From positions 5,235 through 69,234 of the forward strand of contig CALVKJ010000001.1 of assembly GCA_944332675.1 (NCBI GenBank): DNA of 64,000 nucleotides. Reading direction: 5' to 3'. Numbering within the stretch: position 1 is the stretch's first letter; each line of letters begins with the position of its first letter. Both the position numbers and the translations under genes were made by a program. Below, piece by piece: positions 1 through 64,000 of this stretch. Under the pieces are notes generated by a model. The model searched no databases and had not been told where the DNA came from. It was given only the letters and a program-made list of their open reading frames with translations. The stretch comes from an uncultured Bacilli bacterium (GTDB lineage Bacteria; Bacillota_I; Bacilli_A; RF39; UBA660).

Positions 1-14
1 GGAATTGATTAATA

Positions 15-137
15 TTAATTACAGCTTTCGTTACGAGCGCTACTGCGTGCTTTTGAGTTATTTTTAGCACTGTTTGAGCTAGATGCTTTTGAATTATTTC
101 TAGCATTATTTCTAGCTTGATTTTTAGCTTTACTCAT
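15..137 (-). CDS. small (40 aa) highly basic, low-complexity S/N/A/K/R-rich protein; function unknown
   Basis: Minus-strand ATG at 137 preceded by strong SD GGGAGG (rc of cctccc at 149-154) with 9-nt spacing; ORF MSKAKNQARNNARNNSKASSSNSAKNNSKARSSARNESCN ends at TAA (15-17). Below the length cutoff of the ORF track. Confidence 0.35.
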   Translation of the reverse strand: MSKAKNQARNNARNNSKASSSNSAKNNSKARSSARNESCN

Positions 138-226
138 TATCTTGTTACCTCCCAATATTATTATGATACAAAAATAATAAATTAATCATATAATTAGTTG
201 GAAATATTTAGTTAAGGAGAGAGAAA

Positions 227-841
227 ATGGTAGTTATTGGTATTAGTATGCGACTTGTTGATAATTCGTATAAAGTAAGTGCTCATTTGATAGAAAAAAT
301 AAAAGTAAATGGCGGTGTTCCTTTACTTATTTTACCGGGATTGGAAAGTGAAGTAATGCCTCTTATAAAACGTTGTCAAGGATTTGTTATTCCAGGTGGT
401 GTTACTTGGCATGATACTGATGAGGTAATTATTAGATATGCAATTAAACATGATTTGCCTCTTTTAGGTATTTGTGCGGGCATGCAAGCGATAGCCAATA
501 TTCATAATTTTGATAAGGATATTCCAAGTGATCAAACAATTTTAATTGGTAGTGATGCACATCAAAGTTCAAATGAATATGTGCATAATATACGAGTAGT
601 TAGTCCGTTTTTGGAAACTATTTTAAAAGATAAAATTATTAGAGTTAATAGTAGACATAAATTTACAGTTACTAAAGAAGATTATTTTTGCATTGATGCT
701 TATAGTGATGATGGCTTAATTGAAGCGATTCACTTGCCAAATAAGAGCTTTATATTAGGAGTACAATGGCATCCTGAAGATTTGGATGATGAATTTTCTG
801 AAAGGCTTTTTACAGAGTTTATAAAAAAATGTAATGGCTAG
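227..841 (+). CDS. class I glutamine amidotransferase-like / peptidase C26 family (gamma-glutamyl-GABA hydrolase-like)
   Basis: GICAGMQ nucleophile-cysteine motif and VQWHPE catalytic His-Glu motif typical of class I GATase/C26; SD AAGGAGAG upstream of ATG. Confidence 0.75.
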   Translation: MVVIGISMRLVDNSYKVSAHLIEKIKVNGGVPLLILPGLESEVMPLIKRCQGFVIPGGVTWHDTDEVIIRYAIKHDLPLLGICAGMQAIANIHNFDKDIPSDQTILIGSDAHQSSNEYVHNIRVVSPFLETILKDKIIRVNSRHKFTVTKEDYFCIDAYSDDGLIEAIHLPNKSFILGVQWHPEDLDDEFSERLFTEFIKKCNG

Positions 842-917
842 TATCCCAATTTTTTTAAAAATTTGACAATACAATTAAAATACTATATAATATATCGCAT
901 AAAAAAGGGGGGATATT

Positions 918-1640
918 ATGGAAAATTTAAAGACTAAGCAAGATGTAATGTTAGACAAAATTAATGAAACTAAAACTTTATTAAGAAAATCTTTATTTTA
1001 TTCTGTTAAAAAGAAAATTTCAAGTAATAAAGATATTCAGGAAATTAAAATTCAAATTATGATTGAAAGAATTGCTAATATACTTTCTAATGTTTATTAT
1101 GAGGCAATATTAGATGTTAAGAAAGCTGATTTTAAGGGCGAAGCTTTAGATGACTTTATGGTACAAATGAATTTTTTGCTTAAAGTGTTATTAGTTAATG
1201 CTTTAACTACTAAGGATGGAGTAAGTATGTGGGAACAAGTATTAGCCCATTATGAGGAAGAACCGGATGAATTAACTAAGGTGGCAGGAATGACTTTACT
1301 TGCGCTTCCAGATGAACAAAAGAATGCGCTTTCTCAAGCAAATTTTTATATGGAAAATATTGAAAATGTTTGTGATAATGCGCAAGATATAATTAATGCT
1401 TATCATAAGAAGTTTATGGAAGAGGAAATTATGCCATTTGTTACAGCCACTTCAGGTACTTTAGAAAATGGAGTTCGGTCATTAGATTTATTACATAAAA
1501 TACCTAATTTTACATTTAGAATTGATGGCATTAAAACACTTTTGCTTGCTACTGAACTTATGTATAAAGTACATAAAGCTGAGTATGAACCTATGCTTAA
1601 AAGATATAAGCAAGCAGATGGCATGCCAGGAAGAAAGTAA
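918..1640 (+). CDS. hypothetical protein (240 aa)
   Basis: Long ORF with SD GGGGGG; no recognisable motifs. Confidence 0.55.
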   Translation: MENLKTKQDVMLDKINETKTLLRKSLFYSVKKKISSNKDIQEIKIQIMIERIANILSNVYYEAILDVKKADFKGEALDDFMVQMNFLLKVLLVNALTTKDGVSMWEQVLAHYEEEPDELTKVAGMTLLALPDEQKNALSQANFYMENIENVCDNAQDIINAYHKKFMEEEIMPFVTATSGTLENGVRSLDLLHKIPNFTFRIDGIKTLLLATELMYKVHKAEYEPMLKRYKQADGMPGRK

Positions 1641-1659
1641 TAAAATTTTTTGTAATTTA

Positions 1660-1688
1660 TTGCACATACCAAATTATAGTGATATAAT
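1660..1688 (+). promoter_or_regulatory. sigma-A type promoter upstream of pyrG (TTGCAC-17-TATAAT)
   Basis: -35 TTGCAC at 1660-1665, 17-nt spacer, -10 TATAAT at 1683-1688. Confidence 0.55.
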
Positions 1689-1694
1689 TTAAAA

Positions 1695-1727
1695 GAGCCT
1701 AGGAAGTTCTCCAAGGGCTTTTTTTAT
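1695..1727 (+). terminator. GC-rich hairpin plus T7 run in pyrG leader (terminator/attenuator candidate)
   Basis: Imperfect hairpin gagcctagg...ccaagggct followed by ttttttt (1721-1727), lying between the promoter and the pyrG RBS GGAGGG. Confidence 0.45.
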
Positions 1728-1745
1728 TTTTATGGAGGGTAGAGT

Positions 1746-3350
1746 ATGGCAAAGTATGTCTTTGTAACAGGGGGTGTTTGTTCAGGGCTTGGTAAAGGTA
1801 TTACGGCATCGAGTATTGCACTTTTACTAAAAGCTAAGGGTTATAAAGTATTTATGCAAAAGTTTGATCCGTATATGAATGTCGATCCAGGAACGATGTC
1901 GCCGATTCAACACGGGGAAGTGTTTGTTACAGCGGATGGCTGTGAAACGGATTTAGACTTAGGACACTATGAAAGATTCATCGATGAGGAGTTAAATTAC
2001 ACATCAAATATTACTAATGGTAAGATTTATTCAAGTGTTATTGAAAAAGAAAGAGTGGGGGACTTCTTAGGTTCAACAATTCAAATTGTACCTCATATTT
2101 CTAATGAGATTAAAAATAAAATTTATGAGGCTGGTACTAGTAGTGGAGCAGATATTGTTATTACTGAAATTGGAGGAACTGTCGGAGATATTGAATCGGC
2201 GGTTATGATGGAATCTTTAAGACAATTTCGTCTAGAGATGGGTATGGAAAACTCATTATTTGTTCATACAACTTTAGTACCATATTTGTATGGCTCTAAT
2301 GAATTAAAAACTAAACCTACTCAAAATAGTATTATTGAACTTAGAAGACTTGGTATTCAACCGGATATAATTGTTACAAGAGCACCACTCGATTTAGGAG
2401 ATGCAGTAAAAAAGAAAATCAGTTTATTTGGAAGCATTCCAGTAGAAAATATAATTGAAGCTAAGGATGTTGCAAATATATATCAAATACCAATTAATTT
2501 TCATAACCAACATATCGAAGATATTATATTAAAACAATTTGGTTTAAAAGTAACTAGAAGTGATTTAAGCGCTTGGGAAAACTTAATTAAAACAGTTGAA
2601 AATTTAGATAAAGAAATAGAAATAGCTTTGGTAGGAAAATATGTCGAATTAGAAGATGCATATCTATCTGTCAAAGAAGCATTAAAGGCCGCTGGATATA
2701 AATATAATACAAAAATAAAAATTAAATGGGTTAATAGCGAAGATTTAGAATGCAAGACTTGTAATTTAAAAGAAGTATTTAAAAATAGTAAAGGGATAAT
2801 TGTTCCGGGAGGATTTGGTTCCAGAGGAATTGAAGGAATGATTAAAGCGGCAGGGTATGCTCGTGAAAATAAGATTCCTTACTTAGGAATATGTTTAGGT
2901 ATGCAAATTGCTGTCATTGAATTTGCTCGTAATGTTTGTGGGCTAGTTGATGCCTCAAGTCGGGAGTTTGATGAATTATGTCCAAATCCTGTCATTGATT
3001 TAATGGCTGATCAAAAAGCAATCATCAATAAGGGAGGAACACTTAGGCTAGGAAATTATCGCTGTACTCTTACGAAAGGCACTCTTGCTTATAAAGATTA
3101 TAAAAGTGATGAAATATTAGAACGACATAGACATAGATATGAATTTAATAATAAATATAGAGAACTAATGGAAAGTAAGGGAATGGTTTTTTCAGGAATT
3201 AATCCAGAGTCTAATTTAGTAGAAATAATTGAGTTACCCGATCATCCACACTTTATTGCTTGTCAATTCCATCCGGAATTTAAAAGTAGACCAACTAAGG
3301 CCCATCCACTTTTTGATTCATTCGTTAAGGCAAGTATTGATAAAAAGTAA
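1746..3350 (+). CDS. pyrG: CTP synthase
   Basis: N-terminus MAKYVFVTGGVCSGLGKGITASS (synthetase domain), C-terminal class I GATase GICLGMQ and CQFHPEF motifs; 534 aa. Confidence 0.97.
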   Translation: MAKYVFVTGGVCSGLGKGITASSIALLLKAKGYKVFMQKFDPYMNVDPGTMSPIQHGEVFVTADGCETDLDLGHYERFIDEELNYTSNITNGKIYSSVIEKERVGDFLGSTIQIVPHISNEIKNKIYEAGTSSGADIVITEIGGTVGDIESAVMMESLRQFRLEMGMENSLFVHTTLVPYLYGSNELKTKPTQNSIIELRRLGIQPDIIVTRAPLDLGDAVKKKISLFGSIPVENIIEAKDVANIYQIPINFHNQHIEDIILKQFGLKVTRSDLSAWENLIKTVENLDKEIEIALVGKYVELEDAYLSVKEALKAAGYKYNTKIKIKWVNSEDLECKTCNLKEVFKNSKGIIVPGGFGSRGIEGMIKAAGYARENKIPYLGICLGMQIAVIEFARNVCGLVDASSREFDELCPNPVIDLMADQKAIINKGGTLRLGNYRCTLTKGTLAYKDYKSDEILERHRHRYEFNNKYRELMESKGMVFSGINPESNLVEIIELPDHPHFIACQFHPEFKSRPTKAHPLFDSFVKASIDKK

Positions 3351-3384
3351 TAATTTGAATACTAGATAAAAATTTTTAAAATAT

Positions 3385-3421
3385 AGAGATTATTTGAAAA
3401 AATTATAATCTCTTTTCTTTT
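3385..3421 (+). terminator. rho-independent terminator after pyrG
   Basis: 9-bp stem agagattat/ataatctct followed by tttcttttg. Confidence 0.6.
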
Positions 3422-3468
3422 GCTATGATTTGTGGTAATATTTATATATAAAATAGGGTGTATGATTA

Positions 3469-5991
3469 ATGATTGAAGTTAAAAATATTAGTAAAGTTTA
3501 TAAAGAAAAGAAAGGAAAAGAAACAATAGCTTTAAGAGATGTTTCTATTAAATTTCCTGATGTTGGTTTGTTTTTCATTAATGGTAAGAGTGGTTCTGGT
3601 AAATCTACTTTATTAAATATATTGGGTTTACTAGAAGATTCAACTAGTGGTGAAGTAGTTATAAATGGTAAGAATATCAATAAATTTAGAGAAATAGATA
3701 AAACTACTTATCGTAGTAAAGAAATTGGTTTTGTATTTCAAGAGTTTGACTTAATTGATGAATTAAATGTATATGAAAATGTTGAACTAGCTTTAGATTT
3801 AATTAGAGATAAAACTGCTAATATCGATGAATTATTAACTAGTTTAGGTATTAATGATTTAAAAGCAAGAAAGATAAATGAGTTATCCGGAGGAGAAAAA
3901 CAAAGAGTTGCTATAGCAAGAGCAATAGTAAAAAAGCCTAGCATAATTCTTGCAGATGAACCAACAGGTAATTTAGATAGTGAAAATAGTGAGGCGATAT
4001 TTAAAATATTAAAAAATCTTTCTTATAACCATTTGGTAATAGTTGTATCACACGATACAGAAGCATCAGTTAAATATGGTGATGGCATTATTAAATTAGT
4101 TGATGGGAGTATTACCGAAAACACTGTTAAGACATCAATATTTGATGATAATAAAAGCGTTAGTATTAATCCAAGACACATAAGTATTGCTAAATCACTA
4201 AAACTTGCTTTTGGATTTATCAAACGCAAAAAGTTTAGATTAGTATTAACATCATTAATTACTAGTGTTGCATTTGCTCTTTTAGCATTTTCTTTTAACC
4301 TAGTAGATATAGATATGAATAGAGTACACGTCGAGGCGATGGAACACGATAATAATTATAATATGGATATTTTAAGTAATAATAGAAATTTGGCTATATT
4401 ATCTTCTGGTGAGATTGATGAAATAACGAGTAAATATGATAATACACAAGCTATTGGTAGAATAAGTGCTGGTGATTTTGTTGCGAGTTTAGGATTGGCA
4501 GCTTTAGACATCGAATCGGAAAATAGAGATAATGCTTATTACTATACTTTATTTAATGAATCATCATCTACTAATGTTTTGACTAAAAATATCGATGAGT
4601 TAAATGATTTAAATATAATTGGTAGTATTCCAACAGGTCCAAACGAGATAATTATTTCTGAAATTCTAGCAGATTTTATATTAAATAATAGTTATTATGC
4701 TCCGGTATATAGTGAAGTTTATGGCTATGTAATGGCCGATAAAAAGAATATAGAAAGCATTGATGACTTAATAGGTCAAGATATATATATAAATTATTGT
4801 ACACAATTTAAAATAAGTGGAATTCTATTAGATGATAGTATAGATAAGTTTACTAGTTTGAAGACGGAAGATTACAATAAAATGCGAAGAGAGCCAACAC
4901 CACTTTATAACGAATTTAAAGCCTATGCCGAAGATAACTTTTCTACAATTATTGTAAACGAAAACTTTTTCGATGTAACTGAATTAAGAGAAAATAGAAA
5001 TTTAGAGATAGATTATTATAGTTTTGTTGTAAAATTCCAAGATAAAGAATTTTATAATATTTATAATATTTCTATAATTGATGAAATTATTAATGGTAAT
5101 ATTTACGATGGTAATTCTTTTGTAGAAAATATGACGTTAAACTCGGGAGAAATAGTTATTGGAATGAATACTTTAGAAAAATTTTATCCGGATATGGATC
5201 AAGGATTATATGATTTAGTTGATTCTTATCCAGTTGATTTCATAGTTACCGATGAATTTATTTATAATTATTATAAGGATTTCATAAATGAAAATAACGT
5301 AATTGGCAGTAATATAGAAGTATCTCTTACTAATCCTAGTAATAACGAAACAAAAACTTATCCATTAACTATAAAAGGAATACATTGGGAATATGACAAT
5401 GGTTATATAAATAAAGTGGATTTTGCAGAATATATGATAGATAATTATGTTGTATGGAAAGTAGAGATTAATGAAGATAATCCTGATAAAGTTAAAGAAA
5501 TATTAGATGATTTTTCTAATAATGAGTATTCTTATTCCCTTTATACTGACTATGACGATAAAATAAATGATATAACTGGTGTAGTAAATAGTATCAATAA
5601 GATAATTTGGTATATTGTAGCTTTCTTTTTAGTCTTTGCAGTAATACTTTTATCACTATTTATAAGTAGCAGTACTAAGCAAAATAAGAAGAAAATTGGA
5701 ATACTTCGAGCAATTGGTGCTAAGACAAGTGATGTTGTAAGAGTCTTTTTCTTAGAAAGTTTATTAATTGGCATAATTACACTAGTTTTAGCTACCATAC
5801 TTTCTATTGCTGGTATAATACTAATGAATACATTCTTAAGTAGTGAAATGGGTATATTTGTTAGGCTTATGTTATTTAATGGAAATACTGTAATTTATTT
5901 AATAGGAATTATTATTGTAGTTATATTTATTAGTTTAATAGTTCCAACGATTAGTTTAAGTCGCAAGAGGCCAATTGTTTTAATCAAATAA
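3469..5991 (+). CDS. ABC transporter, fused ATP-binding and FtsX-like permease (MacB-like)
   Basis: Walker A GKSGSGKST, ABC signature LSGGEKQR, Walker B ILADEPT in the N-terminal ~230 aa; C-terminal FtsX-type permease with 4 TM helices at the extreme C-terminus; 840 aa. Confidence 0.88.
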   Translation: MIEVKNISKVYKEKKGKETIALRDVSIKFPDVGLFFINGKSGSGKSTLLNILGLLEDSTSGEVVINGKNINKFREIDKTTYRSKEIGFVFQEFDLIDELNVYENVELALDLIRDKTANIDELLTSLGINDLKARKINELSGGEKQRVAIARAIVKKPSIILADEPTGNLDSENSEAIFKILKNLSYNHLVIVVSHDTEASVKYGDGIIKLVDGSITENTVKTSIFDDNKSVSINPRHISIAKSLKLAFGFIKRKKFRLVLTSLITSVAFALLAFSFNLVDIDMNRVHVEAMEHDNNYNMDILSNNRNLAILSSGEIDEITSKYDNTQAIGRISAGDFVASLGLAALDIESENRDNAYYYTLFNESSSTNVLTKNIDELNDLNIIGSIPTGPNEIIISEILADFILNNSYYAPVYSEVYGYVMADKKNIESIDDLIGQDIYINYCTQFKISGILLDDSIDKFTSLKTEDYNKMRREPTPLYNEFKAYAEDNFSTIIVNENFFDVTELRENRNLEIDYYSFVVKFQDKEFYNIYNISIIDEIINGNIYDGNSFVENMTLNSGEIVIGMNTLEKFYPDMDQGLYDLVDSYPVDFIVTDEFIYNYYKDFINENNVIGSNIEVSLTNPSNNETKTYPLTIKGIHWEYDNGYINKVDFAEYMIDNYVVWKVEINEDNPDKVKEILDDFSNNEYSYSLYTDYDDKINDITGVVNSINKIIWYIVAFFLVFAVILLSLFISSSTKQNKKKIGILRAIGAKTSDVVRVFFLESLLIGIITLVLATILSIAGIILMNTFLSSEMGIFVRLMLFNGNTVIYLIGIIIVVIFISLIVPTISLSRKRPIVLIK

Positions 5992-6051
5992 TTGGTTTTT
6001 CTTTAGTTATAAAATAAATTTTAAATAAATATACTAGAGTAGGGGATAAAA

Positions 6052-6807
6052 ATGAATAATGCACTAATACCACTCTTAGTATCAACCATTGCTGGTCTTT
6101 CTACTCTAATCGGGGCATTATTAATATTTTTTAAAATAGATGAAAGTAAATACAATAAATTTATAACATTTTGTCTAGCATTTTCAATTGCCATAATGAT
6201 CGGTATTAGTGTATTTGATCTTATACCTGAGTCATTTTTTCAATATTTTAGCGTTTATGGGATGTCTAAATCGATTATATTACTAGTTGTTGCTTTTTTG
6301 ATTAGTTATATCTTTATTACAATATTAAGTATGCTTATAAAAAGAGAAACTAAAAAAACTGATTTATATCGTTTAGGTATTCTTAATATGATTGTGTTAA
6401 TATTTCATAACTTGCCAGAAGGAATTGCGACATTTTTAAGTAGTTATCAGGATTTATCCTTAGGTATTAAATTAGCAATAGCTATAATGCTTCATAATAT
6501 ACCAGAAGGTATAAGTATTGCTGTGCCAATATATTATTCAACAGGAAATAAAAAATTAGCTTTTAGAAATGCTTTTATTTCAGGAATGGCTGAACCACTT
6601 GGAGCAATACTTGCTTTTATTTTCTTGAAAAATTATATATCTGAAATGATGATTAGTATAATTCTAATTATAGTTGCAGGATTAATGATTACATTATCAA
6701 TTCAAGAGTTATTGCCTGAATCTTTAAAATATAAAGAAAACAAAGCCTTATATTTGGGCCTTGCTAGTGGAATAGTACTAGTACTTTTAAATATTTTATT
6801 ACTTTAA
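6052..6807 (+). CDS. zupT: ZIP family zinc transporter
   Basis: Paired metal-binding motifs HNLPEGIA and HNIPEGISIAVP in TM helices, ~8 TM segments, 251 aa. Confidence 0.85.
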   Translation: MNNALIPLLVSTIAGLSTLIGALLIFFKIDESKYNKFITFCLAFSIAIMIGISVFDLIPESFFQYFSVYGMSKSIILLVVAFLISYIFITILSMLIKRETKKTDLYRLGILNMIVLIFHNLPEGIATFLSSYQDLSLGIKLAIAIMLHNIPEGISIAVPIYYSTGNKKLAFRNAFISGMAEPLGAILAFIFLKNYISEMMISIILIIVAGLMITLSIQELLPESLKYKENKALYLGLASGIVLVLLNILLL

Positions 6808-6823
6808 TATTTGGTGTTAAATA

Positions 6824-6852
6824 TTCACAATGTCAGTTGTTTGTGGTATACT
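6824..6852 (+). promoter_or_regulatory. sigma-A promoter with extended -10 (TTCACA-17-TGgTATACT)
   Basis: -35 ttcaca 6824-6829, 17-nt spacer, TG at 6844-6845, -10 tatact 6847-6852. Confidence 0.5.
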
Positions 6853-6858
6853 AGCCTT

Positions 6859-6974
6859 GTATTAACTGAAGGAAACTTCATATAATAATTAAGTAGATGT
6901 TCTCGCTTGTAGATGGTTGCGAGTAATAAATTATTCTACAGGTAAATTTAGAGTATCTTTTGATACTCTTTTTT
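6859..6974 (+). ncRNA. candidate small RNA (~115 nt) with its own promoter and intrinsic terminator
   Basis: Two internal hairpins (tgaag-GAAA-cttca at 6867-6880; ctcgc...gcgag at 6902-6923) and a terminator agagtatc-tttt-gatactct plus T5 (6950-6974); no ORF with an RBS. Confidence 0.35.
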
Positions 6975-7508
6975 GATAAGTAGTAGAGTAGAGAAGTATA
7001 AAAAGATAAGAAAAAGTAAAATATATAAGTATGGTAAATGTAATACAATTATCATTAAGAGGATTGCCAATAAAGAAAATGCAATTTTAATAAATTAATG
7101 GAATTGAAAAAAAGAGGGATTAATTTATTTTTTACAGATATTGATAAAATTCAATATATAATGAATAAGGAACGGATAAAATAACTTGTTGTTCAGTTTT
7201 CATTTTCAGAATTAAGTTAACATAATATATATTATTTATAAATGCTGAAAAGCTTATAATTCCTAGAAATTATCTCATTTTAATATTTTATTCTGTTTAC
7301 TTCTGATTATTGATCATATGTTTATTGATGTCTTTTGCGAATTAGCAAAAATAAACTGAATTTTAACTGAAAATAAATTTTTAATTAAAATTAAATTTAA
7401 ATTATTTTTAATTTAATGAATTTTTATATATAACCTTATTATAAATATAAATAAGGTTATAATACGCGCGTAATCTTTATATTTATATATTAATAAGGTA
7501 ATTATCCC

Positions 7509-8147
7509 CTATTCCTTGTTTTTAGGGAAGTAGGGGGCTTTATACTTAAAAGTGTAGTAGTAATATACAATAGAAAGTAACAATAAAGAGGCGGTAATTC
7601 CTCCGAGGATATCACTGAAGTAGTGAACACCAAGATAGATTCTGCTGAGCATTACTAATAGGGCAAATAAAAGTAGAATGCTTGTAAGTATTATTTTTTT
7701 TACTTTACTCCCCTTCTTCTCTTGCCATAAATAAAAGATAAAAAGAGCAACTATTACAGTTATAAGCATTGTGTGTCCGCTAGGAAAACTATAATTTGAT
7801 TCACTTACTAGCTGATTAATTGTAGGGCGATCTCTAGCAATAATTAATTTCAAACCTTGATTAAAGAGTACTGATAATAGTAAAATGAAGACAAACCCTA
7901 CTCCTCTACTCTTTTTTCTGGAAAATAGCAATATTAGCAAGCAAAATAGAATAATAAATATTTCTGAGCCAAAAAAGGAAAAAAATTTAAATATAGCAGT
8001 ATTTACAGGGTTAATTAATTTACTTATATGGTGATAGATAAAATCATCTATCGTAGCAAAATAATTGTTTTTTACTAATATTATTTCAAGTATCAATAAT
8101 AATGCTAATAAAACTATGAGGAATATATTAGTTCTTTTTTTCACCAT
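7509..8147 (-). CDS. PAP2 family phosphatase (undecaprenyl-diphosphate/phosphatidic acid phosphatase-like)
   Basis: All three PAP2 signature motifs present (ARDRPT, PSGHT, SRIYLGVHYFSD); polytopic membrane protein. Confidence 0.8.
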   Translation of the reverse strand: MVKKRTNIFLIVLLALLLILEIILVKNNYFATIDDFIYHHISKLINPVNTAIFKFFSFFGSEIFIILFCLLILLFSRKKSRGVGFVFILLLSVLFNQGLKLIIARDRPTINQLVSESNYSFPSGHTMLITVIVALFIFYLWQEKKGSKVKKIILTSILLLFALLVMLSRIYLGVHYFSDILGGITASLLLLSIVYYYYTFKYKAPYFPKNKE

Positions 8148-9186
8148 TAAAACCTACATTTCTAAATATTATATAAATTATGATGGTTAAAATTATATCA
8201 ATTAATACTTTACTTATTAATAAATTCATATCAAGTAAATTATAACTTATATAAATGAAGAAACCTGCAATAAAGTATTTTAGAATCTTTTTTAAAACAT
8301 ATACCAAGTTATTACTAATATTATTATGATAATAGATATTTTTATAATTCATTAAAATATTGGCAATAATATTTATTATTCCTGCTAGAGAATTAGCTAA
8401 TATTAAGGCTTTTAAATCATCATTTGAGTTAAGCAAGTAAAATATAGCTAAGAAAGCAATTAAACTTATCAAATAAGGAATAAATAGCTTAAAATAGTAA
8501 TTTACAAATTCTTTATAAATAATTAGGGAATCTTTAACTGGGTTAAAACGAGATTCTTTATTATTTTCAATATAAATTGTTTTAATAGGTACTTCAATTA
8601 TGGGAATGTTGTTTTCACAGCAAGCCATAAGACATTTTAATTCATAATTATAACGATCTCCGGAAACTTCTAAGAGTTTTTTGGCTAAATTAGGACTTAC
8701 TGCTCGTAATCCTGTTTGGGTATCACTTATACTGTAATTAAATAGCCATTTGAAAATATTACGGGTGATAATGTTGCCAAATTTACTTTTGAAAGGTACA
8801 TTAGCTAAAGAAAAGTCCCTAACTCCAATTATAAGACTATCGGGATGTTCCATAGCTTTTTGACAACAATTAATCATATCTTCAACATCGTGTTGGTTAT
8901 CACAATCGATTACAACATAAGCAGAAACATCAGGATAATTGTCAATTGCAAAGCTATACGCAGTTTTAATAGCTTTACCTTTACCCAAATTATATTCGTG
9001 CTTTAATACGTGATACTTTTTCTCTAGCTTCTTAAAGAATTTGTTATATTCTTCATCTGAACCATCATTAACAATTAATACGTTTTTAAAAGCTCCATCA
9101 AGTTTAGCAAGTAATGCCTCAAAAAGTTCTATCGGCGGATTATATGCCGGAATTATTATTAATATTTCACTATTCATTTTAATCAC
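8128..9186 (-). CDS. family 2 glycosyltransferase fused to a GtrA-like C-terminal membrane domain
   Basis: N-terminus IIIPAYNP and DCDNQHD (DXD) are GT2/DPM1-like; the C-terminal ~120 aa contain 4 TM helices resembling the GtrA flippase-like family; start overlaps the PAP2 gene. Confidence 0.78.
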   Translation of the reverse strand: MIKMNSEILIIIPAYNPPIELFEALLAKLDGAFKNVLIVNDGSDEEYNKFFKKLEKKYHVLKHEYNLGKGKAIKTAYSFAIDNYPDVSAYVVIDCDNQHDVEDMINCCQKAMEHPDSLIIGVRDFSLANVPFKSKFGNIITRNIFKWLFNYSISDTQTGLRAVSPNLAKKLLEVSGDRYNYELKCLMACCENNIPIIEVPIKTIYIENNKESRFNPVKDSLIIYKEFVNYYFKLFIPYLISLIAFLAIFYLLNSNDDLKALILANSLAGIINIIANILMNYKNIYYHNNISNNLVYVLKKILKYFIAGFFIYISYNLLDMNLLISKVLIDIILTIIIYIIFRNVGFNGEKKN

Positions 9187-9203
9187 TACCCTATTCTATT
9201 TTA

Positions 9204-10760
9204 TTATACTGTACTCTCAGGGAAAATATCTCCTCCAACATAAGTTTCAGAGTAAAAATAATCTTCATCATTAATTAAAAATAAAGAAATTAAATCAATT
9301 ATGGGATTTTCCGGAAGACTATTGATAAATCCATTGATATTTTCAGCAATTTCATTATAATCATCTTCAGTTAAATCACTAGCAGAAGTACAATTATCAT
9401 ATATCTTTATTGGCACTTCTACAGAAGCATTAATATCATAAGTAAAATCGATGCCTATTGTTGTACCAGAAATATCAAGTGTAATATTACCAGTAGAATT
9501 TATATTATTAGTACTAGTTATATTAGTCATAACCAAATCGACAACAATTGTATCGTAGTCAAATTTAACATTTAATGTAGCTTTGTCATCACTTTCTAAA
9601 GTACTAGTAATTTTTAATGTAAATGAAGGAGTTATAAAATTCAACTCAGCTGTATTTTCAGAATATGTACCAGATATTTGCCAATACTCTTTATTATCTA
9701 CTATCGATGTAATACTAAAGCTATCTTCATACATATCGATATCGGTATAATCTCCAGTAGTATCACTTATTCTAAATTTATTATCATTAATCCAGCTACC
9801 AGTGTAAGTTGTAACTGTTGTATCCCAAGTAAAGCCCACAATTTTTTTAGTAAAAACATTTACTTCAAAAGAGATTGTCATCGGAGCTATATCTTCGATA
9901 TTATCTTGCCAATTATCTCCCATAATTTGTGATAAAAATTTATTAAGTAAATTATCATTAACAAATAATTCCATTAATTTATCAGTAATTATTCCGCGGT
10001 TTTCTTCGTTAATTTCATATTGATAGATATTAGTAAGGCCTTTATTAATAGTAGACATTTCGGATAATTTTAAAGTATCGATAACATAACTAAAACAGTT
10101 AGTTATAATACTACCGTATTCATCAATATCAAATGTTAAATAGTCATCCTCATCAAAAATAGGTTCATCAATTGTTGTGGTTAAAACACTTGAAAATATA
10201 TTAGGAATATTTAAATAAGCGATGTCTTTGTTATAGTATATTTCTTCTGTATATATACTATTTTCGCCATTTAAAATGGCTATATCATAATAAGCAGTTT
10301 CATTATTAATATCTAAGTATGTATCAAAAGTAAAATCTAAATTTGTAAATTCTTCATACTCAGCAACATTCGATGTAAAATTTAGGCTTCCTACCATTTG
10401 ATATGGTTCATTAATATCAATTGTTGTTCCTTCATTATTTGCTGCAAATATTTCGTTTATCGCGGTACTAAAATCTTTAACACTATCATCCAAAAATTTT
10501 TCTGCTGTGAAAAAAACTTTAACATAAGCTAAAAACCCTAAGCCACCGACACCAAAGACAATGAGAATAACAATCAATACAGTAAATAAATGATTCTTTT
10601 TCTTCTTTTTTTTCTTTCTCTTTTTATTTTCATCACCTAAAATGTCATAAAATTCTTCAGTTACTTCTTCATCAGTATTATAATTTTTAGGATCAATCAG
10701 ATTATTATCTTCTTTTTCAATAGATTGTAAATTATATCCATACAACATTTTTTTCTTCAT
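9204..10760 (-). CDS. membrane-anchored extracytoplasmic protein, unknown function (518 aa)
   Basis: Poly-Lys cytoplasmic N-terminus (KKRKKKKKKKN) followed by a single TM helix and a large T/N/D/Y-rich ectodomain; no known motif. Confidence 0.5.
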   Translation of the reverse strand: MKKKMLYGYNLQSIEKEDNNLIDPKNYNTDEEVTEEFYDILGDENKKRKKKKKKKNHLFTVLIVILIVFGVGGLGFLAYVKVFFTAEKFLDDSVKDFSTAINEIFAANNEGTTIDINEPYQMVGSLNFTSNVAEYEEFTNLDFTFDTYLDINNETAYYDIAILNGENSIYTEEIYYNKDIAYLNIPNIFSSVLTTTIDEPIFDEDDYLTFDIDEYGSIITNCFSYVIDTLKLSEMSTINKGLTNIYQYEINEENRGIITDKLMELFVNDNLLNKFLSQIMGDNWQDNIEDIAPMTISFEVNVFTKKIVGFTWDTTVTTYTGSWINDNKFRISDTTGDYTDIDMYEDSFSITSIVDNKEYWQISGTYSENTAELNFITPSFTLKITSTLESDDKATLNVKFDYDTIVVDLVMTNITSTNNINSTGNITLDISGTTIGIDFTYDINASVEVPIKIYDNCTSASDLTEDDYNEIAENINGFINSLPENPIIDLISLFLINDEDYFYSETYVGGDIFPESTV

Positions 10761-10845
10761 TACGCTACCTCTTTAATTCTTATATTCATTATACCATTAA
10801 TGTTATAATAAGTCATTAAAAAACTAATGTTTTAGCATTAGTTAA

Positions 10846-11667
10846 TTAGGCTGGTTCACTACTTACCCAGTAATAAGAATCTCCGGATTTTTGATAAGTA
10901 TGTTTATATAGTGTTCCATACTTCTTTAAAAAACTATAATCCATTTTGGCATCAGCATCGTATTTTTCGCTACAAGTATCATTTAAAGTTGAATCAACAT
11001 ATGAAGTGTAGCACTCATTATTAACTACTTTTAAGAAATAATCGTAAATAATTATTTCATCATCGCTTTGAGTAACATTTCTAATTGTTCTAAAAGTATG
11101 AGGTTCTCCACCAAATGTAGCGGTATATTCTTCAGCAAGGCCACAATAATAAAAGCCATCTTCATAATAACAAATAGTAGTTTCATTATATTGGAAAGGA
11201 TCGTATGATTCTATATCTTTTCCATACATTTCTTTATATTTAGAATTAATTTCATCGCTAGATACTTTAGTTAGGGTACATACATCATCTTCATAGTTAT
11301 CAGTTGCAAATGTTATGTTTTCTCCGACACTACAAGTGTTATTTTTTTGTGCTTTATCGACCTTTAACATTGAGGAATCATCAAGTTCTAGTAAACTATA
11401 GGCACTGCAAATACGCATACTATTTTCAATATCATCAAAAGTTATTTCATCTTCAGCATATGTTGCAAGACCACTACATACTTCTAAATCGTTATTACCT
11501 AAATAAGTATATAACTCAGTAACTAGTTCGCTATCAGCATCTAATGATCTACCTTTAAATATCAATATTAAGACTATTATAAGGACTATTATTAAAAGAA
11601 CTATTAATCCCAAAATTATATTTTTCTTATTTAATGTTTTTTTAGTATCACTACTTTTTTTCTTCAT
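10846..11667 (-). CDS. membrane-anchored Cys-rich secreted protein, unknown function
   Basis: N-terminal signal anchor, 9 Cys in the ectodomain; 273 aa. Confidence 0.5.
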   Translation of the reverse strand: MKKKSSDTKKTLNKKNIILGLIVLLIIVLIIVLILIFKGRSLDADSELVTELYTYLGNNDLEVCSGLATYAEDEITFDDIENSMRICSAYSLLELDDSSMLKVDKAQKNNTCSVGENITFATDNYEDDVCTLTKVSSDEINSKYKEMYGKDIESYDPFQYNETTICYYEDGFYYCGLAEEYTATFGGEPHTFRTIRNVTQSDDEIIIYDYFLKVVNNECYTSYVDSTLNDTCSEKYDADAKMDYSFLKKYGTLYKHTYQKSGDSYYWVSSEPA

Positions 11668-11684
11668 ACTACTTTTTACCTTTC

Positions 11685-12455
11685 TTAAACTTTTCTTGAT
11701 TGAATTTCAGCGATTTTTTCAAATACTTCTCCAGCATTACTAGCGTTTATATCACTATAACCGAGTTCTCGCAAAGCTTGTATTTTAACGGTATTAAGTT
11801 GTTGAGTTCTGCTTAATTTTTCTTCATTTTTTTGTTCTATTTCTTGAATAAAACGCTTATGGCTTTCTGCTAACTTACTCTTACTTGCTCCACCATTGTT
11901 ATAAAGGGTTAAAGCTGAATAAAGTATTCCTTCAAAAATGAATTGGCGATCTTCATCAAAAGCAAATTCATCAGGCTTTATAAAGCCGTTTGATTTAGCC
12001 ATATATCCTAAAATATATTTTATTTCGGGAATGTTATCCATTGATTGAAGCATATAATACATATACTTTATACTAGCGCTTTCCGATGGATCATCATCTT
12101 CTAATTTTTCTTTTAACAAAAAGATAAAATCATTAAGTAAAGTTTTATTTTCTTTTGAAAGGCCACTAAAGTCAATACAAGAATCTAGTGAACCAGTAGA
12201 TTTTATAGCTGAATTCAAGCGTTTTTCTACTCCCATTAAATATTCAGTATCAACGACAATCTTTTTGATTGATGCTTCAGAACCATCCTTAATGTCTAGA
12301 AGTTGCAATAATAATACTTTCTTTTCTTTAGGCCATTTATCTAAGCTATCTAAAACTAAATAATTATAAACCATTTGGCGGCTTACTCCTAAATATTTAG
12401 CTAACTTTACTTTTGATAATCCAAGTTCTTGTAATAATTCATTTAATCTATCCAT
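11685..12455 (-). CDS. XRE-family helix-turn-helix transcriptional regulator with an uncharacterised C-terminal domain
   Basis: N-terminus LQELGLSKVKLAKYLGVSRQMVYNYL is a canonical HTH_XRE. Confidence 0.6.
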   Translation of the reverse strand: MDRLNELLQELGLSKVKLAKYLGVSRQMVYNYLVLDSLDKWPKEKKVLLLQLLDIKDGSEASIKKIVVDTEYLMGVEKRLNSAIKSTGSLDSCIDFSGLSKENKTLLNDFIFLLKEKLEDDDPSESASIKYMYYMLQSMDNIPEIKYILGYMAKSNGFIKPDEFAFDEDRQFIFEGILYSALTLYNNGGASKSKLAESHKRFIQEIEQKNEEKLSRTQQLNTVKIQALRELGYSDINASNAGEVFEKIAEIQSRKV

Positions 12456-12515
12456 AATTCACAACCTTCTTTATTTACACATTAATTATACATAACTTAA
12501 CACTTAAAATCAAGA

Positions 12516-13628
12516 CTAGTTTTGTAAATACCACAAATTAGTATTTTCTAGTCGGACACTTTTAATGAAACCACAACCTAAACATTCTTCTCCCAAGTAT
12601 AAAACACAAGCTTGACCTGGTGTAACCGCTTTAGCAAGTCCAGGATATTTTACAACTATATTACCATTTTCTAAATAGACTAATTCTACGGCGTGATCAG
12701 TATCGCGATAACGAAATTTAGCAGTACAGAAAGTGGGTCTTAGACCGGAGATAAAATTAACATTTTCAATTTCACATTCATCAGACATTAAATATTTGTT
12801 ATCTTCCCCAAAAGCTACATACAATATATTATCCTTAACACTTTTACCACAAACATAATGCCTTTGTTCATTACCACTGATGCCGACATTTCTTCTTTGA
12901 CCGATAGTATAATTCATTAAACCAGTATGAGTACCAATTACTTCTTTAGTTTCGACATCAACAATTGGACCAGGATTAGGTTTTAAATAGTTTTCAATAA
13001 ACTTTTGATAATTACGTTCACCGATAAAACAAATACCAGTTGAATCTTTTTTGTGAGCAACATTTAAATTGTTATCTAAAGCAATCTTTCTTATTTCGGG
13101 TTTAGTATAATCTCCGATTGGGAATAATACATTACGGAAATTTTGCGGAGGTACATCCGCTAAAAAGTAGGTTTGATCTTTATTTAGATCAACTGCCCGA
13201 AGTAGTTTTCCATCCTTAATACGAGCGTAATGACCAGTAGCAACATAATCTGCCCCAAGTTTTTTAGCTTCTTTGATAAATAAATCAAATTTAATAAATT
13301 TATTGCATAATAAATCCGGATTAGGTGTTCTACCCTTTTTTAGTTCTTCTAAAAAGTAAGTAAAAACATAATCCCAGTATTCTTTAACAAAATCGACGCG
13401 ATGAAGTTTTATTCCTAATTCTTTACATAATTCTAAAGCATCATTATAGTCTTGTTCTTGCGGACAAATATCCATTAAACTATTAGGGTTCCCTAGGACA
13501 TCACCGTTAATCGTCGAATCCCAATTGCGCATAAATAAGCCTTCGACTTCATAGCCTTCTTTTTTAAGAAGCAAGGCTGCAACTGCAGAATCTACTCCAC
13601 CACTTATACCAACAATAACTTTTTCCAT
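12516..13628 (-). CDS. mnmA: tRNA-specific 2-thiouridylase
   Basis: PP-loop VGISGGVDSAVAA, MnmA-typical GLFMRNWD, conserved Cys pattern; 370 aa. Confidence 0.93.
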   Translation of the reverse strand: MEKVIVGISGGVDSAVAALLLKKEGYEVEGLFMRNWDSTINGDVLGNPNSLMDICPQEQDYNDALELCKELGIKLHRVDFVKEYWDYVFTYFLEELKKGRTPNPDLLCNKFIKFDLFIKEAKKLGADYVATGHYARIKDGKLLRAVDLNKDQTYFLADVPPQNFRNVLFPIGDYTKPEIRKIALDNNLNVAHKKDSTGICFIGERNYQKFIENYLKPNPGPIVDVETKEVIGTHTGLMNYTIGQRRNVGISGNEQRHYVCGKSVKDNILYVAFGEDNKYLMSDECEIENVNFISGLRPTFCTAKFRYRDTDHAVELVYLENGNIVVKYPGLAKAVTPGQACVLYLGEECLGCGFIKSVRLENTNLWYLQN

Positions 13629-13652
13629 AACACATCACATACTAAGTATACC

Positions 13653-14231
13653 TTAATTTAGTAAAAAATTAAAGATGGTAATGAGATGAGAAGCTCCAAA
13701 ATATAAAATAATATCACTTATAAAGATAATAGCAATACAAATAAGGATTCTTTTAATTAATAAATTTAGATTCTCCTTATTTATTTTTTCCTTATTAAAG
13801 AGTCTTTTTAACATTATTAGACTTATTTTTAAGAGTGATACAACAATAATTATTAAAAAGAACAAATATATTCCTTTTGTAATAATTATATAAATAATAC
13901 CGTATAGTAAGCCTTTTATGCCAAATATTTCTATTAAAGACATCAAAGTAAAGCCAATGCTAAAGCCATTATAGAAAACAAAAAATAAAACTAATGGAAT
14001 ACCAATAATAAAAAGACTTAATAAAAATAATGAGGAAAGAATAAGTACGTGGGGAATTATATTATTGATATTAGCTCCTTTAATTCTTTGGATCCACTCA
14101 TTAATATTTAAAAAGATAATATCTTTACTTGCTTCATCTAAATAAATTAAGAAAATTATCCCTAAAACTGAACCTATAGCAAAAATGATTCCTAAAAATA
14201 GATAAATCTTCTTATTTAAGCTTGTCCACAT
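13653..14231 (-). CDS. polytopic membrane protein, possibly DUF95/SpoIIM-like
   Basis: 5-6 TM helices, size ~190 aa; the family assignment is weak. Confidence 0.4.
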   Translation of the reverse strand: MWTSLNKKIYLFLGIIFAIGSVLGIIFLIYLDEASKDIIFLNINEWIQRIKGANINNIIPHVLILSSLFLLSLFIIGIPLVLFFVFYNGFSIGFTLMSLIEIFGIKGLLYGIIYIIITKGIYLFFLIIIVVSLLKISLIMLKRLFNKEKINKENLNLLIKRILICIAIIFISDIILYFGASHLITIFNFLLN

Positions 14232-14309
14232 ATTATCACCACTTAAGTATATTGAAAAATTAATAAAAATATGATAAATTATTGTTATATATTTAAGGAG
14301 TGATTAGTT

Positions 14310-14402
14310 ATGAATAAAAAAGCGCAAAAGATTGCAGCTTGGATTATGTTACTTTTAATGATCGGTAGTGTTGTTGCAGGTATACTTGTTTACTTAATCT
14401 AG
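14310..14402 (+). CDS. small hydrophobic peptide (30 aa), single TM
   Basis: ATG at 14310 with SD AAGGAG at 14295-14300 (9-nt spacing); MNKKAQKIAAWIMLLLMIGSVVAGILVYLI; stop overlaps the 3' end of the convergent prepilin peptidase gene. Confidence 0.35.
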   Translation: MNKKAQKIAAWIMLLLMIGSVVAGILVYLI

Positions 14403-15205
14403 AAATTGAAAAGAAAATCTAAAAGCAACAAGAATTTATCATAATGATAAAAGACAATAAATAATGAACCCGCTAGGAAAGGACCATACGGAAATTCATT
14501 ATTTTTTTTAATTTCTAAAGATGCTAAAGCATAAGGTAAGGCAACAAAAGTTGATAGTATTATAGCAGTAAGACCTAACTTGAAATCAAGTATTAACCCC
14601 ATTATAAATGCTAGTTTTATATCTCCTCCCCCTAAAGCTTCTTTTTTAAATAAAAATTTACCCAGTTGGAAAAGCAAAAGCATTACACAAAATAAAGCGA
14701 TACCTGATGCAATACTTATTAAAGTGGGTTTAAAGCCATAGAAAATCAATTTTAAAATAATTACTAGAATGCCAGAAATAATTAATGGTGAATCTAAAAT
14801 AATCATATATTTAAAATCACTTACAAAGATAATTATAAGTAAAGAACTAATAATTAGGCCCACATAAAAATAATAACCAGCTGGTAAATAATAGTAAGTA
14901 AAGACAAATAAAAGGCCAGTAGCTATTTCAACAATGATATGTTCACCAGCAATTTTTTTATGACAAAATGTACATTTTCCGCTTTGGAAGACATAAGAAA
15001 AAATAGGTATTAAATTATACCATTTTAAGGGTTTGCCACAAGAATCACACTTGCTTCTGGAAAATAAGACATCTTCACCTTTAGGAAGTCTTGTGCCAAC
15101 AACTAAGTAAAAAGAACCCAAAATAGCTCCGATGAAAAATATTAATACTGCCATAAAATCCCCTACTCTATGAAATTTGGTTATACATACTAAACATTGG
15201 GCCAA
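14399..15205 (-). CDS. type IV prepilin peptidase (A24 family, PilD/ComC-like)
   Basis: N-terminal tetracysteine zinc ribbon CDSCGKP...CTFCHKK and a conserved GGGDIKL catalytic-region motif. Confidence 0.88.
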   Translation of the reverse strand: MAQCLVCITKFHRVGDFMAVLIFFIGAILGSFYLVVGTRLPKGEDVLFSRSKCDSCGKPLKWYNLIPIFSYVFQSGKCTFCHKKIAGEHIIVEIATGLLFVFTYYYLPAGYYFYVGLIISSLLIIIFVSDFKYMIILDSPLIISGILVIILKLIFYGFKPTLISIASGIALFCVMLLLFQLGKFLFKKEALGGGDIKLAFIMGLILDFKLGLTAIILSTFVALPYALASLEIKKNNEFPYGPFLAGSLFIVFYHYDKFLLLLDFLFNF

Positions 15206-16742
15206 TAACTGCTACAATAATTATACCAACAATAATTGCTAAGAAAGAAATCATAATTGGTTCGATAAATGATTTTAAGTTATTGATAATGTTTTTATGC
15301 AATAATTGATAATATTCACTTACCTTTTGCATCATATTAGCTAGATCTCCGGTTGATTCTCCAGTAACAATCATATAATAAGCAACATCTGGTATTGCCC
15401 AGTGATCTTTAAATGCTTCAGATATTTTTTCACCTTTGATAATATTGTTAATTGTACGATAAAGAATAGCACGATATACTTCATTATTAGTTATTCTACT
15501 TAAAATATCCATACTATCAGTAATAAAAACGTTATTACGTAAAAGCGATGCAAATGTTTTAGAAAATATAGTAAGTTCGTTATATATAATAATATTTTTA
15601 ATAACAGGAATGTGCATCAAAAATATTTGTAAAGTTGTTTTAAATGCTTTAACAGTTTTATAAAGTACAACAATAGTTATTATGGTTCCTAGAGTGATTC
15701 CAATAATTAAGAGATACTGACTTTGGAGGAAAGCACTAGCATCAACTACAATTTTAGTTATACCAGTTATTTCTGTACCATTTTGAGCATAAATATCAGT
15801 AAATTGCGGAACAATATAAGTTAAAATGAAAATGATAACACCAATTGCAAAAATGCTAATAATTGTAGGATAAGTCATAGCACTGATCATTTGCTTATGA
15901 TTTTCATTTATTTCAGTATAATAATTTGACATATCATCAAGAGTTTCTACTAAGGTACCACTTGCTTCAGCGGCTTTAATCATATTGATAAGAAGTGCAG
16001 GAAACATTGTTCCTTGTTTTTCTAGAGCACTTGAAAAAGATTCTCCTAGTGTTAGTTCATAGGAAATAGCTTTAAAAGCTGTAGTTCTTGCTTTACTACC
16101 TTTCATTTGCGTTGTTAGCACCTTTATAGATTCATTTAAAGTTAAACCAGCTTTAATATAAGTTGATAATTGAGTTAGCCAGAAAATTAGATCCTTAGTA
16201 GACATCTTTTTTCCTAAAAAACTTGAATCTTTATATACAAAATCAATAAATGGTGAAGTTTTAATACTATAAATATCATATCCTTCATTTATAAGATATG
16301 AATTAATATCTAACTTACTTAAACCATTCATAGTTCCAGTAATAATTCTTCCACTAGCATCTCTTACTTTATATAAATAAACGTGCGGAACTTTGCTTCT
16401 TGTTGCTCCAGCGTTTTGTAAGTCTAGCATTAATTCTTTTTTTTCTAATTCCAACTTTTCTAATGTTTTGGCACTATATTTATAAACTTTTTCTTTTTTA
16501 GGCTTTCTTTTCGTCATTTCATAGATTTTATCTTCTTCTTCCATTAGTTGTTGCTTAGTATGACGATAAGTTTTATCTACTTGGTAGCTAGCACCATTAT
16601 ATAAATTAACCCACAAATCAAAAAATGCTGCTTTAAAACCTACACCAGCATAAGCTAAAATGTTATACAAAACTACAAATGGGGTCTTTATTAACTCTAA
16701 AACATTATTTGATTTTGGAGCTTCATTTAATGTTTCTTGCAT
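15168..16742 (-). CDS. type II secretion / type IV pilus platform protein (GspF/PilC/ComGB family) with N-terminal extension
   Basis: Duplicated GspF-type domains (LTLGESFSSALEK..., TGESTGDLANMMQKVSEYY); an extra ~120-aa N-terminal region compared with typical PilC. Confidence 0.85.
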   Translation of the reverse strand: MQETLNEAPKSNNVLELIKTPFVVLYNILAYAGVGFKAAFFDLWVNLYNGASYQVDKTYRHTKQQLMEEEDKIYEMTKRKPKKEKVYKYSAKTLEKLELEKKELMLDLQNAGATRSKVPHVYLYKVRDASGRIITGTMNGLSKLDINSYLINEGYDIYSIKTSPFIDFVYKDSSFLGKKMSTKDLIFWLTQLSTYIKAGLTLNESIKVLTTQMKGSKARTTAFKAISYELTLGESFSSALEKQGTMFPALLINMIKAAEASGTLVETLDDMSNYYTEINENHKQMISAMTYPTIISIFAIGVIIFILTYIVPQFTDIYAQNGTEITGITKIVVDASAFLQSQYLLIIGITLGTIITIVVLYKTVKAFKTTLQIFLMHIPVIKNIIIYNELTIFSKTFASLLRNNVFITDSMDILSRITNNEVYRAILYRTINNIIKGEKISEAFKDHWAIPDVAYYMIVTGESTGDLANMMQKVSEYYQLLHKNIINNLKSFIEPIMISFLAIIVGIIIVAVIGPMFSMYNQIS

Positions 16743-16857
16743 TTTGCTACCTTCCTTTACTATAAATTAGTATACCAAAAAAATGCTCATACTACACTTA
16801 TTATTAATAAAGAAAAATAGACAATTTTCAGTTTTCTATTTTGATAATTTTCTTTTA

Positions 16858-17478
16858 CTAAATAACTATATTTTCTTTTAACCAATTTGTAAAATTAGCA
16901 ACATTTTCTATTTCAGTTATTTTGTGTTCAAGCATTTCGGCATAAGTTAAGTCATCTTTCCTATAAAAACTATTATCTATTGCTTTTAACACTTTATTTA
17001 TTTCATTCTTAAACTCTTCTTTTTTTTCATTATTATTACTTATATTTAGTGATAAAATAGTACTTAGATTTTTGAATAAAAATATATCTTCAGCTAATTC
17101 ATTTTTCAATATTTTTATGTTTTCATAACTTATTCTATTTTTATATCGATATTTTATTATATGATTGTGATACATTTGGCTATATTCTATTAAATTATAA
17201 TAATATATTTTAATAGCACAAACTAATCTATTTATAGTACTTTTATCATAGATATTTGTATCATTTTTTGTATTGCCACAAAGAATTCCTTCTTCTGCTG
17301 GTAACTCGATAATATCCAAATTCATATTTATAACTTCCAAGCTTTCATCATATAGTTTCCATAACTCCTTAGTTTCCTTTATATTTTCAGTATTTTTATA
17401 ATAATTAATAACTAGTATCAATAAAATCGCTATAATAATTATAGAAGATATACTTATAAAAATTAATTTCTTTTTCAT
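16858..17478 (-). CDS. signal-anchored protein of unknown function
   Basis: N-terminal TM anchor; in an operon upstream of the PilC-like gene. Confidence 0.45.
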   Translation of the reverse strand: MKKKLIFISISSIIIIAILLILVINYYKNTENIKETKELWKLYDESLEVINMNLDIIELPAEEGILCGNTKNDTNIYDKSTINRLVCAIKIYYYNLIEYSQMYHNHIIKYRYKNRISYENIKILKNELAEDIFLFKNLSTILSLNISNNNEKKEEFKNEINKVLKAIDNSFYRKDDLTYAEMLEHKITEIENVANFTNWLKENIVI

Positions 17479-17490
17479 ATTCTACTTAGA

Positions 17491-17970
17491 TTAAAATGTT
17501 TTTAAAAGTTCTACAACTTCTTCCGCTTGTAAAGGTTTATTTGTAAAGAATGCATATAAAATATTATCATATACAAAATATATACTTCTTGAAAAATCCA
17601 ATCTTTTATTTGGAGATGGTAGAAAAAATCCATATGTATTTATATTGCTTAGGTAAAATTCAGTTATTTCCGTGTCAATTCTTCTATTTTCCACTTCAAA
17701 ATTAGCATATTTATTTTTGGTTTCTTCACTTGCTTTTGATAATTCTTCGTTAAATTTATATTCATCTGTCGACCAACTTACTCCATTAGATATTTGATAT
17801 TCTCCGCTGTCAATTTCTGTTTCATACATCATTGTTAAGGCATTAGTGGTTAAAATATTGCTACTACTTTCATTTTTTAATATTATCTTATTCTTTAAAT
17901 TATTATTCGTATATAAACCAATAAAAGTAATTGCAATCATTATTAAAATGGCTAATATTATTTTCCTCAT
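17491..17970 (-). CDS. signal-anchored protein with a DUF4367-like C-terminal domain (unknown function)
   Basis: Probable start MRKII at 17970, preceded by SD GGAGG; the C-terminus FVYDNILYAFFTNKPLQAEEVVELL is shared with the protein at 62940-63671. Confidence 0.45.
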   Translation of the reverse strand: MRKIILAILIMIAITFIGLYTNNNLKNKIILKNESSSNILTTNALTMMYETEIDSGEYQISNGVSWSTDEYKFNEELSKASEETKNKYANFEVENRRIDTEITEFYLSNINTYGFFLPSPNKRLDFSRSIYFVYDNILYAFFTNKPLQAEEVVELLKTF

Positions 17971-18107
17971 AATGGCCTCCATACTATAATGAAATATTAG
18001 CACAAGCAAAAATTAAAAGATAGATTTAATATGTTACTATTGTAAAACTAGATATTTTAATATCAAATTAGTATCATATTTAATAGTTAGCAAAGGAGCG
18101 AGCTTGC

Positions 18108-18257
18108 GTGATTAATAGTCAAATTAGAATTCCAGAGGAATTATGGGATAAATTAAAAGAAATTAGTGAACAAGAAGAAAGAAGTATTAATGCTCAAATG
18201 GTTTATATTTTAAAGAAATATATTGAGGAATATGAAAAGAACAAAGAAGATAAATAG
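18108..18257 (+). CDS. small ribbon-helix-helix (Arc/MetJ/CopG-like) DNA-binding protein
   Basis: GTG start with SD AAGGAG (9 nt); 49 aa VINSQIRIPEELWDKLKEISEQEERSINAQMVYILKKYIEE, a typical RHH beta-strand plus two helices. Confidence 0.55.
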   Translation: MINSQIRIPEELWDKLKEISEQEERSINAQMVYILKKYIEEYEKNKEDK

Positions 18258-18346
18258 GTACTTTATAATCACTGAAATGCTGTAATTATTTACGGCTTTT
18301 TTATATAAAAAAAGAGCAATCAATTTGCCCTTATAACTCTAAACTT

Positions 18347-19246
18347 CTACTTAGAATCAATTATTTTCTTTACTTCATCTACACTTAAATTACTAGCTTT
18401 AGCTATATCTTCAATTGGTGTACCTATTTTATAGAAGTTTTTTATCATCTCTATTCTATTTTGCTCAATACCTTGCTCAATGCCCTGAGCCAATCCTTGA
18501 GCCATAATTTCTTTCTCAGCCAAACGAAGTCTAGTATTATATAACTTTTTTGCATCTTCTTCTGGAGTTATATCCCAAACAAAATCAGCATCACTATTAA
18601 GCCGCATTAATTCACCTTTATAAATACTTACTATATCATCACTTGGATAAAATAATTCTAAATTATCTTTATCTTCATCAAGCATTAATATATAGCGGTA
18701 TTTATCCCTTTCTTTAGAACTATTGTAACATACTCGCTTGATATTTTCTACAAATACATTCCAAATAGCAAAATTATCAATAATAACGCCATCTTCATCT
18801 TGCATATATGCCTTTGTCATTATTTTATCACTTCTATTATATGGGGAATAGCCAAAATTTATATTTACTTGAACACATAGAGTTTCAGTATCATAAGCTT
18901 CTCCTTTTCTAGTGTTTTGACTATAGAAACTACATAAAAACGCAAAATTTCTAACAGCTTTAGCAATATCATAATCATTTAGATTTATCTCAACGTTTAC
19001 ATATTTATCACTCACTTTTACTAAACAATCTAATACTTTCTTTCTGTCAATTACTTTTTCTAAAGGTTGCTCTACTGATAAGAATTCAATTACTTCTACT
19101 GCTTCTTCAAAAATTGTTTTTAATATGGCTTCCAGTATAATTTTTCCTTTTTCACCGCTATTAACTAAAGTTTTAAAAACACGATCATCAGAACCTGTAA
19201 GAAATTTAGGCTTATCACTAATTACTGTTGTTGGCAAGAATATCAC
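18347..19246 (-). CDS. Rpn-family recombination-promoting nuclease / putative transposase (YhgA-like PD-(D/E)XK) with C-terminal DUF4351
   Basis: Family-typical N-terminus (DKPKFLTGSDDRVFKTLV...VEINLNDYD) and a C-terminal DUF4351-like tail (AQGLAQGIEQGIEQNRIEMIKNFYKIG). Confidence 0.65.
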   Translation of the reverse strand: MIFLPTTVISDKPKFLTGSDDRVFKTLVNSGEKGKIILEAILKTIFEEAVEVIEFLSVEQPLEKVIDRKKVLDCLVKVSDKYVNVEINLNDYDIAKAVRNFAFLCSFYSQNTRKGEAYDTETLCVQVNINFGYSPYNRSDKIMTKAYMQDEDGVIIDNFAIWNVFVENIKRVCYNSSKERDKYRYILMLDEDKDNLELFYPSDDIVSIYKGELMRLNSDADFVWDITPEEDAKKLYNTRLRLAEKEIMAQGLAQGIEQGIEQNRIEMIKNFYKIGTPIEDIAKASNLSVDEVKKIIDSK

Positions 19247-19380
19247 CTCCCTTCTTGAGGAGGTATCCTAGCACATAATAATTAAATAATTTGTCAGACT
19301 ATGTCGAAGATAACGAAAAATGTAATTTTTTATAGTTTATTTTAAAAAAATGTTACATATAATTAAATAGGTGGTGCTTT

Positions 19381-19662
19381 ATGTTTGGAACTAATGTTGT
19401 TGGTAGTGGTTTATCTTTAACTAAAGTTCTTGGAGGTATATCGCGAGGATTATCTATTGCTAATCAAGTAATACCCTTATATCAACAAGCTAAACCAATG
19501 ATACAAAATGCCAAAAAAGTTATGAGCGTTTTAAAAGAATTTAATAAACCTAGTAATAATATAAATTCTACTAATAATAAAACTACTGTGGAAGTTAATT
19601 CAAAAGAAAAGACTGAACCAACAATGATTCAGTCAGGATCTACTCCGGTATTTTTTCAATAA
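19381..19662 (+). CDS. small protein of unknown function (93 aa)
   Basis: SD AGGTGG 6 nt upstream of ATG; its 3' end overlaps the convergent trmK by 23 bp. Confidence 0.4.
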   Translation: MFGTNVVGSGLSLTKVLGGISRGLSIANQVIPLYQQAKPMIQNAKKVMSVLKEFNKPSNNINSTNNKTTVEVNSKEKTEPTMIQSGSTPVFFQ

Positions 19663-20263
19663 GTTTACTTAGAATATTGATATATTCTAGGTGTTTTTTA
19701 TCTTGAGATTTTTTATATATTTTTTGGTATTTATCAAGTAAATAACTATAATAATTTATATTATTGCTTTTACCAAAAAGGAGTTCTTCTTGGGATAATA
19801 ATTCCCTACCCTTTTGAAATTTAATTATAATGTAATAATGTAATTTGTCTTCAATTACAATTTCTTTAGCTATTTTATAACCTAAAGTGTTTAAAAATGA
19901 ACGTAACTCATAGTGGTCATTATTACTTTGGATTATTAAAGTATCAGGGATTTGGGAAGCGCTTAGTATTTTTTTTATAGTATGTGTTCCCATACCTGCA
20001 ATAATAGCTACATCAAAATTTTCTTTGATGTTTTTTAGTCCATCCGATAATACTAGAGTAATTTTATCATCTAAATTATGCTTTTTTAGATTATCCAAGC
20101 TAGATTTTAAAACTTTAGAAGAAATATCACTAGCTGTAATATTCTTAGTTACATTATTTTCATATAAATAAATTGGTAAATAAGCGTGATCTGTTCCAAT
20201 ATCGATTACCCTTGCATTATTTGGCACTAAATCAGCAATAGATTTTAATCTTTTACTTAGCAT
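19640..20263 (-). CDS. trmK: tRNA (adenine22-N1)-methyltransferase
   Basis: N-terminus LSKRLKSIADLVPNNARVIDIGTDHAYLPIYL is TrmK/YqfN-typical; it follows sigA as in the Firmicutes macromolecular-synthesis operon. Confidence 0.85.
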   Translation of the reverse strand: MLSKRLKSIADLVPNNARVIDIGTDHAYLPIYLYENNVTKNITASDISSKVLKSSLDNLKKHNLDDKITLVLSDGLKNIKENFDVAIIAGMGTHTIKKILSASQIPDTLIIQSNNDHYELRSFLNTLGYKIAKEIVIEDKLHYYIIIKFQKGRELLSQEELLFGKSNNINYYSYLLDKYQKIYKKSQDKKHLEYINILSKLIEKIPE

Positions 20264-21369
20264 TATTCTTCTAGGAAGTCCCTTAGTTTTTTAGCTCTTG
20301 ATGGATGTCTTAGTTTTCTTAAAGCTTTAGCTTCAATTTGTCTTATTCTTTCTCGAGTTACATTAAACTTCTTACCAACTTCTTCGAGAGTATGGCAAGT
20401 TCCATCGATAAGACCAAATCTAAGTTCAAGTACTTCTTGTTCCCTTGCTTGAAGCGACATAAGTACTTCTTTTATTTCTTCTTTTAAAATTTCGTTTTCT
20501 GTATATTCTTCTGGTGAAAGACTTGATTCGTCTTTTAGAAAATCACCTAGATGAGAGTCTTCTTCTTCCCCAATTGGAGTTTCTAGAGAAACTGGTTCTT
20601 GACTAATTTTTAGTACTTCTCTAACTTTCTCAATTCCAACTCCCATTTTTTTAGCAATTTCTTCTTCGCTAGGTTCACGATTTAGTTCAAGCGTAAGTTG
20701 TCTTTGAACTCTCGACATCTTATTGATTGTTTCAACCATATGAACAGGAACACGAATAGTTCTAGCTTGATCAGCTAGGGCTCTAGTTATCGCTTGGCGA
20801 ATCCACCAGGTAGCATAAGTTGAGAATTTATAACCTTTGTCATAGTCAAACTTTTCAACGGCTTTCATAAGGCCAATATTTCCTTCTTGAATTAAATCAA
20901 GGAATAATAGACCACGACCGACATATCTTTTAGCAATACTTACTACTAAACGAAGGTTAGATTCTGCTAGAATTCTTTTAGCTTCTTCATCACCAGCAGC
21001 AACTCTTTGCGAAATTTCCATTTCTTCGGTACTAGAAAGCAAAGATATGCGACCAATTTCTTTTAAATACATTCTAACTGGGTCATTGATATTAATATCT
21101 TTGGTGATATCTTCATCATTTAATATTATTTCTTCTGTTTCTTCTTTTGGTTTAAGTTTAGCTTCTCCACTACTTGAATCAACATCAGCTTCAGCAACAA
21201 CTTGGATTTTATTGTCAACCAATTTATTATACAAATTATCTAAGGCATCTGAATCTATTTCTAATCCTTTTAATTCTTCTGCTAATTCTTCATAGGTAAT
21301 AAAGCCTTTTTCTTTTCCTTTAACTATTAAGCTATTTTCTCTTTCTTCTAATGTTTTAATTTCGTTCAT
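20263..21369 (-). CDS. sigA: RNA polymerase primary sigma factor
   Basis: Regions 1.2-4 present, including [14 protein letters not shown] (region 2.4) and the region-4 [22 protein letters not shown]. Confidence 0.97.
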
Positions 21370-21373
21370 TATT

Positions 21374-23149
21374 TCACACTTCCTTTTTTAATTCCGTAAG
21401 TTTCGCAATTAACTCAAGTTTTTTATTAACATCCAACTCTTGCTTGATTTTTTCTTTAAGTTCAACTATCTCATCTTTTTTTAAGATCTTTAACACAACA
21501 TCTACACAACTATTGAATTCATCAAGCGAAACTATTGTATTATTGTTTTCACTAATTATTTCATTAATAAATGCAAACAACTCTTCTTGAGGCATCATAT
21601 ATGTCAAAAAATCTGCAATATTAATATTATTATGAACAGTATTGTAATAAACTATTTCACTAGCTAACATTCTTTCTTTTTTTTCTTTAAAATACCCTAA
21701 GCGATTCTTATAAACAGTTATATAAGTTGGATCACACATCATCGAATATAAAATTTTACTTACCGCGTTTTGATACTTACTTATTTTGGGTTTTGTAACT
21801 TCTTTTTTAGGTGTTTCCTTTTTTGCATCTTGCACTATTTTATTATTTAATTCTTGCTTTAGTATCTCGGCATCAATTTCATAATCCTTGCTTATTTTAG
21901 ATATAACTAGCTCTTTTGTCAAGTCATCTTCGTTATTTAAACTAGAAATTACTTCTTTTACATAAATAATTAGATCTTCCATATTATTTAAATTCTTATT
22001 ATTTTTTAGATATTCTAGTTTAAAATCGATATATTTTAAAGCGTGTTTAATATTATCTTTTAAAGCATCTACTCCTTTGATACGAATATATTCATCGGGG
22101 TCTTTTGCATCTGTTAATCTTACTACTCTTAAATCGACATCGTATTTTTGCAATTCATCGCCATTTTTTACAGTAGCTTCCAACCCTGCTGAATCATTAT
22201 CTAGCATTAGGATTATAGGAACTTTCAGTTTTCTTAAAACATCAATTTGTTCTTTAGATAAGGCAACACCCATTAGAGCAACAACATTTTTAATACCACT
22301 GGCACTAAGCTTTATAGCATCCATATTTCCTTCAACGACGATTACACATTTTTCTTCTCTGATACTATTACGAGCATTGTGATAATTAAATAAGATCTGC
22401 CCTTTTTTAAATATTTCAGTTTCTTTAGTATTCATATATTTGGCAGTATCTTTTTCACCATTAAATATACGACCGGTAAATCCTACAACCTGGCCTTTTA
22501 AATTTTCAATGGGAATCATTATCCGGTTAGAAAATACATCATAAATATCTAATCCAACTTTATTAATGAGCCCCAAATCGCTAGCTTTATCGATGTTATA
22601 TTTTTTGCTATTTAATAATTTATATAATGTATCTTTGCTATCTAATGATAGACCAATATTAAATTCTTTAATAATAGATTCATCAATGCCCCGTTCTTCT
22701 AGATACTTACGAGCACTTATACCTTTTTCGGTAAATATATTGTTTAAGTAGAATTTCTTAGAAAACTCCATTATTTCATAGTCTTCCTTATTAGTGGTAG
22801 AAAAATCAGATAAATTAGCTATATTTAAGTTATAACCGATTTTATCAGCAACTATTTTTACTGCTTCAACAAAACTGACATTTTCATATTTCATAATAAA
22901 GGTAAAAACATTACCACCAGTTCGGCAGGTAAAACAATTAAACATCTGGCGTTCTCTTGATACTACTAAACTTGGTGAATGGTCATCGTGAAAAGGACAA
23001 ACCGCTAAAAAGTTTTTGCCACGTTGTTTTAAAGATAAATATCCTGAAATAATATCAACTATATCTGCTCCCTCACGGATAGCATTAATTTCTTCATCTT
23101 TAATGTATGCCATATCTTCCCCTCTACCTATATTTTTGCTAGTATTCAC
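21374..23149 (-). CDS. dnaG: DNA primase
   Basis: Zinc ribbon [11 protein letters not shown]...[19 protein letters not shown]...DND; 591 aa, directly upstream of sigA. Confidence 0.95.
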
Positions 23150-23197
23150 TGTTTTTTCTAATATTTGTTTGTGTTTTTTATAAAAATCGTCATTATT

Positions 23198-24064
23198 TTA
23201 CCATTTTTCGAGGATTTTATCAAGTGTTGAGGCAAAAAAACTTAAAAATAATGTGCTAATAAATACCCCTTCATCTAAATTTACAAATTTCGTAAGTAAA
23301 GCCGTAATTAAACCTGCTAGTATTCCGTAGATAAGCATACCTTTCTTGGTGTGGGGTGTGCTAAAGGAATCAATGCTTAGTAAAATAATAGCTAAAATTG
23401 CACTACTACTAGTTAAAACAGTAATATCAAAACTGTTAAGACACAAAGATATAACAATAAATGTTACAAGAGAACTAGTAGCAACGATCGTTTTATAATT
23501 ATTAGTTATACAAAAAACTAAAAAGATTAATAAACCTAAAATGATATTAGTTGAAGCAATACCGCCGATATTTCTCCCCCACAGATTATCCCACAAATTT
23601 AGAGAATAAATATTTAAATTTTCTCCTGCATTAGCATAAGAATAATTACTAAATATTACTACTAATAAAATGATGATTAACTTACAAAAAGCCATTTTGT
23701 TAAATTTGAATTTCTTTTCGATTAAATTGGCTAGTATAAAACTAACAAATAAACCAATTGTATAAATGCCAATATTAATATTCGGAGGCATAAAAAGAGG
23801 GATAATTAGCAAATATAATAAATCAAAAGTCCATATTTCTTTTTGATGAAATATTAGTTTATCTACTAGGAAATAAATACCAATACTAACAAGTAAAAGA
23901 ATAATTATTTTAAATGCTTCGAATAAAGAAATTAAATCTCTGCTATATAATAAAAAGCCATTTTTATAAAGCCCATATAAAACTAAAGGAATAAGACAAA
24001 TTAAATATCTTTTGATTATTTTAGCTATATTTTCTTTGTTGTGTAAAAATACTTTACCATTCAT
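23198..24064 (-). CDS. polytopic membrane protein, weakly RnfD/NqrB-like
   Basis: ~9 predicted TM helices; start overlaps the stop of the upstream Fe-S protein gene (ATGA); the family assignment is low-confidence. Confidence 0.4.
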   Translation of the reverse strand: MNGKVFLHNKENIAKIIKRYLICLIPLVLYGLYKNGFLLYSRDLISLFEAFKIIILLLVSIGIYFLVDKLIFHQKEIWTFDLLYLLIIPLFMPPNINIGIYTIGLFVSFILANLIEKKFKFNKMAFCKLIIILLVVIFSNYSYANAGENLNIYSLNLWDNLWGRNIGGIASTNIILGLLIFLVFCITNNYKTIVATSSLVTFIVISLCLNSFDITVLTSSSAILAIILLSIDSFSTPHTKKGMLIYGILAGLITALLTKFVNLDEGVFISTLFLSFFASTLDKILEKW

Positions 24065-25008
24065 TTTTTATACTCCTTTAGTTTTTCTTTTAAATTGACG
24101 AATCCCGGGCAAATATAAGAACAAAGACCGCAATCAAGACATTTAGCAATTTTTTTGCCAGATAAGGGATTGACACCACTTGGGCAAATATCGATACACT
24201 TACCACAATTTATACATTTCGGCTCTGCTTGTGATGGCAAATTAATAATATTTATTGCAAATATATCATCAGTAATTATAAAATTAGTTAAACTAGTTAT
24301 TTCATAACCTTGCATTAAACCATTGGCAATCACTTGATAATTATCCGTATTTATCTTAAAGTAATTATCTAAAATATCACTTAACAAAGTATATTTTTTA
24401 ACTCTTATTATTTTGCTTTCACCAATTATATTATTAGTTAGTGTAAGTAAAAGTGTAGTATTATCTTTATCTTGTAAATAATTATTTAAATTCAACAATT
24501 CCACAGTAGTTAAATATAAAGTATTACCATTAACTTGTAATTTGTTTTCGATAAATTCTTTTCTTTCTAATAAATATTCATCATTTACTAAAGTTAAATT
24601 AATATTGGGATATGTTCCAATTACATTTAAGCATTCATTGATAATTAATGTATCGACATTTTTTACTACTAAATAATTTTTATCTGATTTATAAATAAAA
24701 CTTAATTCATCAAGTAATTCTAATAATTCAGAAATATTTTCTTTTAAAATAAATATATTATTGTAAACGTATGGTTCATCATTTAAAGCAGTTATAATGA
24801 TATTATCAAATTTAGTTTGGCTTTTAAACTTTTCTAAAAGTACTTGATCCTCTCTTTCTAAAGAGCTTAAAATATTTTTAATAGTTACTTTCTTTTTCGT
24901 TCTTTTTTCTTTTTTTTCTACTTCCCGAAAGTCATTTTTTATTACTAAACAATCTTGCCAAGAATTAGTAATTACCTGCAGCGCACATATTTTTATAGAC
25001 GATTTCAT
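24061..25008 (-). CDS. 2x[4Fe-4S] ferredoxin-domain protein (RnfC-like C-terminal region); the N-terminal part may lie in another frame
   Basis: Two CxxCxxCxxxCP motifs (CINCGKCIDICPSG, CLDCGLCSYICPGF); no FMN/NADH-binding motif; an upstream 52-codon ORF (25123-24967) in a different frame begins in a TAATG overlap with the uvrC stop. Confidence 0.5.
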   Translation of the reverse strand: MKSSIKICALQVITNSWQDCLVIKNDFREVEKKEKRTKKKVTIKNILSSLEREDQVLLEKFKSQTKFDNIIITALNDEPYVYNNIFILKENISELLELLDELSFIYKSDKNYLVVKNVDTLIINECLNVIGTYPNINLTLVNDEYLLERKEFIENKLQVNGNTLYLTTVELLNLNNYLQDKDNTTLLLTLTNNIIGESKIIRVKKYTLLSDILDNYFKINTDNYQVIANGLMQGYEITSLTNFIITDDIFAINIINLPSQAEPKCINCGKCIDICPSGVNPLSGKKIAKCLDCGLCSYICPGFVNLKEKLKEYKK

Positions 25009-25122
25009 CTTGCTTTACGTGGATATTTTCACCTGGTAAGAAAATGTAATCTGGATTTAAATAGTAGATAATATCCTTAGATATCTTTATATTAGGATCT
25101 TTTTCTAAACTAATTAACTTCA

Positions 25123-26895
25123 TTACTTGCTTAATTTCCTTTCTTCTAAGTATTTATGTAAATTATTTGCAACATTTTCGGGTATTATTTCACTTAGTTC
25201 AGCAATCGATGCTTCTCCCATTTTTTTGATACTACCATATTTTTTGATTAATTCTTTCTTACGAACTTTCCCTATTCCATCAATATTATCAAGAACGCTA
25301 GCAATACTTCCCTTATCGCGGAGCTGCTTGTGGTACGTGATAGTGAATCTATGGACTTCATCTTGGATTCGCGTTAAGTAATGGAATATATCACTATCCC
25401 TAGGAATAGAAATTGTATCTAAAGTATCGCCATCGATTAACTCATTGGTTCGGTGGTGATCATCTTTTTTTAAACCACAAACTTTAATATTTAACTTTAA
25501 AGCATCGAGTATTTCTTTACAAGCTCTAATTTGATTTTCTCCGCCATCGACGATGATTAGATCTGGTAGCTCTGTTTTATCTACTAATGCCCGGTAGTAC
25601 CTGCGATATATTACTTCTTTCATTGTATTATAGTCATCGTTTTTATCAACACTTACTTTATACTTGCGATATTCTTTGCGGCAAGGTTTACCTGCAACAA
25701 ACACAATCATTCCACTAACGGAATATGAACCAAAAAGATTAGAGTTATCGAAAGCATCAATACGGTCAAGAACATCCAAATTAAGAAGACGTCTTAATTC
25801 TTCATTAGCTCCCACGCTACGTTTTTCATCATTTTTAATAATTGTTACTTCTTGTTCTAGACTAATTTTAGCATTTTCTTTAGCCATAGTAATCAAATTT
25901 TTCTTAATTCCTTTTTGGGGTATAAAAGCTTTAGTATTTAAGATATTACTTATGACCTCACTATTAAGAGATTCATCTAATAATATTTCTTTAGGAATTT
26001 CGTGTCTAGTATAAAAATTTAGAATATAAGAGTTTACTTCATCATAAAGATCACTAATCATATAAAATTTATCGTTATTTCCGCCGACGATTTTACCATT
26101 ACGAATAAATAAAATTTGAACAGAAATTATTCCTTCATCCAAGTAATAGCCGATAGCATCACGATTTACATAGTCGTGTAATTCAACTTTTTGTTTATCT
26201 AAAATTACTTTGATATATTGTAATTCTTTTTTTAATTCTAAGGCCGCTTCATAATTGAGGTTTTCACTAAACATATTAATTTTTTCCATTATTTTATCAA
26301 TTAATATTTTATCATTTCCTTTTAAAAAATCGAGAATTTCATTTTCCATATCAGCTAGTTTTTGGGCATCGACATTTTTTTCACAATATCCTAGACATTC
26401 TCCGATATGGTAATAAAGACAAACTTGTTTAGGCATACCTTCACATTTTTTTAAAGGATACAATCTATTAATTAAACCAACTATCTTTCTAGCAGCATAA
26501 GCATTAGGATATGGTCCAAATAATAACTTTTTATCTTTTTTCTTAATATTTAAGTAACGGGAAACTTTAAGACGTGGATAGGGCTTAGAAATATATTCGA
26601 TATATGGATAACTTTTATCATCTTTAAGTAAAATATTATATTTAGGATTATATTCTTTTATTAAATTTATTTCTAAAATAAAGGCTTCTTGTTCAGTATT
26701 AGTAGTAATATAGGTAAAATCGACGACTTCACTCACCATTTTAGCGGTCTTGCCAGTTACAGTACCTTTAAAATAGCTATTTACTCGTTTATATAAATCT
26801 TTAGCTTTACCAACATAAATAATAGTATTATTAATATTACGCATTTGGTATGAACCCGGCAAATGCGGTATAGTTTTTAATTTTTCTCTAAGCAT
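25123..26895 (-). CDS. uvrC: excinuclease ABC subunit C
   Basis: N-terminal GIY-YIG (GSYQMRN...IYVGKAKDLYKRVNSYF), C-terminal HhH; 590 aa. Confidence 0.95.
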   Translation of the reverse strand: MLREKLKTIPHLPGSYQMRNINNTIIYVGKAKDLYKRVNSYFKGTVTGKTAKMVSEVVDFTYITTNTEQEAFILEINLIKEYNPKYNILLKDDKSYPYIEYISKPYPRLKVSRYLNIKKKDKKLLFGPYPNAYAARKIVGLINRLYPLKKCEGMPKQVCLYYHIGECLGYCEKNVDAQKLADMENEILDFLKGNDKILIDKIMEKINMFSENLNYEAALELKKELQYIKVILDKQKVELHDYVNRDAIGYYLDEGIISVQILFIRNGKIVGGNNDKFYMISDLYDEVNSYILNFYTRHEIPKEILLDESLNSEVISNILNTKAFIPQKGIKKNLITMAKENAKISLEQEVTIIKNDEKRSVGANEELRRLLNLDVLDRIDAFDNSNLFGSYSVSGMIVFVAGKPCRKEYRKYKVSVDKNDDYNTMKEVIYRRYYRALVDKTELPDLIIVDGGENQIRACKEILDALKLNIKVCGLKKDDHHRTNELIDGDTLDTISIPRDSDIFHYLTRIQDEVHRFTITYHKQLRDKGSIASVLDNIDGIGKVRKKELIKKYGSIKKMGEASIAELSEIIPENVANNLHKYLEERKLSK

Positions 26896-26964
26896 TATTT
26901 CCCACCTTTTTTTATTATACTACAAAATACGTCATTTTTACGATATAATATTGCTGGTGATATT

Positions 26965-27314
26965 ATGAATTTAATAAAAATGAGCCAAATTGAAGAAAAA
27001 AAATCAAAATTTATTGCCTATTACTATCAATAGATGATATAGAAGAAGTTAAATTGATACTTGAAAATCTAAGAAAAGAACATAAAAAAGCTAGACATAT
27101 CGTCTATGCATATCGTTTTGGTAATACCGCTGGCAAAAGTGATGATAAAGAGCCAAGTGGTACAGCTGGTCTACCTTTATACAATTTATTAGAAAAAAAT
27201 AACTTAGACAATTCTTTACTCGCTGTTGTAAGATATTTTGGAGGTACTAAGTTAGGTGCTGGCCCACTTGCGCGGGCTTACAATAAAGCTGGTTCTTTGG
27301 CAATAAAAAAATGA
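26965..27314 (+). pseudogene. yigZ: IMPACT/YigZ (UPF0029) N-terminal-domain gene interrupted by a frameshift
   Basis: Frame-1 ORF MNLIKMSQIEEKKSKFIAYYYQ stops at TAG (27031). The family-typical continuation SIDDIEEVKLILENLRKEHKKARHIVYAYRF...EPSGTAG...VVRYFGGTKLG...RAY is in frame 0 (annotated from TTG 27054), so a -1 shift is needed near 27020-27035. Confidence 0.5.
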
Positions 27315-27605
27315 TCATTCGACCATTTTTTTTATATCATCTAAGTTTCTAAAACCGATTTCTTTTTTGGATTCTTCACCGTTTTCAAACAAAATCAATG
27401 TGGGAATACTCATTACACCGTATTTTGAAGCTAAAGCTGGAAATTCATCAACGTTAACTTTTAAAACTGGAATAAAATCGATTTCTTCAAGTATTGGGGC
27501 AAGCATTTTGCAAGGGCCGCACCATTCAGCATAAAAATCTACTAAAACTTTGTCTGCACCAATAATATTTTTAAAATCATCTTGTTTTTTTAAATGTTTT
27601 ACCAT
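27315..27605 (-). CDS. trxA: thioredoxin
   Basis: WCGPCK active site; 96 aa. Confidence 0.92.
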   Translation of the reverse strand: MVKHLKKQDDFKNIIGADKVLVDFYAEWCGPCKMLAPILEEIDFIPVLKVNVDEFPALASKYGVMSIPTLILFENGEESKKEIGFRNLDDIKKMVE

Positions 27606-27615
27606 AATATACTCC

Positions 27616-28311
27616 TTATATAACTACTGTACCCGAAAATTGAATTTTGTTATCATCAATCAATCTTTGGGCGTCTTCTTTGGATATTATATTATAAGTA
27701 ACTAAAACGTGCAATACTTGGAAGTTAACTTCTTCTCTGTTTTCATTATCTTGCATTTCACTTACTATTTCATCAATTTCTTCTAATGCTTTAGTACTAC
27801 TCGATGCTAAAGATCCTATAATTGGAGTTCTTTCAAGTAGAACAATGGAAAATTTAGAATCTGCTACCATTGGTTCAGTTGCGGGTATATGGAATAATAT
27901 AAATGCTACTAGGAAAGCCATAATAACACCTTCAATTAAACCAACAATGCCTCCGAGTATTTTAGATGGAATTGCCAATATTACAGTAATATCGATCAAT
28001 TTTTCAACGATACCTGCCAAATTAATAACTATACTTAATATACAATAAAGGATAATATAAATTACTATAAACGAGATGAGTTCATATATCAAAACATTTA
28101 TAGAAGTTATTCCTTCAAAAACTCCTCCGAAATTATAAAATGGCAAATATTTCATTAGAAAATTAGCTAAAACATCTTTAAATACAAAAGCTAGAACAAT
28201 AACAGCACAGGTTCCAATTAATTGAACTAAGCTTTTAATAACTCCTTTTCTAAGACCAATAATTCCAAATAACACAATTATTACAATACAAATAATATCA
28301 ATTACATTCAT
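27616..28311 (-). CDS. cvpA: CvpA family membrane protein
   Basis: 4-TM N-terminal region with a CvpA-like pattern, soluble C-terminal tail; 231 aa. Confidence 0.65.
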   Translation of the reverse strand: MNVIDIICIVIIVLFGIIGLRKGVIKSLVQLIGTCAVIVLAFVFKDVLANFLMKYLPFYNFGGVFEGITSINVLIYELISFIVIYIILYCILSIVINLAGIVEKLIDITVILAIPSKILGGIVGLIEGVIMAFLVAFILFHIPATEPMVADSKFSIVLLERTPIIGSLASSSTKALEEIDEIVSEMQDNENREEVNFQVLHVLVTYNIISKEDAQRLIDDNKIQFSGTVVI

Positions 28312-28400
28312 TTTCTGCCTCTCCTTATTTTAATTATATTATAATTATGATGAAAAATAAAGCGAAATATGATAAAATTTAACTAAGTGAGGTAAAATAG

Positions 28401-29336
28401 ATGACAATTGTATTTAAAGTTAGTGATAATGTTAAGGAAAAAATGATTAAGTATTATGCCGACTTAAGAAGAGATAAAACTCCTCCTTATGCTGTATTTC
28501 AAGCAACTGAGGCTGATACAATAATTACTTTATATGAATCTGGTAAGGTGATGTTTCAAGGAATAAGTGCTGATGTTGATGCTAATATCTGGATAGATTT
28601 GGAACGAAAACTCAATAACAGAATTATCGATATTAAAACTGGGAAAGAAAAAGGAAAAGAGAAAAAAGAAACAATATCAAAGTATCGGAGATTTGATAAA
28701 TATAACACTATCGGATCAGATGAAGTTGGTACTGGTGATTACTTTGGACCGATTGTAGTTACGGCAACATTTGTAAGTCGTGATGATATAGCATTTTTAG
28801 ATGAACTAAAAGTAACAGATTCAAAAAAAATAACAGATGATGCAATAAAGAATATGGCTCCTAAAATAATGGAGAAAATCCCCTACTCTAGTTATATATT
28901 AAACAATACTGATTATAATAAATTTCATAATGAAAGTATTAATATGAATAAAATAAAAGCAATACTTCATAACAAAGTATTACTTAATATGGTAAATAAA
29001 AATTTGCCTTATGAAAAAATAGTAGTTGATCAATTTACTCCACCAACTAAATATTATGAATACTTAAGCGATGTTAAAGATAAGGTAATCAATATTACAT
29101 TTACTCCGAAAGCTGAAGAACAATGCCTAAGTGTTGCTTGTGCATCGATTATAAGTAGATATATATTTTTAAAAACAATAAATGATATAAGTAATGAACT
29201 AGGAATAGATATACCTAAGGGAGCTGGAACAACAGTTGATGAAGTAGCAAAAAAATTAGTCCAAGAAAAAGGCTTTGATATATTAAATAAATATGCTAAA
29301 TTAAATTTTAAAAATACTGACAAAATAAAATTTTAG
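28401..29336 (+). CDS. rnhC: ribonuclease HIII
   Basis: RNase HIII-specific N-terminal domain (YAVFQA...TIITLYESGKVMFQG) and the RNase HII-like catalytic core GSDEVGTGDYFGP. Confidence 0.9.
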   Translation: MTIVFKVSDNVKEKMIKYYADLRRDKTPPYAVFQATEADTIITLYESGKVMFQGISADVDANIWIDLERKLNNRIIDIKTGKEKGKEKKETISKYRRFDKYNTIGSDEVGTGDYFGPIVVTATFVSRDDIAFLDELKVTDSKKITDDAIKNMAPKIMEKIPYSSYILNNTDYNKFHNESINMNKIKAILHNKVLLNMVNKNLPYEKIVVDQFTPPTKYYEYLSDVKDKVINITFTPKAEEQCLSVACASIISRYIFLKTINDISNELGIDIPKGAGTTVDEVAKKLVQEKGFDILNKYAKLNFKNTDKIKF

Positions 29337-29368
29337 CAGAAAAATTGTACAAATATATTTTAACAACT

Positions 29369-29395
29369 GGAGCAAGACAATTGCTTCTTTTTTTT
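29369..29395. terminator. bidirectional rho-independent terminator between convergent rnhC and a HAD hydrolase gene
   Basis: 7-bp stem ggagcaa/ttgcttc with loop gacaa, followed by an 8-T run. Confidence 0.55.
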
Positions 29396-29433
29396 AGTAT
29401 CCAGAATATTTAAATTTTTCTGTGTAATATTTA

Positions 29434-29982
29434 CTATATATCAATTTTATTAATTATTTCATCAAAAATATTACTATTTTTATCTATTTTTATGGTTTCA
29501 ATACCTATTTTTTTGGCTGAATTAATATTATCAATGTTATCATCAACAAATAATAACTCATTAGGTTTAATTTTATATTTTTTTAAAATAAATTTGTAAA
29601 ATTCTGGATCGGGTTTTATTTTATGCATTTCTGCTGATATTAAAATGTCGTCTAAATAAACACTTTCAAATGTTTTTTCTATAAAATTTCTAACCAAAGA
29701 AATATGATTAGTCGCAATAATTATTTTGATATTTTTATATCTTTCTTTTAGTTTTTTGAAAATATCAATTTCACGTGGCTCATATAATTTATCTATTAAT
29801 TTTTCTACTGTTCCTATTATAATAGAATCATCATTAAGAATTTTTTTGGCTTCTAATAAATACTCAGAATCATTAATATTAGGGCCAAACATTTTCTCTA
29901 ACTTTTTTTCTTCAGAAGTAAGCAAAATATCTTTTTCTTTAACTAAAACACCAACCAAATCAAAAGCAATATATTTTATCAT
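29434..29982 (-). CDS. HAD superfamily hydrolase
   Basis: HAD motif I at the N-terminus IAFDLVGVL; later DD motif LFVDDNIDN. Confidence 0.7.
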   Translation of the reverse strand: MIKYIAFDLVGVLVKEKDILLTSEEKKLEKMFGPNINDSEYLLEAKKILNDDSIIIGTVEKLIDKLYEPREIDIFKKLKERYKNIKIIIATNHISLVRNFIEKTFESVYLDDILISAEMHKIKPDPEFYKFILKKYKIKPNELLFVDDNIDNINSAKKIGIETIKIDKNSNIFDEIINKIDI

Positions 29983-30004
29983 TTTTTCTCCTTTTGCACT
30001 GGAT

Positions 30005-30553
30005 TTAAAATATTATAAATGAACAGATAATATCTATTATTAAGACAACTAGTAAAAAATAAAATATTATATTTCTAGTTTTATCATTTAATTTATTTAA
30101 TAATTTAGTAAATAATGGCTCTAAAATGTATAAGAAAATTACTCCACCAATACCAAAACGAATACTAGGGCTTAAGGCTATTCTTGCTTCAAAATTATAT
30201 TTGTAGTCGGCATAAGTTTGCCAAGGCCAAGACCCAGTAAAGTATTCACAAATATAAGATGTTAAAAGTTCTAGTAAAGTTGCAACAACCATACAACCTA
30301 AGAAAACGATAGGAATATATAACAACTTTTTCTTAAGTGGTTTATCTTTAATTAATTTATTAAAACAAAGAATAAATGCTAAGGCCCCAAACCCATAAAC
30401 AGGTAAATATGGTCCAAATAAAACACCACGATTAGAAAATCCCCATTTATAAACTACCACTTCTAGAAATACTTCATAGAGCCAACCGATAAAAGCAAAA
30501 AGCATAAATAATAAAAATAAATTTTGAACTTTTTTCATATTACACACAAGCAT
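30005..30553 (-). CDS. polytopic membrane protein, unknown function
   Basis: 4-5 TM helices; start overlaps holA. Confidence 0.45.
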   Translation of the reverse strand: MLVCNMKKVQNLFLLFMLFAFIGWLYEVFLEVVVYKWGFSNRGVLFGPYLPVYGFGALAFILCFNKLIKDKPLKKKLLYIPIVFLGCMVVATLLELLTSYICEYFTGSWPWQTYADYKYNFEARIALSPSIRFGIGGVIFLYILEPLFTKLLNKLNDKTRNIIFYFLLVVLIIDIICSFIIF

Positions 30554-31478
30554 CTAATAAAAATCCGTACAAAGCTGTATCTTTATCCCACAAACCTTTC
30601 TTAATATTCATATCAATATTACATAAATCTACTAAGTTTTTAAGTAGTTCACTCTCACTATAATGAATTCCATTATTATATAATTTATTTACTTGCCAAT
30701 CTGCTAAACTTAAATTGCTGCAAATTTCACTTAAACTAATTTTATTTTGATACATTTTCTTGACATAATACATAAGACGATATTCTCTAGCTAAAAGGAC
30801 TGTTAAAACTGTTGCATCAACTTTATATACCTTTAAACTATTTAATATTTTTAAAGCGACATCAAGTTTTTTAGAAACAACCGCTTCAACAAAATGAAAA
30901 TTGTTATTATCAAGTTCAGTTCCTACAATTGCTACTACATCTTGATATTTAATGCGACACGGGAAATTATAATAAAGCATTATTTTATCTATTTCATTAA
31001 ACATAATATCCAAATTACTATATGAATTATTAATTATATAACTAACAGTTTCCCAATCTATATCAAAATCTTGTTCTTTAACATAATTGGTAAGTAAAGA
31101 ATTAATTGTTTTCTTATCCATTTTAGGTGTATTAATGATTTTATATTTACTTTTTAATTCTTTAACTATTTTTTTTCTGGAATCAATCGGTTTTAATGTC
31201 GTAAATATGATTATAGTATTTGGGTTAGGATTATTAAAATAATTGATTAATGAGTTTGTTATGTTATCATCTAATTTTTCGCTACCAAATATATCTGCAT
31301 TAGTTACTACCAGATACTTTTTATTATTATCTAACGAAAAATACGAAGCTTCTTCTAATACTTCTTTGATACTACTTTTATTTAAATTAAAAGTTTCATA
31401 ATTGTTATCTCTCACTATTTTTTTTATTTCTTTATCAATAAGCCTAAAACTTTCATTACTGATTAAATATATATTCAT
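30540..31478 (-). CDS. holA: DNA polymerase III delta subunit
   Basis: HolA-like N-terminus and size (312 aa); conserved position downstream of comEC, as in Bacillus. Confidence 0.7.
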   Translation of the reverse strand: MNIYLISNESFRLIDKEIKKIVRDNNYETFNLNKSSIKEVLEEASYFSLDNNKKYLVVTNADIFGSEKLDDNITNSLINYFNNPNPNTIIIFTTLKPIDSRKKIVKELKSKYKIINTPKMDKKTINSLLTNYVKEQDFDIDWETVSYIINNSYSNLDIMFNEIDKIMLYYNFPCRIKYQDVVAIVGTELDNNNFHFVEAVVSKKLDVALKILNSLKVYKVDATVLTVLLAREYRLMYYVKKMYQNKISLSEICSNLSLADWQVNKLYNNGIHYSESELLKNLVDLCNIDMNIKKGLWDKDTALYGFLLDACV

Positions 31479-31527
31479 ATTTACTACCTCATTACATTTA
31501 TTTTACTATAATTTTTAGCATAAGAAA

Positions 31528-31543
31528 AGAGAATCTCTTCTCT
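31528..31543 (-). terminator. weak hairpin terminator after the tandem nuclease genes
   Basis: agagaa-tctc-ttctct hairpin followed on the minus strand by tttctt. Confidence 0.3.
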
Positions 31544-31613
31544 ATCTATAAAAACATTATATAATGTATTATATTTTATGGGTAATATATTATATTGTGA
31601 AGGTAAAGTATTA

Positions 31614-32495
31614 TTACATTAGTTTATATTCTTTAGCTAATATTCTGGAGTCGCTGCAATATTCCATTATAAATTCATTATTCTTCTTACATATGATAAT
31701 TCCTATAGTTTTATCTTGCGTTACTGTTTTTAAGTTCTTATCTATGTAATTCATATAAACTTCTATTTGACCAATGTGTTCCTTTTTTAATTCAGTTACT
31801 TTTAGTTCTACTACTACGTAACAATTAAACTTAATATTATAAAGAAGTATATCGATGAAATTATAAGTATTACCTATTTTTATTTTGTATTCGTTTTTAA
31901 CAAAAGTAAAGCCCTCACCCAATTCATCTAAAAAAGATGGAAGATCTTCAAGTATAACTTTTTGTAATGCTTTCTCGGAAATTATTTCTTTATTGGTATT
32001 ATTTTTAATAACAATAGGATTTTTAATAAAATCAGCTACTGTAGTCTCTTTTTCATCTATTAACTTTTCTTTAGTAATATCATCTAATCTTTCGTATTCT
32101 TTATTTTTAATTCGTTCACGAAGTTGTCTAACGGATAAATTATGTTCAATAATTAATTTAGTATAAAAATTTATTTTATTATCATCTTTTATTGTTATGA
32201 GAGTTCTATAATGACTCCACCTTAATTGGTCACACACCGTGTGACTTTTTGAAAAAATAAAAAATTGCCGCATTAATTTTAAATTGGTAGCAGTGTATCC
32301 TTTACCAAGTTCACTCGTCAATTTTTTAGAATATTCTTTTATAATACCTTCACCATAATGTTTACCGGCTTCACTTAACAGTTTACCAACATTATAATAA
32401 GTAGTTAAATCACTTTTATTTTTACTATAATCTTTTACTTTTTTAGTTATTTCATTATTTATTAATTCGTTTTTTATTTCTTTATAATAATTCAT
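31614..32495 (-). CDS. YhcG/DUF1016-family PD-(D/E)XK nuclease paralog C
   Basis: DUF1016_N-like region (GKGYTATNLKLMRQFF) and a C-terminal PD-(D/E)XK core (IDILLYN...VVVELKVTELKKEHIGQIEVYMNY); SD GGAGG upstream. Confidence 0.8.
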   Translation of the reverse strand: MNYYKEIKNELINNEITKKVKDYSKNKSDLTTYYNVGKLLSEAGKHYGEGIIKEYSKKLTSELGKGYTATNLKLMRQFFIFSKSHTVCDQLRWSHYRTLITIKDDNKINFYTKLIIEHNLSVRQLRERIKNKEYERLDDITKEKLIDEKETTVADFIKNPIVIKNNTNKEIISEKALQKVILEDLPSFLDELGEGFTFVKNEYKIKIGNTYNFIDILLYNIKFNCYVVVELKVTELKKEHIGQIEVYMNYIDKNLKTVTQDKTIGIIICKKNNEFIMEYCSDSRILAKEYKLM

Positions 32496-32502
32496 AAACC
32501 TC

Positions 32503-33393
32503 CTATACTAGTTTATATTCTTTAGCTAATATCCTAGAATCACTACAATATTCCATTATGAATTTGTTATCCTTTTTACATATGATAATTCCTATAGTTT
32601 TATCTTGAGTTATTGTTCTTAAGTTCTTATCTATGTAATTCATATATACCTCTATTTGACCAATATGTTCCTTTTTTAATTCTGTTACCTTTAGTTCTAC
32701 TACTACGTAACAATTAAACTTAATATTATAAAGAAGTATATCGATGAAATTATAAGTATTACCTATTTTTATTTTGTATTCACTGGCAATATAACTAAAT
32801 GAATCACCTAATTCCTTTAAAAATGAATCTAAATCTTCCAAAATAAGTCTGTGCAAAACTTTTTCAGAAATTATTTCTTTATTGGTATTATTTTTGATAA
32901 GTAAAGGATTTTTAATAAAATCCGTAACTGATGTAGAAGATTTAGTTATTAATTTGCTTTTTATAGAATCATCTAATCTTTCATATTCTTTACTTTTTAT
33001 TCGTTCTCGTAACTGTCTTACCGACAAATTTTGTTCAATGCCTATTCTTATATAATAATTAACTTCGTCAATATTATCTATAGATAACAATTCGCTATAA
33101 TGGCTCCAAGTCAATTGTGTCGACACTGTCGACACTTTTTCATTACTAAATAATAAAAAGAATTGTCTAAATCTAAATAAAGTTCTTGCAGTATATCTTA
33201 AACCTAGCTCAACAGTTAATCTTTTAGAATACTCTCTAATAATACCTTCACCATAATGTTTGCCAGCTTCACTTAACAGCTTACCAACATTGTAATATGT
33301 AGTTAGATCGCTTTTATTTTTACTATAATCTTTTACTCTTTTAGTTATTTCATTATTTATTAATTCATTTTTTATTTCTTTATAATAATTCAT
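32503..33393 (-). CDS. YhcG/DUF1016-family PD-(D/E)XK nuclease paralog B
   Basis: Same architecture; first ~55 aa and last ~110 aa near-identical to paralogs A and C, central region divergent. Confidence 0.8.
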   Translation of the reverse strand: MNYYKEIKNELINNEITKRVKDYSKNKSDLTTYYNVGKLLSEAGKHYGEGIIREYSKRLTVELGLRYTARTLFRFRQFFLLFSNEKVSTVSTQLTWSHYSELLSIDNIDEVNYYIRIGIEQNLSVRQLRERIKSKEYERLDDSIKSKLITKSSTSVTDFIKNPLLIKNNTNKEIISEKVLHRLILEDLDSFLKELGDSFSYIASEYKIKIGNTYNFIDILLYNIKFNCYVVVELKVTELKKEHIGQIEVYMNYIDKNLRTITQDKTIGIIICKKDNKFIMEYCSDSRILAKEYKLV

Positions 33394-33403
33394 AAACTTC
33401 TCC

Positions 33404-34288
33404 TTATACTAGCTTATATTCTTTAACTAATATTCTAGAATCACTACAATATTCCATTATGAATTTATTATTTCTTTTACATATAATAATTCCTATAGTT
33501 TTATCTTGAGTTATTGTTCTCAAGTTTTTATCTATGTAATTCATATAAACTTCTATTTGACCAATATGTTCTTTTTTTAATTCTGTTACTTTTAATTCAA
33601 CAATTACAAAACAATTATATTCATAATTATAAAGAAGCAGATCGATGTAATTATATGTATTACCTATTTTTATTTTGTATTCACTAGCAATATAACTAAA
33701 TGAATCACCTAATTCCTTTAAAAATGAATCTAAATCTTCCAAAATAAGTCTGTGCAAAACTTTTTCAGAAATTATTTCTTTATTGGTATTATTTTTGATA
33801 AGTAAAGGATTTTTAATAAAATCAGCTACTGTAGTTTCTTTTTCATCTATTAACTTTTCTTTAGTAATATCATCTAATCTTTCATATTCTTTATTTTTAA
33901 TTCGTTCACGAAGTTGTCTAACGGATAAATTTTGTTCAATACTTATTTTTATATAATAATTAATTTCATTGATATCTTCAAACCAAATTATTGCACAGTA
34001 GTGAGTAAAAGTTAAAAGGTCGGTCATTGACTGACTTTTTGAAAAAATATTATAAAATCGTCTTATATATTTAAGCTGAGTAACAGAATATCCCTTTCCA
34101 AGTTCTTTAGTTAACTTTCTAGAATATTCTTTTATAATACCTTCACCATAATGTTTACCGGCTTCACTTAACAGCTTACCAACATTATAATAAGTAGTTA
34201 AATCGCTTTTATTTTTGCTATAATCTTTTACTCTTTTAGTTATTTCATTATTTATTAATTCATTTTTTATTTCCTTATAATAATTCAT
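33404..34288 (-). CDS. YhcG/DUF1016-family PD-(D/E)XK nuclease paralog A
   Basis: Same architecture; start lies 11 nt after the comEC stop, preceded by SD GGAGG (translational coupling). Confidence 0.8.
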   Translation of the reverse strand: MNYYKEIKNELINNEITKRVKDYSKNKSDLTTYYNVGKLLSEAGKHYGEGIIKEYSRKLTKELGKGYSVTQLKYIRRFYNIFSKSQSMTDLLTFTHYCAIIWFEDINEINYYIKISIEQNLSVRQLRERIKNKEYERLDDITKEKLIDEKETTVADFIKNPLLIKNNTNKEIISEKVLHRLILEDLDSFLKELGDSFSYIASEYKIKIGNTYNYIDLLLYNYEYNCFVIVELKVTELKKEHIGQIEVYMNYIDKNLRTITQDKTIGIIICKRNNKFIMEYCSDSRILVKEYKLV

Positions 34289-34299
34289 AAACCTCCTTT

Positions 34300-36420
34300 C
34301 TACGGCATAAACGTTTTTATGCTGAATTTATCACTACTTATTTTAAATTCTATAGTTCCATCATAATCAGTTCTATAAATATTGGTACTGTTAAGTATTT
34401 CTAGAACTTCTGTATTAGGATGGTTATAGAGGTTATTTCTACCGACAGAAATTATCGAATATATAGGGTTTATATCATTAATAAAATCTAGAGATGTACT
34501 TGTCTTGCTACCGTGATGTCCAACTTTTAAAACATCTACATTTTCTAAATTATATTTTTCTAGCAAATCTTGTTCTACTTTTACACTAGCATCTCCCATA
34601 AAAAGAAAATTTATATTACCAAAATTTGTATAAGAAACTAAAGAATTATCATTTTCGTTATCGTATAAATAATCATTTAAAAAATAAAGTTTAGTAGTAG
34701 ATAAATTTATACTTTTTATATTTTGATAGTAATTAATATTTAAAGCATTTACTTTAGATATTATAGATTCTTCCAAATCATTGAGAGCATCATTATTTAA
34801 TATGACATTTGCTGTATGAATGCTTTTTAAAATATTGATGGCCTCACCTGCGTGATCATTATCACCGTGAGAAAGTATTAAGTAATCAAGGTTGGTTATA
34901 CCAATACTTTTTAAAAATTTTATCGTATTATCACTTACATTATAAGTTTTGTTACTTCTTTTCCATTCGTCAACTTCATAAGTAATCCTACCACCAGTAT
35001 CAAGCATTATAACTTCCCTTTGATGAGGTGTTATTAAAACTATATTATCTCCTTGCCCAACATCTAAAAAATAAACATAATGATTATTATCCAGTTTAGG
35101 AATAATTTTAATGATAATTAAAATAGAGATTATTGCTATTAAATATTTTTTATTCGATTTAAGTAATATTAAACATATAAATAGTAAAGCAATAAATATT
35201 ATAGAAGGCTTAGGAATATTAATAAAAAAGCAAAAATTTACAAAAAAATTATTTAAAAAATCTGTTATCGATAAAGTAAAACTTAATATGGGATTAAATA
35301 TTGGCATTATGAATGTTATAATCGCTAAAGGAAAAACAATGATCGATATCCAAGGCACAAATAACATATTAACAAGTATCGATAAAATATTTACTTCGTA
35401 ATTGATATATGCACTAATTGGTAAACTAAATAGAAAAGAAATGGTACTTAATTTAAACATTTTAACTATGTAATTGCCAGTTATTTTATCGCTATAATAA
35501 ATAATACCTCCGCAGACAGCAAAAGAATATATGAAACCCAAATCATAAATAATAAAGGGATCAAAGAGTATTAAAATAAAAGCAGTTAGCAAAAGAATTT
35601 GTAAATTAGAAAAATTAAATTTACCTATTTTATTTAGACTATTTAATATAAAAAAGTAAATAGCTCGCATTACTGCCGCCTGGAAATTGGTGATAAAACC
35701 AAAGAAAAGAAGAATACCACTTAAAATTAATAATTTGGGAATCTCTTTTAGTCGTTTTAAAAAAACATTAAATACTGCTAGTAAAACGGCAACGTGAGAA
35801 CCTGATATGGCAAGTAAATGACTTGTTCCATTAGTTTGATAATTATTATAGATATCACTGCTGATTAAAGATTTATCCCCCAAAACTAAAACTAGCAAAT
35901 ACTCATTATTATCAAGGCTGTATGCCCTTTTATATAGATAATCTTTTATTTTATCGATAAAGTTATTATCATCTATTATTTCATAACTAGCTATATCAAA
36001 CAAATAAAATATCTTTTTATTATATAAATAGTTTTTGTAATTAAAATTGTTCGGTATTGTATTATTTATTGGACTATTTAAACTACCACTTAGATAAATA
36101 GATTTTCCAATCCCAATTGTTTTTAAAAGGTATTCTTTTTCCTCTTCTGTATTAATATAATATGTAGCAATTATTTTTTCTTTTCCCGATATTTCCATTT
36201 GCAATTTATTGCCATTAATACTATATTCATCTATTTTACCATTGATTTTAGTTTCACTACCAACATATTTAGATTCATATTTGATAAAAACTGTAAAGAC
36301 AAAAACATAGATAGTTGCAAATAAAAATAAAATTATAAATAGAATATTACACCGTAATAAGAGCTTTAAATTGGTCAAATGTGGCATCGCCGATTCCGCT
36401 GACATTTTTAATTTCTTCAA
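34300..36420 (-). CDS. comEC: DNA internalization competence protein ComEC/Rec2
   Basis: Polytopic competence domain plus C-terminal metallo-beta-lactamase domain (HGDNDHAG); 706 aa. The annotated start overlaps comEA by 74 nt, so the true start may be an internal Met. Confidence 0.88.
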   Translation of the reverse strand: MKKLKMSAESAMPHLTNLKLLLRCNILFIILFLFATIYVFVFTVFIKYESKYVGSETKINGKIDEYSINGNKLQMEISGKEKIIATYYINTEEEKEYLLKTIGIGKSIYLSGSLNSPINNTIPNNFNYKNYLYNKKIFYLFDIASYEIIDDNNFIDKIKDYLYKRAYSLDNNEYLLVLVLGDKSLISSDIYNNYQTNGTSHLLAISGSHVAVLLAVFNVFLKRLKEIPKLLILSGILLFFGFITNFQAAVMRAIYFFILNSLNKIGKFNFSNLQILLLTAFILILFDPFIIYDLGFIYSFAVCGGIIYYSDKITGNYIVKMFKLSTISFLFSLPISAYINYEVNILSILVNMLFVPWISIIVFPLAIITFIMPIFNPILSFTLSITDFLNNFFVNFCFFINIPKPSIIFIALLFICLILLKSNKKYLIAIISILIIIKIIPKLDNNHYVYFLDVGQGDNIVLITPHQREVIMLDTGGRITYEVDEWKRSNKTYNVSDNTIKFLKSIGITNLDYLILSHGDNDHAGEAINILKSIHTANVILNNDALNDLEESIISKVNALNINYYQNIKSINLSTTKLYFLNDYLYDNENDNSLVSYTNFGNINFLFMGDASVKVEQDLLEKYNLENVDVLKVGHHGSKTSTSLDFINDINPIYSIISVGRNNLYNHPNTEVLEILNSTNIYRTDYDGTIEFKISSDKFSIKTFMP

Positions 36421-37024
36421 TAGCTTTAAAGAAGCCGTTTTCTTCCCGATATGAAATTATATTATTGGCTTTTGTTTCGCCGATACCTGGAAGAGTCATT
36501 AGCTCTGTTATTGAAGCGAGATTGATATTTATTAAACTAGAAGTTCCCGTATCACTATTTGTAGAATCACTTGTAATGATACTTACTTTATTTTTTAAAG
36601 CATTATCTATTTGATAATCATTATTAGAACTCGTAGTATTAGAATACGTACTATTCTGATATTCTTTTTCGGTATAGACAAAAATTACTAATTCATCAGT
36701 TACTTTCTTACTTAAATTAATGTTATCTGTGTAAGCATTATCCAAAAAACCACCAGCTAGATTGATTGCATCATTTATTAAATCTTGCTCATTCATAGCA
36801 TAAACTCCAGGATTTTGGACAGCACCTTTTACTTCAACATAAATACTTTCATTAGTTTCTTCTTCAGTATTTTCGATTTTTACTGGGCTATCTTCTAAGG
36901 CAATATTTAAGTTTTCTTCTTCGTTATTTAAGCTATAAATAATATAGGCACTTAATCCCAAAACTACTAGACTTAAAAATATCAATATACCTAAAACTAT
37001 TTGCTTTTTATTAAGTATTTTCAT
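36347..37024 (-). CDS. comEA: competence protein ComEA (DNA receptor)
   Basis: N-terminal TM anchor; C-terminal tandem helix-hairpin-helix INLASITELMTLPGIGETKANNII...NVSGIGDATFDQF. Confidence 0.85.
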   Translation of the reverse strand: MKILNKKQIVLGILIFLSLVVLGLSAYIIYSLNNEEENLNIALEDSPVKIENTEEETNESIYVEVKGAVQNPGVYAMNEQDLINDAINLAGGFLDNAYTDNINLSKKVTDELVIFVYTEKEYQNSTYSNTTSSNNDYQIDNALKNKVSIITSDSTNSDTGTSSLININLASITELMTLPGIGETKANNIISYREENGFFKAIEEIKNVSGIGDATFDQFKALITV

Positions 37025-37117
37025 AGCATTTCCCTCCTTTCACTTTATATATTTACTTTTTTTCTTCGATTTCCTTTTTTTGGGATAAAAAAATCAAATA
37101 AATTTTCATTATTTGAT

Positions 37118-38122
37118 TTAAGAGGCTAAATAATCAAGTGCTTCACTAAATGTTGCAACACTATGAATTACTATATCAAGATCGAACTCTTCTTTTACCT
37201 CTAGAGCTTCTTCATAATTTTCATCGGGGCATAAGAAGATGCCAGCATCATTTTTTACCGCTCCCAGGATTTTATATTTAACACCATCGATGGCTCCAAC
37301 TGTTCCATCCAAAGAAATTGTTCCAGTTCCAACGATTGTTCTGCCTTTAGTAATATCTTCAGGTACTAATGCATTATAGATAGCTAAAGTTAACATTAAT
37401 CCTCCACTTGATCCGGACTCACTAGAACGAGTTTCAACAGTAATTTCTGGATCAGTATCATATTCATAAGTCGTCAAAAAAGATATTCCTACTTTTAGAC
37501 CATCCGAAGTATCATATATTTTGGCACTACAATCTTTAACTGAGCCATTGCGATTAACTGTAAATTCAATTACTTCTCCTTCATTTTTGCTATTTACAAT
37601 TTCTCGTAATTCATCGACAGTTTTAATTTCTTTACCATCAGCTGTTAAAAGTTCATCATAAATTTCTAAGTCTGTATTTGCTTCATCAGAAATGAATACA
37701 ATATTGTTTACTTCTCTAGTTATATCAATACTTTTGCCAGCAGTTTGATATGCTAAAATGGTAGCATTATCGATAGATGAACGCATATATAGTCTTTCAA
37801 GTTCTAGTAACTCACTTACAGATTCATCTTCACTAGTTATTTCACTACTATTAACTAAATCCCAATTAGGAATAATATATGAAAGTAAAATCATCGGCAA
37901 AGTTCCTTTTACTAGGGATACGTAGCTCATATTTAAAGATCCTTCAGAGTCATATCCATCACTTACTTCAACACGTTCTTCAAGATTTACTACTCCTCCT
38001 GGGGTATATATAACAAAGGGAAACTCATAAAAAAATAAAAATATAATAATTCCCCAAACAATTAAAAATTTATAATTTTCCACAATAAATTCTTTAATAT
38101 TCGAATATAATTTATTAAACAA
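37118..38122 (-). CDS. YlbL/SepM-like PDZ domain plus Lon-type (S16) C-terminal protease
   Basis: N-terminal TM; S16 catalytic-region motif SSGGLMLTLAIYNAL...KILGA. Confidence 0.7.
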   Translation of the reverse strand: MFNKLYSNIKEFIVENYKFLIVWGIIIFLFFYEFPFVIYTPGGVVNLEERVEVSDGYDSEGSLNMSYVSLVKGTLPMILLSYIIPNWDLVNSSEITSEDESVSELLELERLYMRSSIDNATILAYQTAGKSIDITREVNNIVFISDEANTDLEIYDELLTADGKEIKTVDELREIVNSKNEGEVIEFTVNRNGSVKDCSAKIYDTSDGLKVGISFLTTYEYDTDPEITVETRSSESGSSGGLMLTLAIYNALVPEDITKGRTIVGTGTISLDGTVGAIDGVKYKILGAVKNDAGIFLCPDENYEEALEVKEEFDLDIVIHSVATFSEALDYLAS

Positions 38123-38162
38123 TTAAATCACCTAATTAATTATAGCAAAAAAGGACTATGTT

Positions 38163-38975
38163 ATGAAAAAAAATTTAATCTATTTGACAATTCTTATACT
38201 GATTTTTCTAATATTTAAAAATTATTCTTTAGTTTTAGATAGTAGTATAAAAGCAGTTGAGCTTTGGTTATATAAAGTTTTTCCCTATCTTTTTATAATG
38301 ATTGTAATAAATGATACCTTAATTAACTTGGATTTTGAAAGATTATTTAAAAATAACAGTATCTATGCTTTAGTGGCGTCCCTTTTAAGTGGCAGTCCAA
38401 CATCTGCAGTAATTATCAGTAATTTATATAAACAAGGAAAAATGACTAAGGATACCGCCAACAAAACTTTACTTTTTACTTATTTTGCCAATCCTTTATT
38501 TTTATATACTATGTTAAATGCTATATTTAATTCGCAATTTATAGCTATTAAACTTATGCTTATTCATTATCTCAGTAATATAATTATTTATTTAATATAT
38601 CGCCGAGGTTTAACTAGTAAAAACATAAATTATAATAAAACAAAGCTAGATATTTCTAGCTCGATTAAAAAGGCTATGAATACAACTACTATGGTTTTAG
38701 GTTGTATAACATTTTATTTAGTTATTAGTGATATATTACATCTAAGTATTTTTTTAAGAGGAATATTAGAAATGACTCAAGGATTAAATAGTTTAATTGG
38801 TGAGTCTTTGCAATACAAAGAATTACTTGCTATAGGTTTTATCTCTTTTGGAGGATTTTCTATTCATACCCAAGTAAAGTGTATTTTAGATGAAACTGAT
38901 TTGGAATATAAATATTTTTTTAAGGGAAGAATTATGCAAACTTTAATAGCTTTATTGATTACAGCCTGTACCTAG
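38163..38975 (+). CDS. polytopic membrane protein (YlbJ/nucleoside-recognition-like?)
   Basis: ~8 TM helices; divergent from the ylbL-like gene as in Bacillus. Weak assignment. Confidence 0.4.
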   Translation: MKKNLIYLTILILIFLIFKNYSLVLDSSIKAVELWLYKVFPYLFIMIVINDTLINLDFERLFKNNSIYALVASLLSGSPTSAVIISNLYKQGKMTKDTANKTLLFTYFANPLFLYTMLNAIFNSQFIAIKLMLIHYLSNIIIYLIYRRGLTSKNINYNKTKLDISSSIKKAMNTTTMVLGCITFYLVISDILHLSIFLRGILEMTQGLNSLIGESLQYKELLAIGFISFGGFSIHTQVKCILDETDLEYKYFFKGRIMQTLIALLITACT

Positions 38976-39515
38976 ACAAGTTAAAGGTGTGGTAAAATCA
39001 CTTACATTGCCTAAGTAATTTATCATTATATCATCTAAAGTATTATTATTTGCAGCATCATTTTCTTCATTTATAGTATGAACTTCGATATCAATTATAA
39101 GAGTAAATATTTTATCATCGGCACTATAATAAACATTAGCTCTATTTACATAAACACTACTTTCAGCTATTTTCCATCTTCTGACATTTTCACCAGTGGA
39201 ATCAATATATGAAAATAAGGTGCTTGTAGTACTTAGATAAGAACTCGTATTATCAGAAAAGTTAAATGTAATGTTTAAAGTTTCAGAATCGCTATTATCA
39301 ACTATACTAGTTAAAACTTTATTATTTAAGTCATTGCCGATCATTCTTAAGATTTCAGCCCTATTTATTTGATTATCACGCGCATAAGTAGTGTTAGTTT
39401 CTAGATTATTTAAATCGATTAATAGTCTAATCATAAATATTAAAACTACCGATATTAAAGCTATACTAATTATTACTTCGGCTAAAGATGTTCCTTTTTT
39501 ATTTAGCATAATCAT
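38952..39515 (-). CDS. type IV pilin-like (pseudopilin) protein
   Basis: Class III signal: KKG|TSLAE with Glu at +5, followed by a hydrophobic helix VIISIALISVVLIFMI. Confidence 0.65.
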   Translation of the reverse strand: MIMLNKKGTSLAEVIISIALISVVLIFMIRLLIDLNNLETNTTYARDNQINRAEILRMIGNDLNNKVLTSIVDNSDSETLNITFNFSDNTSSYLSTTSTLFSYIDSTGENVRRWKIAESSVYVNRANVYYSADDKIFTLIIDIEVHTINEENDAANNNTLDDIMINYLGNVSDFTTPLTCLGTGCNQ

Positions 39516-40408
39516 TCCTCTATTCTATATGGTGAAGCTTGACTACCTTCACCACTTGCCAAATGTACGGTACTATTTAAATAAAATACTGGTCTAATTT
39601 GAAATGTATTTTCTACGGTACTGGAAGACAATGTTCCATTATTATTAATATAAAATGCAGTATTATGAGTAGAATTATCTCGCGAAATTGTCCAGTAACT
39701 TGTGCCATTATTTAACCAATTATCAGTCCCAGTAGCAGTTGATCCATAATTATCTTGAATTGTTCCATAACCATAATCGGATATATATAATAAAGCAATT
39801 TTGTTATTTACCCAAATATTTTTATTTTGATTATTTCCTAATTCATTTTCATAAATATTTTTTAATGTATCTGTTGCTAATGAATTAGTAATACCATTAG
39901 TATAAAAATTAGTTGTGGCAATTAAAGATGCATAAGTACTTAAGGTATTTAAATAGTTAGTATTTAAATAATTATAAATCGTCGTATTTATAAAATAGTT
40001 GGTTTCATCGGTATCAAAAGCTAAAGTAGCTACACTACTATTCGATATAAGTTTAACTTTGCCATCAATTACCCCGATTATGCGATATAAATTATTACTA
40101 GGACAAGGAGTAACAATAGTACCAAAACATACATAATTATTTGGATTTGCTCCAGTATAACGGTAAGAATTATCCCCTGCTCCATTTACTAAATCGGCAT
40201 TGTGGTGAACAAGGCCAAGTTCTTCAGCGTGATTAATTAAATAGCGGGCAAAAGTTGTATCTGATATATTCTCTTTAATTTCAGCTTTCATACTATTTAA
40301 AAGAAGACGATTGCTAACCAAATTATTGACAATAAAAAGCATAAGTAACAAAAATACAACAAAAAATGAGTAAACAACAGAAATTGATATAAATCCTTTT
40401 TTATTCAT
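39512..40408 (-). CDS. type IV pilin-like protein with a C-terminal domain shared with the 508-aa secreted protein
   Basis: Probable start MNKKGFISISVV at 40408 with SD AGGTGA; KKG|F prepilin-like N-terminus lacking Glu+5; C-terminal YRYTGANPNNYVCFG...CP..NLYRIIGVIDGKVKLI...WTISR...RPVFYL...SPY domain. Confidence 0.55.
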   Translation of the reverse strand: MNKKGFISISVVYSFFVVFLLLMLFIVNNLVSNRLLLNSMKAEIKENISDTTFARYLINHAEELGLVHHNADLVNGAGDNSYRYTGANPNNYVCFGTIVTPCPSNNLYRIIGVIDGKVKLISNSSVATLAFDTDETNYFINTTIYNYLNTNYLNTLSTYASLIATTNFYTNGITNSLATDTLKNIYENELGNNQNKNIWVNNKIALLYISDYGYGTIQDNYGSTATGTDNWLNNGTSYWTISRDNSTHNTAFYINNNGTLSSSTVENTFQIRPVFYLNSTVHLASGEGSQASPYRIEE

Positions 40409-40416
40409 ACAATCAC

Positions 40417-41013
40417 CTAAATTCCTAAAGATACATAATAAAGGTTGCATCCTTCATCAGTACCAGGAACACACCTACTAAGTCTGCCATCAACCGTATA
40501 TTCAGAATATTCTACAATTAAATAATAATTATAAGTAGTATCATTTAAAGTTTGAATATAACTATTAATAGCATAATTTAAATTAGAAGTTGATGCTTCA
40601 CATTTGGTATCATCTTTCAAATTAGTACAATTACTAAGCATATCAGAGTCCATTATTAACATTTGATTAACGCTAAAATTAGTAAAAATATTTTCCATAG
40701 TAGCTTTCATATTATTAGCGATTTGCTCACTATTAAACATCCCATCAAATTCTGGGCCGATAGTGATTATATAACTATTTTCAAAAGCATAACTTTTTAT
40801 ATTTTCTATATTAGTATTATTTTCTAGAAACTCCCTTATATAATTTGTCCGATATATATAAGCAGTATCATCATAATAAAGTCGTGTTTCTTCCCTATTG
40901 ATGATACTACTATATGTTCCATACAAATAAAGTAGTGAGGTTGACAATACAACAACAGTTATAATAGTTTCGATAATAGCAAATCCCTGTTTATTTTTTT
41001 TCATTCTCATCAT
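40417..41013 (-). CDS. type IV pilin / pseudopilin (ComGC-like)
   Basis: Canonical prepilin motif KQG|FAIIE (Gly-1, Phe+1, Glu+5) followed by a hydrophobic helix; 198 aa. Confidence 0.75.
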   Translation of the reverse strand: MMRMKKNKQGFAIIETIITVVVLSTSLLYLYGTYSSIINREETRLYYDDTAYIYRTNYIREFLENNTNIENIKSYAFENSYIITIGPEFDGMFNSEQIANNMKATMENIFTNFSVNQMLIMDSDMLSNCTNLKDDTKCEASTSNLNYAINSYIQTLNDTTYNYYLIVEYSEYTVDGRLSRCVPGTDEGCNLYYVSLGI

Positions 41014-41109
41014 CCTATTTTATCTATAATTATATTATAAACTATTTAATTATTTTTTTAAAGCACAATCATTCATTTTCTCATTACATATATTATTATA
41101 GGTGGTTTT

Positions 41110-41295
41110 ATGTATCCTTGTAATCGTGGTCCTGGTGGAGGTTTAACAATTTTAATGCTATTTATATTATCTATTTTGATATTTTATCAACTGATAATTA
41201 CATTAATTCTTCCTTTTAGATGGAATATATTTGTGCTTATTTTGGAAATGTTTTTATTCTTTTTCTTTTTATGTCGTATTATTTGGCCGCATTAA
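41110..41295 (+). CDS. small hydrophobic protein (61 aa), doubtful
   Basis: Two predicted TM helices, weak RBS AGGTGG with short spacing; lies in the promoter region of the minus-strand pilin genes. Confidence 0.2.
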   Translation: MYPCNRGPGGGLTILMLFILSILIFYQLIITLILPFRWNIFVLILEMFLFFFFLCRIIWPH

Positions 41296-41307
41296 AAAAA
41301 TAGTTTT

Positions 41308-42204
41308 TCAACTATTTTCTTCTTCCGTATTATAATATGGTCTTATTAAATCTTCTGTTTTAAATACATAATCAATTACTTGATTATTATAACGGCATTG
41401 GGATATTTCACTGTCCCCTTTTTTTAATTCTGGAGGTAAAGTTATTAAAATGAATAGTAACTTTTTTTCATATTCGAGTAAGGGAAATTTATACATATAT
41501 CTTTCTAAGCATTCAGCAAAATTGATATTTAAATATTCTTTTTTATAAAGTTTAACTAAATCAATAATAGGTGTATCTATTAAATAGTCATCCCAACTAA
41601 TTAATACTTCTCTATTTCCTTTTAAATAGTGATCGAGTGCTAAATTGTTATGGACAACAGATACTCTAGTTTTAGTTTCTCCTTTAATTAATTCATACCA
41701 ATTGTCTAATTCTTTATCACAAAAATCTAAGGCAGCGTTGAGTTTAGAGAAATTTCTTAAAAACTGATATGTTGATGGAGATTGATAAACTTCACTAAAG
41801 CCCATTTCAAAAAGAGTATCGTAGTAATTTTTTAAATAGCTTATATTACTTTTAATATCTTCATAAATTGCTTTATAGGTATCTTCACTTACTTCTTTAA
41901 AATAGCTAGTTTTATTATGTAAACTAGCTATTAAATCGATTATATCATCACACATTTGTTCTTTAGGCATACGTATGCTTTCGACATATTCAAAGACATT
42001 GACATCTCGTCTGGAAGCATCAACGAGTTTGGGAAAATGATCAAACCCCCGACTTATCAAATAATTATATAATTCATTAATATCTTTTCTCTTGGGTTTA
42101 ATTATAAAATCTCCACTGGTAGTTTCTAAAAGTGTTGCTTTGCCCTTTAGAGTATAACGATATGGTTTATAGATGGCTTTTAATACTTCTAAGCTTCTAC
42201 TCAT
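41308..42204 (-). CDS. CotS/aminoglycoside-phosphotransferase-like kinase family protein
   Basis: APH/CotS-like catalytic loop HNNLALDHYL and a downstream ISWDD (DxD-like) motif; 298 aa. Confidence 0.55.
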   Translation of the reverse strand: MSRSLEVLKAIYKPYRYTLKGKATLLETTSGDFIIKPKRKDINELYNYLISRGFDHFPKLVDASRRDVNVFEYVESIRMPKEQMCDDIIDLIASLHNKTSYFKEVSEDTYKAIYEDIKSNISYLKNYYDTLFEMGFSEVYQSPSTYQFLRNFSKLNAALDFCDKELDNWYELIKGETKTRVSVVHNNLALDHYLKGNREVLISWDDYLIDTPIIDLVKLYKKEYLNINFAECLERYMYKFPLLEYEKKLLFILITLPPELKKGDSEISQCRYNNQVIDYVFKTEDLIRPYYNTEEENS

Positions 42205-42946
42205 TTATTTCAGGTATAATTAATTTATCTCCGATAGCAATTGTACTTAAATCGTTATATTCTCCAAGTATGCTAGTAGTTGTATTATATTTAGCACAAA
42301 CTGATTCTAAAGTATCTACTTCTTGCATTACGTGAATATGATAAGTTACAAAACTATCTTCTTTACTAATACTATCTATAACGGTATTTTGTTCTTGTTC
42401 TGTTAATTCGTTATCACGAACTTCAGTTGGTTTATCTATTACTTCAGTATCCACAGTTTCTTCCTCACTTTCTTTAGTTTCTTCAAAATCATTTGGTTCA
42501 GTAGGTTCTGTTTCTTCAAGCGTTTCGCTTTCTTTTCTTTCATCTATCTCAGAATCAAGACTGTCTAGAATATCATCTAAAGAAACTGATTCCTCAGCAA
42601 TTGGTTCAAATACGTCTTCTTCTCTTGCCTCGATTGCATTAATGCTATATTCAATATTTACTTTTAAGGTATCGTTGTCGATGATTTCATAAGTGAAGTC
42701 TTCAATGGCAAAATCAACAGATTCTGTATCAATTCTCGTAGTTAAGTTTACAGAAAACGGTAAAACTTGTTCGAAATGTTCTTTATTAACACTTACTTCA
42801 TGGGATTTATAATCTCCAGAAACGATGAAATTTCCTAATATTTCATTATCATTAACGGTATATTCATTTTCTAAAGAAATACTCACTATTTCAGAAATAT
42901 TAGTGTTAAACTTAATATTCTTAGTAAACGGTATTATACAATTCAT
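42197..42946 (-). CDS. SpoVID-like protein (DUF3794-type N-domain plus C-terminal LysM)
   Basis: N-terminus ISEIVSISLENEYTVNDNEILGNFIVSGDY resembles the SpoVID/DUF3794 N-domain; acidic middle; C-terminal LysM (LESVCAKYNTTTSILGEYNDL...GDKLIIP). Confidence 0.55.
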   Translation of the reverse strand: MNCIIPFTKNIKFNTNISEIVSISLENEYTVNDNEILGNFIVSGDYKSHEVSVNKEHFEQVLPFSVNLTTRIDTESVDFAIEDFTYEIIDNDTLKVNIEYSINAIEAREEDVFEPIAEESVSLDDILDSLDSEIDERKESETLEETEPTEPNDFEETKESEEETVDTEVIDKPTEVRDNELTEQEQNTVIDSISKEDSFVTYHIHVMQEVDTLESVCAKYNTTTSILGEYNDLSTIAIGDKLIIPEINE

Positions 42947-43018
42947 AAATTTCCTCCTTAATAAAATTTATGAATAACTGGTTTTTTTATACCAAAAAAA
43001 TAAAGAGCAATTAGCTCT

Positions 43019-44362
43019 TTAATCATCGTAATTAGTTCGATCTTCCAAGATATCTTCAGCTCGGTCAAGTATATCTTCAACGCTTTCAAGTTGGGCATCA
43101 AATGTACGATAATCATTATATGATAATTGGCTGTTACGATACATTCTTTCTAGTTCATCTTCATAACGATCTAATTTGTTTTCAAGGGTTTCAATTTTAT
43201 TTTTCCATTCCCAATAAAGGTTAATTGTTTCACTACGATTACTAGGGATAGTCAAACTATTAATAGAGTTTTGCAAACTTTCGGCCTCAGTGCTGTAATC
43301 GGATAAAGTAGAAGTGATTCCTGAGGTGTTAACAGAAGTTGTACTTTGATTATTGCTTGATGAAGAAGAACTATTATTTGAAGAATTATTACTTGATGTA
43401 TGATTATCATCATCATATTCATTTTCAGCTTTAATAATCGCTCCATTTATAGCATCGACTTCATAATCATATTCTCGACTATTGTAATAGAATTCTACTT
43501 CATAAACCATTAAGCCATCATCATAATCCATTTCTACTTTACTAGTAGTTACATCACTTGCGCTAATACCAGCATCTTCATAGACAATTTCTAAAGCTTT
43601 ATTTTTTCCAATATAAGCTTTATCACTTGCACTACCCGATGTTGTTACATTTTCTGTGGTATCTCCTAATAATAAGTTTAGTTCATTAATTGATAAATCT
43701 TTTAAACCTTCATATGTATATAAGTTATTTTTAGCAATCAATTTTTCAATAAGTTCTAATTTACCTACAGATATACCATATTGTTTAGCTAAGGCTTCAG
43801 CATCACTATTTGATGAAATGCTTTGACTAACTACGGAAATATTATTACCACTATTTATGAAAGAATTTAATTCATCAACTATTTTTTGTCTTAATCTTTC
43901 ACTTTCGGCCGAATCGGGATTATCTACAGAAATTAAAATAGAATTTGCTAATTCATCGATATAACCATTGCGAACCATCGAACCAATCAAAGCATTTACT
44001 GCAACATTTATATTACTGCCACTTAAATCCATTCCTTCTAAAATTATTTTAGCATCATCATTATTAGCTATTACATCTAATACTTTTTCATTTTTGTTGA
44101 TGGTAAGTTCAATACTGGGATTAACATCAATACCAATAGTTGATGCTACTTTTAGATTATTATTAAAGTATCCTAAACCAATAAACAGACAAACACAAGC
44201 TACTAGACAAGTACTAAGGCCAATTATTAAACCTTTTTTGGGAGTTTTTTTCTCATTTTTCATATAAACCATTCCTTTCCTCTTTTTTAAAGCTTCTTCA
44301 TCGAAATCGGGAAGTTTTATATTGTTAAAAGAATCTTTAATTTTTTTCTTTATTTTATTCAT
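43019..44362 (-). CDS. anti-sigma factor, membrane-spanning with extracytoplasmic PepSY-like domain
   Basis: Cytoplasmic N-terminus, one TM, ectodomain with a PepSY-like segment (DDGLMVYEVEFYYNSREYDYEVDAINGAIIK), coiled-coil C-terminus; ATGA overlap with the upstream ECF sigma gene. Confidence 0.6.
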   Translation of the reverse strand: MNKIKKKIKDSFNNIKLPDFDEEALKKRKGMVYMKNEKKTPKKGLIIGLSTCLVACVCLFIGLGYFNNNLKVASTIGIDVNPSIELTINKNEKVLDVIANNDDAKIILEGMDLSGSNINVAVNALIGSMVRNGYIDELANSILISVDNPDSAESERLRQKIVDELNSFINSGNNISVVSQSISSNSDAEALAKQYGISVGKLELIEKLIAKNNLYTYEGLKDLSINELNLLLGDTTENVTTSGSASDKAYIGKNKALEIVYEDAGISASDVTTSKVEMDYDDGLMVYEVEFYYNSREYDYEVDAINGAIIKAENEYDDDNHTSSNNSSNNSSSSSSNNQSTTSVNTSGITSTLSDYSTEAESLQNSINSLTIPSNRSETINLYWEWKNKIETLENKLDRYEDELERMYRNSQLSYNDYRTFDAQLESVEDILDRAEDILEDRTNYDD

Positions 44363-44865
44363 ACCGATTCCTCCTTTACAATTTCTTTAATTCTTTTTAT
44401 AGCTCGATGATATTTAGATAATGTGGTAGATAATTTTAAATCGAGCAATTTAGCAATTTCGTGAAATTTAAATCCATTTACTACGTGCAGGATAACAATT
44501 TCTCGTTCTTCCTTAGTTAATTTATCTAATAAATGTTTTATGAATATTTTATCATCGTGATTATCAGTAGATGAAAATTCTAAATCATCAATGTCTGTAG
44601 TTTTTTTACTTTTTCGTAGTTTCATATAAGATAAATTTTTGGTAATCGTAAGTATCCAAGCCATCGGTTTATCTTTGTTTTCATAACGATTAGCATTATT
44701 ATATACCGATACAAATGTATCTTGCATAACTTCTAAAGCATCATCGTGATTTCTAAGAATGCTTAAAGCAAAACTATATACGTTCTTATTAATTAATTCG
44801 TATAACTTGTATAATGCATCAGCATCCTTGTTTGCTATTTGTAAAATGTAACTACTTAACTCCAT
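44359..44865 (-). CDS. ECF-type RNA polymerase sigma-70 family factor
   Basis: Region 2 (DALEVMQDTFVSVYNNANRY) and region-4 HTH (EREIVILHVVNGFKFHEIAKLLDLKLSTTLSKYHRAIKRIK); 168 aa. Confidence 0.85.
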   Translation of the reverse strand: MELSSYILQIANKDADALYKLYELINKNVYSFALSILRNHDDALEVMQDTFVSVYNNANRYENKDKPMAWILTITKNLSYMKLRKSKKTTDIDDLEFSSTDNHDDKIFIKHLLDKLTKEEREIVILHVVNGFKFHEIAKLLDLKLSTTLSKYHRAIKRIKEIVKEESV

Positions 44866-45104
44866 TATTTACTCCTTTCATTAAGACAATGCAGCAAGTC
44901 TTAATTTTATTGCAAATAAATTTAATTTTTTTATTTTTATTAATATAACATACTTTAGGAGAAGAAAAAAGGATGAAATATAAAATTTCATCCATTATAG
45001 CATATTATAACTTTTGTTTTATTTATTGTGTTTATTGTTAGATCAAGACATATAAATATTTTTTAATAAAGCTAATAAAAATTTGCTTTATTATAGAAAT
45101 AATT

Positions 45105-45153
45105 AAAATGCAAGTTTTTCCCACGACTTTTGATGCAAAAATGCAAGTTTTTC
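45105..45153. repeat. two direct copies of aaaatgcaagtttttc spaced ~32 bp apart
   Basis: Copies at 45105-45120 and 45137-45153 in the intergenic region between the queA terminator and the ECF sigma operon. Confidence 0.6.
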
Positions 45154-45154
45154 T

Positions 45155-45189
45155 CCAAAATAATAAGTTGTCTAGTTAGATTAGACAAC
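45155..45189 (-). terminator. rho-independent terminator immediately after queA
   Basis: 8-bp stem gttgtcta/tagacaac with a 7-nt loop, followed on the minus strand by ttattatttt. Confidence 0.6.
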
Positions 45190-46206
45190 CTATTTTATAA
45201 ACATTGCATCTCCAAAAGAGAAAAATCTAAAATTATGTTTTATCGCATAGTTATAGGCATTAAGGATATTTTCTTTGCTAGCTAATGCCGAAACTAACAT
45301 TAAAAGTGTACTTTTAGGTAAGTGAAAATTGGTAATTAAACCATCAATTGCTTTAAACTCAAATCCCGGATAGATAAATATATCGGTATTTCCACTACAA
45401 GGAACAAATTTTTCGTAATTATGTCTTACAGTTTCTAATACTCTTGTTGAAGTAGTACCAACAGCATAAATTTTTCCCTTAGCATTATTTAACACATCTG
45501 CTGCCTCTTTAGATAATACATAATATTCACTATGCATATGGTGTTTTGTTATATCTGTTACTTCAACTGGTCTAAATGTTCCAAGACCAACGTGAAGAGT
45601 TACATAAACTAAGGTAACTCCTTTAGCTTTGATTTGTTCTAATAATTCATTAGTAAAATGTAACCCTGCTGTTGGAGCTGCCGCTGAACCAATATTTTTA
45701 GCATAAACAGTTTGATATCTAGATTGATCATCTAGTTTTTCGTGAATATATGGTGGAAGTGGCATAGTACCTAACTTCTCTAATATTTCCATAAGAATAC
45801 CTTGATATAATAACTTAACTATGACTATACCTTCATCCTTTTTCTCAGTTACTTCTGCTTTTAATTCTCCACTTCCGAAACTTATAATTGTACCTACGTG
45901 AAGTCTTTTCTGAGGACGAGATAAGCATTCCCAGGTATCTCCTTCAATATTTTTTAAAAGTAGTAATTCAATAACTGCTTTAGTGTCTTCCTTTTCACCG
46001 ATAAGTCGTGCAGGAATTACTTTAGTATCATTTAAAACTAATATATCTTTAGGATTTAAATAATCGATGATATTTTTAAATACATCTTCTTGTAAAGCAC
46101 CATTTTTTTTATCCATCACAAGTAGTTTGGAATCACTTCTGGTTTTAAGTGGCGTTTGAGCAATTAATTCTGGTGGTAAATCATAGTTGTATTCTTCAAT
46201 ATTCAT
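45190..46206 (-). CDS. queA: S-adenosylmethionine:tRNA ribosyltransferase-isomerase
   Basis: N-terminus [20 protein letters not shown] and C-terminus [11 protein letters not shown] are QueA-typical; 338 aa. Confidence 0.95.
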
Positions 46207-46880
46207 TTGATTATTTCCTCAAATCTAGCCATTACTTCATCAGAAATATCATCAATTGTTCTAATTACATCATCTTTAACACAATCTATTTTTATATATC
46301 CATATTTTTCTGTAAGTTCTAAGTATGCTTGTTCTGCCCGTTTTAAGTGTTCACGACTTGCTTCGTGTTGATCAGCTGATTCTGCCCTACTTTGTTTTAG
46401 TATCGCCGCATAAGGGGATGGCATATATAAAAATATAACAGCATCTGGACGAGGTAATTCCATTATGCCAAATTCAAGTTCATCAAGTTTTTCATACATT
46501 TTCTGACGGTCTTCTTTAGATGCTAATTTACCACCTTGATGAGCCATATTAGATTCAACATATCTATCTAGAAGAACAATATCTCCATTATTTAAGTGAT
46601 CTACTATTTCCTTAATGTTGTATCTTCGATCGGCAGCATAATAAGCAGATGCTACCAAAGCATCAACATTTGTTGCGCCTTCCGGAAACCATCCATCACA
46701 AATGTATGATTTACCTAAATATGGTCCACCAACAATCTTACCAGTTGGAGTGTCATATCTTGGAAAACTATAATTATATACTTTTATACCTTTTTTCTTA
46801 CATCTTTCAACTATTTTTTTAGTTTGTGTTTCTTTACCAGAACAATCTGTTCCTTCAATTACAATTAACTTACCTTTCAT
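46203..46880 (-). CDS. tmk: thymidylate kinase (eukaryotic/archaeal-like variant)
   Basis: P-loop [15 protein letters not shown] motif [17 protein letters not shown]-like region; context with folA and thyA. Confidence 0.75.
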
Positions 46881-47353
46881 TATAACCTCACATATTCTCT
46901 AAATCTATATTTTAAATCTCCATCTTGACTTAAAACATCCTTAACTATTTTAAATTTATTATAATCTACTTCAGGAAAATATACTTGGGCATCTTCTGAA
47001 GCATCAATTTCTGTTAAATAAAGTTTATCAGCATAAGGCAAAAACATTTCATAAATACTTGCCCCACCAATAATCATTACTTCTTCATCTAAACTTTGTA
47101 AATAATTTAATAACTTATCAAAATCAGAAAAAATTGTACCATTTTCAATATTTTTCAAACTATGTGATAAAACTATATATTCTCTTCCCTCTAATTTTTT
47201 GGGTAGTGATTTATAAGTGTTTGCTCCCATAACAATTTTTTTCCCCATTGTTATTCTTTTAAAATTTGCTAAATCTTCTTTTATATGCCAAATCAAATCA
47301 TTATTTTTACCAAGTTCATTATTTTTACCTATTGCTGCTATTATACTAATCAT
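46880..47353 (-). CDS. folA: dihydrofolate reductase
   Basis: DHFR motifs at the N-terminus IAAIGKNNELGKNNDLIW and GGASIY; 157 aa. Confidence 0.9.
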   Translation of the reverse strand: MISIIAAIGKNNELGKNNDLIWHIKEDLANFKRITMGKKIVMGANTYKSLPKKLEGREYIVLSHSLKNIENGTIFSDFDKLLNYLQSLDEEVMIIGGASIYEMFLPYADKLYLTEIDASEDAQVYFPEVDYNKFKIVKDVLSQDGDLKYRFREYVRL

Positions 47354-48252
47354 TATTGGGATATCGGAAACTTTATAGGCCCCATATGTTTATAATTTTT
47401 AATTTTTATATCTTTTAAATCTTTTGAGTTATCGAACTTGTAAAAATCATTTATTTCTGGATTAATCCATAATTCGGGAGCTGGCAAATCACCATCACGA
47501 TCAAATCTAGCAATTTGTTCTTTAATACCATCAATTTGATTAACATAAATATGGGCATCTTTGATACTATAATCAATTGTGCCAGGCTTTAATCCACATA
47601 CTTGAGCTACAAGAGATAATAACACTGCATATTGTGTAACATTAAATGGTAATCCTAAAGGTACATCACAACTTCTTTGATGCACCCACATATTAATTTT
47701 GCCATCAGTTACATCCCATTCTGTTGACCAAACACAACTAGGCAAAACTGCAGTTGCTAAGTAATCATCTTGCCACAAAGATATAACTAATCGGCGATCA
47801 GTCGGATTATTTTTAATTGTATTGATGATTTTATCGGTAAATCCGAACTTTTTAACAATATATCCATAGGCTGTTCCAATTGTATGAGCCATATCTTTAC
47901 CGAAGTCTTTAACTACTTCTTTTTTTACTAACTTGCCATCTTCTAATACATTTTGGATAGCTATCCACTTTCCATCTTCGTTTATTTCCCATTCATCCCA
48001 AATGTGAACGTTTCTTTCTTGTAACCAACGAACATCATTAGACTGTGCTTGATAAATCCAAAGCATTTCCAATATCGCTTGGCGGAAATATAGCTGTTTA
48101 GTAGTAAGGCAAGGAAACTCATCTTGCAAATCAAAATGTAAATGATAACTAGGTATCTTTATTGTATTAGTTCCTGTTCTATTTTCTATTTCTTTTCCTT
48201 CACTTAGTATAGTTTTACATAATTTAATATATTCTTTATCCCATTTTGACAT
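47353..48252 (-). CDS. thyA: thymidylate synthase (ThyA type, with Gram-positive-type insertion)
   Basis: NRTGT, LTTK, IWDEW and HQRSCDVPLGLPFN (Asn177 equivalent conserved); the catalytic Cys is in SCV rather than the canonical PCH. Confidence 0.88.
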   Translation of the reverse strand: MSKWDKEYIKLCKTILSEGKEIENRTGTNTIKIPSYHLHFDLQDEFPCLTTKQLYFRQAILEMLWIYQAQSNDVRWLQERNVHIWDEWEINEDGKWIAIQNVLEDGKLVKKEVVKDFGKDMAHTIGTAYGYIVKKFGFTDKIINTIKNNPTDRRLVISLWQDDYLATAVLPSCVWSTEWDVTDGKINMWVHQRSCDVPLGLPFNVTQYAVLLSLVAQVCGLKPGTIDYSIKDAHIYVNQIDGIKEQIARFDRDGDLPAPELWINPEINDFYKFDNSKDLKDIKIKNYKHMGPIKFPISQ

Positions 48253-48262
48253 AATTTACTCC

Positions 48263-49489
48263 TTATTCATACCATAATGGATATTTACTAGTAATTTCTA
48301 ATACTTCTTCATCTAGATTTTTAAGTATTTCTTCGTTCTTACTATTTTTTAGGGCCTTAGCAATAATGCTACCAATTTTCTTGAAATCAACTTCTTTTAA
48401 CCCACGAGTAGTCATCGCTGGTGAACCAAGTCTAATACCACTTGTAACATTAGGACTTTCTGTATCTCCCGGAATAGTATTTTTATTAACTGTTATATGA
48501 ATTTTATCTAACAAATTTTGAGCTTCTTTACCCGTTAAGCCACAAGTACTTTTAACATCTACCAAAATTAGATGATTATCAGTTCCCTCGGACACTATAT
48601 GAAATCCTTCATCTGCCAAAGTTTCAGCTAGAGCTTTTATGTTTTTTAGCACTTGTTCTTGATAATCTTTAAATTCCGGTTGTAATGCTTCATAGAAACA
48701 TTGTGCTTTAGCACCAATTACGTGCATTAATGGTCCACCTTGAATACCAGGGAATATTGTCTTATCTATTTTTTTTGCAATTTCTTCGTTATTAGTTAGT
48801 ATTAATCCACCGCGAGGACCACGTAAAGTTTTATGAGTTGTAGTTGTTACAACATCCGCATATTCAACTGGATTGGGATGTAAGCCAACTGCAACAAGTC
48901 CAGCAATATGAGCCATATCTACAAATAGGTATGCTCCAACTTCATCAGCAATTTCTCGAAAGCGTGCAAAATCAATAGTACGAGAATAAGCACTAGCTCC
49001 CGCAATAATCATTTTAGGCTTTTCTTTTAATGCTTTTTCTCTTAGGGCATTATAGTCAATCATTTCGGTTGCAGGATCTACATCATAATCAACTATTTCA
49101 TAGTCCAACCCGCTAAAAGACATTTTATGGCCATGAGTTAAATGTCCACCATTTGAAAGGTTCATTCCCATTACCTTATCACCGTGATTAAGTAACGCTC
49201 TATACACTGCCATATTAGCACTTGAACCAGAATGTGGTTGCACATTAGCAAATTTTGCTCCAAATAATTTTTTGGCATAATCCCTAGCAGTATCTTCAAA
49301 TATATCAATATATTCACATCCGCCATAATATCTTTTAGCGGGATAACCTTCTGCATATTTATTAGTAAGTATGCTTCCTTGAAGTTTTAATATATCATTA
49401 GATACATAATTTTCAGAAGCAATTAATTCAATATTATTTTCTTGTCTAAGCCGTTCCTTTCTTAAAGCATTTTCTAAAATCTTATCCAT
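48263..49489 (-). CDS. glyA: serine hydroxymethyltransferase
   Basis: PLP-Lys region [14 protein letters not shown]; 408 aa. Confidence 0.97.
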
Positions 49490-50315
49490 TATTTTCTCTT
49501 CCTTTCATCATAATTAAATTATCTATAATCATTGCTACCGTCATTGGTCCTACTCCACCGGGATTGGGAGTAATAGCAGATGCAACCTTGAAAACACTAT
49601 CATAATCGACATCTCCAACTATGTGTCCATCAATGCGGGATACTCCAACATCGATAACTACAGCATTCTTTTTTACCATATCCTTCTTTATCAAATGAGG
49701 AACACCGGTAGCAGCAATTAAAATATCTGCATTTTTAGTAATACTAGCTAAATCTTTAGTCTTTGAGTGAGCAACCGTAACAGTAGCATTTTTACTTAAT
49801 AGCGCTAGACTTAATGGTTTACCTACAATATTACCGCGACCTACAATTACAGTATTAGCTCCAGCAATAGGAATATTGTAATATTCCAATAATTTTATAA
49901 TACCTTTGACGGTACAAGGCAAAATTGTATCTTTGCCTAAATATAGGTTATAAATATTAGATGCAGTAAAACCATCGACATCTTTACTCGATTTAATAAG
50001 ACCACTACATTTATCAAAATCTATAGAATTTGGTACTGGACTTTGTAAAATAATTCCTGTAATACTATCATCAGCATTTAATTTATTTATTAAAGTAATT
50101 AATTCATTTTCGGTAGTATTACTATCTAATAGATGTTTTTGTACTGTTATGCCTACAAACTCACAAGCTCGTTCTTTATTTCTTATGTAAATTTTACTAG
50201 CTTCATCATCACCCACTAGAATAATGGCTAGTTTTATTTTCAAATTATTACTAGCAATTTTTTGTTTCATTTCTGCGAGCAGTTCATCTCGCACTTTTTT
50301 GCCATCAAGGATCAA
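49482..50315 (-). CDS. folD: bifunctional methylene-THF dehydrogenase / methenyl-THF cyclohydrolase
   Basis: FolD motifs in the C-terminal half ([23 protein letters not shown]); 277 aa. Confidence 0.93.
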
Positions 50316-51334
50316 AATAATCCCCCACTTTCAAATAAACTTCTATTATGATCTATTCCTAAATGCTCGTAAGATTTTTCACAAGCAACCCGACCACTAC
50401 GCGTTCTTTTAATAAATCCCTCTTGAAGTAAGAATGGCTCAACTACATCTTCGATGGTCGTAATTTCTTCTCCAATAGCGGTAGATATTGTTTCTACTCC
50501 AACTGGTCCACCATTGAATTTATTAATTAAAGCTTCAAGGTACTCAATATCTATGGAATCAAGACCATATTTATCAACATTAAGGCGATCTAGAGATTCA
50601 AGGGTAATATCCAAATCAATTTGCCCATCGCCTTTAACCAAAGCAAAATCTCTAACTCTTTTAAATAAACGATTAGCAATTCTTGGAGTTTTACGACTTC
50701 TTTTAGCTAGTTCTACTGCAGCATCATCAGTAATATTCATACTTAGAACTCGGCTGGTACGTTTTACTATATCAGCTAGTTCTTGATCAGAATAATATTC
50801 TAACTTATTCACAATACCAAAGCGGTCCCGAAGAGGTCCTGATAAATCTCCAGCTCTAGTTGTTGCTCCAACTAAAGTAAACGGTGGCAAATCGATTTTA
50901 ACACTCCGACTTTTTCCTTCAGTACCAATTACTATATTAATTGTAAAGTCTTCCATTGCTGAATAAAGAATTTCTTCAATAAACGATGGAATTCGATGTA
51001 TTTCATCGATAAATAAAACATCACCTGGATCGAGAGTTGATAAAATTGCGGCTAGATCACCACTTTTTTCAATAGATGGACCTGTGGCAGTTTTAATATT
51101 GCTGCCCATTTCATTAGCAATTATATGGGCAAGTGTTGTCTTTCCTAATCCAGGAGGCCCATACAAAAGCACGTGATCGAGGGGTTCATCACGCATCTTG
51201 GCGGCTTCGATAAAAATTCGTAAATTTTCTTTTATTTTTTCTTGGCCAACATATTCATCTAATGTTTCTGGACGAATATTTTTATCAAATATATCTTCTG
51301 GTCTTAAATCACTTTCAATAATCCGATCTTCCAC
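50312..51334 (-). CDS. ruvB: Holliday junction branch-migration helicase RuvB
   Basis: Walker [10 protein letters not shown], sensor motifs, C-terminal winged helix; 340 aa. Confidence 0.97.
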
Positions 51335-51382
51335 TTAGCTTACCTCCTTATCAACCATTATACACCACAACTTAAGTATTTT

Positions 51383-51901
51383 CTACTTTAAACTTATTTG
51401 AAACCAACTACGAATGCTTTCGTGTTTACTTTCTTCGGGCTTATTTAAAAATCTAATAGTGCGAATGCTTGCATTTTTTTCCTTTATTTCATCTAATACG
51501 CTTTCCTTATCATCAATAAAAACATCAATTTTTAATTTTTTACAAGCATCGCCCTTTCTTTCTTGTTTAAATATAATATCATCATAAGGTATATTATTGT
51601 TTTTTAAAAAATCTAAGGTAATAGGAATTAAAAAATCCATTCTTTTAGAGCCTCTGGCAGTTATAATATATATTTTTTTGCCCTCATCTTTAAAACGATT
51701 TAATACTTCTAATACACCATCTTTTAAAATCATATACTTTTGAATTTCAGGTGTGTGCCTTTTGCAAAATTTCGTAAAATCATTTTTATTTAATTCGTGA
51801 TAATCAGAAATATTTAAATCTTTATAATCACTATGTAAAATAGCATTGGCTAGTTTAGTTGTTTCTGTTATAGTGTCATCTATATCTATTCCAATATTCA
51901 A
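51383..51901 (-). CDS. HAD-like hydrolase / putative 5'(3')-nucleotidase
   Basis: N-terminal DxD (IGIDIDDT) HAD motif I and a later DD motif; 172 aa. Confidence 0.5.
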   Translation of the reverse strand: MNIGIDIDDTITETTKLANAILHSDYKDLNISDYHELNKNDFTKFCKRHTPEIQKYMILKDGVLEVLNRFKDEGKKIYIITARGSKRMDFLIPITLDFLKNNNIPYDDIIFKQERKGDACKKLKIDVFIDDKESVLDEIKEKNASIRTIRFLNKPEESKHESIRSWFQISLK

Positions 51902-52018
51902 GGCTTACCTCCTATCTAAAAATATTTTATCACAGAAAAAAAGTTTTGAATATCCTAAATTTTAGGTTGTAGAAAATGCACTTTTAGTGTATAATTAATT
52001 TTAGAATAAAGGGTATGA

Positions 52019-53536
52019 GTGATACAGATGTTTCGAGATTTTGATTACGAAAATAAACCTGTTGTTGACATTGTAAATGAAATGATCATCGATGCCATTA
52101 ATAAAAGAGCATCCGACATTCACTTCGATCCAACAGAAAATGAACTTAATGTCCGCATTAGAATCGATGGGGAGCTTTTAGAATATGCAAAAGTACCTAA
52201 TTTCGTTAAAAAGAATCTCTTGACTCGTATTAAAATCATATCTGGTATGAATATTACTGAAACAAGACTTCCTCAAGATGGAGCAATAAAAAATTTAACG
52301 GATGTCAACAGTTTAGACCTCCGTGTTTCTAGCTTACCAATCGTCGATGGGGAAAAAATAGTTATTCGTATCCTTAATTATACAATGTCAACCGCTGGGT
52401 TAGAAAACCTTGGTTTATCTGATAAAAACTTAGATAAAATAAATAAATTAATTAAATCTCCGAACGGTATTATTCTAGTTGCTGGGGCTACTGGATCTGG
52501 TAAGTCTACTACTGTTTATGCAATGCTTCAAATACTTAATACTGTATCAAGAAACATTATTACTGTTGAAGACCCAGTCGAAATGAAGATTGCGGGAATT
52601 AACCAAGTTCAAGTTATGGCTGATATTGGTTTAACTTTCGGTAATACCTTAAGAAGTATATTGCGGCAAGACCCAGATGTTATAATGATCGGAGAAATTC
52701 GTGATGATGAAACGGCTCGTATTGCTGTTCGTGCATCTATTACCGGACACTTAGTACTTTCGACAATTCACACCAATAACTCTTTAAATACAATTGAAAG
52801 ATTACTAGATATGGAAGTTGAAAGATACTTACTCGGTAGTGCCCTAACAGGTATAATTTCTCAAAGACTTGTTAAAAGATTATGTCCAAAATGCCGTACT
52901 AGTAGACCAACTACTCCATATGAAAAAATATTATTTGAAAAAGTATTACACCAACAAGTAGATACAATTTATGCTCCTCAAGGTTGTAGTGAATGTATCA
53001 ATGGTTATACTGGCCGAGTTGCTCTACACGAAGTATTAATTATTACGCAAGAAATTCGTGATGCTATTACTAATAATATTCGTAAAAATGAATTAAGACA
53101 CTTAGTATACGACCGAAGTGATGTAACTAGCTTACTTAAAGATGGATTAGAAAAAGTTGTTGCTGGACTTACAAGTATTGATGAAATACTAAGAGTAATT
53201 GATGTCGATGATGATATTGGTGAAGACGAAGAAGATTTAAAAGCAGCATTTATGGGTAAAGTGCAAAATACTAATACAGAAACTATTGAAGAGGTACCTG
53301 CTGCTACTCAAACAGTTGACTCATTAGATGCTACAATTAATCCTAATTTAGCTATCGCAGAAGAACCAATGACACAAAATTTAAATGTTTCTCCTTTAAC
53401 ACAACAACCAATAGATAGCTTAAATGCAGAACCAACTATAACTTATGAACAACCTCAAACAAATATTGACAATCCAGTTATTACTCCACTACCACCAGAA
53501 CAAGCCAATGCCAGCTTAAATATTGAAACATTATAA
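52019..53536 (+). CDS. type II/IV secretion ATPase (GspE/PilB/ComGA family) with C-terminal low-complexity tail
   Basis: Walker A AGATGSGKST, Asp and His boxes, tetracysteine CPKC...CSEC; lacks the N-terminal GspE_N domain; C-terminal ~110 aa are T/N/P/Q/E-rich. Confidence 0.85.
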   Translation: MIQMFRDFDYENKPVVDIVNEMIIDAINKRASDIHFDPTENELNVRIRIDGELLEYAKVPNFVKKNLLTRIKIISGMNITETRLPQDGAIKNLTDVNSLDLRVSSLPIVDGEKIVIRILNYTMSTAGLENLGLSDKNLDKINKLIKSPNGIILVAGATGSGKSTTVYAMLQILNTVSRNIITVEDPVEMKIAGINQVQVMADIGLTFGNTLRSILRQDPDVIMIGEIRDDETARIAVRASITGHLVLSTIHTNNSLNTIERLLDMEVERYLLGSALTGIISQRLVKRLCPKCRTSRPTTPYEKILFEKVLHQQVDTIYAPQGCSECINGYTGRVALHEVLIITQEIRDAITNNIRKNELRHLVYDRSDVTSLLKDGLEKVVAGLTSIDEILRVIDVDDDIGEDEEDLKAAFMGKVQNTNTETIEEVPAATQTVDSLDATINPNLAIAEEPMTQNLNVSPLTQQPIDSLNAEPTITYEQPQTNIDNPVITPLPPEQANASLNIETL

Positions 53537-53631
53537 AACCATACAAAAAACAAGCATTTTGATAAAACATTTCAAATGCTTGTTTTTTACATATATGATA
53601 TTTATTTGATAACTTGCAACTTGAAAGATCA

Positions 53632-55158
53632 TCACACTACCAAAGTATATGGATCAGTACTTGTTCCTGTACCTTCAGAAAATTCTACACTAGATTCTAG
53701 ATAGAAGGACGGCCTGACCGCATACACAAGGTACACGTTGCCGAGGTAGTTCACGTAGCCTGTGTCGCTCACATTGAACGCAAGGAACGTATTGTCCGAA
53801 TAGCGGGAAATAGTCCATTCACCTGCTCCAATATGCATCCAGTTATTATTCCTATTTGTATCATTATCATAATCACTTAAATCTGTATTCCAGTTTTCTG
53901 GGCTTGCTGCATATCCATAATCACTTACATACATTAATCCTATTTTTGCTTCGTATGTTGTATTTGCTTTATTTGCTCCTACTTCATAATTATATGCTGT
54001 TTGCACTGGACTATTTAAATACATTGAACTTCCTCCTCCTACTTGCCATTCTGTTGTCGCTATCTTGTCGCTCCATTCACTTCCTATTGTTGTTAGATAT
54101 GTTCCGTTTAATACGCTTGTATTTAATGTACTACTACTCCATACATTACTTTGATTACTGCTTGATCCGCTCCAATAGTAATATGGGATACTGCTTAAGC
54201 TTCCTTTATAGTATGTTGAACTTGGAGTTCTACTACCTGCCGGGGCTGTTCCTAATACACTTTCTCCGGCATAATCGCTTTTTATCAATTTTACTTGTCC
54301 ATCAAACACTCCTATTATTCTATATAGGTTATCTGCTGGGCATGTTTCTTCGTCTGAACCAAAACATATGTAATTATTTGGATTTGCTCCACTATATCTG
54401 TAGCTATTATCTCCTGCTTCTAATGTTCCATATGTTCCTGTTCCATCATGGTAATATATTCCATTTTCTCCATCTGTTGTATATAAACTAGCTATATATT
54501 CTGCTGCATTTCCTAAATCTGTACTCATTGATTCTTCTTGAATTATCAAATTTGCACTAAATGTCTTTCCTGTATTTGCATTTTGATCCGCATCTAAGTT
54601 TGCAAATATTACTTCTACTGTCCATTCTTGAGTTACTGTTCCAGTTGATACTATTTCATAATTATTTGCTATTGTAATTACTCCTGTTGATGTTGTTATA
54701 TCAAATCCTGTTACTCCACCACTTGTCTTTCTTGTTAATCCTGTTATACTTGTTACTTCTGCTCCTGTTGGATCTGTTACTTTTAATAACAATTCTGCTT
54801 GATTATCACTTGTTGTATATTCAAAATTATTACTTTCTATATTTAAAAATATATAATAATTTCTCGTAGCATTATTTGTTGCATTATTTGCTGTTAATAT
54901 GGCTCTTGCAAAAGTTTCACCACTTTTATTTCCAGCACCTTGACCAAAGTCTTCTTGGTTTGCTGTTAAACTTATTGCACTTCCTGTTTGAAATGATAAG
55001 TTATCTGTTGTTGCAGTACCAGCATTAACACTAATATTTCCTGTAGTTCCTCCTTGAGCAGCAAAATATGCATATGTTGCTCCAACTACTGCTGTTATTA
55101 ATGTTACTACGCCAATTATAGATAACACTAATGCTTTCTTCTGATTTTGTTTTTCCAT
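53632..55158 (-). CDS. large secreted T/G/S/N-rich protein with a SipW-cognate-like signal peptide
   Basis: N-terminus KKALVLSIIGVVTLITAVVGATYAYFAAQ resembles the TasA/camelysin-type signal (GGTxAxF); C-terminal ~150 aa are homologous to the pilin-like gene at 39512-40408; SD AAGGAAGG. Confidence 0.6.
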   Translation of the reverse strand: MEKQNQKKALVLSIIGVVTLITAVVGATYAYFAAQGGTTGNISVNAGTATTDNLSFQTGSAISLTANQEDFGQGAGNKSGETFARAILTANNATNNATRNYYIFLNIESNNFEYTTSDNQAELLLKVTDPTGAEVTSITGLTRKTSGGVTGFDITTSTGVITIANNYEIVSTGTVTQEWTVEVIFANLDADQNANTGKTFSANLIIQEESMSTDLGNAAEYIASLYTTDGENGIYYHDGTGTYGTLEAGDNSYRYSGANPNNYICFGSDEETCPADNLYRIIGVFDGQVKLIKSDYAGESVLGTAPAGSRTPSSTYYKGSLSSIPYYYWSGSSSNQSNVWSSSTLNTSVLNGTYLTTIGSEWSDKIATTEWQVGGGSSMYLNSPVQTAYNYEVGANKANTTYEAKIGLMYVSDYGYAASPENWNTDLSDYDNDTNRNNNWMHIGAGEWTISRYSDNTFLAFNVSDTGYVNYLGNVYLVYAVRPSFYLESSVEFSEGTGTSTDPYTLVV

Positions 55159-55196
55159 AAAATTTCAATCCTTCCTTTTTGGTATACTCTAGTGCA

Positions 55197-55218
55197 AATT
55201 GACGTAAACCAAACCGTC
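55197..55218. promoter_or_regulatory. palindrome TTGACG-N10-CGTCAA in the 5' UTR of the 508-aa gene (operator-like)
   Basis: Perfect 6-bp inverted arms separated by 10 nt, ~40-60 nt upstream of the start codon. Confidence 0.4.
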
Positions 55219-55249
55219 AATTCTACTAAATATACCCTCTATATTTCTC

Positions 55250-55287
55250 ATACTACCAAAAAAAAAAAAAAAAAAAAAAAAAATCAA
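55250..55287 (-). promoter_or_regulatory. putative promoter whose -35/-10 spacer is a homopolymeric tract
   Basis: On the minus strand TTGATT (rc of 55282-55287), then T26 plus gg, then an extended -10 TGgTAGTAT (rc of 55250-55258); current spacer ~26 nt. Confidence 0.45.
55258..55283. repeat. uninterrupted poly(A)26 / poly(T)26 homopolymeric tract
   Basis: 26 consecutive A on the plus strand, upstream of the minus-strand surface-protein gene. Confidence 0.95.
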
Positions 55288-55480
55288 CCTTACGGTTGAA
55301 GATTTCAGATAATCAAATGCAACTTTACACATCTTTACTTTATTGCATTTTCAATTAACTATCTAAAAATATTTTTCTATTCTAACTCTTACAAACTTAA
55401 GAAATATTTAAATAAATGTCAATGTATATATTTTACTTAAAGTTTATTTTATGTAAAGCCTAAGAATTTAATTGCTCGGG

Positions 55481-55942
55481 TTAATCCTTTGATATGATAT
55501 GTTTAAAATTTTCATCCACAATTATATCTTTAATTAATGATGGTCTTATATTAAGATTTAGATAATCATCTTTTTTATACCACTGCATATGCATTAATGG
55601 ATTTTCTAAATTAATGAAATTGCCTTTTGCAAAATATTCTTCTTTAGCATCAATTAAATAGATAAATAAATATTCGTGAAACTTTGTGCCATCTTTAAAG
55701 GTAAAGAAATTTTCAATGATTCTTACAAGTTTAGCATCAGTAATATCCCAGTTGAGTTCTTCTTTTAACTCACGTAACACTGCAGTTTTGGAGTCTTCAC
55801 CATAATTTATTCTTCCTCCAGGGATACTATAATAATCTTTATCTTCCCTCTTACTAATTAAATAATAATCATTATATCTAATTATGGCAGCACTTCTTAC
55901 ATTGAACTTTTCATTATCACTTACTTTAAAACTTAAATCCAT
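55481..55942 (-). CDS. NUDIX hydrolase
   Basis: Nudix box GGRINYGEDSKTAVLRELKEELN. Confidence 0.8.
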   Translation of the reverse strand: MDLSFKVSDNEKFNVRSAAIIRYNDYYLISKREDKDYYSIPGGRINYGEDSKTAVLRELKEELNWDITDAKLVRIIENFFTFKDGTKFHEYLFIYLIDAKEEYFAKGNFINLENPLMHMQWYKKDDYLNLNIRPSLIKDIIVDENFKHIISKD

Positions 55943-56601
55943 TATATATGAAATCTCCTTTCTAATTCATTTTTTACTTGTCTTTTATTAAATACCGTCA
56001 AAAAGACTAGGATTATAACACTTATAATTACGGAAATGTAACTTGGCCAGGCAACGGTTACTTCATTTAATATTAGAAGAATACCAGGAACTAATCCAAT
56101 CATCGAATTAATCGTAGCATAAAAGATAAAGTCTTTAGCTAAGTTGGCTCTAAATATACGCATTAGTAAGATACAAATGGTATATATGCTACATAAAAAT
56201 GGTAAACAGAAATTAATACTCCAAAAGTTAAATCCGGTGAAATAATCCCAAAGAATAGATGAAACAATTATTAAGATCATTTCCGCAAATAACATTTTCA
56301 TAAAGTGCTTACGGCCCCGAAGTGCAGTAACTAGTGTTAGCCAGAAAGATAAGATTCCGGCAATGACAAATAACGACCAAGAAATTGTTCTACTGATTGT
56401 GAAGTTTAAAAATAAGCAAATAACTATGGCAATAATAGAACAAACTTTTAGAATATTAAGTAACAAATCGTGGTGTTTATAATTATAATGAAAATTAGGG
56501 AAAACATCATAACTATCCCCTTTTTCAATTGGGGTTTTACAAAGAGGACAAACAGAAGAGCTACTAGCAATAGAAACATTACATTTTAAACATTTACGCA
56601 T
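55942..56601 (-). CDS. membrane protein with N-terminal zinc ribbon
   Basis: CLKC...CPLC at the N-terminus, then 5-6 TM helices; overlapping start/stop with its neighbours. Confidence 0.5.
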   Translation of the reverse strand: MRKCLKCNVSIASSSSVCPLCKTPIEKGDSYDVFPNFHYNYKHHDLLLNILKVCSIIAIVICLFLNFTISRTISWSLFVIAGILSFWLTLVTALRGRKHFMKMLFAEMILIIVSSILWDYFTGFNFWSINFCLPFLCSIYTICILLMRIFRANLAKDFIFYATINSMIGLVPGILLILNEVTVAWPSYISVIISVIILVFLTVFNKRQVKNELERRFHI

Positions 56602-57838
56602 TATTATCCCCTCCTGTTTTATTGGTATTAATAACTATATCGATGCCTTCATTAGCAAGATAGCGAAAGAAATTTTTTTCGATTTCACTATTAACAAATT
56701 GTGAGGTAAAACTTAAAACTAAGTTATTCAAATAAGAACACATACATAACTGAATTGTCGAAGTACTAATAAAAACATCAAAATAATCGATATATTTTTG
56801 ATAAGCTTCAGGCATTTTAATTATACCAATATTTGATAAAGTCATTGTTTGATAATTATCCGTAAATTTATAAGCGTAACGTAAAACTAGATCTTTAATA
56901 AATATCGGTATTAAACGTAATATAAATATATCTTCTAATATGGCCATATTATTCATCTTGTTTTTGATGTTTTCTCCATCTAAATTTTTCTTAAATTCTT
57001 CTTTTACAACTGCAGCAATGGAAGAAATATCTTCACCATTATATTTATAGCTGATATTTACAGCATTAAAGAAATTACGAACCGTGTATGATGGATAAAA
57101 TTGTCGTAAATTTACAGGTACCGCAATAACTATCGGTTTACGACGATCCTTAATATCCATTGCTTCACCGATAGCTTTAATTAAAACACTAGTCAGATAT
57201 ACCGTCAAAGTTACATCATATTTTTTAGATAATTTTAGTAAATCTGCAACTGGTAGCATACCTTCAATAATTTTAAGGCGATTTTCTGCATATTTTTCAT
57301 CTTTAATTTGATATGCTAGTTTGCTACTAGAAATGGCTTTTCTTATCTTGCCAGTTTTATATTTTTTAAAAGAATCTAAACTACTTTCTTTGGTACTAGC
57401 AGTATTTATAACTTCAGTATTTTTAATATTATATTTAATATCTAAGTAATAAGCTACTAAACTTTTTAAAAACATAAGGGTTCCAGTTCCATCAGTTAAA
57501 GCGTGATTAACTTCTAAATTAATTCTTTTTTTAAAGTATGTTACCTCAAATAAAGCATTAGTATTAAACTCGCTGCAAGGACGATTATGTTCTTCAAAAA
57601 CTTGGGCTTTTATATTTGCTTCTTCTAAATAGTACCAGAAAAAACCTCTTTTTAAAATCGATTTAAATATTGGATATTCTTGCAAAGTTTTATCTAGAGC
57701 ACGCTCCAATATCTTTTTATCGACATTTTCTTTTAAACTTACACTAAAGCGAAATATTTTGGCATCATATTTATTTTTAGATGGCGGAAATATTTTCGCT
57801 GCATTATCTAATCTATACCATTTACTCAATGTTATCAC
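56594..57838 (-). CDS. condensation-domain-like (HxxxDG) acyltransferase
   Basis: Motif EVNHALTDGTG at the position expected for the HHxxxDG catalytic motif of the CAT/condensation/WS-DGAT superfamily; 414 aa. Confidence 0.5.
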   Translation of the reverse strand: MITLSKWYRLDNAAKIFPPSKNKYDAKIFRFSVSLKENVDKKILERALDKTLQEYPIFKSILKRGFFWYYLEEANIKAQVFEEHNRPCSEFNTNALFEVTYFKKRINLEVNHALTDGTGTLMFLKSLVAYYLDIKYNIKNTEVINTASTKESSLDSFKKYKTGKIRKAISSSKLAYQIKDEKYAENRLKIIEGMLPVADLLKLSKKYDVTLTVYLTSVLIKAIGEAMDIKDRRKPIVIAVPVNLRQFYPSYTVRNFFNAVNISYKYNGEDISSIAAVVKEEFKKNLDGENIKNKMNNMAILEDIFILRLIPIFIKDLVLRYAYKFTDNYQTMTLSNIGIIKMPEAYQKYIDYFDVFISTSTIQLCMCSYLNNLVLSFTSQFVNSEIEKNFFRYLANEGIDIVINTNKTGGDNNA

Positions 57839-58703
57839 CTATAAATCCTTTAATTAATTCTATGGTTTTTCTCGTATATTTTTTATCTAAAATATTGGTA
57901 AAAAAACCGTGGGGAGCATTTTCTAAGTCGTAATGTTTAACACTTACTAAATGCCTTTTTAACTTTTTAGCTAAATCAACACCTTCATCGTGCAAGGGAT
58001 CAAGAGTTCCTGTTACGATTAAAGTTTTAGGAAGTCCAAATAATTTTTTAGCTTTTAAAATATTTACGTATAAATCATTATATGCTTCCCTTTTAGGTAA
58101 ATACATAGCAAGATAATCTTCTAAATGGGCTCTAGTTAAGAAGCCTTTGCCACTATTAGTTATAACTGATTTATATTTAGTATTAACACTATAATCGGTT
58201 TGAGTTGCTGGATAAATTAGTATTATATTGCCAACTCTAAATGATCTTTCATATAAGCCTTTTAGACTAGTAGCAAAAGCTAGATTTGCTCCAGCAGAAT
58301 CCCCAATAATAGCTACGTCTTGCCAAGTGATTTTAAATTCAACAATATTATCCATAATATGAGTTATTACTTTATAGCAATCATTAAAACCAGCGGGATA
58401 TGGATATTCTGGTGCCAGGCGATAATCAATCGATATAACCTTACGATTTAAGGAGCTTGCTAGTTTATAGCAAATAGCACTATGAGTATCTAAATTACCA
58501 GAAACCCAACCACCACCGTGAATATAAATAATTAGTTTTTGAGCATTATTTGGGTCAAAAACTCGTAATTTTATGCCATCTAACACATAGTCGACATATT
58601 TTTCATTCTTGATTTTGGGATTGACTATATTTTGAATTGTCCGATACAACTTTATATTTTCTTTTATTGGAAACTTTTCTATTAAAAACAAAATAATCAC
58701 CAA
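57822..58703 (-). CDS. alpha/beta hydrolase, HSL-family esterase/lipase
   Basis: Oxyanion HGGGW, nucleophile elbow GDSAGANLA, C-terminal His; 293 aa. Confidence 0.8.
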   Translation of the reverse strand: MVIILFLIEKFPIKENIKLYRTIQNIVNPKIKNEKYVDYVLDGIKLRVFDPNNAQKLIIYIHGGGWVSGNLDTHSAICYKLASSLNRKVISIDYRLAPEYPYPAGFNDCYKVITHIMDNIVEFKITWQDVAIIGDSAGANLAFATSLKGLYERSFRVGNIILIYPATQTDYSVNTKYKSVITNSGKGFLTRAHLEDYLAMYLPKREAYNDLYVNILKAKKLFGLPKTLIVTGTLDPLHDEGVDLAKKLKRHLVSVKHYDLENAPHGFFTNILDKKYTRKTIELIKGFIGDNIE

Positions 58704-58742
58704 TAATAATATACCACGAAAAAAGCAGATTTTAAACCCGCT

Positions 58743-60290
58743 TTAAATTCCTTTTTTTCTAATTAAGGTATCATATGTATCTAAAACTTTAGGATCTTCA
58801 ATTAGAAAACGATATTTTACATAAATATGTTTAAAGTTATATAATAAATTTTCTAAATCTTTATTATTAGCATCATATTCTGCTATAAGGTTAGATATGT
58901 CTTTATCTAATTCTTCTAAAACTTTATCACAATCTTTTCTTATCTTTAATCTGCGCATAATTTCTGATGCATCTATTAAAGAAAGATCAGTAACTCCCGC
59001 AAATAAGAAAGACATTTTGACAATTGCCCAAGGCACAAATAGCATTAATAAAACTATCAATAAACTATATCTATACGCCAAATTATCAGAATCTACTATA
59101 TAATTATTAGAGTTTTGAATTAAACGAATGACTTCAGTTATTTGTTGCTCATAAGTTTCTTTCGCTGATAAATTAGTGCTATTTTCATTGGTAATATTAA
59201 CATTATTTAAATCAGCTAAATTAAGAGCTACATATTCTTCTAACTTTTCATAATCGATATCACTTACATCTGCAGATACAACTGTTCTTGTGTAATTGTT
59301 AGTCATAAATTCTTCCCAAGGGGTGTAAGAAACTACCAATATTTTTTCCCCAGCAGGAATTTTTTCTTGATAATCAGCAGTAGTTCTAGTTAGACCATCA
59401 ACCGTAGAATAAGTTTCTTTAGTAGTATGATAAAGTTTAGTAGAAGAAAGTGCTTTTACTCCTTTATTAGCGCCATAAATAAGGCCACTTAATAACACTA
59501 CTGTTGCAGTTGCACTAGCAATTAATCTAGTTACTTTAGCATCATTTCGTCTTTTATTAGTAGCTTTTTTTTCGGATTGCTTATTATCAATAGCTGCTGC
59601 TAATTCTTTTTTCTTAGCTATTTTTGCACAAATTTTTTCGTATTGTTCATGTAGTTTCTTAGAAACATCATTAATAAAATTATCATCACTTTCTATAACC
59701 CCCACAAGTGAAGATGGCTTATTTTTTAGATCTTGTAAATTAATATTAATCGCACTTCTAAAAATTTCACTTAAGCCAGATTCTTCAATAAATTCTAGTA
59801 ATACACTATTACCGTGGAATAACAATTCTTTTTGGATAATTATTACATAAAATGGTAATATCTTTTTTAATATGATTTCACAGTTAGGATCAGCAAAATC
59901 ACAACAAGCTAATAAATCGATAATACTTCTTATGGCATTATTAGCATATACTGCAATATTTTCTTCAAGTATAGATCCTTCTTCAGCTGCTTCTTTATAT
60001 ATTTGGACATTTTCATATAATTTTAAAAGCTTATTATATTTATTTAACTCAAGACTTAATGCTTGAAGACTTTTAAAACCTCTAGAATGTGCCGAATCTA
60101 AATAAGCAGCGGTGAAAGCATTTTTGGGTTTATTTTGAATTTCTTCTACCTCTTTAGTACAAGATGCAACAATTTCATTTAAAGTTTGTTGATATTTAGA
60201 TACATCAAGACCTAAGTCTTCTAAATTACTTATTAATCTTTCTAATTCTATCTTTTTACTTTTATAGTTAAACGCAAAACCATTAGTCAT
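58743..60290 (-). CDS. hypothetical coiled-coil/membrane protein (515 aa)
   Basis: Long ORF, two predicted TM segments in the C-terminal half, no known motifs. Confidence 0.5.
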   Translation of the reverse strand: MTNGFAFNYKSKKIELERLISNLEDLGLDVSKYQQTLNEIVASCTKEVEEIQNKPKNAFTAAYLDSAHSRGFKSLQALSLELNKYNKLLKLYENVQIYKEAAEEGSILEENIAVYANNAIRSIIDLLACCDFADPNCEIILKKILPFYVIIIQKELLFHGNSVLLEFIEESGLSEIFRSAININLQDLKNKPSSLVGVIESDDNFINDVSKKLHEQYEKICAKIAKKKELAAAIDNKQSEKKATNKRRNDAKVTRLIASATATVVLLSGLIYGANKGVKALSSTKLYHTTKETYSTVDGLTRTTADYQEKIPAGEKILVVSYTPWEEFMTNNYTRTVVSADVSDIDYEKLEEYVALNLADLNNVNITNENSTNLSAKETYEQQITEVIRLIQNSNNYIVDSDNLAYRYSLLIVLLMLFVPWAIVKMSFLFAGVTDLSLIDASEIMRRLKIRKDCDKVLEELDKDISNLIAEYDANNKDLENLLYNFKHIYVKYRFLIEDPKVLDTYDTLIRKKGI

Positions 60291-60354
60291 CTTATAATAT
60301 CCCCTTTTTTGATTGCTCTATATCTTATCACAAACACTTGTTATTGTCAAATAC

Positions 60355-60383
60355 TTGACAAAGAAAGCTATGGGTGGTAGAAT
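60355..60383 (+). promoter_or_regulatory. sigma-A promoter (TTGACA-17-TGgTAGAAT) overlapping an inverted repeat ttgtcaa/ttgacaa
   Basis: -35 60355-60360, -10 60378-60383 with upstream TG; palindrome 60343-60361. Confidence 0.55.
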
Positions 60384-60389
60384 TAAAAG

Positions 60390-60652
60390 CACTTGAAAGA
60401 GGTCGCGGCCTTAAATAGTAATAATTTAATTAAACAGATTATTGTTAAATTATGAAAGGTAATGCCGCCGAAGTTAAGAAGATATATCTGTTAGTCTTCT
60501 TTTCTGGGGAATTATAAAATATATAATTCACTGTCGTATCAGAAGATACGGAGCGCTTGTCAAGATGATGGGAATGTATATTACCATGGTTTTTGCGCTT
60601 CTCAAGTTGCAAGCCATGGTTTTTTTGTGGTGGCAAATAAGGAGAAGAGATT
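60390..60652 (+). ncRNA. ~260-nt structured 5' leader ending in an intrinsic terminator (candidate riboswitch/attenuator, class unknown)
   Basis: Hairpins at 60535-60550 (cgtatc-agaa-gatacg) and a palindrome agatatatct; terminator with ccatgg arms 60584-60619 plus T7 (60620-60626) ~25 nt before the RBS AAGGAG of the downstream gene. Confidence 0.4.
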
Positions 60653-61612
60653 ATGAAAAGAACAAGATTTTTTGAAAGATGTAGCCATAGCTACCAATAT
60701 TTATCGGATATGTGTAAATCGGTAACAGAAGAATACACAGATATTAAATTTAGTGTTGTTCAATGTGATCCTAATTTTAGGGAGCCAATTAAAATTATCA
60801 ATTTAGTTAAAGATATAAGTGATTTTTACAATGAAAATTGGTTGGGTAATGCTGATTACATACATATACCTGATGCTAGAAAAGTTTTAGATAATTATTT
60901 AAAGTATCCAATTATTATGGCATATCAACAATATCCAGATGGGTCGATCGATATTTTGGGTATTGCCACTTTAAAATACTATCAAAATACGGATGATTTT
61001 GTAAATCCTTACTACCCTATTCCTAATAAAAGATTTTTTGAAGTAACGGGTATATTAACTAAACAAAATAGCCTTGTTAAAAATATTGGCAAGAGAATAT
61101 ACGAAATATTAATTGAAGCTTTGGAAAAATATCAAGAAGTTCTTCCTGATTTTGATGTTATATTTGTAGCTGATTGTAGAAATTATATGAGCATAAATGG
61201 AGCACGTGGTGGTGCTAAGTACTTAAGAGAAGAACGAGGTAAAAACGCATATGGCAAAATTGTAGGATTTTATACTGTTAGGGAAAATGGGGTGTTAACT
61301 GAGGCTCCAACATTTGTAGCTAAATTTGATTTTAATAGCTCCCCTCTTACAAATACTATCGAATTTTCTTATCAAGAAGATGCCGATTTATTTGAGAGTA
61401 TGCTACAAATAATCACCAGTAAATTAGCTAGTTATGATATTGCTCCAGAAGCCATTAATATGGATGAATGCGGAGAAGTAGCTTTTTATAAATTAGGTGA
61501 TGATCGTATAAATTTAGATGATATAACTATACTACCTAATGGAACAGAAAAAGGAAATGATCGTATTCCTTGGCCAATTACACGAAAAAGAGTTAGGGGT
61601 GGTATTAAATGA
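60653..61612 (+). CDS. hypothetical protein with a GNAT-like acyl-CoA binding motif
   Basis: VKNIGKRIYEILIEAL resembles GNAT motif A (V/I-x4-R-G-x-G); the stop overlaps the start of the dipeptidase gene. Confidence 0.45.
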   Translation: MKRTRFFERCSHSYQYLSDMCKSVTEEYTDIKFSVVQCDPNFREPIKIINLVKDISDFYNENWLGNADYIHIPDARKVLDNYLKYPIIMAYQQYPDGSIDILGIATLKYYQNTDDFVNPYYPIPNKRFFEVTGILTKQNSLVKNIGKRIYEILIEALEKYQEVLPDFDVIFVADCRNYMSINGARGGAKYLREERGKNAYGKIVGFYTVRENGVLTEAPTFVAKFDFNSSPLTNTIEFSYQEDADLFESMLQIITSKLASYDIAPEAINMDECGEVAFYKLGDDRINLDDITILPNGTEKGNDRIPWPITRKRVRGGIK

Positions 61613-62937
61613 ATAAAACAATAAATTTTTTTAAAGAAATAGCTAAAATTCCGCGAGAATCTGGAAATGAAGAAAAAATTACTGAATATTTATGTGAATT
61701 TGCAAGAAAGCGTAATTTAGAATATTATAAAGATAACTATAACAATGTTTTAATTAAGAAAAAAACTAGTGATGCTAATCCTTTAATATTACAAGCGCAT
61801 ACTGATATGGTATGTGTTAGCAATAAAGATTTTGATTTTACTAAAGAGTCAATTGAAGTTATAGAAAAAGATGGATATTTGCAAGCAAATGGAACTACTC
61901 TTGGAGCCGATAATGGGATTGGGGTTGCTTTCATATTAACTATATTAGATTGTAATATACCTTGTAATATTGAAGCAGTATTTACAAGTAGCGAAGAAAC
62001 AACTATGCGCGGAGCTGAAAACTTTGATACCACTAAACTAACAGGTAAATACTTACTAAATTTGGATGGGTTTGATGAAAATGTTATCATTAGAGCATCA
62101 GCTGCCTACTACGATTTAGAAATGGATACAAATTTTAAAAAGGAAAAAAGTAGTTTTGGAAATACTTATAAAATCACTTTATCAGGACTTCCCGGAGGAC
62201 ATTCTGGTTATGATTTAGATAAAAATCGGGGTAATGCCATAATAATGTTAGCAGATTTTTTAAAACAATTTAAGCTTGAATTAGTAAGTATTAATGGTGG
62301 AACTAAAAATAATGTCTTCCCTACTAAAGCAGAAGTTTTAATAAATACTAATGAAGATATAAATCAAATATCGTTTATAGATGAAGATAAAAATAGATAT
62401 CCTAATTTAAAAATAGAGGTAATTAAACAAGAATATATAAAAGATGTTTTACCTAATACTAGTGAATTACTAGATTTTATTAGCAATTTTCCAAGTAAAG
62501 CACTCTATTATAATAAAAATAATGAACCCACTACATCACTAAATTTAGGTAATATAAATAATAACCATTTAGAAATTGGAATGCGTAGTACAAATAAAGA
62601 TGAAGCAAATAAAGTATTAGAAATACTAAGCAATTATGGTAATAAATATAATTTTTCTTTAAAACAAGTTGGTTATCAACCGGGATTTTATTCTAGTGAG
62701 GATTCTCCTCTTATAAAGCTACTTAAAGAAACGGATCCATACAAAACTAAAGCAGAAGCTAAATCATTACACATAACTGTTGAAGCGGGATTTTTTCAAG
62801 AGCGTATTCCGGAGCTAGAAATTGCCATAATTTCTCCCGATATAAAAGATGCTCACTCTATCAATGAACGAGTAAGCATCCAATCAATTTCTAAAACTTA
62901 TAAATGGCTAGAAGAATTTATCAAGGCTTTTAAGTAA
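61609..62937 (+). CDS. M20 family aminoacyl-histidine (Xaa-His) dipeptidase, PepD-like
   Basis: N-terminus FKEIAKIPRESGNEEKITEYL, metal ligands LQAHTDMV...GADNGIG, and the PepD-like architecture (442 aa). Confidence 0.8.
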   Translation: MNKTINFFKEIAKIPRESGNEEKITEYLCEFARKRNLEYYKDNYNNVLIKKKTSDANPLILQAHTDMVCVSNKDFDFTKESIEVIEKDGYLQANGTTLGADNGIGVAFILTILDCNIPCNIEAVFTSSEETTMRGAENFDTTKLTGKYLLNLDGFDENVIIRASAAYYDLEMDTNFKKEKSSFGNTYKITLSGLPGGHSGYDLDKNRGNAIIMLADFLKQFKLELVSINGGTKNNVFPTKAEVLINTNEDINQISFIDEDKNRYPNLKIEVIKQEYIKDVLPNTSELLDFISNFPSKALYYNKNNEPTTSLNLGNINNNHLEIGMRSTNKDEANKVLEILSNYGNKYNFSLKQVGYQPGFYSSEDSPLIKLLKETDPYKTKAEAKSLHITVEAGFFQERIPELEIAIISPDIKDAHSINERVSIQSISKTYKWLEEFIKAFK

Positions 62938-62939
62938 AA

Positions 62940-63671
62940 TTAAAGGCCTTTTTCTAATGCCACAATTACTTCATCAATACTACTGCTAGAACTTATAAAT
63001 CTATATAATACATTATCATAAACAAAGAATATAGGAAGCCCTCGATTGGTTCCACCAATAGTTACATAATAAATATCTGTTTTTAACTTTTCTGAATAAA
63101 TGCTAGTAACTATATCTTCATCTGTGCCCGAAAAGTTAGTAAAATCGATAACATTTTTAAAAGTGTTTTTAGTTTCTTCACTACACCCTTTACTCATAAA
63201 AGATATATTTACAATATCAAAGTATACATCATTTATAACTAGGTTATTTTCAAGCTCTAAACTAATTGATTCTATACTAGAATCAGTATTTCTATTTATC
63301 ATACAATTATTTATTTTATAACTGTCTAATAATAAATCGATATTTAAAGTATTTTCTAAATCACTAATACTAATTAAATTACTGCAAACAATATTACTAT
63401 TAATATCAAAATCTACTCCTTCATTTAGGGAAAAACTAAAGCCACTTTCTGTGTTATTGCTAGTTTTATTTATGCTATATAGCTTTAATATGGCAACAAC
63501 ACTAAATGTACCAACTAATAAAATAACTAAACATAACGAAAATACAAAAGAAAATTTAAATTTATTTTGTTTTACTATAAATTTCTTATCTTTATAGTTT
63601 AATATTTTTTTATCTAAGTCCTCACTTACTTGATAACTATTAAAAGCATCAATAAATTTTTTATTTTTCAT
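62940..63671 (-). CDS. signal-anchored protein, putative anti-sigma factor with a DUF4367-like C-terminus
   Basis: Cytoplasmic N-terminus, one TM, C-terminus FFVYDNVLYRFI...IDEVIVALEKGL similar to 17491-17970; immediately downstream of an ECF sigma gene. Confidence 0.45.
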   Translation of the reverse strand: MKNKKFIDAFNSYQVSEDLDKKILNYKDKKFIVKQNKFKFSFVFSLCLVILLVGTFSVVAILKLYSINKTSNNTESGFSFSLNEGVDFDINSNIVCSNLISISDLENTLNIDLLLDSYKINNCMINRNTDSSIESISLELENNLVINDVYFDIVNISFMSKGCSEETKNTFKNVIDFTNFSGTDEDIVTSIYSEKLKTDIYYVTIGGTNRGLPIFFVYDNVLYRFISSSSSIDEVIVALEKGL

Positions 63672-63676
63672 TATAC

Positions 63677-64000
63677 CTACCTTTCTAATAAATCTTTTAA
63701 TTTATTTCTTCCTCTATTTAATATTGATCTAATTGTACTTTCCTTTGTTTTTAAAATACCAGCTATTTCTTTAGTTTTATATCCTTCATAATAATACAAA
63801 AATATTACTAGCCGATATTTTCTAGGTAATTTAAATAATTCGTCTAATATTTCGTTATTATTAAAATCCTTACTTACTTCAAAGTTATTAATACTAATAA
63901 TATTTCTTTTCCAATAAGATTTATTTATATTTTTACAAGTATTAATAGTTGTTACAATTAACCAATATTTAATGTGTTCATCATCATTTAAATTAGCCAT
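63677..64000 (-). CDS. ECF-type sigma factor (5' end beyond the window)
   Basis: Region-4 HTH RLVIFLYYYEGYKTKEIAGILKTKESTIRSILNRGRNKL; the ORF runs off the window edge. Confidence 0.7.
   Translation of the reverse strand: MANLNDDEHIKYWLIVTTINTCKNINKSYWKRNIISINNFEVSKDFNNNEILDELFKLPRKYRLVIFLYYYEGYKTKEIAGILKTKESTIRSILNRGRNKLKDLLER

Follow-up and report, generated by a model that had tools for sequence, protein, structure and literature searches.

Three mosaic YhcG-family nuclease genes occupy a comEC-holA accessory-gene hotspot in an uncultured gut Bacilli bacterium

Three complete minus-strand ORFs lie between comEC and holA in an uncultured, small-genome gut Bacilli bacterium, and are the only YhcG copies in the window (the whole 64-kb stretch of DNA that was analysed). 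The three genes belong to the DUF1016/YhcG family, are mosaics of one another with exchange visible between strains, vary over the helix-turn-helix (HTH) region and represent a lineage-wide linkage to comEC. Their products are predicted to be nucleases with individual sequence specificities and a role in defence. The array is best read as a set of restriction-like nucleases that each stand alone and differ in an exchangeable DNA-recognition module. It occupies a comEC-holA hotspot, where transcription together with the uptake genes is probable; to this reading we assign a probability of about one half.

Results

The uptake operon is opened by comEA (36347..37024, minus strand; SLBB and HHH_3 domains by Pfam), followed by comEC (34300..36420, minus strand), the product of which has DUF4131, Competence and metallo-beta-lactamase domains by Pfam and matches TIGR00361 ComEC_Rec2 at 266 bits, above the cut-off. 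The slot is closed by the core gene holA (30540..31478, minus strand), identified as DNA polymerase III delta by Pfam and TIGR01128. The YhcG paralogs A (33404..34288), B (32503..33393) and C (31614..32495), all on the minus strand, encode proteins of 294, 296 and 293 aa, and their GC content equals that of the flanks. An 11-nt junction (34289..34299, minus strand; AAAGGAGGTTT) separates the TAG stop codon of comEC from the ATG that opens copy A, and no terminator-like site lies on that strand. The gaps are 10 nt between A and B and 7 nt between B and C, each containing GGAG(G), and all three genes have their own Shine-Dalgarno sequence and ATG. The spacer between copy C and holA (31479..31613, minus strand) is 135 nt long and AT-rich; it contains a single promoter-like site (31601-31573) but lacks any terminator-like one. 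The gene order in B. subtilis is comEA-comEB-comEC. The first-pass annotation had equated the slot with the position of comEB, which does not hold, as the genes sit after comEC and Pfam detected no dCMP/cytidine deaminase domain.

A terminator scan of the coding strand from comEC to holA returned no terminator-like site. The promoter scan was uninformative at 25% GC (60 promoter-like sites, against 63.5 in shuffled sequence). The 11-nt gap and the lack of a terminator-like site are the basis for regarding the array as probably co-transcribed with comEA-comEC; translational coupling of copy A to comEC and an action on transforming DNA, both raised in the first-pass annotation, may be proposed on the same basis.

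In all three proteins DUF1016_N comes first (86-95 bits against a cut-off of 32.8; E about 1e-25) and the YhcG_C nuclease domain second (121-125 bits against 32.5; E about 1e-35). These Pfam scores above the gathering cut-offs bear out the initial assignment to the DUF1016/YhcG PD-(D/E)XK nucleases, and matches of A, B and C to the PADLOC candidate PDC-S02 (E 1.4e-62, 8.3e-63 and 7.4e-67) agree with it. The residues E203, D216 and E231-L-K233 are intact in A, B and C, which fit the E-D-E(I/L/V)K motif defined for YhcG (PMC1189080); among 116 copies, conservation is at least 98% at E203, D216, E231, K233, Q244 and Y248. Searching the PDB by sequence yielded no more than a marginal Cas4 match, so a fold search was needed, and it identified the N-terminal domain as a ParB/KorB-like HTH. 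The protein consists of an HTH domain at about aa 25-140 and a PD-(D/E)XK nuclease at the C-terminus, joined by a flexible, disordered linker at about aa 148-175. The Pfam scan contained no ParBc (N-terminal ParB/Srx CTPase) domain and, at E <= 0.01, no Mrr model. No methyltransferase was present among the window ORFs scanned or among the genes within about 10 kb either side of a conspecific locus (L082).

The DUF1016/YhcG family is broad, with 6,937 clusters at 50% identity and matches on 493 plasmids. Two of its subfamilies, comprising at least 8000 and 4110 proteins, reflect a massive expansion within one clade. DUF1016 is enriched beside targets of programmed inversion and within type I restriction-modification (R-M) loci (PMC9881135), COG4804 was classed with the restriction endonucleases in Tn7 cargo (PMC8649781), and YhcG paralog clusters were noted long ago in Rickettsia (PMC1189080). 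The literature search returned no biochemical study of any DUF1016/YhcG member and no validation of phage protection by PDC-S02.

Every peptide block that the first-pass annotation had quoted as common to a pair of copies was recovered. At the DNA level, 222 informative sites among A, B and C form 97 runs; the permutation expectation was 146 +/- 6.9 runs, and none of 20,000 permutations reached the observed value. The longest run, of 35 sites, was likewise reached by 0 of 20,000 permutations. The conversion tract 33687..33823 in A (minus strand, 137 nt) is 100% identical to 32786-32922 in B, the tract 32690..32781 in B (minus strand, 92 nt) is 100% identical to 31801-31892 in C, and 33837..33931 in A (minus strand) matches 32047-32141 in C save for one mismatch that leaves two exact tracts of 47 nt. 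Over residues 205-232, B and C share one block and A has another. The near-identity described for both ends of the proteins applies to the first 56 residues, and at the C-terminus to roughly the last 62 rather than to about 110.

Conspecific strains have flanks that are 98-99% identical, yet they carry different chimeras. One of them (L086) has the variable block of A on the backbone of C, and the strains vary in which block occupies which array position. Since the mosaics differ among strains of one species, exchange between the copies is ongoing, and with the permutation test this upholds the gene conversion proposed at first. Frameshifted YhcG copies occur in the arrays of relatives. Stop-codon reassignment was ruled out for the disrupted copies, in which frameshifts are followed by all three standard stop codons.

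Variability among the 116 copies is concentrated at aa 61-120 and aa 141-170, and the hypervariable block at aa 61-120 covers the predicted HTH recognition helix. In A the module (33929..34120, minus strand; aa 57-120) comprises the recognition helix and the helices after it; the equivalent modules are 33028..33225 in B (minus strand; aa 57-122) and 32139..32327 in C (minus strand; aa 57-119). That of B contains a 9-nt tandem duplication (GTGTCGACA twice) encoding VSTVST. The constant parts are 86-87% identical within one array and 73-78% between loci, and the variable (V) block is 48% identical both within arrays and between loci. At 70% identity there are 53 V types, some common to several species. 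The V-block types are dozens in number, highly divergent and ancient; they are read as old alleles, with synonymous sites at saturation (dS about 1.4). Strong purifying selection acts on the constant parts (dN/dS 0.02-0.06). No positive selection was detected on the variable block (dN/dS 0.23-0.38), saturation of synonymous sites making this a weak test.

A YhcG gene follows comEC in 14 of 24 unbiased comEC loci of the clade, and in 0 of about 50 distant ones. The slot is occupied across a deep clade in which comEC is only about 40% identical, and relatives hold from one to at least five YhcG copies between comEC and holA. The comEC link that had been called unusual thus recurs, and the array is a lineage-wide feature with variable copy number and not the strain-specific insert that it might have been. 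In the other 10 in-clade loci the slot is filled with unrelated genes, and among its other occupants are genes that match PDC-S13, PDC-S05 or PDC-S07 or carry HD or HTH-CYTH domains. The comEC-holA slot is a variable accessory-gene hotspot in this clade.

Arrays following comEC account for 20 of 76, with a gap mostly of 11-13 nt (range -4 to 42), and about three quarters of arrays adjoin no competence gene. Copies elsewhere, single or arrayed, lie between unrelated housekeeping genes (polC, thrS, the rpoC region, ssb, ftsZ, tpiA), usually co-oriented with them, with no integrase or transposase near, and mostly outside recognisable defence islands. The largest tandem arrays have about 8 complete or partial copies, and two arrays are preceded by a short SSB gene. 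A second competence link through N_methyl (pilin-like) neighbours was discarded, as these are large DUF6273 proteins scattered among housekeeping genes and do not belong to comG operons. The comEC-linked copies do not form a single clade, an indication of exchange between loci; their orthology was not supported, since no more than 10 of 23 had a nearest neighbour that was itself comEC-linked. An origin from a prophage or phage was rejected, IMG/VR and phage records containing no close relatives. Plasmid matches were all below 35% identity, and the single plasmid context looked at gave no information.

YhcG in a sister subclade is accompanied by repeated orphan 3' ends of comEC, which share a single exact boundary at the conserved sequence coding for HGDxDH. 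These fragments begin at one fixed codon and are directly preceded by a conserved 24-nt sequence containing TTGACA. In these relatives a full-length comEC comes first, and behind it lie displaced copies of the comEC 3' end, every one trailed by different cargo. Neither the orphan ends nor their junction motif occur in the window.

Discussion

In the repertoire that we favour, the HTH module of each endonuclease would set its target, so that every copy would recognise another DNA sequence or modification context. Within the array, the 5' and 3' parts are kept alike and the internal blocks are shuffled by gene conversion or unequal crossing-over, and because the constant parts are kept compatible, mixed oligomers may form. 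Together the nucleases would constitute a restriction-like barrier to foreign DNA, and their probable transcription with comEA-comEC would mean that they are present whenever the uptake machine is made. The reading is favoured by the YhcG domains with their conserved motif, by where the variability falls, by the mosaic with its continuing exchange, and by the linkage to comEC. GC content equal to the flanks and the lack of close relatives in IMG/VR and phage records also support it, marking the genes as chromosomal and long-resident. A defence flavour is suggested by the PDC-S02 match, by DUF1016 in R-M loci, by COG4804 in Tn7 cargo and by the defence candidates among the other slot occupants.

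Several observations speak against a repertoire. We know of no DUF1016 protein with demonstrated activity or a defence phenotype, and PDC-S02 is a candidate system. With no methyltransferase or other self-protection partner within about 10 kb, only a dependence of the enzymes on DNA modification would account for self-discrimination. Classical restriction spares single-stranded DNA, the form in which transforming DNA arrives, so a role at the uptake step is not obvious. Most copies away from comEC stand amid housekeeping genes outside recognisable defence islands, and dN/dS of the variable block is below 1.

The YhcG genes might instead be selfish and homing-endonuclease-like, cutting empty or variant sites and being copied in by recombinational repair with no gain to the host; arrays, mosaics and the scatter among housekeeping genes would then be by-products. 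This we consider unlikely. It would suit copies that lie singly or in arrays between unrelated housekeeping genes without an integrase or transposase, the lack of monophyly of the comEC-linked copies, and the precise HGDxDH-coding boundary of the orphan comEC ends, which is reminiscent of recurrent recombination at a conserved target. Homing is not known, however, to produce tandem arrays of up to about 8 copies, the constant parts are under strong purifying selection, the slot is filled across a deep clade and not patchily, and viral contigs show no sign of spread. It is rather unlikely, though conceivable, that comEC serves as both landing pad and promoter, and that recombination anchored in its conserved 3' part captures new cargo, namely other defence candidates and YhcG genes whose ParB-like modules are exchangeable. 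Such captures would have left the orphan comEC ends of relatives as their traces, and self-diversifying, sequence-specific nucleases, possibly as mixed oligomers, would act in cells engaged in DNA uptake to screen foreign DNA or destroy it. If true, competence would be coupled to a repertoire of innate immunity in which specificity is switched in the manner of cassettes.

A housekeeping role beside ComEC, in which accessory nucleases act on incoming or donor DNA, for example breaking it down so that an auxotroph with a small genome can salvage nucleotides, or processing it for recombination, appears quite improbable. The short conserved gap after comEC on the same strand without a terminator-like site, the linkage kept across the clade and the SSB gene before two arrays are in its favour, but such processing needs neither dozens of divergent recognition modules nor a variable copy number. 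Moreover, most arrays have no competence gene beside them, 10 of 24 in-clade loci hold unrelated cargo and no YhcG, and the pilin-like neighbours are not comG operons. Gene conversion is common between adjacent paralogs, and the mosaic could be the expected homogenisation of ordinary tandem duplicates having no specificity repertoire or special role. The dN/dS values, below 1 everywhere, and the long-known Rickettsia paralog clusters (PMC1189080) would agree with this. It is nevertheless very doubtful, since the V block is as divergent within arrays as between species while its flanks are homogenised, the catalytic residues are retained in the 116 copies, variability is concentrated on the HTH recognition region, and the expansion in one clade is massive. 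Least probable, and very unlikely, is an expression site with donor cassettes like pilE/pilS or vlsE, with expression confined to the copy next to comEC and the copies downstream of it acting as silent donors. The constant 5' end, variable internal blocks, unidirectional tandem order, differing block positions among strains and frameshifted copies in relatives would fit such switching, but the three window copies are full-length, each with Shine-Dalgarno sequence and ATG and with no terminators between them, and the downstream copies bear no mark of silence and lack the form of donor cassettes.

DUF1016/YhcG is a widespread nuclease family, recurrent in restriction-modification and defence loci, that was predicted twenty years ago. 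The locus offers a natural experiment, in which the catalytic scaffold stays constant while recognition modules, of which dozens of variants exist, are swapped between adjacent copies. As the variability falls on the predicted ParB-like recognition helix and the modules are exchangeable, DNA specificity is directly testable by module swapping. The comEC-holA hotspot was previously unreported, in abundant uncultured small-genome gut bacteria, and prompts one to ask whether defence is genetically tied to DNA uptake in this clade.

The window copies share with DUF1016/YhcG (PF17761 plus PF06250; COG4804; E. coli YhcG) the two-domain architecture and the E-D-ExK motif. At about 294 aa they fall short of the 375 aa of E. 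coli YhcG, and they form a clade-specific subfamily with the first 56 residues extremely conserved; the tandem mosaic arrays and the comEC linkage are new, no paper describing them or the hotspot having been found in the literature. Many PDC-S02 models are strongly matched (E down to 1e-67), but PDC-S02 is a single-gene candidate, whereas the arrays of this clade comprise between 3 and about 8 diversified copies, and their site is a hotspot among core genes and not a typical defence island. Mrr-like type IV enzymes likewise combine a stand-alone N-terminal DNA-recognition domain with a C-terminal PD-(D/E)XK nuclease and have no methyltransferase nearby; their N-domain is a winged helix, whereas the window copies have a ParB-like HTH, no match to the Mrr catalytic domain and at most a hypothetical dependence on modification. 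Type II R-M systems, unlike the window array, have a cognate methyltransferase next to the nuclease.

Recognition modules are likewise swapped between adjacent paralogs, with conserved parts as recombination anchors, in the shufflon-type or phase-variable hsdS loci of type I R-M, in which DUF1016 genes are often embedded (PMC9881135). The window array has no invertase or inverted repeats, its copies are co-oriented and complete, and the diversified protein is the nuclease itself and not a specificity subunit. The likeness to ParB, Spo0J and KorB is in fold only, the window copies having neither ParBc nor a partition context. Free-standing homing endonuclease genes also lie between conserved genes with evidence of gene conversion, but YhcG occurs in tandem arrays and in a clade-conserved slot, is absent from viral contigs, and its target cleavage is putative. 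The comEC fragments of relatives resemble the orphan C-terminal modules of Rhs/CDI systems in being displaced 3' ends that each precede different cargo; ComEC, however, is no toxin, and the fragments all begin at a single fixed codon, directly behind the conserved TTGACA-containing 24-nt sequence.

Organisation of the YhcG array

Three complete ORFs of the YhcG/DUF1016 family, designated A (33404-34288, 294 aa), B (32503-33393, 296 aa) and C (31614-32495, 293 aa), lie in tandem on the minus strand. They are preceded on the same strand by comEA (36347-37024) and comEC (34300-36420), and holA (30540-31478) lies downstream. The ATG of A is 11 nt from the comEC stop codon (AAAGGAGGTTT), the A-B and B-C spacings are 10 and 7 nt, and GGAG(G) is present in each; translational coupling of comEC and A would be plausible. 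The GC content of the array (0.22-0.25) equals that of its flanks, and no fourth YhcG copy was found elsewhere within the 64-kb window. The first-pass annotation had equated this slot with the position of comEB. This was incorrect, as the gene order in B. subtilis is comEA-comEB-comEC, with comEB between the other two genes, and no deaminase domain was found at the slot.

The longest comEC ORF begins at a TTG codon and shares 74 nt with the end of comEA (36347-36420). As a later start, giving 695 aa, was called in a conspecific contig, the true comEC start is probably an internal ATG.

Pfam searches confirmed the predicted DUF1016/PD-(D/E)XK assignment, with scores in A, B and C of 121-125 bits for YhcG_C (cut-off 32.5) and 86-95 bits for DUF1016_N (cut-off 32.8). 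All three also matched PDC-S02, a PADLOC phage-defence candidate (E 1e-62 to 1e-67), and NCBIfam has no model specific to these proteins. When 116 full-length copies, taken from the window and 80 related loci, were aligned, E203, D216, E231, K233, Q244 and Y248 were at least 98% conserved. This corresponds to the E-D-E(I/L/V)K motif of YhcG (Kosinski et al. 2005, PMC1189080), and by this conservation the copies look like active nucleases.

Mosaic structure and exchange between copies

The A-B, A-C and B-C pairs are 80-84% identical over the alignment, but the identity is unevenly spread. For every pair it is 92-98% over nt 1-150 and falls to about 50-65% over nt 150-330, after which come a block in which A equals C, one in which A equals B (137 nt at 100%) and one in which B equals C (92 nt). 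The 222 informative sites formed 97 runs, against 146 +/- 6.9 expected by permutation, and none of 20,000 permutations matched the observed run number or the longest run (35). The near-identity earlier claimed for the last ~110 residues held for about the last 62, whereas residues 205-232 form a block shared by B and C against A.

Segment-by-segment dN/dS (Nei-Gojobori) indicated strong purifying selection on codons 1-56 (dN/dS 0.02-0.04, dS 0.19-0.44). For codons 57-120, the variable block, synonymous sites were saturated (dS about 1.4; dN/dS 0.23-0.38), so these blocks are old alleles rather than bursts of recent substitution.

The gene conversion proposed from the sequence was supported by two conspecific contigs with differently combined blocks. 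In L082, where identity to the window is 97.8% for comEC and 99.4% for holA, the same three-gene array occurs; its first copy has a B-type 3' part where A of the window has its own type, and its second copy has a patch of A type. In L086, the holA-adjacent copy joins a C backbone to a variable block 100% identical to that of A. Blocks have thus been transferred between paralogs inside the species.

The variable block of B contains a 9-nt tandem duplication (33117-33135; GTGTCGACA twice, with two SalI sites) encoding VSTVST, which explains part of the extra length of B and was picked up on the opposite strand by a terminator scan. Disrupted copies in relatives are frameshifted at an A-rich tract, AG(T/C)AAAAATAAAAG, at codons 24-28. 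This tract is in frame in A (34204-34219), B (33309-33324) and C (32411-32426); it reads A8 in L025 (9160-9210) and lacks one base in L008 (10950-11000), two loci from other genomes. Such frameshifts could reflect on/off switching by strand slippage, or else errors of assembly.

Predicted structure of the variable block

The AlphaFold2 prediction, based on 83 sequences (mean pLDDT 74), was of high confidence over aa 31-140, low in a linker (148-175) and moderate in the nuclease domain. The family profile placed aa 57-131 in register with residues 120-194 of B. subtilis Spo0J, whose HTH sequence EQLAKRLGKSRPHIANHLRLL aligned to aa 57-80 (E 0.016, weak by itself), and copy C had a weak Pfam HTH_ParB match. 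The PD-(D/E)XK nucleases BpuSI, NucS, Cas4 and Dna2 came next among the structural likenesses of the model. Entropy over the whole family alignment was maximal at aa 61-120 and 141-170. The variable block thus corresponds to the predicted recognition helix and the helices behind it.

The constant parts were 86-87% identical among paralogs of one array versus 73-78% between loci. Identity of the variable block within arrays was 48%, equal to that of random cross-species pairs. The 116 copies contained 53 variable-block types at 70% identity, some of them shared by different species on different backbones. Concerted evolution of the scaffold is thus combined with retention of distinct recognition modules.

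Distribution and linkage to comEC

Homology searches returned at least 8000 homologues of the window's subfamily and 4110 of a second YhcG subfamily 40% identical to it; the wider DUF1016/YhcG family comprises 6,937 clusters worldwide at 50% identity. The second subfamily occurs in very large numbers in this clade too and can share an array with the first, and in locus L001 it is present as two genes of 302-304 aa, about 40% identical (8149-9057 and 9075-9983).

A scan with one genome per species confirmed at least 462 stretches, of which the best 80 loci were analysed. These were mostly titled uncultured gut Bacilli or Tenericutes MAGs, the remainder Clostridium, Erysipelotrichaceae, Muribaculaceae or unclassified. 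Among these 80, arrays held from 1 to about 8 complete or partial copies (six full-length at most), typically separated by 9-13 nt, and frameshifted copies were frequent. By far the commonest upstream neighbour was comEC (20 of 76 arrays, on the same strand every time), at a gap of mostly 11-13 nt (range -4 to 42), and the linkage was kept even where comEC was only about 40% identical to that of the window. Other neighbours were diverse (80 singleton clusters, mostly housekeeping genes). In two loci, a YhcG copy lies 21-24 nt behind a short SSB gene of 110-131 aa (L034 3740-4072; L063 9584-9979).

A second, independent and less biased scan started from comEC. Of the 24 in-clade loci that were readable downstream, 14 had YhcG behind comEC or behind an orphan 3' end of comEC; of about 50 loci whose comEC is distant, none had it behind comEC. 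The comEC-holA interval held from one YhcG copy (L013, L030) to at least five (L009). The array is therefore a lineage-wide feature of variable copy number, and not a strain-specific insert.

The slot after comEC is an accessory-gene hotspot. Where YhcG is absent, it is occupied by Bro-N proteins matching the PADLOC candidates PDC-S13 and PDC-S05, a Bro-N-NUDIX fusion (PDC-S07), an HD-domain protein, an HTH-CYTH protein, a DnaI-like ATPase, or a radical-SAM protein with weak matches to viperin models. DUF1016 and RhuM/Bro-type genes are also the kinds found lodged within type I R-M loci (PMC9881135).

In relatives, but not in the window, orphan comEC 3' ends lie downstream of the full-length gene (L088 7354-7926 and 10206-10778; L122 4532-5059 and 8437-8988; L014 9441-9989; L078 9422-9988; also L023, L079, L093, L111, L116, L125 and L149). 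They span aa ~518-706, always start where the metal-binding motif HGDxDH is encoded, and precede differing cargo (YhcG, Bro-N or HTH-CYTH), a layout resembling that of Rhs/CDI loci with their displaced orphan modules. One L088 orphan matches the resident comEC at 100% over its first 300 nt and at only 71% over the other 280 nt. A conserved 24-nt sequence, TTCGACTTACT(TT/AA)TTGACAATCAC, directly precedes the orphan ends at several loci from different samples (L014 9397-9420; L088 7330-7353 and 10182-10205; L092 9853-9876; L122 4488-4511, 6652-6675 and 8393-8416; L149 2091-2114; L023 11485-11508); it was not found in the window. This junction has TTGACA 16 nt upstream of TATGAT (the DYDH codons), just before an internal ATG, and could be a near-consensus promoter giving a leaderless transcript.

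Large pilin-like proteins (291-461 aa) with an N-terminal KRGFTLIEL methylation motif, and DUF6273 in some, flank YhcG copies that lie among polC, thrS, xfp, uvdE and other housekeeping genes (L016 8838-9905; L018 10972-12111; L019 10949-12220; L029 10971-11846; L042 6837-8222). About 5 kb upstream of comEC, the window also encodes a DUF6273 protein whose N-terminus is pilin-like but degenerate (39512-40450, minus strand). These proteins may constitute another dispersed multicopy family of the clade.

Possible function and comparison with known systems

The reading we favour, at a probability of about 0.5, is that the array is a repertoire of stand-alone endonucleases of restriction-like type, whose ParB-like recognition modules can be exchanged, housed in the comEC-holA hotspot and probably transcribed with the uptake genes. 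The sequences themselves establish the anatomy, the family, the mosaicism, the exchange among strains, the linkage to comEC throughout the clade and where the variability lies, whereas nuclease activity, specificity, co-transcription and a part in defence are inferences. Several points weigh against the reading: no validated function, and in the literature no demonstrated activity, was found for any DUF1016/YhcG member; the surrounding 10 kb or so contain no methyltransferase gene; transformation brings in single strands; and most copies away from comEC are outside recognisable defence islands.

The genes might instead be selfish, homing-like nuclease genes, which is unlikely but less so than the other alternatives. 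A role as a competence accessory or salvage nuclease seems somewhat less probable again, and that the copies are simply neutral tandem duplicates is doubtful to a further degree. Switching between one expressed copy and silent donor copies is highly improbable, as the ORFs are complete and each has its own ribosome-binding site.

No description of tandem mosaic YhcG arrays, of a ParB-like DUF1016_N fold, of linkage to comEC or of a comEC-holA hotspot was found in the literature. Features tested for membership of type II R-M systems, Mrr, ParB or silent cassettes were lacking in A, B and C, which belong to DUF1016/YhcG and match PDC-S02. In architecture, the closest functional likeness is to Mrr-like type IV enzymes, and in the shuffling of recognition modules it is to phase-variable hsdS loci.

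Follow-up and report, generated by a model that had tools for sequence, protein, structure and literature searches.

Why should a type IV pilin-like protein and a secreted protein with a different N-terminus end in the same domain? The question is raised by a 64,000-nucleotide stretch of DNA from an uncultured Bacilli bacterium (contig CALVKJ010000001.1; the whole stretch is referred to below as the window, and all positions are its own), in which two such proteins, of 298 and 508 amino acids (aa), had been noticed from the letters alone. According to the original prediction, a single binding or adhesion module is delivered there by two export and polymerisation routes, a type IV pilus on the one hand and a SipW-type fibre or secreted protein on the other. 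Both open reading frames are as they were described, and all the peptides quoted from them are present. Described herein are the homology and family of the module, the two carriers on which it is found in the window, and its distribution in 81 related loci (designated L).

The shared C-terminal module

The 298-aa protein (39512..40408, minus strand) and the 508-aa protein (53632..55158, minus strand) end in a homologous domain, as had been claimed. In BLASTP with composition-adjusted statistics they align at 131 bits and an E value of 4e-39; of the 277 aligned columns, 33% are identical and 52% positive. Both proteins are rich in N, S, T and Y, and the GC content of the genome is about 28%, but a compositional or chance resemblance is refuted by this alignment, by invariant motifs common to thousands of module homologues, and by the identical top structural match of the two models (see below). 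The BLAST-aligned core comprises residues 63-296 of the 298-aa protein (39521-40222) and residues 231-506 of the 508-aa protein (53641-54468). A short helix before the core extends the module to residues about 50-298 in the former (39515..40261, minus strand) and about 216-508 in the latter (53635..54513, minus strand), where the copy contains an insertion of ~45 aa. The module is about 235-290 aa long, and not ~150 aa as first estimated. These are the only two copies found by tblastn within the window; the modules are acidic and rich in aromatic residues (pI 4.2-4.9; 12-15% F/W/Y).

Although the domain had not been recognised in the first reading, it belongs to a known family. In the 298-aa protein, residues 132-278 score 30 bits against Pfam DUF6273 (PF19789; gathering threshold, 23.5 bits), and the match covers positions 26-171 of the 172 in the profile. 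The 508-aa protein alone has no DUF6273 match in Pfam at E<=1; long relatives do match (for example at 32.7 bits in L020). A Foldseek search with the AF2 models of the two proteins (pLDDT 90.8 for the 298-aa and 84.4 for the 508-aa model) gave the same best PDB match in both cases, 9qa6 (E 8.3e-8, to the NTD, and E 4.2e-6, respectively), with alignments that span 282-313 columns. Classical CTLDs were matched only partially (E>=0.19), and a comparison of the pilin family profile with PDB sequences returned nothing meaningful and did not reach 9QA6. 9QA6 is the IgA peptidase of Thomasclavelia ramosa, whose NTD was described as a double-size CTLD core that is devoid of the CTLD long loop and is not needed for cleavage in vitro (PMC12237041). 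The pilin module is also matched at E<=1e-3 by 16 phage DUF6273-type proteins, and the module matches phage receptor-binding proteins as well (for DUF6273 and receptor-binding proteins of phages, see PMC10743442; bioRxiv 10.1101/2024.10.15.618418). Judged by profile and models, the module is a member of the DUF6273 family with a predicted C-type-lectin-like fold and a putative ligand binder.

With the DUF6273 CTLDs already described (the 9QA6 NTD, phage DGR targets, tentaclins and Mtd-like receptor-binding proteins), the module shares not only the Pfam family but also an extracellular context and a size roughly double that of classical CTLDs. Two of its parts lie beyond the DUF6273 Pfam model, namely an N-terminal extension of ~45 aa (DNSYRYxGxNPNNYVCFG...CP) and a C-terminal G-x-G-T...P-Y-x-I strand. 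Unlike the phage DGR targets, it has no DGR nearby: in self-blastn the module DNA is unrepeated in the window except by its paralogue, so that no template repeat was found, and an RT domain is absent among the window ORFs scanned with Pfam. A prophage origin was rejected, as conserved chromosomal synteny surrounds both genes. Relative to the known DUF6273 proteins, it is the attachment to a pilin that is new.

A minor-pilin operon and its machinery

The 298-aa protein (hereafter pilin2) had been read as pilin-like, and its N-terminus, structure model and genomic surroundings agree with that reading. The start at 40408 (MNKKGF...) was correctly chosen, as the ATG upstream, at 40450, is not conserved among homologues. 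From this start, the N-terminus reads MNKKG|FISISVVYSFFVVFLLLMLFIV, a short basic class III-like leader of the KKG|F kind with a hydrophobic alpha1N segment of about 20 residues after the Gly. There is no variation among 48 homologues at G5, F6, S8, F15, F16, L20 or R34, and G5 and F6 are invariant also in 118 homologues. In the AF2 model, a helix of residues 9-47 (the predicted alpha1) leads directly into the globular module, with no pilin beta-sheet head. Position 5 of the mature protein is Ser (F-I-S-I-S); S or T occupies this position across the pilin2 family, in which there is no Glu5. The N_methyl model (PF07963 / IPR012902) does not match pilin2 at E<=1, nor does it match any of 118 pilin2-type carriers at E<=1e-3. 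Since there is neither an N_methyl match nor a pilin beta-sheet head, the incorporation of pilin2 into a filament is argued from context.

This context is a conserved operon of three minor pilins. Its first gene encodes pilin1 (40417..41013, minus strand), a canonical minor pilin (KQG|FAIIE) with matches to N_methyl (E 0.0089) and ComGF (E 0.0095) that both score below the model thresholds. The third encodes pilin3 (38952..39515, minus strand), likewise a canonical minor pilin (KKG|TSLAE; N_methyl E 0.029), whose start overlaps the stop of pilin2. Both flanking pilins keep Glu5. The three genes are tightly spaced or translationally coupled, and their synteny is preserved in 15 related loci or genomes, next to comEA/comEC (pilin1 is syntenic in at least 12 loci, and pilin3 in related loci as well). 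Homologues of PilD, PilC and PilB are encoded elsewhere in the window: a prepilin peptidase of the PilD/ComC type (14399..15205, minus strand; Pfam A24_N_bact E 3e-28 and Peptidase_A24 E 1.5e-12), a platform protein of the PilC/ComGB type (15168..16742, minus strand; Pfam T2SSF E 1.5e-49, in two stretches), and a PilB/GspE/ComGA-like assembly ATPase (52019..53536, plus strand; Pfam T2SSE E 1e-123). The NCBIfam scores of the ATPase are 474 bits for GspE, 455 for PilB and 269 for ComGA, all of them below the cut-off (300 bits in the case of ComGA).

Pilin2 is thus a predicted modular pilin in the sense of Raynaud et al. 2021, that is, a pilin part joined to a domain with no specific link to type IV filaments; the same module is found on at least two other N-terminal types, in phage proteins and in an IgA peptidase. 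Its carrier appears to consist of the class III leader and the alpha1 helix, with the module in place of the usual pilin head. The prepilin peptidase would cut pilin2 at G|F, and the cleaved protein would join a filament together with the two canonical minor pilins that flank it. The absence of Glu5 marks tip subunits, such as those of the GspK type and PilA of Streptococcus sanguinis (PMC9934059). Since pilin2 has no Glu5, its most likely position is the pilus tip, where it would cap the filament and display the module.

A similar arrangement is provided by PilA-PilB-PilC of S. sanguinis (PMC8179133, PMC9934059), also a three-gene minor-pilin operon of a monoderm with one Glu5-less member. 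In S. sanguinis, short pilin moieties bear bulky adhesive modules (vWA; ConA-like lectin), for which a position at the tip is predicted (PMC8179133, PMC9934059). The logic of carrier and effector is alike in the two cases, and in both the effectors occur on non-pilin carriers too; here, however, the Glu5-less subunit is itself modular, its pilin moiety is apparently reduced to alpha1, and the module moves among all three minor pilins in related genomes and is greatly expanded on non-pilin carriers. A DUF6273/CTLD effector is not named among the modular architectures in PMC8179133. Because the Pfam N_methyl model fails on the pilin2 carrier, a survey based on this signature (IPR012902) may well miss it. 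Pilin2 also resembles the GspK/PilX 'K' tip subunits and ComGG, which cap the filament (PMC9934059; PMC12153270), in being Glu5-less, large or atypical, and encoded with minor pilins. Nonetheless, it matches ComGG, GspK and PilX neither by sequence nor by profile, its extra domain follows alpha1 and is not inserted in a pilin beta-sheet, and the minor pilins are three against four.

Since comEA, comEC and holA share the synteny of the operon, and pilin1 weakly resembles ComGF (E 0.0095), one might suppose that a Com-type competence pilus has its DNA receptor in the module borne by pilin2. The adjacency to comEA/comEC is, however, the sole Com-like feature, the ComGF match being below threshold. 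The type IV pilus genes lie at three separate sites of the window with no comGA-GG organisation, and the minor pilins number three where the Com set has four. [quoted passage not shown] In view of its acidity and its presence on many non-pilin proteins, we reject the role of a DNA receptor as highly improbable.

The 508-aa protein and its export signal

In the 508-aa protein, the homologous module follows a different N-terminal export signal, just as had been noted. The signal/anchor segment (residues 1-32; 55063..55158, minus strand) is basic and then hydrophobic and ends in GATYAYF. Homologues of the protein amount to at least 7998 clusters, and the motif G-x-T-[YF]-[AS]-[YF]-[FLM], with which the hydrophobic stretch closes, is conserved in 49 homologues. 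The AF2 model comprises a helix (residues 3-36), a low-confidence linker (32-50) and beta strands (53-207), the last of which form a beta-sandwich N-domain (residues about 50-210; 54529..55011, minus strand) that may serve as carrier or stalk. This N-domain has no match in Pfam, in NCBIfam (beyond weak matches to TIGR04088) or among PDB sequences. Its weak fold matches (E 5e-3 to 4e-2) are to Ig-like adhesins and to the donor-strand pilins FimA, PapK and CupB6. TIGR04088, the most recurrent NCBIfam match, weakly recognises three of 12 N-domain homologues (best E 0.0012); the 508-aa protein of the window itself has no match to it at E<=10.

The signal had been called TasA/camelysin-like, and the protein had been assigned to a SipW-type fibre or secreted protein. 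In the fibre scheme, the 508-aa protein would be a TasA/camelysin-like subunit, cleaved by SipW and assembled into donor-strand fibres that are decorated with the module. The signal motifs are alike: the KK...hydrophobic...G-x-T-[YW]-A-x-F N-termini are in register, with GATYAYF aligned by hhalign to GGTWAAF of TasA, and the recurrent, if weak, matches of some homologues to TIGR04088 point the same way. The likeness does not detectably extend into the mature protein. When the N-domain family was compared with a 30-sequence TasA alignment by hhalign, the similarity was confined to 28 columns of the signal peptide (probability 8%, P 0.004), and PF12389 (Peptidase_M73) matched none of 12 N-domains even at E<=10. 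Furthermore, the 508-aa protein carries a large C-terminal lectin-like module, and the aligned TasA sequences are without one.

Other features of the 508-aa protein would suit a fibre subunit. Residues 32-50, the would-be mature N-terminus, are disordered in the model; the fold matches include FimA, PapK and CupB6, all of which are donor-strand-complemented; and a protein cleaved at xTYA|YF would have no recognisable cell-wall or membrane anchor and would need assembly of some kind to be retained on the cell. The expected partners, however, were not seen. The SipW signature (S26B, SGSMxP-type), looked for with a regular expression, is absent from the window and from the 81 related loci (about 1 Mb). 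The only signal peptidase seen is a conventional S26A enzyme (in L011), and the T-x-A/S site also suits such an ordinary S26A peptidase, which the lineage possesses. No tapA-sipW-tasA-like operon was seen, nor a TapA partner. The paralogues are scattered singly among housekeeping genes, and they have FN3 spacers and tandem modules, as monomeric stalk adhesins typically do. A SipW-cleaved fibre therefore seems quite unlikely to us, the signal motif notwithstanding. We prefer to regard the 508-aa protein as a stalked adhesin, which would leave the cell via Sec, would probably be cleaved at the conserved T-[YF]-[AS] site, and would hold the module on its beta-sandwich stalk, although the lack of a recognisable anchor after such a cleavage counts against this view as well. 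It would be one among many such paralogues, some of them FN3-spaced and some membrane-anchored.

Carriers, paralogues and a candidate promoter switch

Pilin and xTYAYF carriers both exist, as the claim of two routes requires, but the list was incomplete, since module carriers are of at least four kinds. Among 102 module ORFs in the 81 loci, 33 belong to the xTYAYF class and 15 are of the pilin2 type, and many of the others combine a plain TM anchor with a 'MMYETEAGSGEY' domain. The module is also found on pilin3 in L012 (together with two FN3 domains) and on pilin1 in L013, so that, counting related genomes, it occurs across all three minor pilins. Tandem modules and FN3 spacers occur, the latter on membrane-anchored stalks too. 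The pilin2 carrier, for its part, is represented by 894 clusters; 42 of 118 sampled carriers bear one to three modules, and the remaining 76 bear other or short heads. Paralogues of the module number up to eight or more per MAG, and most of them sit among unrelated housekeeping genes. We think it fairly probable that the DUF6273/CTLD ligand-binding module is an interchangeable 'effector' placed on different 'carriers', and that it forms part of an adhesin repertoire of this low-GC gut lineage of Bacilli. Both routes would then yield variable adhesins, whose ligands are probably glycans or proteins that come from the host, from the diet or from other microbes.

The non-pilin module proteins might themselves be tied to the type IV filament, either by docking at its tip in the manner of PilC/PilY1 or by a pilus-dependent secretion followed by binding to a tip pilin, in the way that CofJ binds CofB. 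Several gene neighbourhoods are consistent with such a tie. Module-family genes lie directly upstream of pilin1 in L005 and L008 and directly upstream of pilC-pilD in L060, and the corresponding place upstream of pilC-pilD is taken in the window by a relative of the class-d N-domain (17491-18009). The 508-aa gene is convergent with pilB, an adjacency kept in contigs of the same species (L082, L084 and L085) and not seen in more distant loci. In nine further loci, family genes are found 0.4-3.5 kb from major-pilin-like genes, and a type IV pilus gene is present in 10 of 65 module-selected loci, against a rough chance estimate of two to three. There are also precedents, as effector modules are common to modular pilins and PilY1 (PMC8179133), and PilY1 docks on PilK by a beta-strand (PMC13533445). 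PilC/PilY1 and CofB-CofJ (PMC13533445, PMC6048534) resemble the present case in that non-pilin proteins have modules shared with pilins, or bind a tip pilin, and their genes are clustered. However, there is no PilY1 beta-propeller here, and the association is genomic and partial. Because six of the 10 adjacent loci share one inherited synteny (ffh...CTLD...engB-pilin-der), they are not independent events, and the housekeeping surroundings of most paralogues also speak against a general tie to the filament. We consider this alternative doubtful, and continue to prefer separate carriers for one effector.

A further feature of the 508-aa gene concerns its expression. A homopolymer, T26 on the gene strand (55258..55283, minus strand), lies 99 nt upstream of the start codon, just 5' of TGGTAGTAT, which resembles an extended -10 element. 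It is the only homopolymer run >=12 in the window. Its length is 16, 19, 26, 28 or 65 among contigs that encode an identical 508-aa protein, homopolymer lengths from short-read assemblies being error-prone, and some other contigs end at the tract. Tracts >=12 are found near four of 74 family genes and near none of 674 other genes (Fisher 9e-5). The run at 55258-55283 is likely a hypermutable promoter tract, and such tracts would probably switch at least some of the adhesins on and off by phase variation. A comparison of upstream regions for shared motifs, as a possible sign of co-regulation, gave a 10-mer, GTAGTATGAG, common to the 508-aa gene and pilC, which is not significantly enriched (six matches vs 2.75 expected, a number equalled or exceeded in four of 100 shuffles).

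Taken a step further, the pilus could be a display platform for interchangeable lectin-like modules, some of them incorporated with the minor pilin that happens to bear them and others contributed by the non-pilin paralogues (xTYAYF and membrane-anchored), which would dock on the filament or be exported via it, and with homopolymer phase variation selecting the module. We hold this to be a rather unlikely reading. If true, it would add a PilY1-like class of tip adhesins in monoderm bacteria, would make the paralogues monoderm counterparts of PilC/PilY1 or CofJ, and would connect a SipW-like signal motif with the biology of type IV filaments.

Modular pilins account for the way in which simple filaments gain many functions. 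The present case most likely extends this known design and does not represent a new kind of system. It provides pilins with an effector, DUF6273/CTLD, whose other known bearers are receptor-binding proteins of phages and an IgA peptidase from the gut, on a carrier that is invisible to the Pfam N-terminal methylation model, yet makes up about 900 sequence clusters. For DUF6273, in turn, binding outside the cell becomes a role that can be put to the test. The swapping of one module among all three tip pilins and several carriers other than pilins, within a single uncultured, reduced-genome gut lineage, suggests that organisms without a known surface biology possess a large adhesin repertoire, which is probably phase-variable.

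A lectin-like module on two proteins with different export signals

Both open reading frames (ORFs) were confirmed as earlier described, that of the pilin-like protein (pilin2, 298 aa) running from 40408 to 39512 and that of the exported 508-aa protein occupying 53632-55158, both on the minus strand. Homologues of the pilin-like protein start with M(N/K)KKGF and do not keep an in-frame ATG present at 40450. In BLASTP with composition-adjusted scoring, the two products aligned over 277 columns with 33% identity and 52% positives (E 4e-39). The original prediction of homologous C-terminal domains thus holds, while their proposed length of ~150 aa was too short: the common region covers ~235 aa of the 298-aa product and ~275 aa of the 508-aa product, or ~250 and ~290 aa with a short preceding helix. 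By tblastn, exactly two copies of this module occur in the 64-kb window, in these two genes. Their likeness at the DNA level is confined to one 61-nt stretch (40121-40181 versus 54358-54418; 85% identity) that encodes the most conserved peptide, YRYxGANPNNYxCFG. This peptide precedes a conserved Cys...Cys pair and belongs to an extension at the module's N-terminal end that the Pfam DUF6273 model does not cover.

The domain had not been recognised in the original prediction; in the 298-aa protein it matched Pfam DUF6273 at 30 bits, above the gathering threshold of 23.5. AlphaFold2 models of the 298- and 508-aa proteins, built on 48- and 49-sequence alignments, were confident, with pLDDT values of 90.8 and 84.4. 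A search of PDB structures gave one significant match, common to both models, to the N-terminal domain of the Thomasclavelia ramosa IgA peptidase (9QA6; E 8e-8 and 4e-6, respectively). Classical C-type lectins ranked behind it as partial matches, and sequence profiles reached no solved structure. According to its depositors, the N-terminal domain of 9QA6 has a C-type-lectin-like core, enlarged by decorations to double the usual size, is not needed for IgA cleavage and is without known function (PMC12237041); it has also been named DUF6273 (PMC12402451). Among predicted viral structures, 16 matched the module at E<=1e-3, mostly 'DUF6273 domain-containing' phage proteins, with one labelled 'Receptor Binding Protein'. 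In gut phages, DUF6273 domains are targeted by diversity-generating retroelements and are read as receptor-binding modules (PMC10743442; bioRxiv 10.1101/2024.10.15.618418). No such retroelement was found in the window.

The pilin-like carrier and its operon

In the 298-aa protein, the leader (MNKKG|F) is followed by a hydrophobic helix, modelled at residues 9-47, and then directly by the module, with no pilin beta-sheet head predicted. Residues G5, F6, S8, F15, F16, L20 and R34 are invariant in 48 homologues, and Ser takes the place of Glu at mature position 5. Loss of Glu5 is a hallmark of type IV filament-capping subunits, e.g. those of the GspK type and PilA of S. sanguinis (PMC9934059). 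Because the 298-aa protein likewise lacks Glu5, it would most naturally be placed at the pilus tip.

Its gene is flanked by those of two canonical pilins, pilin1 (KQG|FAIIE; 40417-41013) and pilin3 (KKG|TSLAE; 38952-39515), and neighbouring genes of the cluster overlap or are tightly spaced. The cluster is syntenic in 15 loci of related MAGs, in the order LysM protein, YsxE-like protein, tiny opposite-strand ORF, pilin1, pilin2, pilin3, and then YlbJ-like, SepM/Lon-like, comEA and comEC. Three machinery components have genes elsewhere in the window, namely a prepilin peptidase (PilD; 14399-15205), a T2SSF platform protein (PilC; 15168-16742) and a T2SSE ATPase (PilB; 52019-53536); a major pilin gene is absent. 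The ATPase, PilB/GspE-like and on the plus strand, lacks an N-terminal GSPII_E_N domain and ends in a P/Q/N/T-rich tail of ~110 aa (residues ~395-505) with no family match. A carrier profile (residues 1-62 of the 298-aa protein), searched against 1.84 billion representatives, matched 894 clusters (E<=1e-3). Among 118 sampled carriers, 42 bear the module in one to three copies and 76 bear other or short heads (116-482 aa); Pfam N_methyl matched 0 of the 118.

Sporulation-type genes surround the pilin operon, namely the YlbJ-like (38163-38975, +), YsxE-like (41308-42204, -) and LysM (42197-42946, -) genes, all matching far under equivalog cut-offs. Between the ysxE-like gene and pilin1, the tiny opposite-strand ORF (41110-41295, +; 61 aa, MYPCNRGPGGGLTILMLFILSILIF...) recurs at the same place, with a conserved sequence, in most of the 15 syntenic loci; its product, without a Pfam match, is glycine-rich, then hydrophobic, resembling small sporulation membrane peptides. 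Between holA and comEC, a YhcG/DUF1016 PDDEXK nuclease is present as three tandem paralogues (31614-34288, -); one to three were seen in related loci, some of which are cut at their ends. Four other sizeable ORFs (9204-10760, -; 10846-11667, -; 58743-60290, -; 60653-61612, +) encode products that have TM segments at the N-terminus or match no family; one of these products, of 518 aa, contains a K-rich tract.

Non-pilin carriers and their possible relation to pili and TasA fibres

Genes of the xTYAYF class, to which the 508-aa protein belongs, lie immediately upstream of pilin1 in two related loci (L005, L008), and a module-bearing family gene lies immediately upstream of pilC-pilD in L060. The latter place is taken in the window by ORF 17491-18009 (-), whose 172-aa product has the N-domain of class d, a third class of module-bearing proteins ('NALTMMYETE..GEY'), without the lectin-like module; the product of its neighbour (16858-17478, -; 206 aa) is a TM protein that matches no family. 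In the window, pilB and the 508-aa gene are convergent. Under a rival reading, the non-pilin paralogues would have a PilY1/CofJ-like link to the pilus. A T4P gene lies within a few kb in 10 of 65 module-retrieved loci, against roughly 2-3 of 65 expected by chance on our own estimate, an enrichment that is suggestive and not proven because six of the ten have one common inherited synteny.

Single major-pilin-like genes (138-155 aa; MNKKGFTLVELLAV...) stand between housekeeping genes in ten loci, arranged as engB-pilin-der (L014, L015, L041, L050, L059, L067) or ruvA-pilin (L009, L013, L029, L054). A module-bearing gene lies 0.7-3.5 kb away in eight of the ten; L009 and L013 have a minor-pilin operon nearby instead.

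The N-terminus of the 508-aa protein passes from a basic stretch to a hydrophobic stretch ending in GATYAYF. The motif G-x-T-[YF]-[AS]-[YF]-[FLM], kept in 49 homologues, would put small residues at the -3 and -1 positions of a putative signal-peptidase site. The original prediction had proposed a SipW-type (TasA/camelysin-like) signal and a SipW-type fibre or secreted protein. In hhalign against the TasA family alignment (query 99% identical to annotated TasA), the signal segment fell in register with the TasA signal peptide over 28 columns (probability 8%, P 0.004), and nothing beyond it aligned. TIGR04088, the commonest NCBIfam match among 12 N-domains, hit 3 of them weakly (best E 0.0012) and missed the window's 508-aa protein; PF12389 matched none of the 12. 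Searches of the window and ~1 Mb of related loci gave no S26B (SipW-like) signature, and the one S26A peptidase seen, in L011, is of the conventional kind. In the model, a beta-sandwich is built from residues 50-210; its fold resembles Ig-like adhesin domains and donor-strand pilins only weakly. The 'SipW signal' therefore stands as a motif-level resemblance, and a TasA-like fibre is unsupported, yet keeps a low probability as a rival reading.

Module shuffling and a proposed carrier/effector system

The 508-aa protein has at least 7998 related clusters and pilin2 has 4505. Of the retrieved genome records, nearly all are uncultured gut 'Bacilli', 'Tenericutes' (a lineage label in some records) or Candidatus Onthocola MAGs. 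The 102 module-bearing ORFs in 81 loci comprise 33 of the xTYAYF type, 15 of the pilin2 type, 2-3 Glu5 pilins and ~50 others, many with a plain TM anchor and a ~75-aa 'MMYETEAGSGEY...CENG...DKCYVYFD' domain. Since pilin3 bears the module in L012 (8833-10890; 675 aa from the likely start, two FN3 domains) and pilin1 in L013 (6510-7988; 492 aa), the effector has moved among the tip pilins, reaching all three. Proteins with FN3 spacers or tandem modules are frequent, and individual MAGs have at least 8 paralogues.

Only one homopolymer in the window reaches 12 nt or more, a tract at 55258-55283 that reads as T26 in the direction of the 508-aa gene (A26 on the plus strand) and lies 99 nt upstream of that gene's start codon. 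Before it comes the terminator hairpin of a NUDIX gene located upstream, and after it TGGTAGTAT, which looks like an extended -10 element. The tract is a candidate for phase variation. Other samples with an identical protein have T16, T19, T28 or T65, lengths taken from short-read assemblies, in which homopolymer lengths are unreliable; several assemblies break at the tract. Counting tracts of at least 12, 4 of 74 family genes have one nearby, versus 0 of 674 other genes (Fisher P 9e-5); in related loci these preceding tracts are T18-T20.

The modules are acidic (pI 4.2-4.9) and aromatic-rich. A rival DNA-receptor role is disfavoured by this acidic charge, in contrast to that of known DNA receptors (PMC12153270), and by the spread of the module onto non-pilin proteins. 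The best-supported interpretation follows the carrier/effector scheme established with modular pilins (PMC8179133), in which an effector module is grafted on differing carriers. A Glu5-less minor pilin would display the lectin-like DUF6273 module at the pilus tip, and Sec-exported or membrane-anchored stalk proteins would display it in parallel. Together, the pilin-borne and stalk-borne modules would constitute a variable adhesin repertoire.

Follow-up and report, generated by a model that had tools for sequence, protein, structure and literature searches.

An uninterrupted run of 26 T lies upstream of the gene for a 508-aa protein on the minus strand of the 64 kb stretch of DNA analysed here (the window). 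This tract is a hypermutable repeat, and its lengths in short-read assemblies are unreliable. Judging from sequence comparison, we put at about one in two the probability that it is the expanded, slippage-prone T-tail of a small module, a hairpin followed by a T run, that would act as an intrinsic-terminator-like insulator. A length-dependent effect on expression of the 508-aa gene is possible. The features of the region, all on the minus strand, are as follows.

55481-55942: NUDIX hydrolase gene, co-oriented with the 508-aa gene and last gene of the operon 58703-55481.
55459-55480: decayed terminator hairpin directly after the NUDIX stop, CCCGAGC..TCTTAGG (comparison with L094).
55430-55457: promoter-like P0, TTTACA-N16-TAAAAT (10/12), upstream of the hairpin and T26 (promoter scan).
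55394-55422: distal promoter-like P1, TTGACA-N17-TAAGTT, with a degraded -10 (sequence; below the promoter-scan threshold).
55303-55368: long hairpin predicted by folding in any RNA from P0 or P1 that ends at the hairpin and T26.
55284-55299: hairpin TCAACC-GTAA-GGTTGA, 6 bp with 3 G-C pairs and a 4-nt GUAA loop, abutting the T run (terminator scan, RNA fold).
55282-55287: -35-like TTGATT, made of the hairpin 3' arm TTGA and the first two T of the tract (sequence).
55258-55283: T26 homopolymer (A26 on the plus strand), a hypervariable run that forms the T-tail of the hairpin module (sequence; alleles across contigs).
55225-55257: conserved block GGTAGTATGAGAAATATAGAGGGTATATTTAGT just 3' of the tract, with the extended -10-like TGg-TAGTAT (55255-55250), candidate promoter P2.
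55181-55236: long imperfect leader hairpin just before the ribosome-binding site, with the core palindrome TTGACG-N10-CGTCAA (55199-55220).
55170-55176: ribosome-binding site AGGAAGG, 11 nt before the ATG at 55158 (sequence).
53632-55158: 508-aa gene, encoding an N-terminal transmembrane/signal helix (..GATYAYF..) followed by beta-rich domains.

Inspection of the sequence confirmed the A26 run at 55258-55283 that the original prediction had reported about 100 nt upstream of the 508-aa gene; the measured distance from the tract to the ATG is 99 nt, and on the minus strand the context reads GGTTGA-T26-GGTAGTAT. The statement that the window holds no other homopolymer of such length was also correct, the second-longest being 8 nt (16 T8 and 3 A8 runs). 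With the base frequencies of the window (A 0.345, T 0.375), the expected number of runs of at least 26 in a window is about 6e-7. Across 306 kb of related loci we found three homopolymers of at least 11 nt, two of them upstream of family genes, and a T-tail of 26-65 nt has no counterpart within about 370 kb.

In about 17 independent contigs from gut metagenomes, obtained in several studies with several assemblers, a T run stands at precisely this site. Samples with the locus include ERZ28615067/SAMEA6814444, ERZ28614662/SAMEA6814448, the BRZ_* runs, SRR5275432 and ERR4096373. Five of them span the tract with unique sequence on both sides, and these carry four different lengths.

T16: L002/L087.
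T26, seen twice: the window and L088.
T20-A-T7-AA-T4 (about T34, interrupted): L065/L089.
T65: L001.

At least 10 contigs break at or in the tract (L003-L008, L066-L071, L092 and L093), with runs of at least 21, 24, 31 and 34 T at contig ends. Because the lengths differ between assemblies and contigs break there, we consider the locus a hypermutable repeat. Length heterogeneity is present among assemblies of the same strain-level locus, as differences between samples, and the exact length is uncertain in any short-read assembly, the T26 of the window included. Elsewhere in the family an orthologous pair differs in the same manner, with T6 in L077 and T63 in L057.

The hairpin that abuts the tract had been overlooked in the original prediction. 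It is unchanged in all strain-level contigs and has a folding energy of -7.9 to -8.5 kcal/mol (z = -3.0), which falls in the range of the other intergenic terminators of the window. The terminator scan classed the hairpin and T run as terminator-like, one of 2 such sites in 2.8 kb against 0.8 expected. The arrangement resembles the rho-independent terminators of low-GC Firmicutes: a short stem-loop containing G-C pairs runs straight into T residues on the transcribed strand, with a co-oriented operon before it and the promoter of the next gene after it, in the manner of an insulator, and homologous copies carry normal T6-T7 tails. The scan found no second terminator-like site between the NUDIX stop and this hairpin, nor any other terminator from there to the 508-aa gene. 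In strain L094 the NUDIX-proximal hairpin is intact, with CCCGAGC..GCTTGGG followed by TTTTATTT. Unlike usual terminators, whose tails count about 5-9 T (T5-T8 at the other terminator-like sites of the window), the tail here ranges from 16 to at least 65 nt and is polymorphic between strains, and the stem is short.

The module of hairpin, T run and conserved block also occurs upstream of other paralogs, in differing genomic contexts and with tails of T6-T7. The instances compared are given below.

Window: GGTTGA-T26-GGTAGTATGAGAAATATAG.
L057: TTGAC-T63-GGTACTATGGGAAATATAGG.
L077: TTGAC-T6-ATATA-TACTATGAGAAATATAGG.
L081-84 and L085: TTGACC-T7-G-TGGAAAATATTGGAG.

The block 3' of the tract is common to L057 and L077 (GGTACTATGGGAAATATAGGAGGTAGATAAAG) and partly shared with L081 and L085 (TGGAAAATATTGGAG). 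In L057, L077 and L081 the stem has a 9-bp consensus, AAAGUYRAG...CUUGACYUU, in which TTGA(C) is the conserved 3' arm (CUUGAC); the local stem of the window module differs from this consensus. In the short-tail versions a gap of only 10-11 nt separates TTGAC from the -10-like hexamer (L077 with T6, L081-85 with T7), which suggests that the pair did not evolve as a promoter. L081 and L085 lack any TAnTAT hexamer, and L057, L077 and L081 each have a canonical promoter downstream of the module. The module hairpin of L077 is stable (-9.6 kcal/mol, z = -3.7). In L052 (CAG:460), too, a strong hairpin (-14.6 kcal/mol) with a T19 tail precedes a family member. A JGI metagenome scan for T6 followed by GGTANTATGNGAAATATAG gave a single match (L064), inside a coding region and dismissed as chance, and the source organism is therefore absent from that collection.

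If the tract is indeed an expanded terminator tail, the module would sit at the 5' edge of a cassette of promoter and leader that precedes some members of the surface-protein family in this lineage. RNA polymerase transcribing the minus strand from the NUDIX operon, or from P0 or P1, would terminate at the hairpin and U-run, which would shield the 508-aa gene from upstream transcription. A tail longer than about 8-9 U would contribute little more to termination, and the length polymorphism would therefore be mainly a mutational by-product, generated by replication slippage once the tract had become long enough to be unstable, at a site that puts little constraint on its length. Transcription of the 508-aa gene would start at P2, at a weak proximal site or at both, and its 5' UTR probably folds as a stable stem-loop. 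As a possible side effect, a tract of T16-T18 puts TTGATT at -35 distance from TAGTAT, and such alleles may be transcribed more strongly.

Several observations count against this reading. A tail of 26-65 nt far exceeds what a terminator needs and, being unique in about 370 kb, is not obviously accounted for by pure neutrality. The stem in the window is only 6 bp, the module hairpin of L081 is weak (-4.7 kcal/mol, z = -0.2), and the consensus stem shows two pairs altered one-sidedly via G.U wobble and no two-sided compensatory change. The hairpin and T19 of L052 lie between divergent genes, where, given the orientation of the flanking genes, they cannot terminate an upstream operon. In L085 the upstream arm is replaced, yet TTGA(C) is kept beside the T run, which also fits a -35 element. 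Finally, a good extended -10 follows the tract and no other convincing promoter lies downstream of the hairpin: the promoter scan of the minus strand between 55158 and 55257 found no -35/-10 pair with 16-18 nt spacing, and the best proximal site found by hand, TTTACG-N16-TATACC, has a poor -10 and sits about 50 nt beyond the tract.

The leader hairpin that follows is very stable (-22.1 kcal/mol, z = -4.7, with 0 of 200 shuffles as stable). The only two substitutions of L008 (55224 A>T and 55195 G>A) replace a mismatched A and G that face each other by a U-A pair; three substitutions of L001 weaken the hairpin to -11.5 kcal/mol. Its core palindrome had been correctly recognized in the original prediction but placed at 55197-55218, two nucleotides away from its actual position. 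The palindrome is present as a single copy in the window and was rejected as a repeated element. The sequence AAGGAAGGATT at the ribosome-binding site is kept in paralogs.

The 508-aa protein is a membrane-anchored or secreted member of a very large paralogous surface-protein family of uncultured gut Bacilli. Searches of Pfam and NCBIfam with this protein returned zero matches. It has at least 7998 homologues, with copy numbers per MAG reaching at least 9. The source lineage has small genomes, and its relatives are the 'uncultured Bacilli' MAGs, CAG:609, CAG:460 and Ca. Onthocola. The AF2 model has a pLDDT of 74 and the fold search gave weak hits, to the TasA fibre (probability 0.96 but TM 0.17-0.32) and to the T. 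ramosa IgA peptidase (E = 6e-5, TM 0.28). A neighbouring 515-aa ORF (58743-60290), considered as a possible relative, is unrelated. An upstream run of at least 9 T was found at 4 of 55 genome loci, namely L040 (T9), L053 (T9), L052 (T19) and L057 (T63). Most paralogs have no tract and normal promoters with a 17-nt spacer (TTGACT-N17-TAAAAT in the close paralogs), and the close orthologues P0002, P0003, P0005 and P0006 likewise have canonical promoters and no tract.

A tentative extension of the terminator reading is that the element serves two purposes, the hairpin blocking upstream transcription while the T-tail would act as a hypermutable spacer or tuner for the extended -10 promoter. If so, slippage would switch or grade, stochastically, single members of a surface-protein family thousands strong, and a terminator would here have been made into a contingency locus whose tracts (to about 60 nt) are far longer than in any described bacterial switch. 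Our literature search did not find a described case of phase variation via a terminator tail, and a search combining RF39 with phase variation gave nothing relevant.

The original prediction itself, in which TTGATT and TGgTAGTAT form a sigma-A promoter that is ON at about T16-T18 and OFF otherwise through slipped-strand mispairing, appears doubtful. Repeats in the promoter spacer control N. meningitidis porA and opc and, as TA repeats, H. influenzae hif. In the window TTGATT (55287-55282), the 26-nt spacer and TGg-TAGTAT (55255-55250) are all present as described, L057 and L077 share the conserved 3' flank GGTAnTATG.GAAATATAG, and the fully spanned T16 allele has a 16-nt spacer. The gene belongs to a multi-copy surface-protein family, the hairpin would exclude upstream transcription and so give a tight OFF state, and a better promoter downstream of the hairpin is absent. 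A precedent exists in Mycoplasma hyorhinis, where, as reported in PMC10502178 citing Citti and Wise 1995, the vlp genes have a poly(A) homopolymer in the promoter spacer. Both loci have an A/T homopolymer, altered in length by slippage, between -35-like and -10-like elements 5' of a gene of a variable surface-protein family in a low-GC Bacilli lineage. However, in contrast to vlp, the TTGA of the '-35' here is the conserved 3' arm of a hairpin, short alleles have a 10-11 nt spacing, and the tract is found on rare family members rather than on every gene, most paralogs having fixed spacers. Among the five spanning contigs, only that with T16 provides a spacer of 16-18 nt, the others giving 26, about 34 and 65. 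Three of the four spanning lengths and all the long noisy contig ends are 8 to about 50 nt off a spacing of 16-18 nt, unlike in switches of the vlp and porA type. For tracts of 26, about 34, 31 or more, 34 or more, 63 (L057) and 65 the departure from the ON length is 8-48 nt. The hexamer is missing from L081 and L085, the module is not the promoter of L057, L077 and L081 because each has a canonical promoter downstream, and the tract of L052 has no TTG. Moreover, an extended -10 lessens the need for a -35, so that length might not gate the promoter at all. What stands of the original prediction is an exceptional, length-variable tract 5' of a surface-protein gene; its role as a dedicated -35/-10 spacer is doubtful.

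The T run, standing directly upstream of an extended -10 or upstream of the weak proximal promoter, might adjust RNA polymerase binding in a graded way, like a UP element, by DNA geometry, contacts with alpha-CTD or the exclusion of nucleoid proteins; we consider this unlikely. The model for such a rheostat is the T-tract of H. pylori sabA, which varies from T5 to T28 among isolates and lies just upstream of the mapped -35, with UP-like A-boxes further upstream (PMC4081817). Both are intergenic poly-T tracts 5' of an adhesin-like gene with wide-ranging lengths between samples, any effect would be graded rather than binary, and very long tracts are tolerated both in the window and at L057. The sabA tract, however, is upstream of a normal -35, whereas the tract here abuts TGgTAGTAT, a -10-like element of a predicted promoter, and a hairpin, and reaches at least 60 nt. 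In the scanned interval no -35 lies directly downstream of the tract, none separates it from the -10, and the nearest alternative (TTTACG) is about 50 nt away. A rheostat is, in these data, indistinguishable from a neutral tail.

It is more improbable that a structured RNA of about 110-140 nt is made from P0 or P1 and ends at the hairpin and U-run, the tract being merely the terminator tail of a small RNA or of a regulated leader of the 508-aa gene. P0 scores well, P1 shares homology with the canonical promoter TTGACT-N17-TAAAAT of L036, the closest paralog (22 of 29 positions identical by eye), the fold of 55392-55250 (-26.4 kcal/mol, z = -2.5) is more structured than shuffles, and L052 has a promoter-like TATAAT followed by its hairpin and T19 ahead of the gene. 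On the other hand, P1 has a degraded -10, no convincing antiterminator alternative was found by eye, and the segment is known only from near-identical strains and so offers no covariation. Rfam at gathering thresholds detected only a lysine riboswitch (60389-60566) in the whole window, and its permissive mode nothing credible in 55100-55520. A 47-aa ORF on the minus strand (55189-55332), poly-Phe through the tract, was rejected as coding, as its frame shifts with tract length and it has no ribosome-binding site. In Clostridioides difficile the surface-protein gene cwpV is expressed or not according to a terminator in its 5' leader, and it switches by site-specific inversion between inverted repeats. 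Here too a terminator-like stem-loop stands between an upstream promoter and a surface-protein gene of a Firmicute, but the variable element is a homopolymer and flanking inverted repeats of the cwpV kind are absent. An invertible switch was rejected, the interval 55100-55560 containing just four inverted repeats, which are 10-13 nt long, AT-rich, imperfect and chance-like.

That the run is an assembly or sequencing artefact absent from the genome is very improbable: short-read assemblers do mis-size long homopolymers, and several contigs have noisy poly-T ends or chimeric junctions (L003, L006, L066-L068), but the run recurs at the same position across studies and assemblers and is spanned five times. 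The junction in L067/L091, where T8 is followed by unrelated GC-richer sequence, matches no fetched locus and was set aside as a chimeric contig end.

In all, if the tract is only the overgrown tail of a terminator, it is still a naturally occurring homopolymer, 26 to at least 60 nt long, at which most short-read assemblies of this locus fragment. It would also illustrate that a hairpin arm can give rise to -35/-10 look-alikes around a T run, and would document the shuffling of the family's 5' cassettes (terminator, promoter and leader) between genomic contexts. If instead its length affects expression, this group of Bacilli, uncultured and host-associated, would have in the tract its first candidate for a contingency locus, one tied to a very large and uncharacterised surface-protein family, and existing stool metagenomes would allow it to be tested directly.

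An uninterrupted A26 is present at 55258-55283 on the plus strand of the window, a segment of a low-GC bacterial chromosome (G+C 27.9%) in which, as originally predicted, no comparable homopolymer occurs: the next longest run is 8 nt, and by our own arithmetic from base frequencies ~6e-7 runs of at least 26 nt are expected per window. The tract lies 99 nt from the ATG (55158) of the 508-aa gene (ORF 53632-55158), in agreement with the predicted ~100 nt. Because the minus strand reads ...cTTCAACCgtaaGGTTGA-T26-GGTAGTATGAGAAATATAGAGGG..., its description as TTGATT-N26-TGgTAGTAT is literally correct. Overlooked in that description was a hairpin preceding the T run (-7.9 to -8.5 kcal/mol, z = -3.0), which together with the run was terminator-like in a terminator scan. 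The surrounding features are:

Ending at 55481, co-oriented with the 508-aa gene: upstream operon of abhydrolase, acyltransferase-like, DUF6320 and NUDIX genes
After the decayed NUDIX hairpin, minus strand: promoter-like site P0, TTTACA-N16-TAAAAT (10/12)
Beyond P0, minus strand: promoter-like site P1, TTGACA-N17-TAAGTT (22/29 identical, in our own alignment, to the promoter of paralog L036)
55299-55284, minus strand: hairpin TCAACC-GTAA-GGTTGA, 16 nt, abutting the T run on its 5' side
Downstream of the 508-aa gene, convergent: PilB/GspE-like ATPase gene

The 508-aa protein had no match in Pfam or NCBIfam. It starts with a basic stretch followed by a transmembrane helix ending ..GATYAYF.., an N-terminus that we take to resemble TasA/camelysin-type signal peptides, and its AlphaFold model (pLDDT 74) has beta-rich domains; the TasA fibre and the Thomasclavelia ramosa IgA peptidase matched its fold only weakly. 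The family is unnamed and very large, with at least 7998 homologues at E <= 1e-3 out of 8000 candidates scored. It is multi-copy in reference genomes (single MAGs carry at least nine copies), and its hosts are gut 'uncultured Bacilli' MAGs, Clostridium sp. CAG:609, Firmicutes bacterium CAG:460 and Candidatus Onthocola. A second protein of the window shares the C-terminal domain of the 508-aa protein but not its N-terminal half (39521-40222, minus strand, within ORF 39512-40450; match to residues 231-506, 33% identity, tblastn E = 3e-33). Elsewhere in the window, a lysine riboswitch (60389-60566, plus strand; Rfam RF00168, 105.8 bits) lies upstream of ORFs 60653-61612 and 61609-62937.

Public assemblies were searched for the exact 508-aa, NUDIX and DUF6320 proteins. 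This led to the identification of ~17 independent contigs that reach the tract site and are elsewhere 99.4-100% identical to the window; five span the tract and the remainder stop at or inside it. The alleles seen, whose exact lengths are untrustworthy in short-read assemblies owing to k-mer collapse and homopolymer read errors, are:

T16: L002/L087
T26: the window and L088
T20-A-T7-AA-T4: L065/L089 (3x coverage)
T65: L001 (3x coverage)

Contig ends at the site carry partial runs (at least T7, T16, T17, T21 or T24), long noisy poly-T (T31-G-T42..., T34-A-T8-G-T20...) or chimeric junk. At the end of L067/L091, the T run (T8) passes into unrelated sequence of higher GC (CATTCGACAAAAGTAGACAGC...) found in no other fetched locus; the homopolymer probably gave rise to a chimeric contig end here. 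Since the contigs share the site, five span it with differing lengths and the rest break there, the tract is real, defeats short-read assembly and differs in length between samples; it is not invariant across strains.

Upstream runs of at least nine T were found at 4 of 55 genome loci (L057, T63; L052, T19; L053 and L040, T9 each), and the majority of paralogs have no tract. The closest homologues (L036, L009, L031 and the orthologues P0002, P0003, P0005 and P0006) have canonical promoters of the TTGACT-N17-TAAAAT type, which follow the terminator of the upstream gene. In L057, which comes from a different species-level MAG, the sequence is CCTTGAC-T63-GGTACTATGGGAAATATAGGAGG, with flanks clearly homologous to those of the window; the orthologue of L057 from a different sample, L077, which shares the upstream radical-SAM/SPASM gene, has TCTTGAC-T6-ATATA-TACTATGAGAAATATAGGAAG at the same place. 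A third and a fourth context, L081-84 and L085, contain TTGACC-T7-G-TGGAAAATATTGGAG; in L081-84 this module is downstream of a ClpB-like gene having its own terminator, and in L085 the upstream hairpin arm is replaced. Common to L057, L077 and L081 is a 9-bp hairpin before the T run (AAAGUYRAG...CUUGACYUU; -9.6 kcal/mol, z = -3.7 in L077, weak in L081), in which two pairs are altered on one side only and pairing is kept via G.U wobble. These three loci have a good canonical promoter 60-90 nt downstream of the module, e.g. TTGCTA-N17-TATACT, and in the short-tail state TTGAC is only 10-11 nt from the -10-like hexamer. At L052 (CAG:460) a strong hairpin, GCCCUA...UAGGGC (-14.6 kcal/mol), and T19 precede the family gene in a divergent intergenic region, with no TTG adjoining the tract. 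The anatomy of L057, L077, L081, L085 and L052 leads us to read 'TTGA' as the 3' arm of the hairpin and the T run as its tail, ordinarily T6-T7. The whole module, including the conserved block 3' of the run, appears to be a small insulator resembling a terminator, placed at the 5' edge of the promoter and leader cassette of the family; the tail appears hugely expanded in two related instances, the window and L057.

Homopolymer placement 5' of family genes looks non-random. The 306 kb of related loci contain only three runs of at least 11 nt, two of them 5' of family genes, for which we estimate a chance of ~0.01 (window left out, uniform positions); the window and L057 tracts are not independent events because they are homologous. 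Family member L053 (~2925-2990) has TTGTTT and six more T (T9 in all), then GGCACTTTTGA and GATAAT, with a complementary A8 before the T9; it can be read as a -35-like site and an extended -10 separated by a 17-nt spacer that takes in part of T9, a promoter-like spacing that appears functional. In Firmicutes bacterium CAG:460 (L052, 2851-2990) the family gene and an XRE-type HTH gene diverge, and a GTGATATTATCAC palindrome overlaps the TATAAT box upstream of the hairpin and T19, suggesting repressor control of this copy. Another repeat type stands at the start of L030 (1-110), where an 18-nt unit (CTTCTAGAAAGGTAGAGG) is repeated in tandem at least six times directly upstream of a family member. 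An A17 inside a paralog coding region (L014, 4215-4231), replacing roughly ..TTYEAK.. 27 nt from the contig end, may be a true run within the gene or may come from the assembly.

Upstream of the tract, the hairpin CCCGAGC...TCTTAGG after the NUDIX stop is a decayed form of the intact terminator of L094 (CCCGAGC...GCTTGGG, then TTTTATTT), and the -10 of P1 is degraded. Past its intact terminator L094 (2521-2630) is completely different from the window (55394-55480). That the breakpoint coincides with the terminator suggests recombination at terminators as the route by which family cassettes of terminator, promoter, leader and gene are exchanged. Downstream, the counterpart of the L077 proximal promoter is, by our own reading, rearranged to TTTACG-N16-TATACC; because its -10 is poor, the best promoter-like element 3' of the hairpin appears to be the extended -10-like TGgTAGTAT adjoining the tract. 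The leader has a predicted stem-loop (~55236-55181; -22.1 kcal/mol, z = -4.7) whose core is the TTGACG-N10-CGTCAA palindrome; this palindrome exists, but at 55199-55220, two bases from where it had been placed. Across 1823 nt, the only differences between L008 and the window are 55224 A>T and 55195 G>A; the two sites are opposed in the predicted stem, and the substitutions replace an A.G mismatch by a U-A pair. As modelled, this single covariation (compensatory-like) event supports a structured RNA/5' UTR or a symmetric DNA site/operator. In L001, the T65 allele, five of seven substitutions over 7.5 kb fall within 43 nt 3' of the tract (55215-55253; four G>A and one T>A), changing TAGTAT to TAATAT and weakening the leader stem from -22.1 to -11.5 kcal/mol. 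The cluster could reflect real local hypermutation/decay beside a very long tract or low-coverage (3x) errors.

We give a probability of about 0.5 to reading the tract as a terminator/insulator module's T-tail that has expanded and is prone to slippage. Such a module would stop transcription begun in the NUDIX operon or at P0/P1, and the length polymorphism would be mostly a mutational by-product of slippage. The promoter-spacer phase-variation switch of the original prediction seems unlikely. Its hexamers are good, the tract varies, a T16-T18 allele would provide a workable spacer and one T16 allele exists, and the 508-aa gene has no other convincing promoter; however, with TTGA read as a hairpin arm, comparative anatomy speaks against a designed -35/-10 pair, the majority of lengths are 8-48 nt off the ON length, the extended -10 reduces any need for a -35, and the family as a whole does not share the arrangement. 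Promoter-spacer switches of the vlp type (PMC10502178) are alike in position and gene class, but two of their features that were compared, clustering of lengths and a family-wide arrangement, are not found here. A cwpV-type invertible switch was ruled out by a search for inverted repeats in 55100-55560, which gave only four short (10-13 nt), AT-rich, imperfect matches. We regard as rather improbable a graded effect of tract length as at sabA, where T5-T28 are found among isolates (PMC4081817): the breadth of lengths is similar, but the position relative to the -35 differs. Somewhat less credible again is a leader or small-RNA terminator; RNA from P0 or P1 is predicted to form a long hairpin (55368-55303) followed by the hairpin and U26, and no Rfam family was found for it. 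Assembly artefact as the source of the run is essentially excluded by its presence at the same site in ~17 independent contigs.

In its predicted working the tract element is closest to an intrinsic terminator, from which it differs by its abnormal tail. Comparative sequence evidence favours an intergenic hypermutable homopolymer beside a surface-protein gene, derived here from a terminator tail. For this unstudied gut lineage the tract is exceptional in length and does vary, but the evidence favours a mundane origin.
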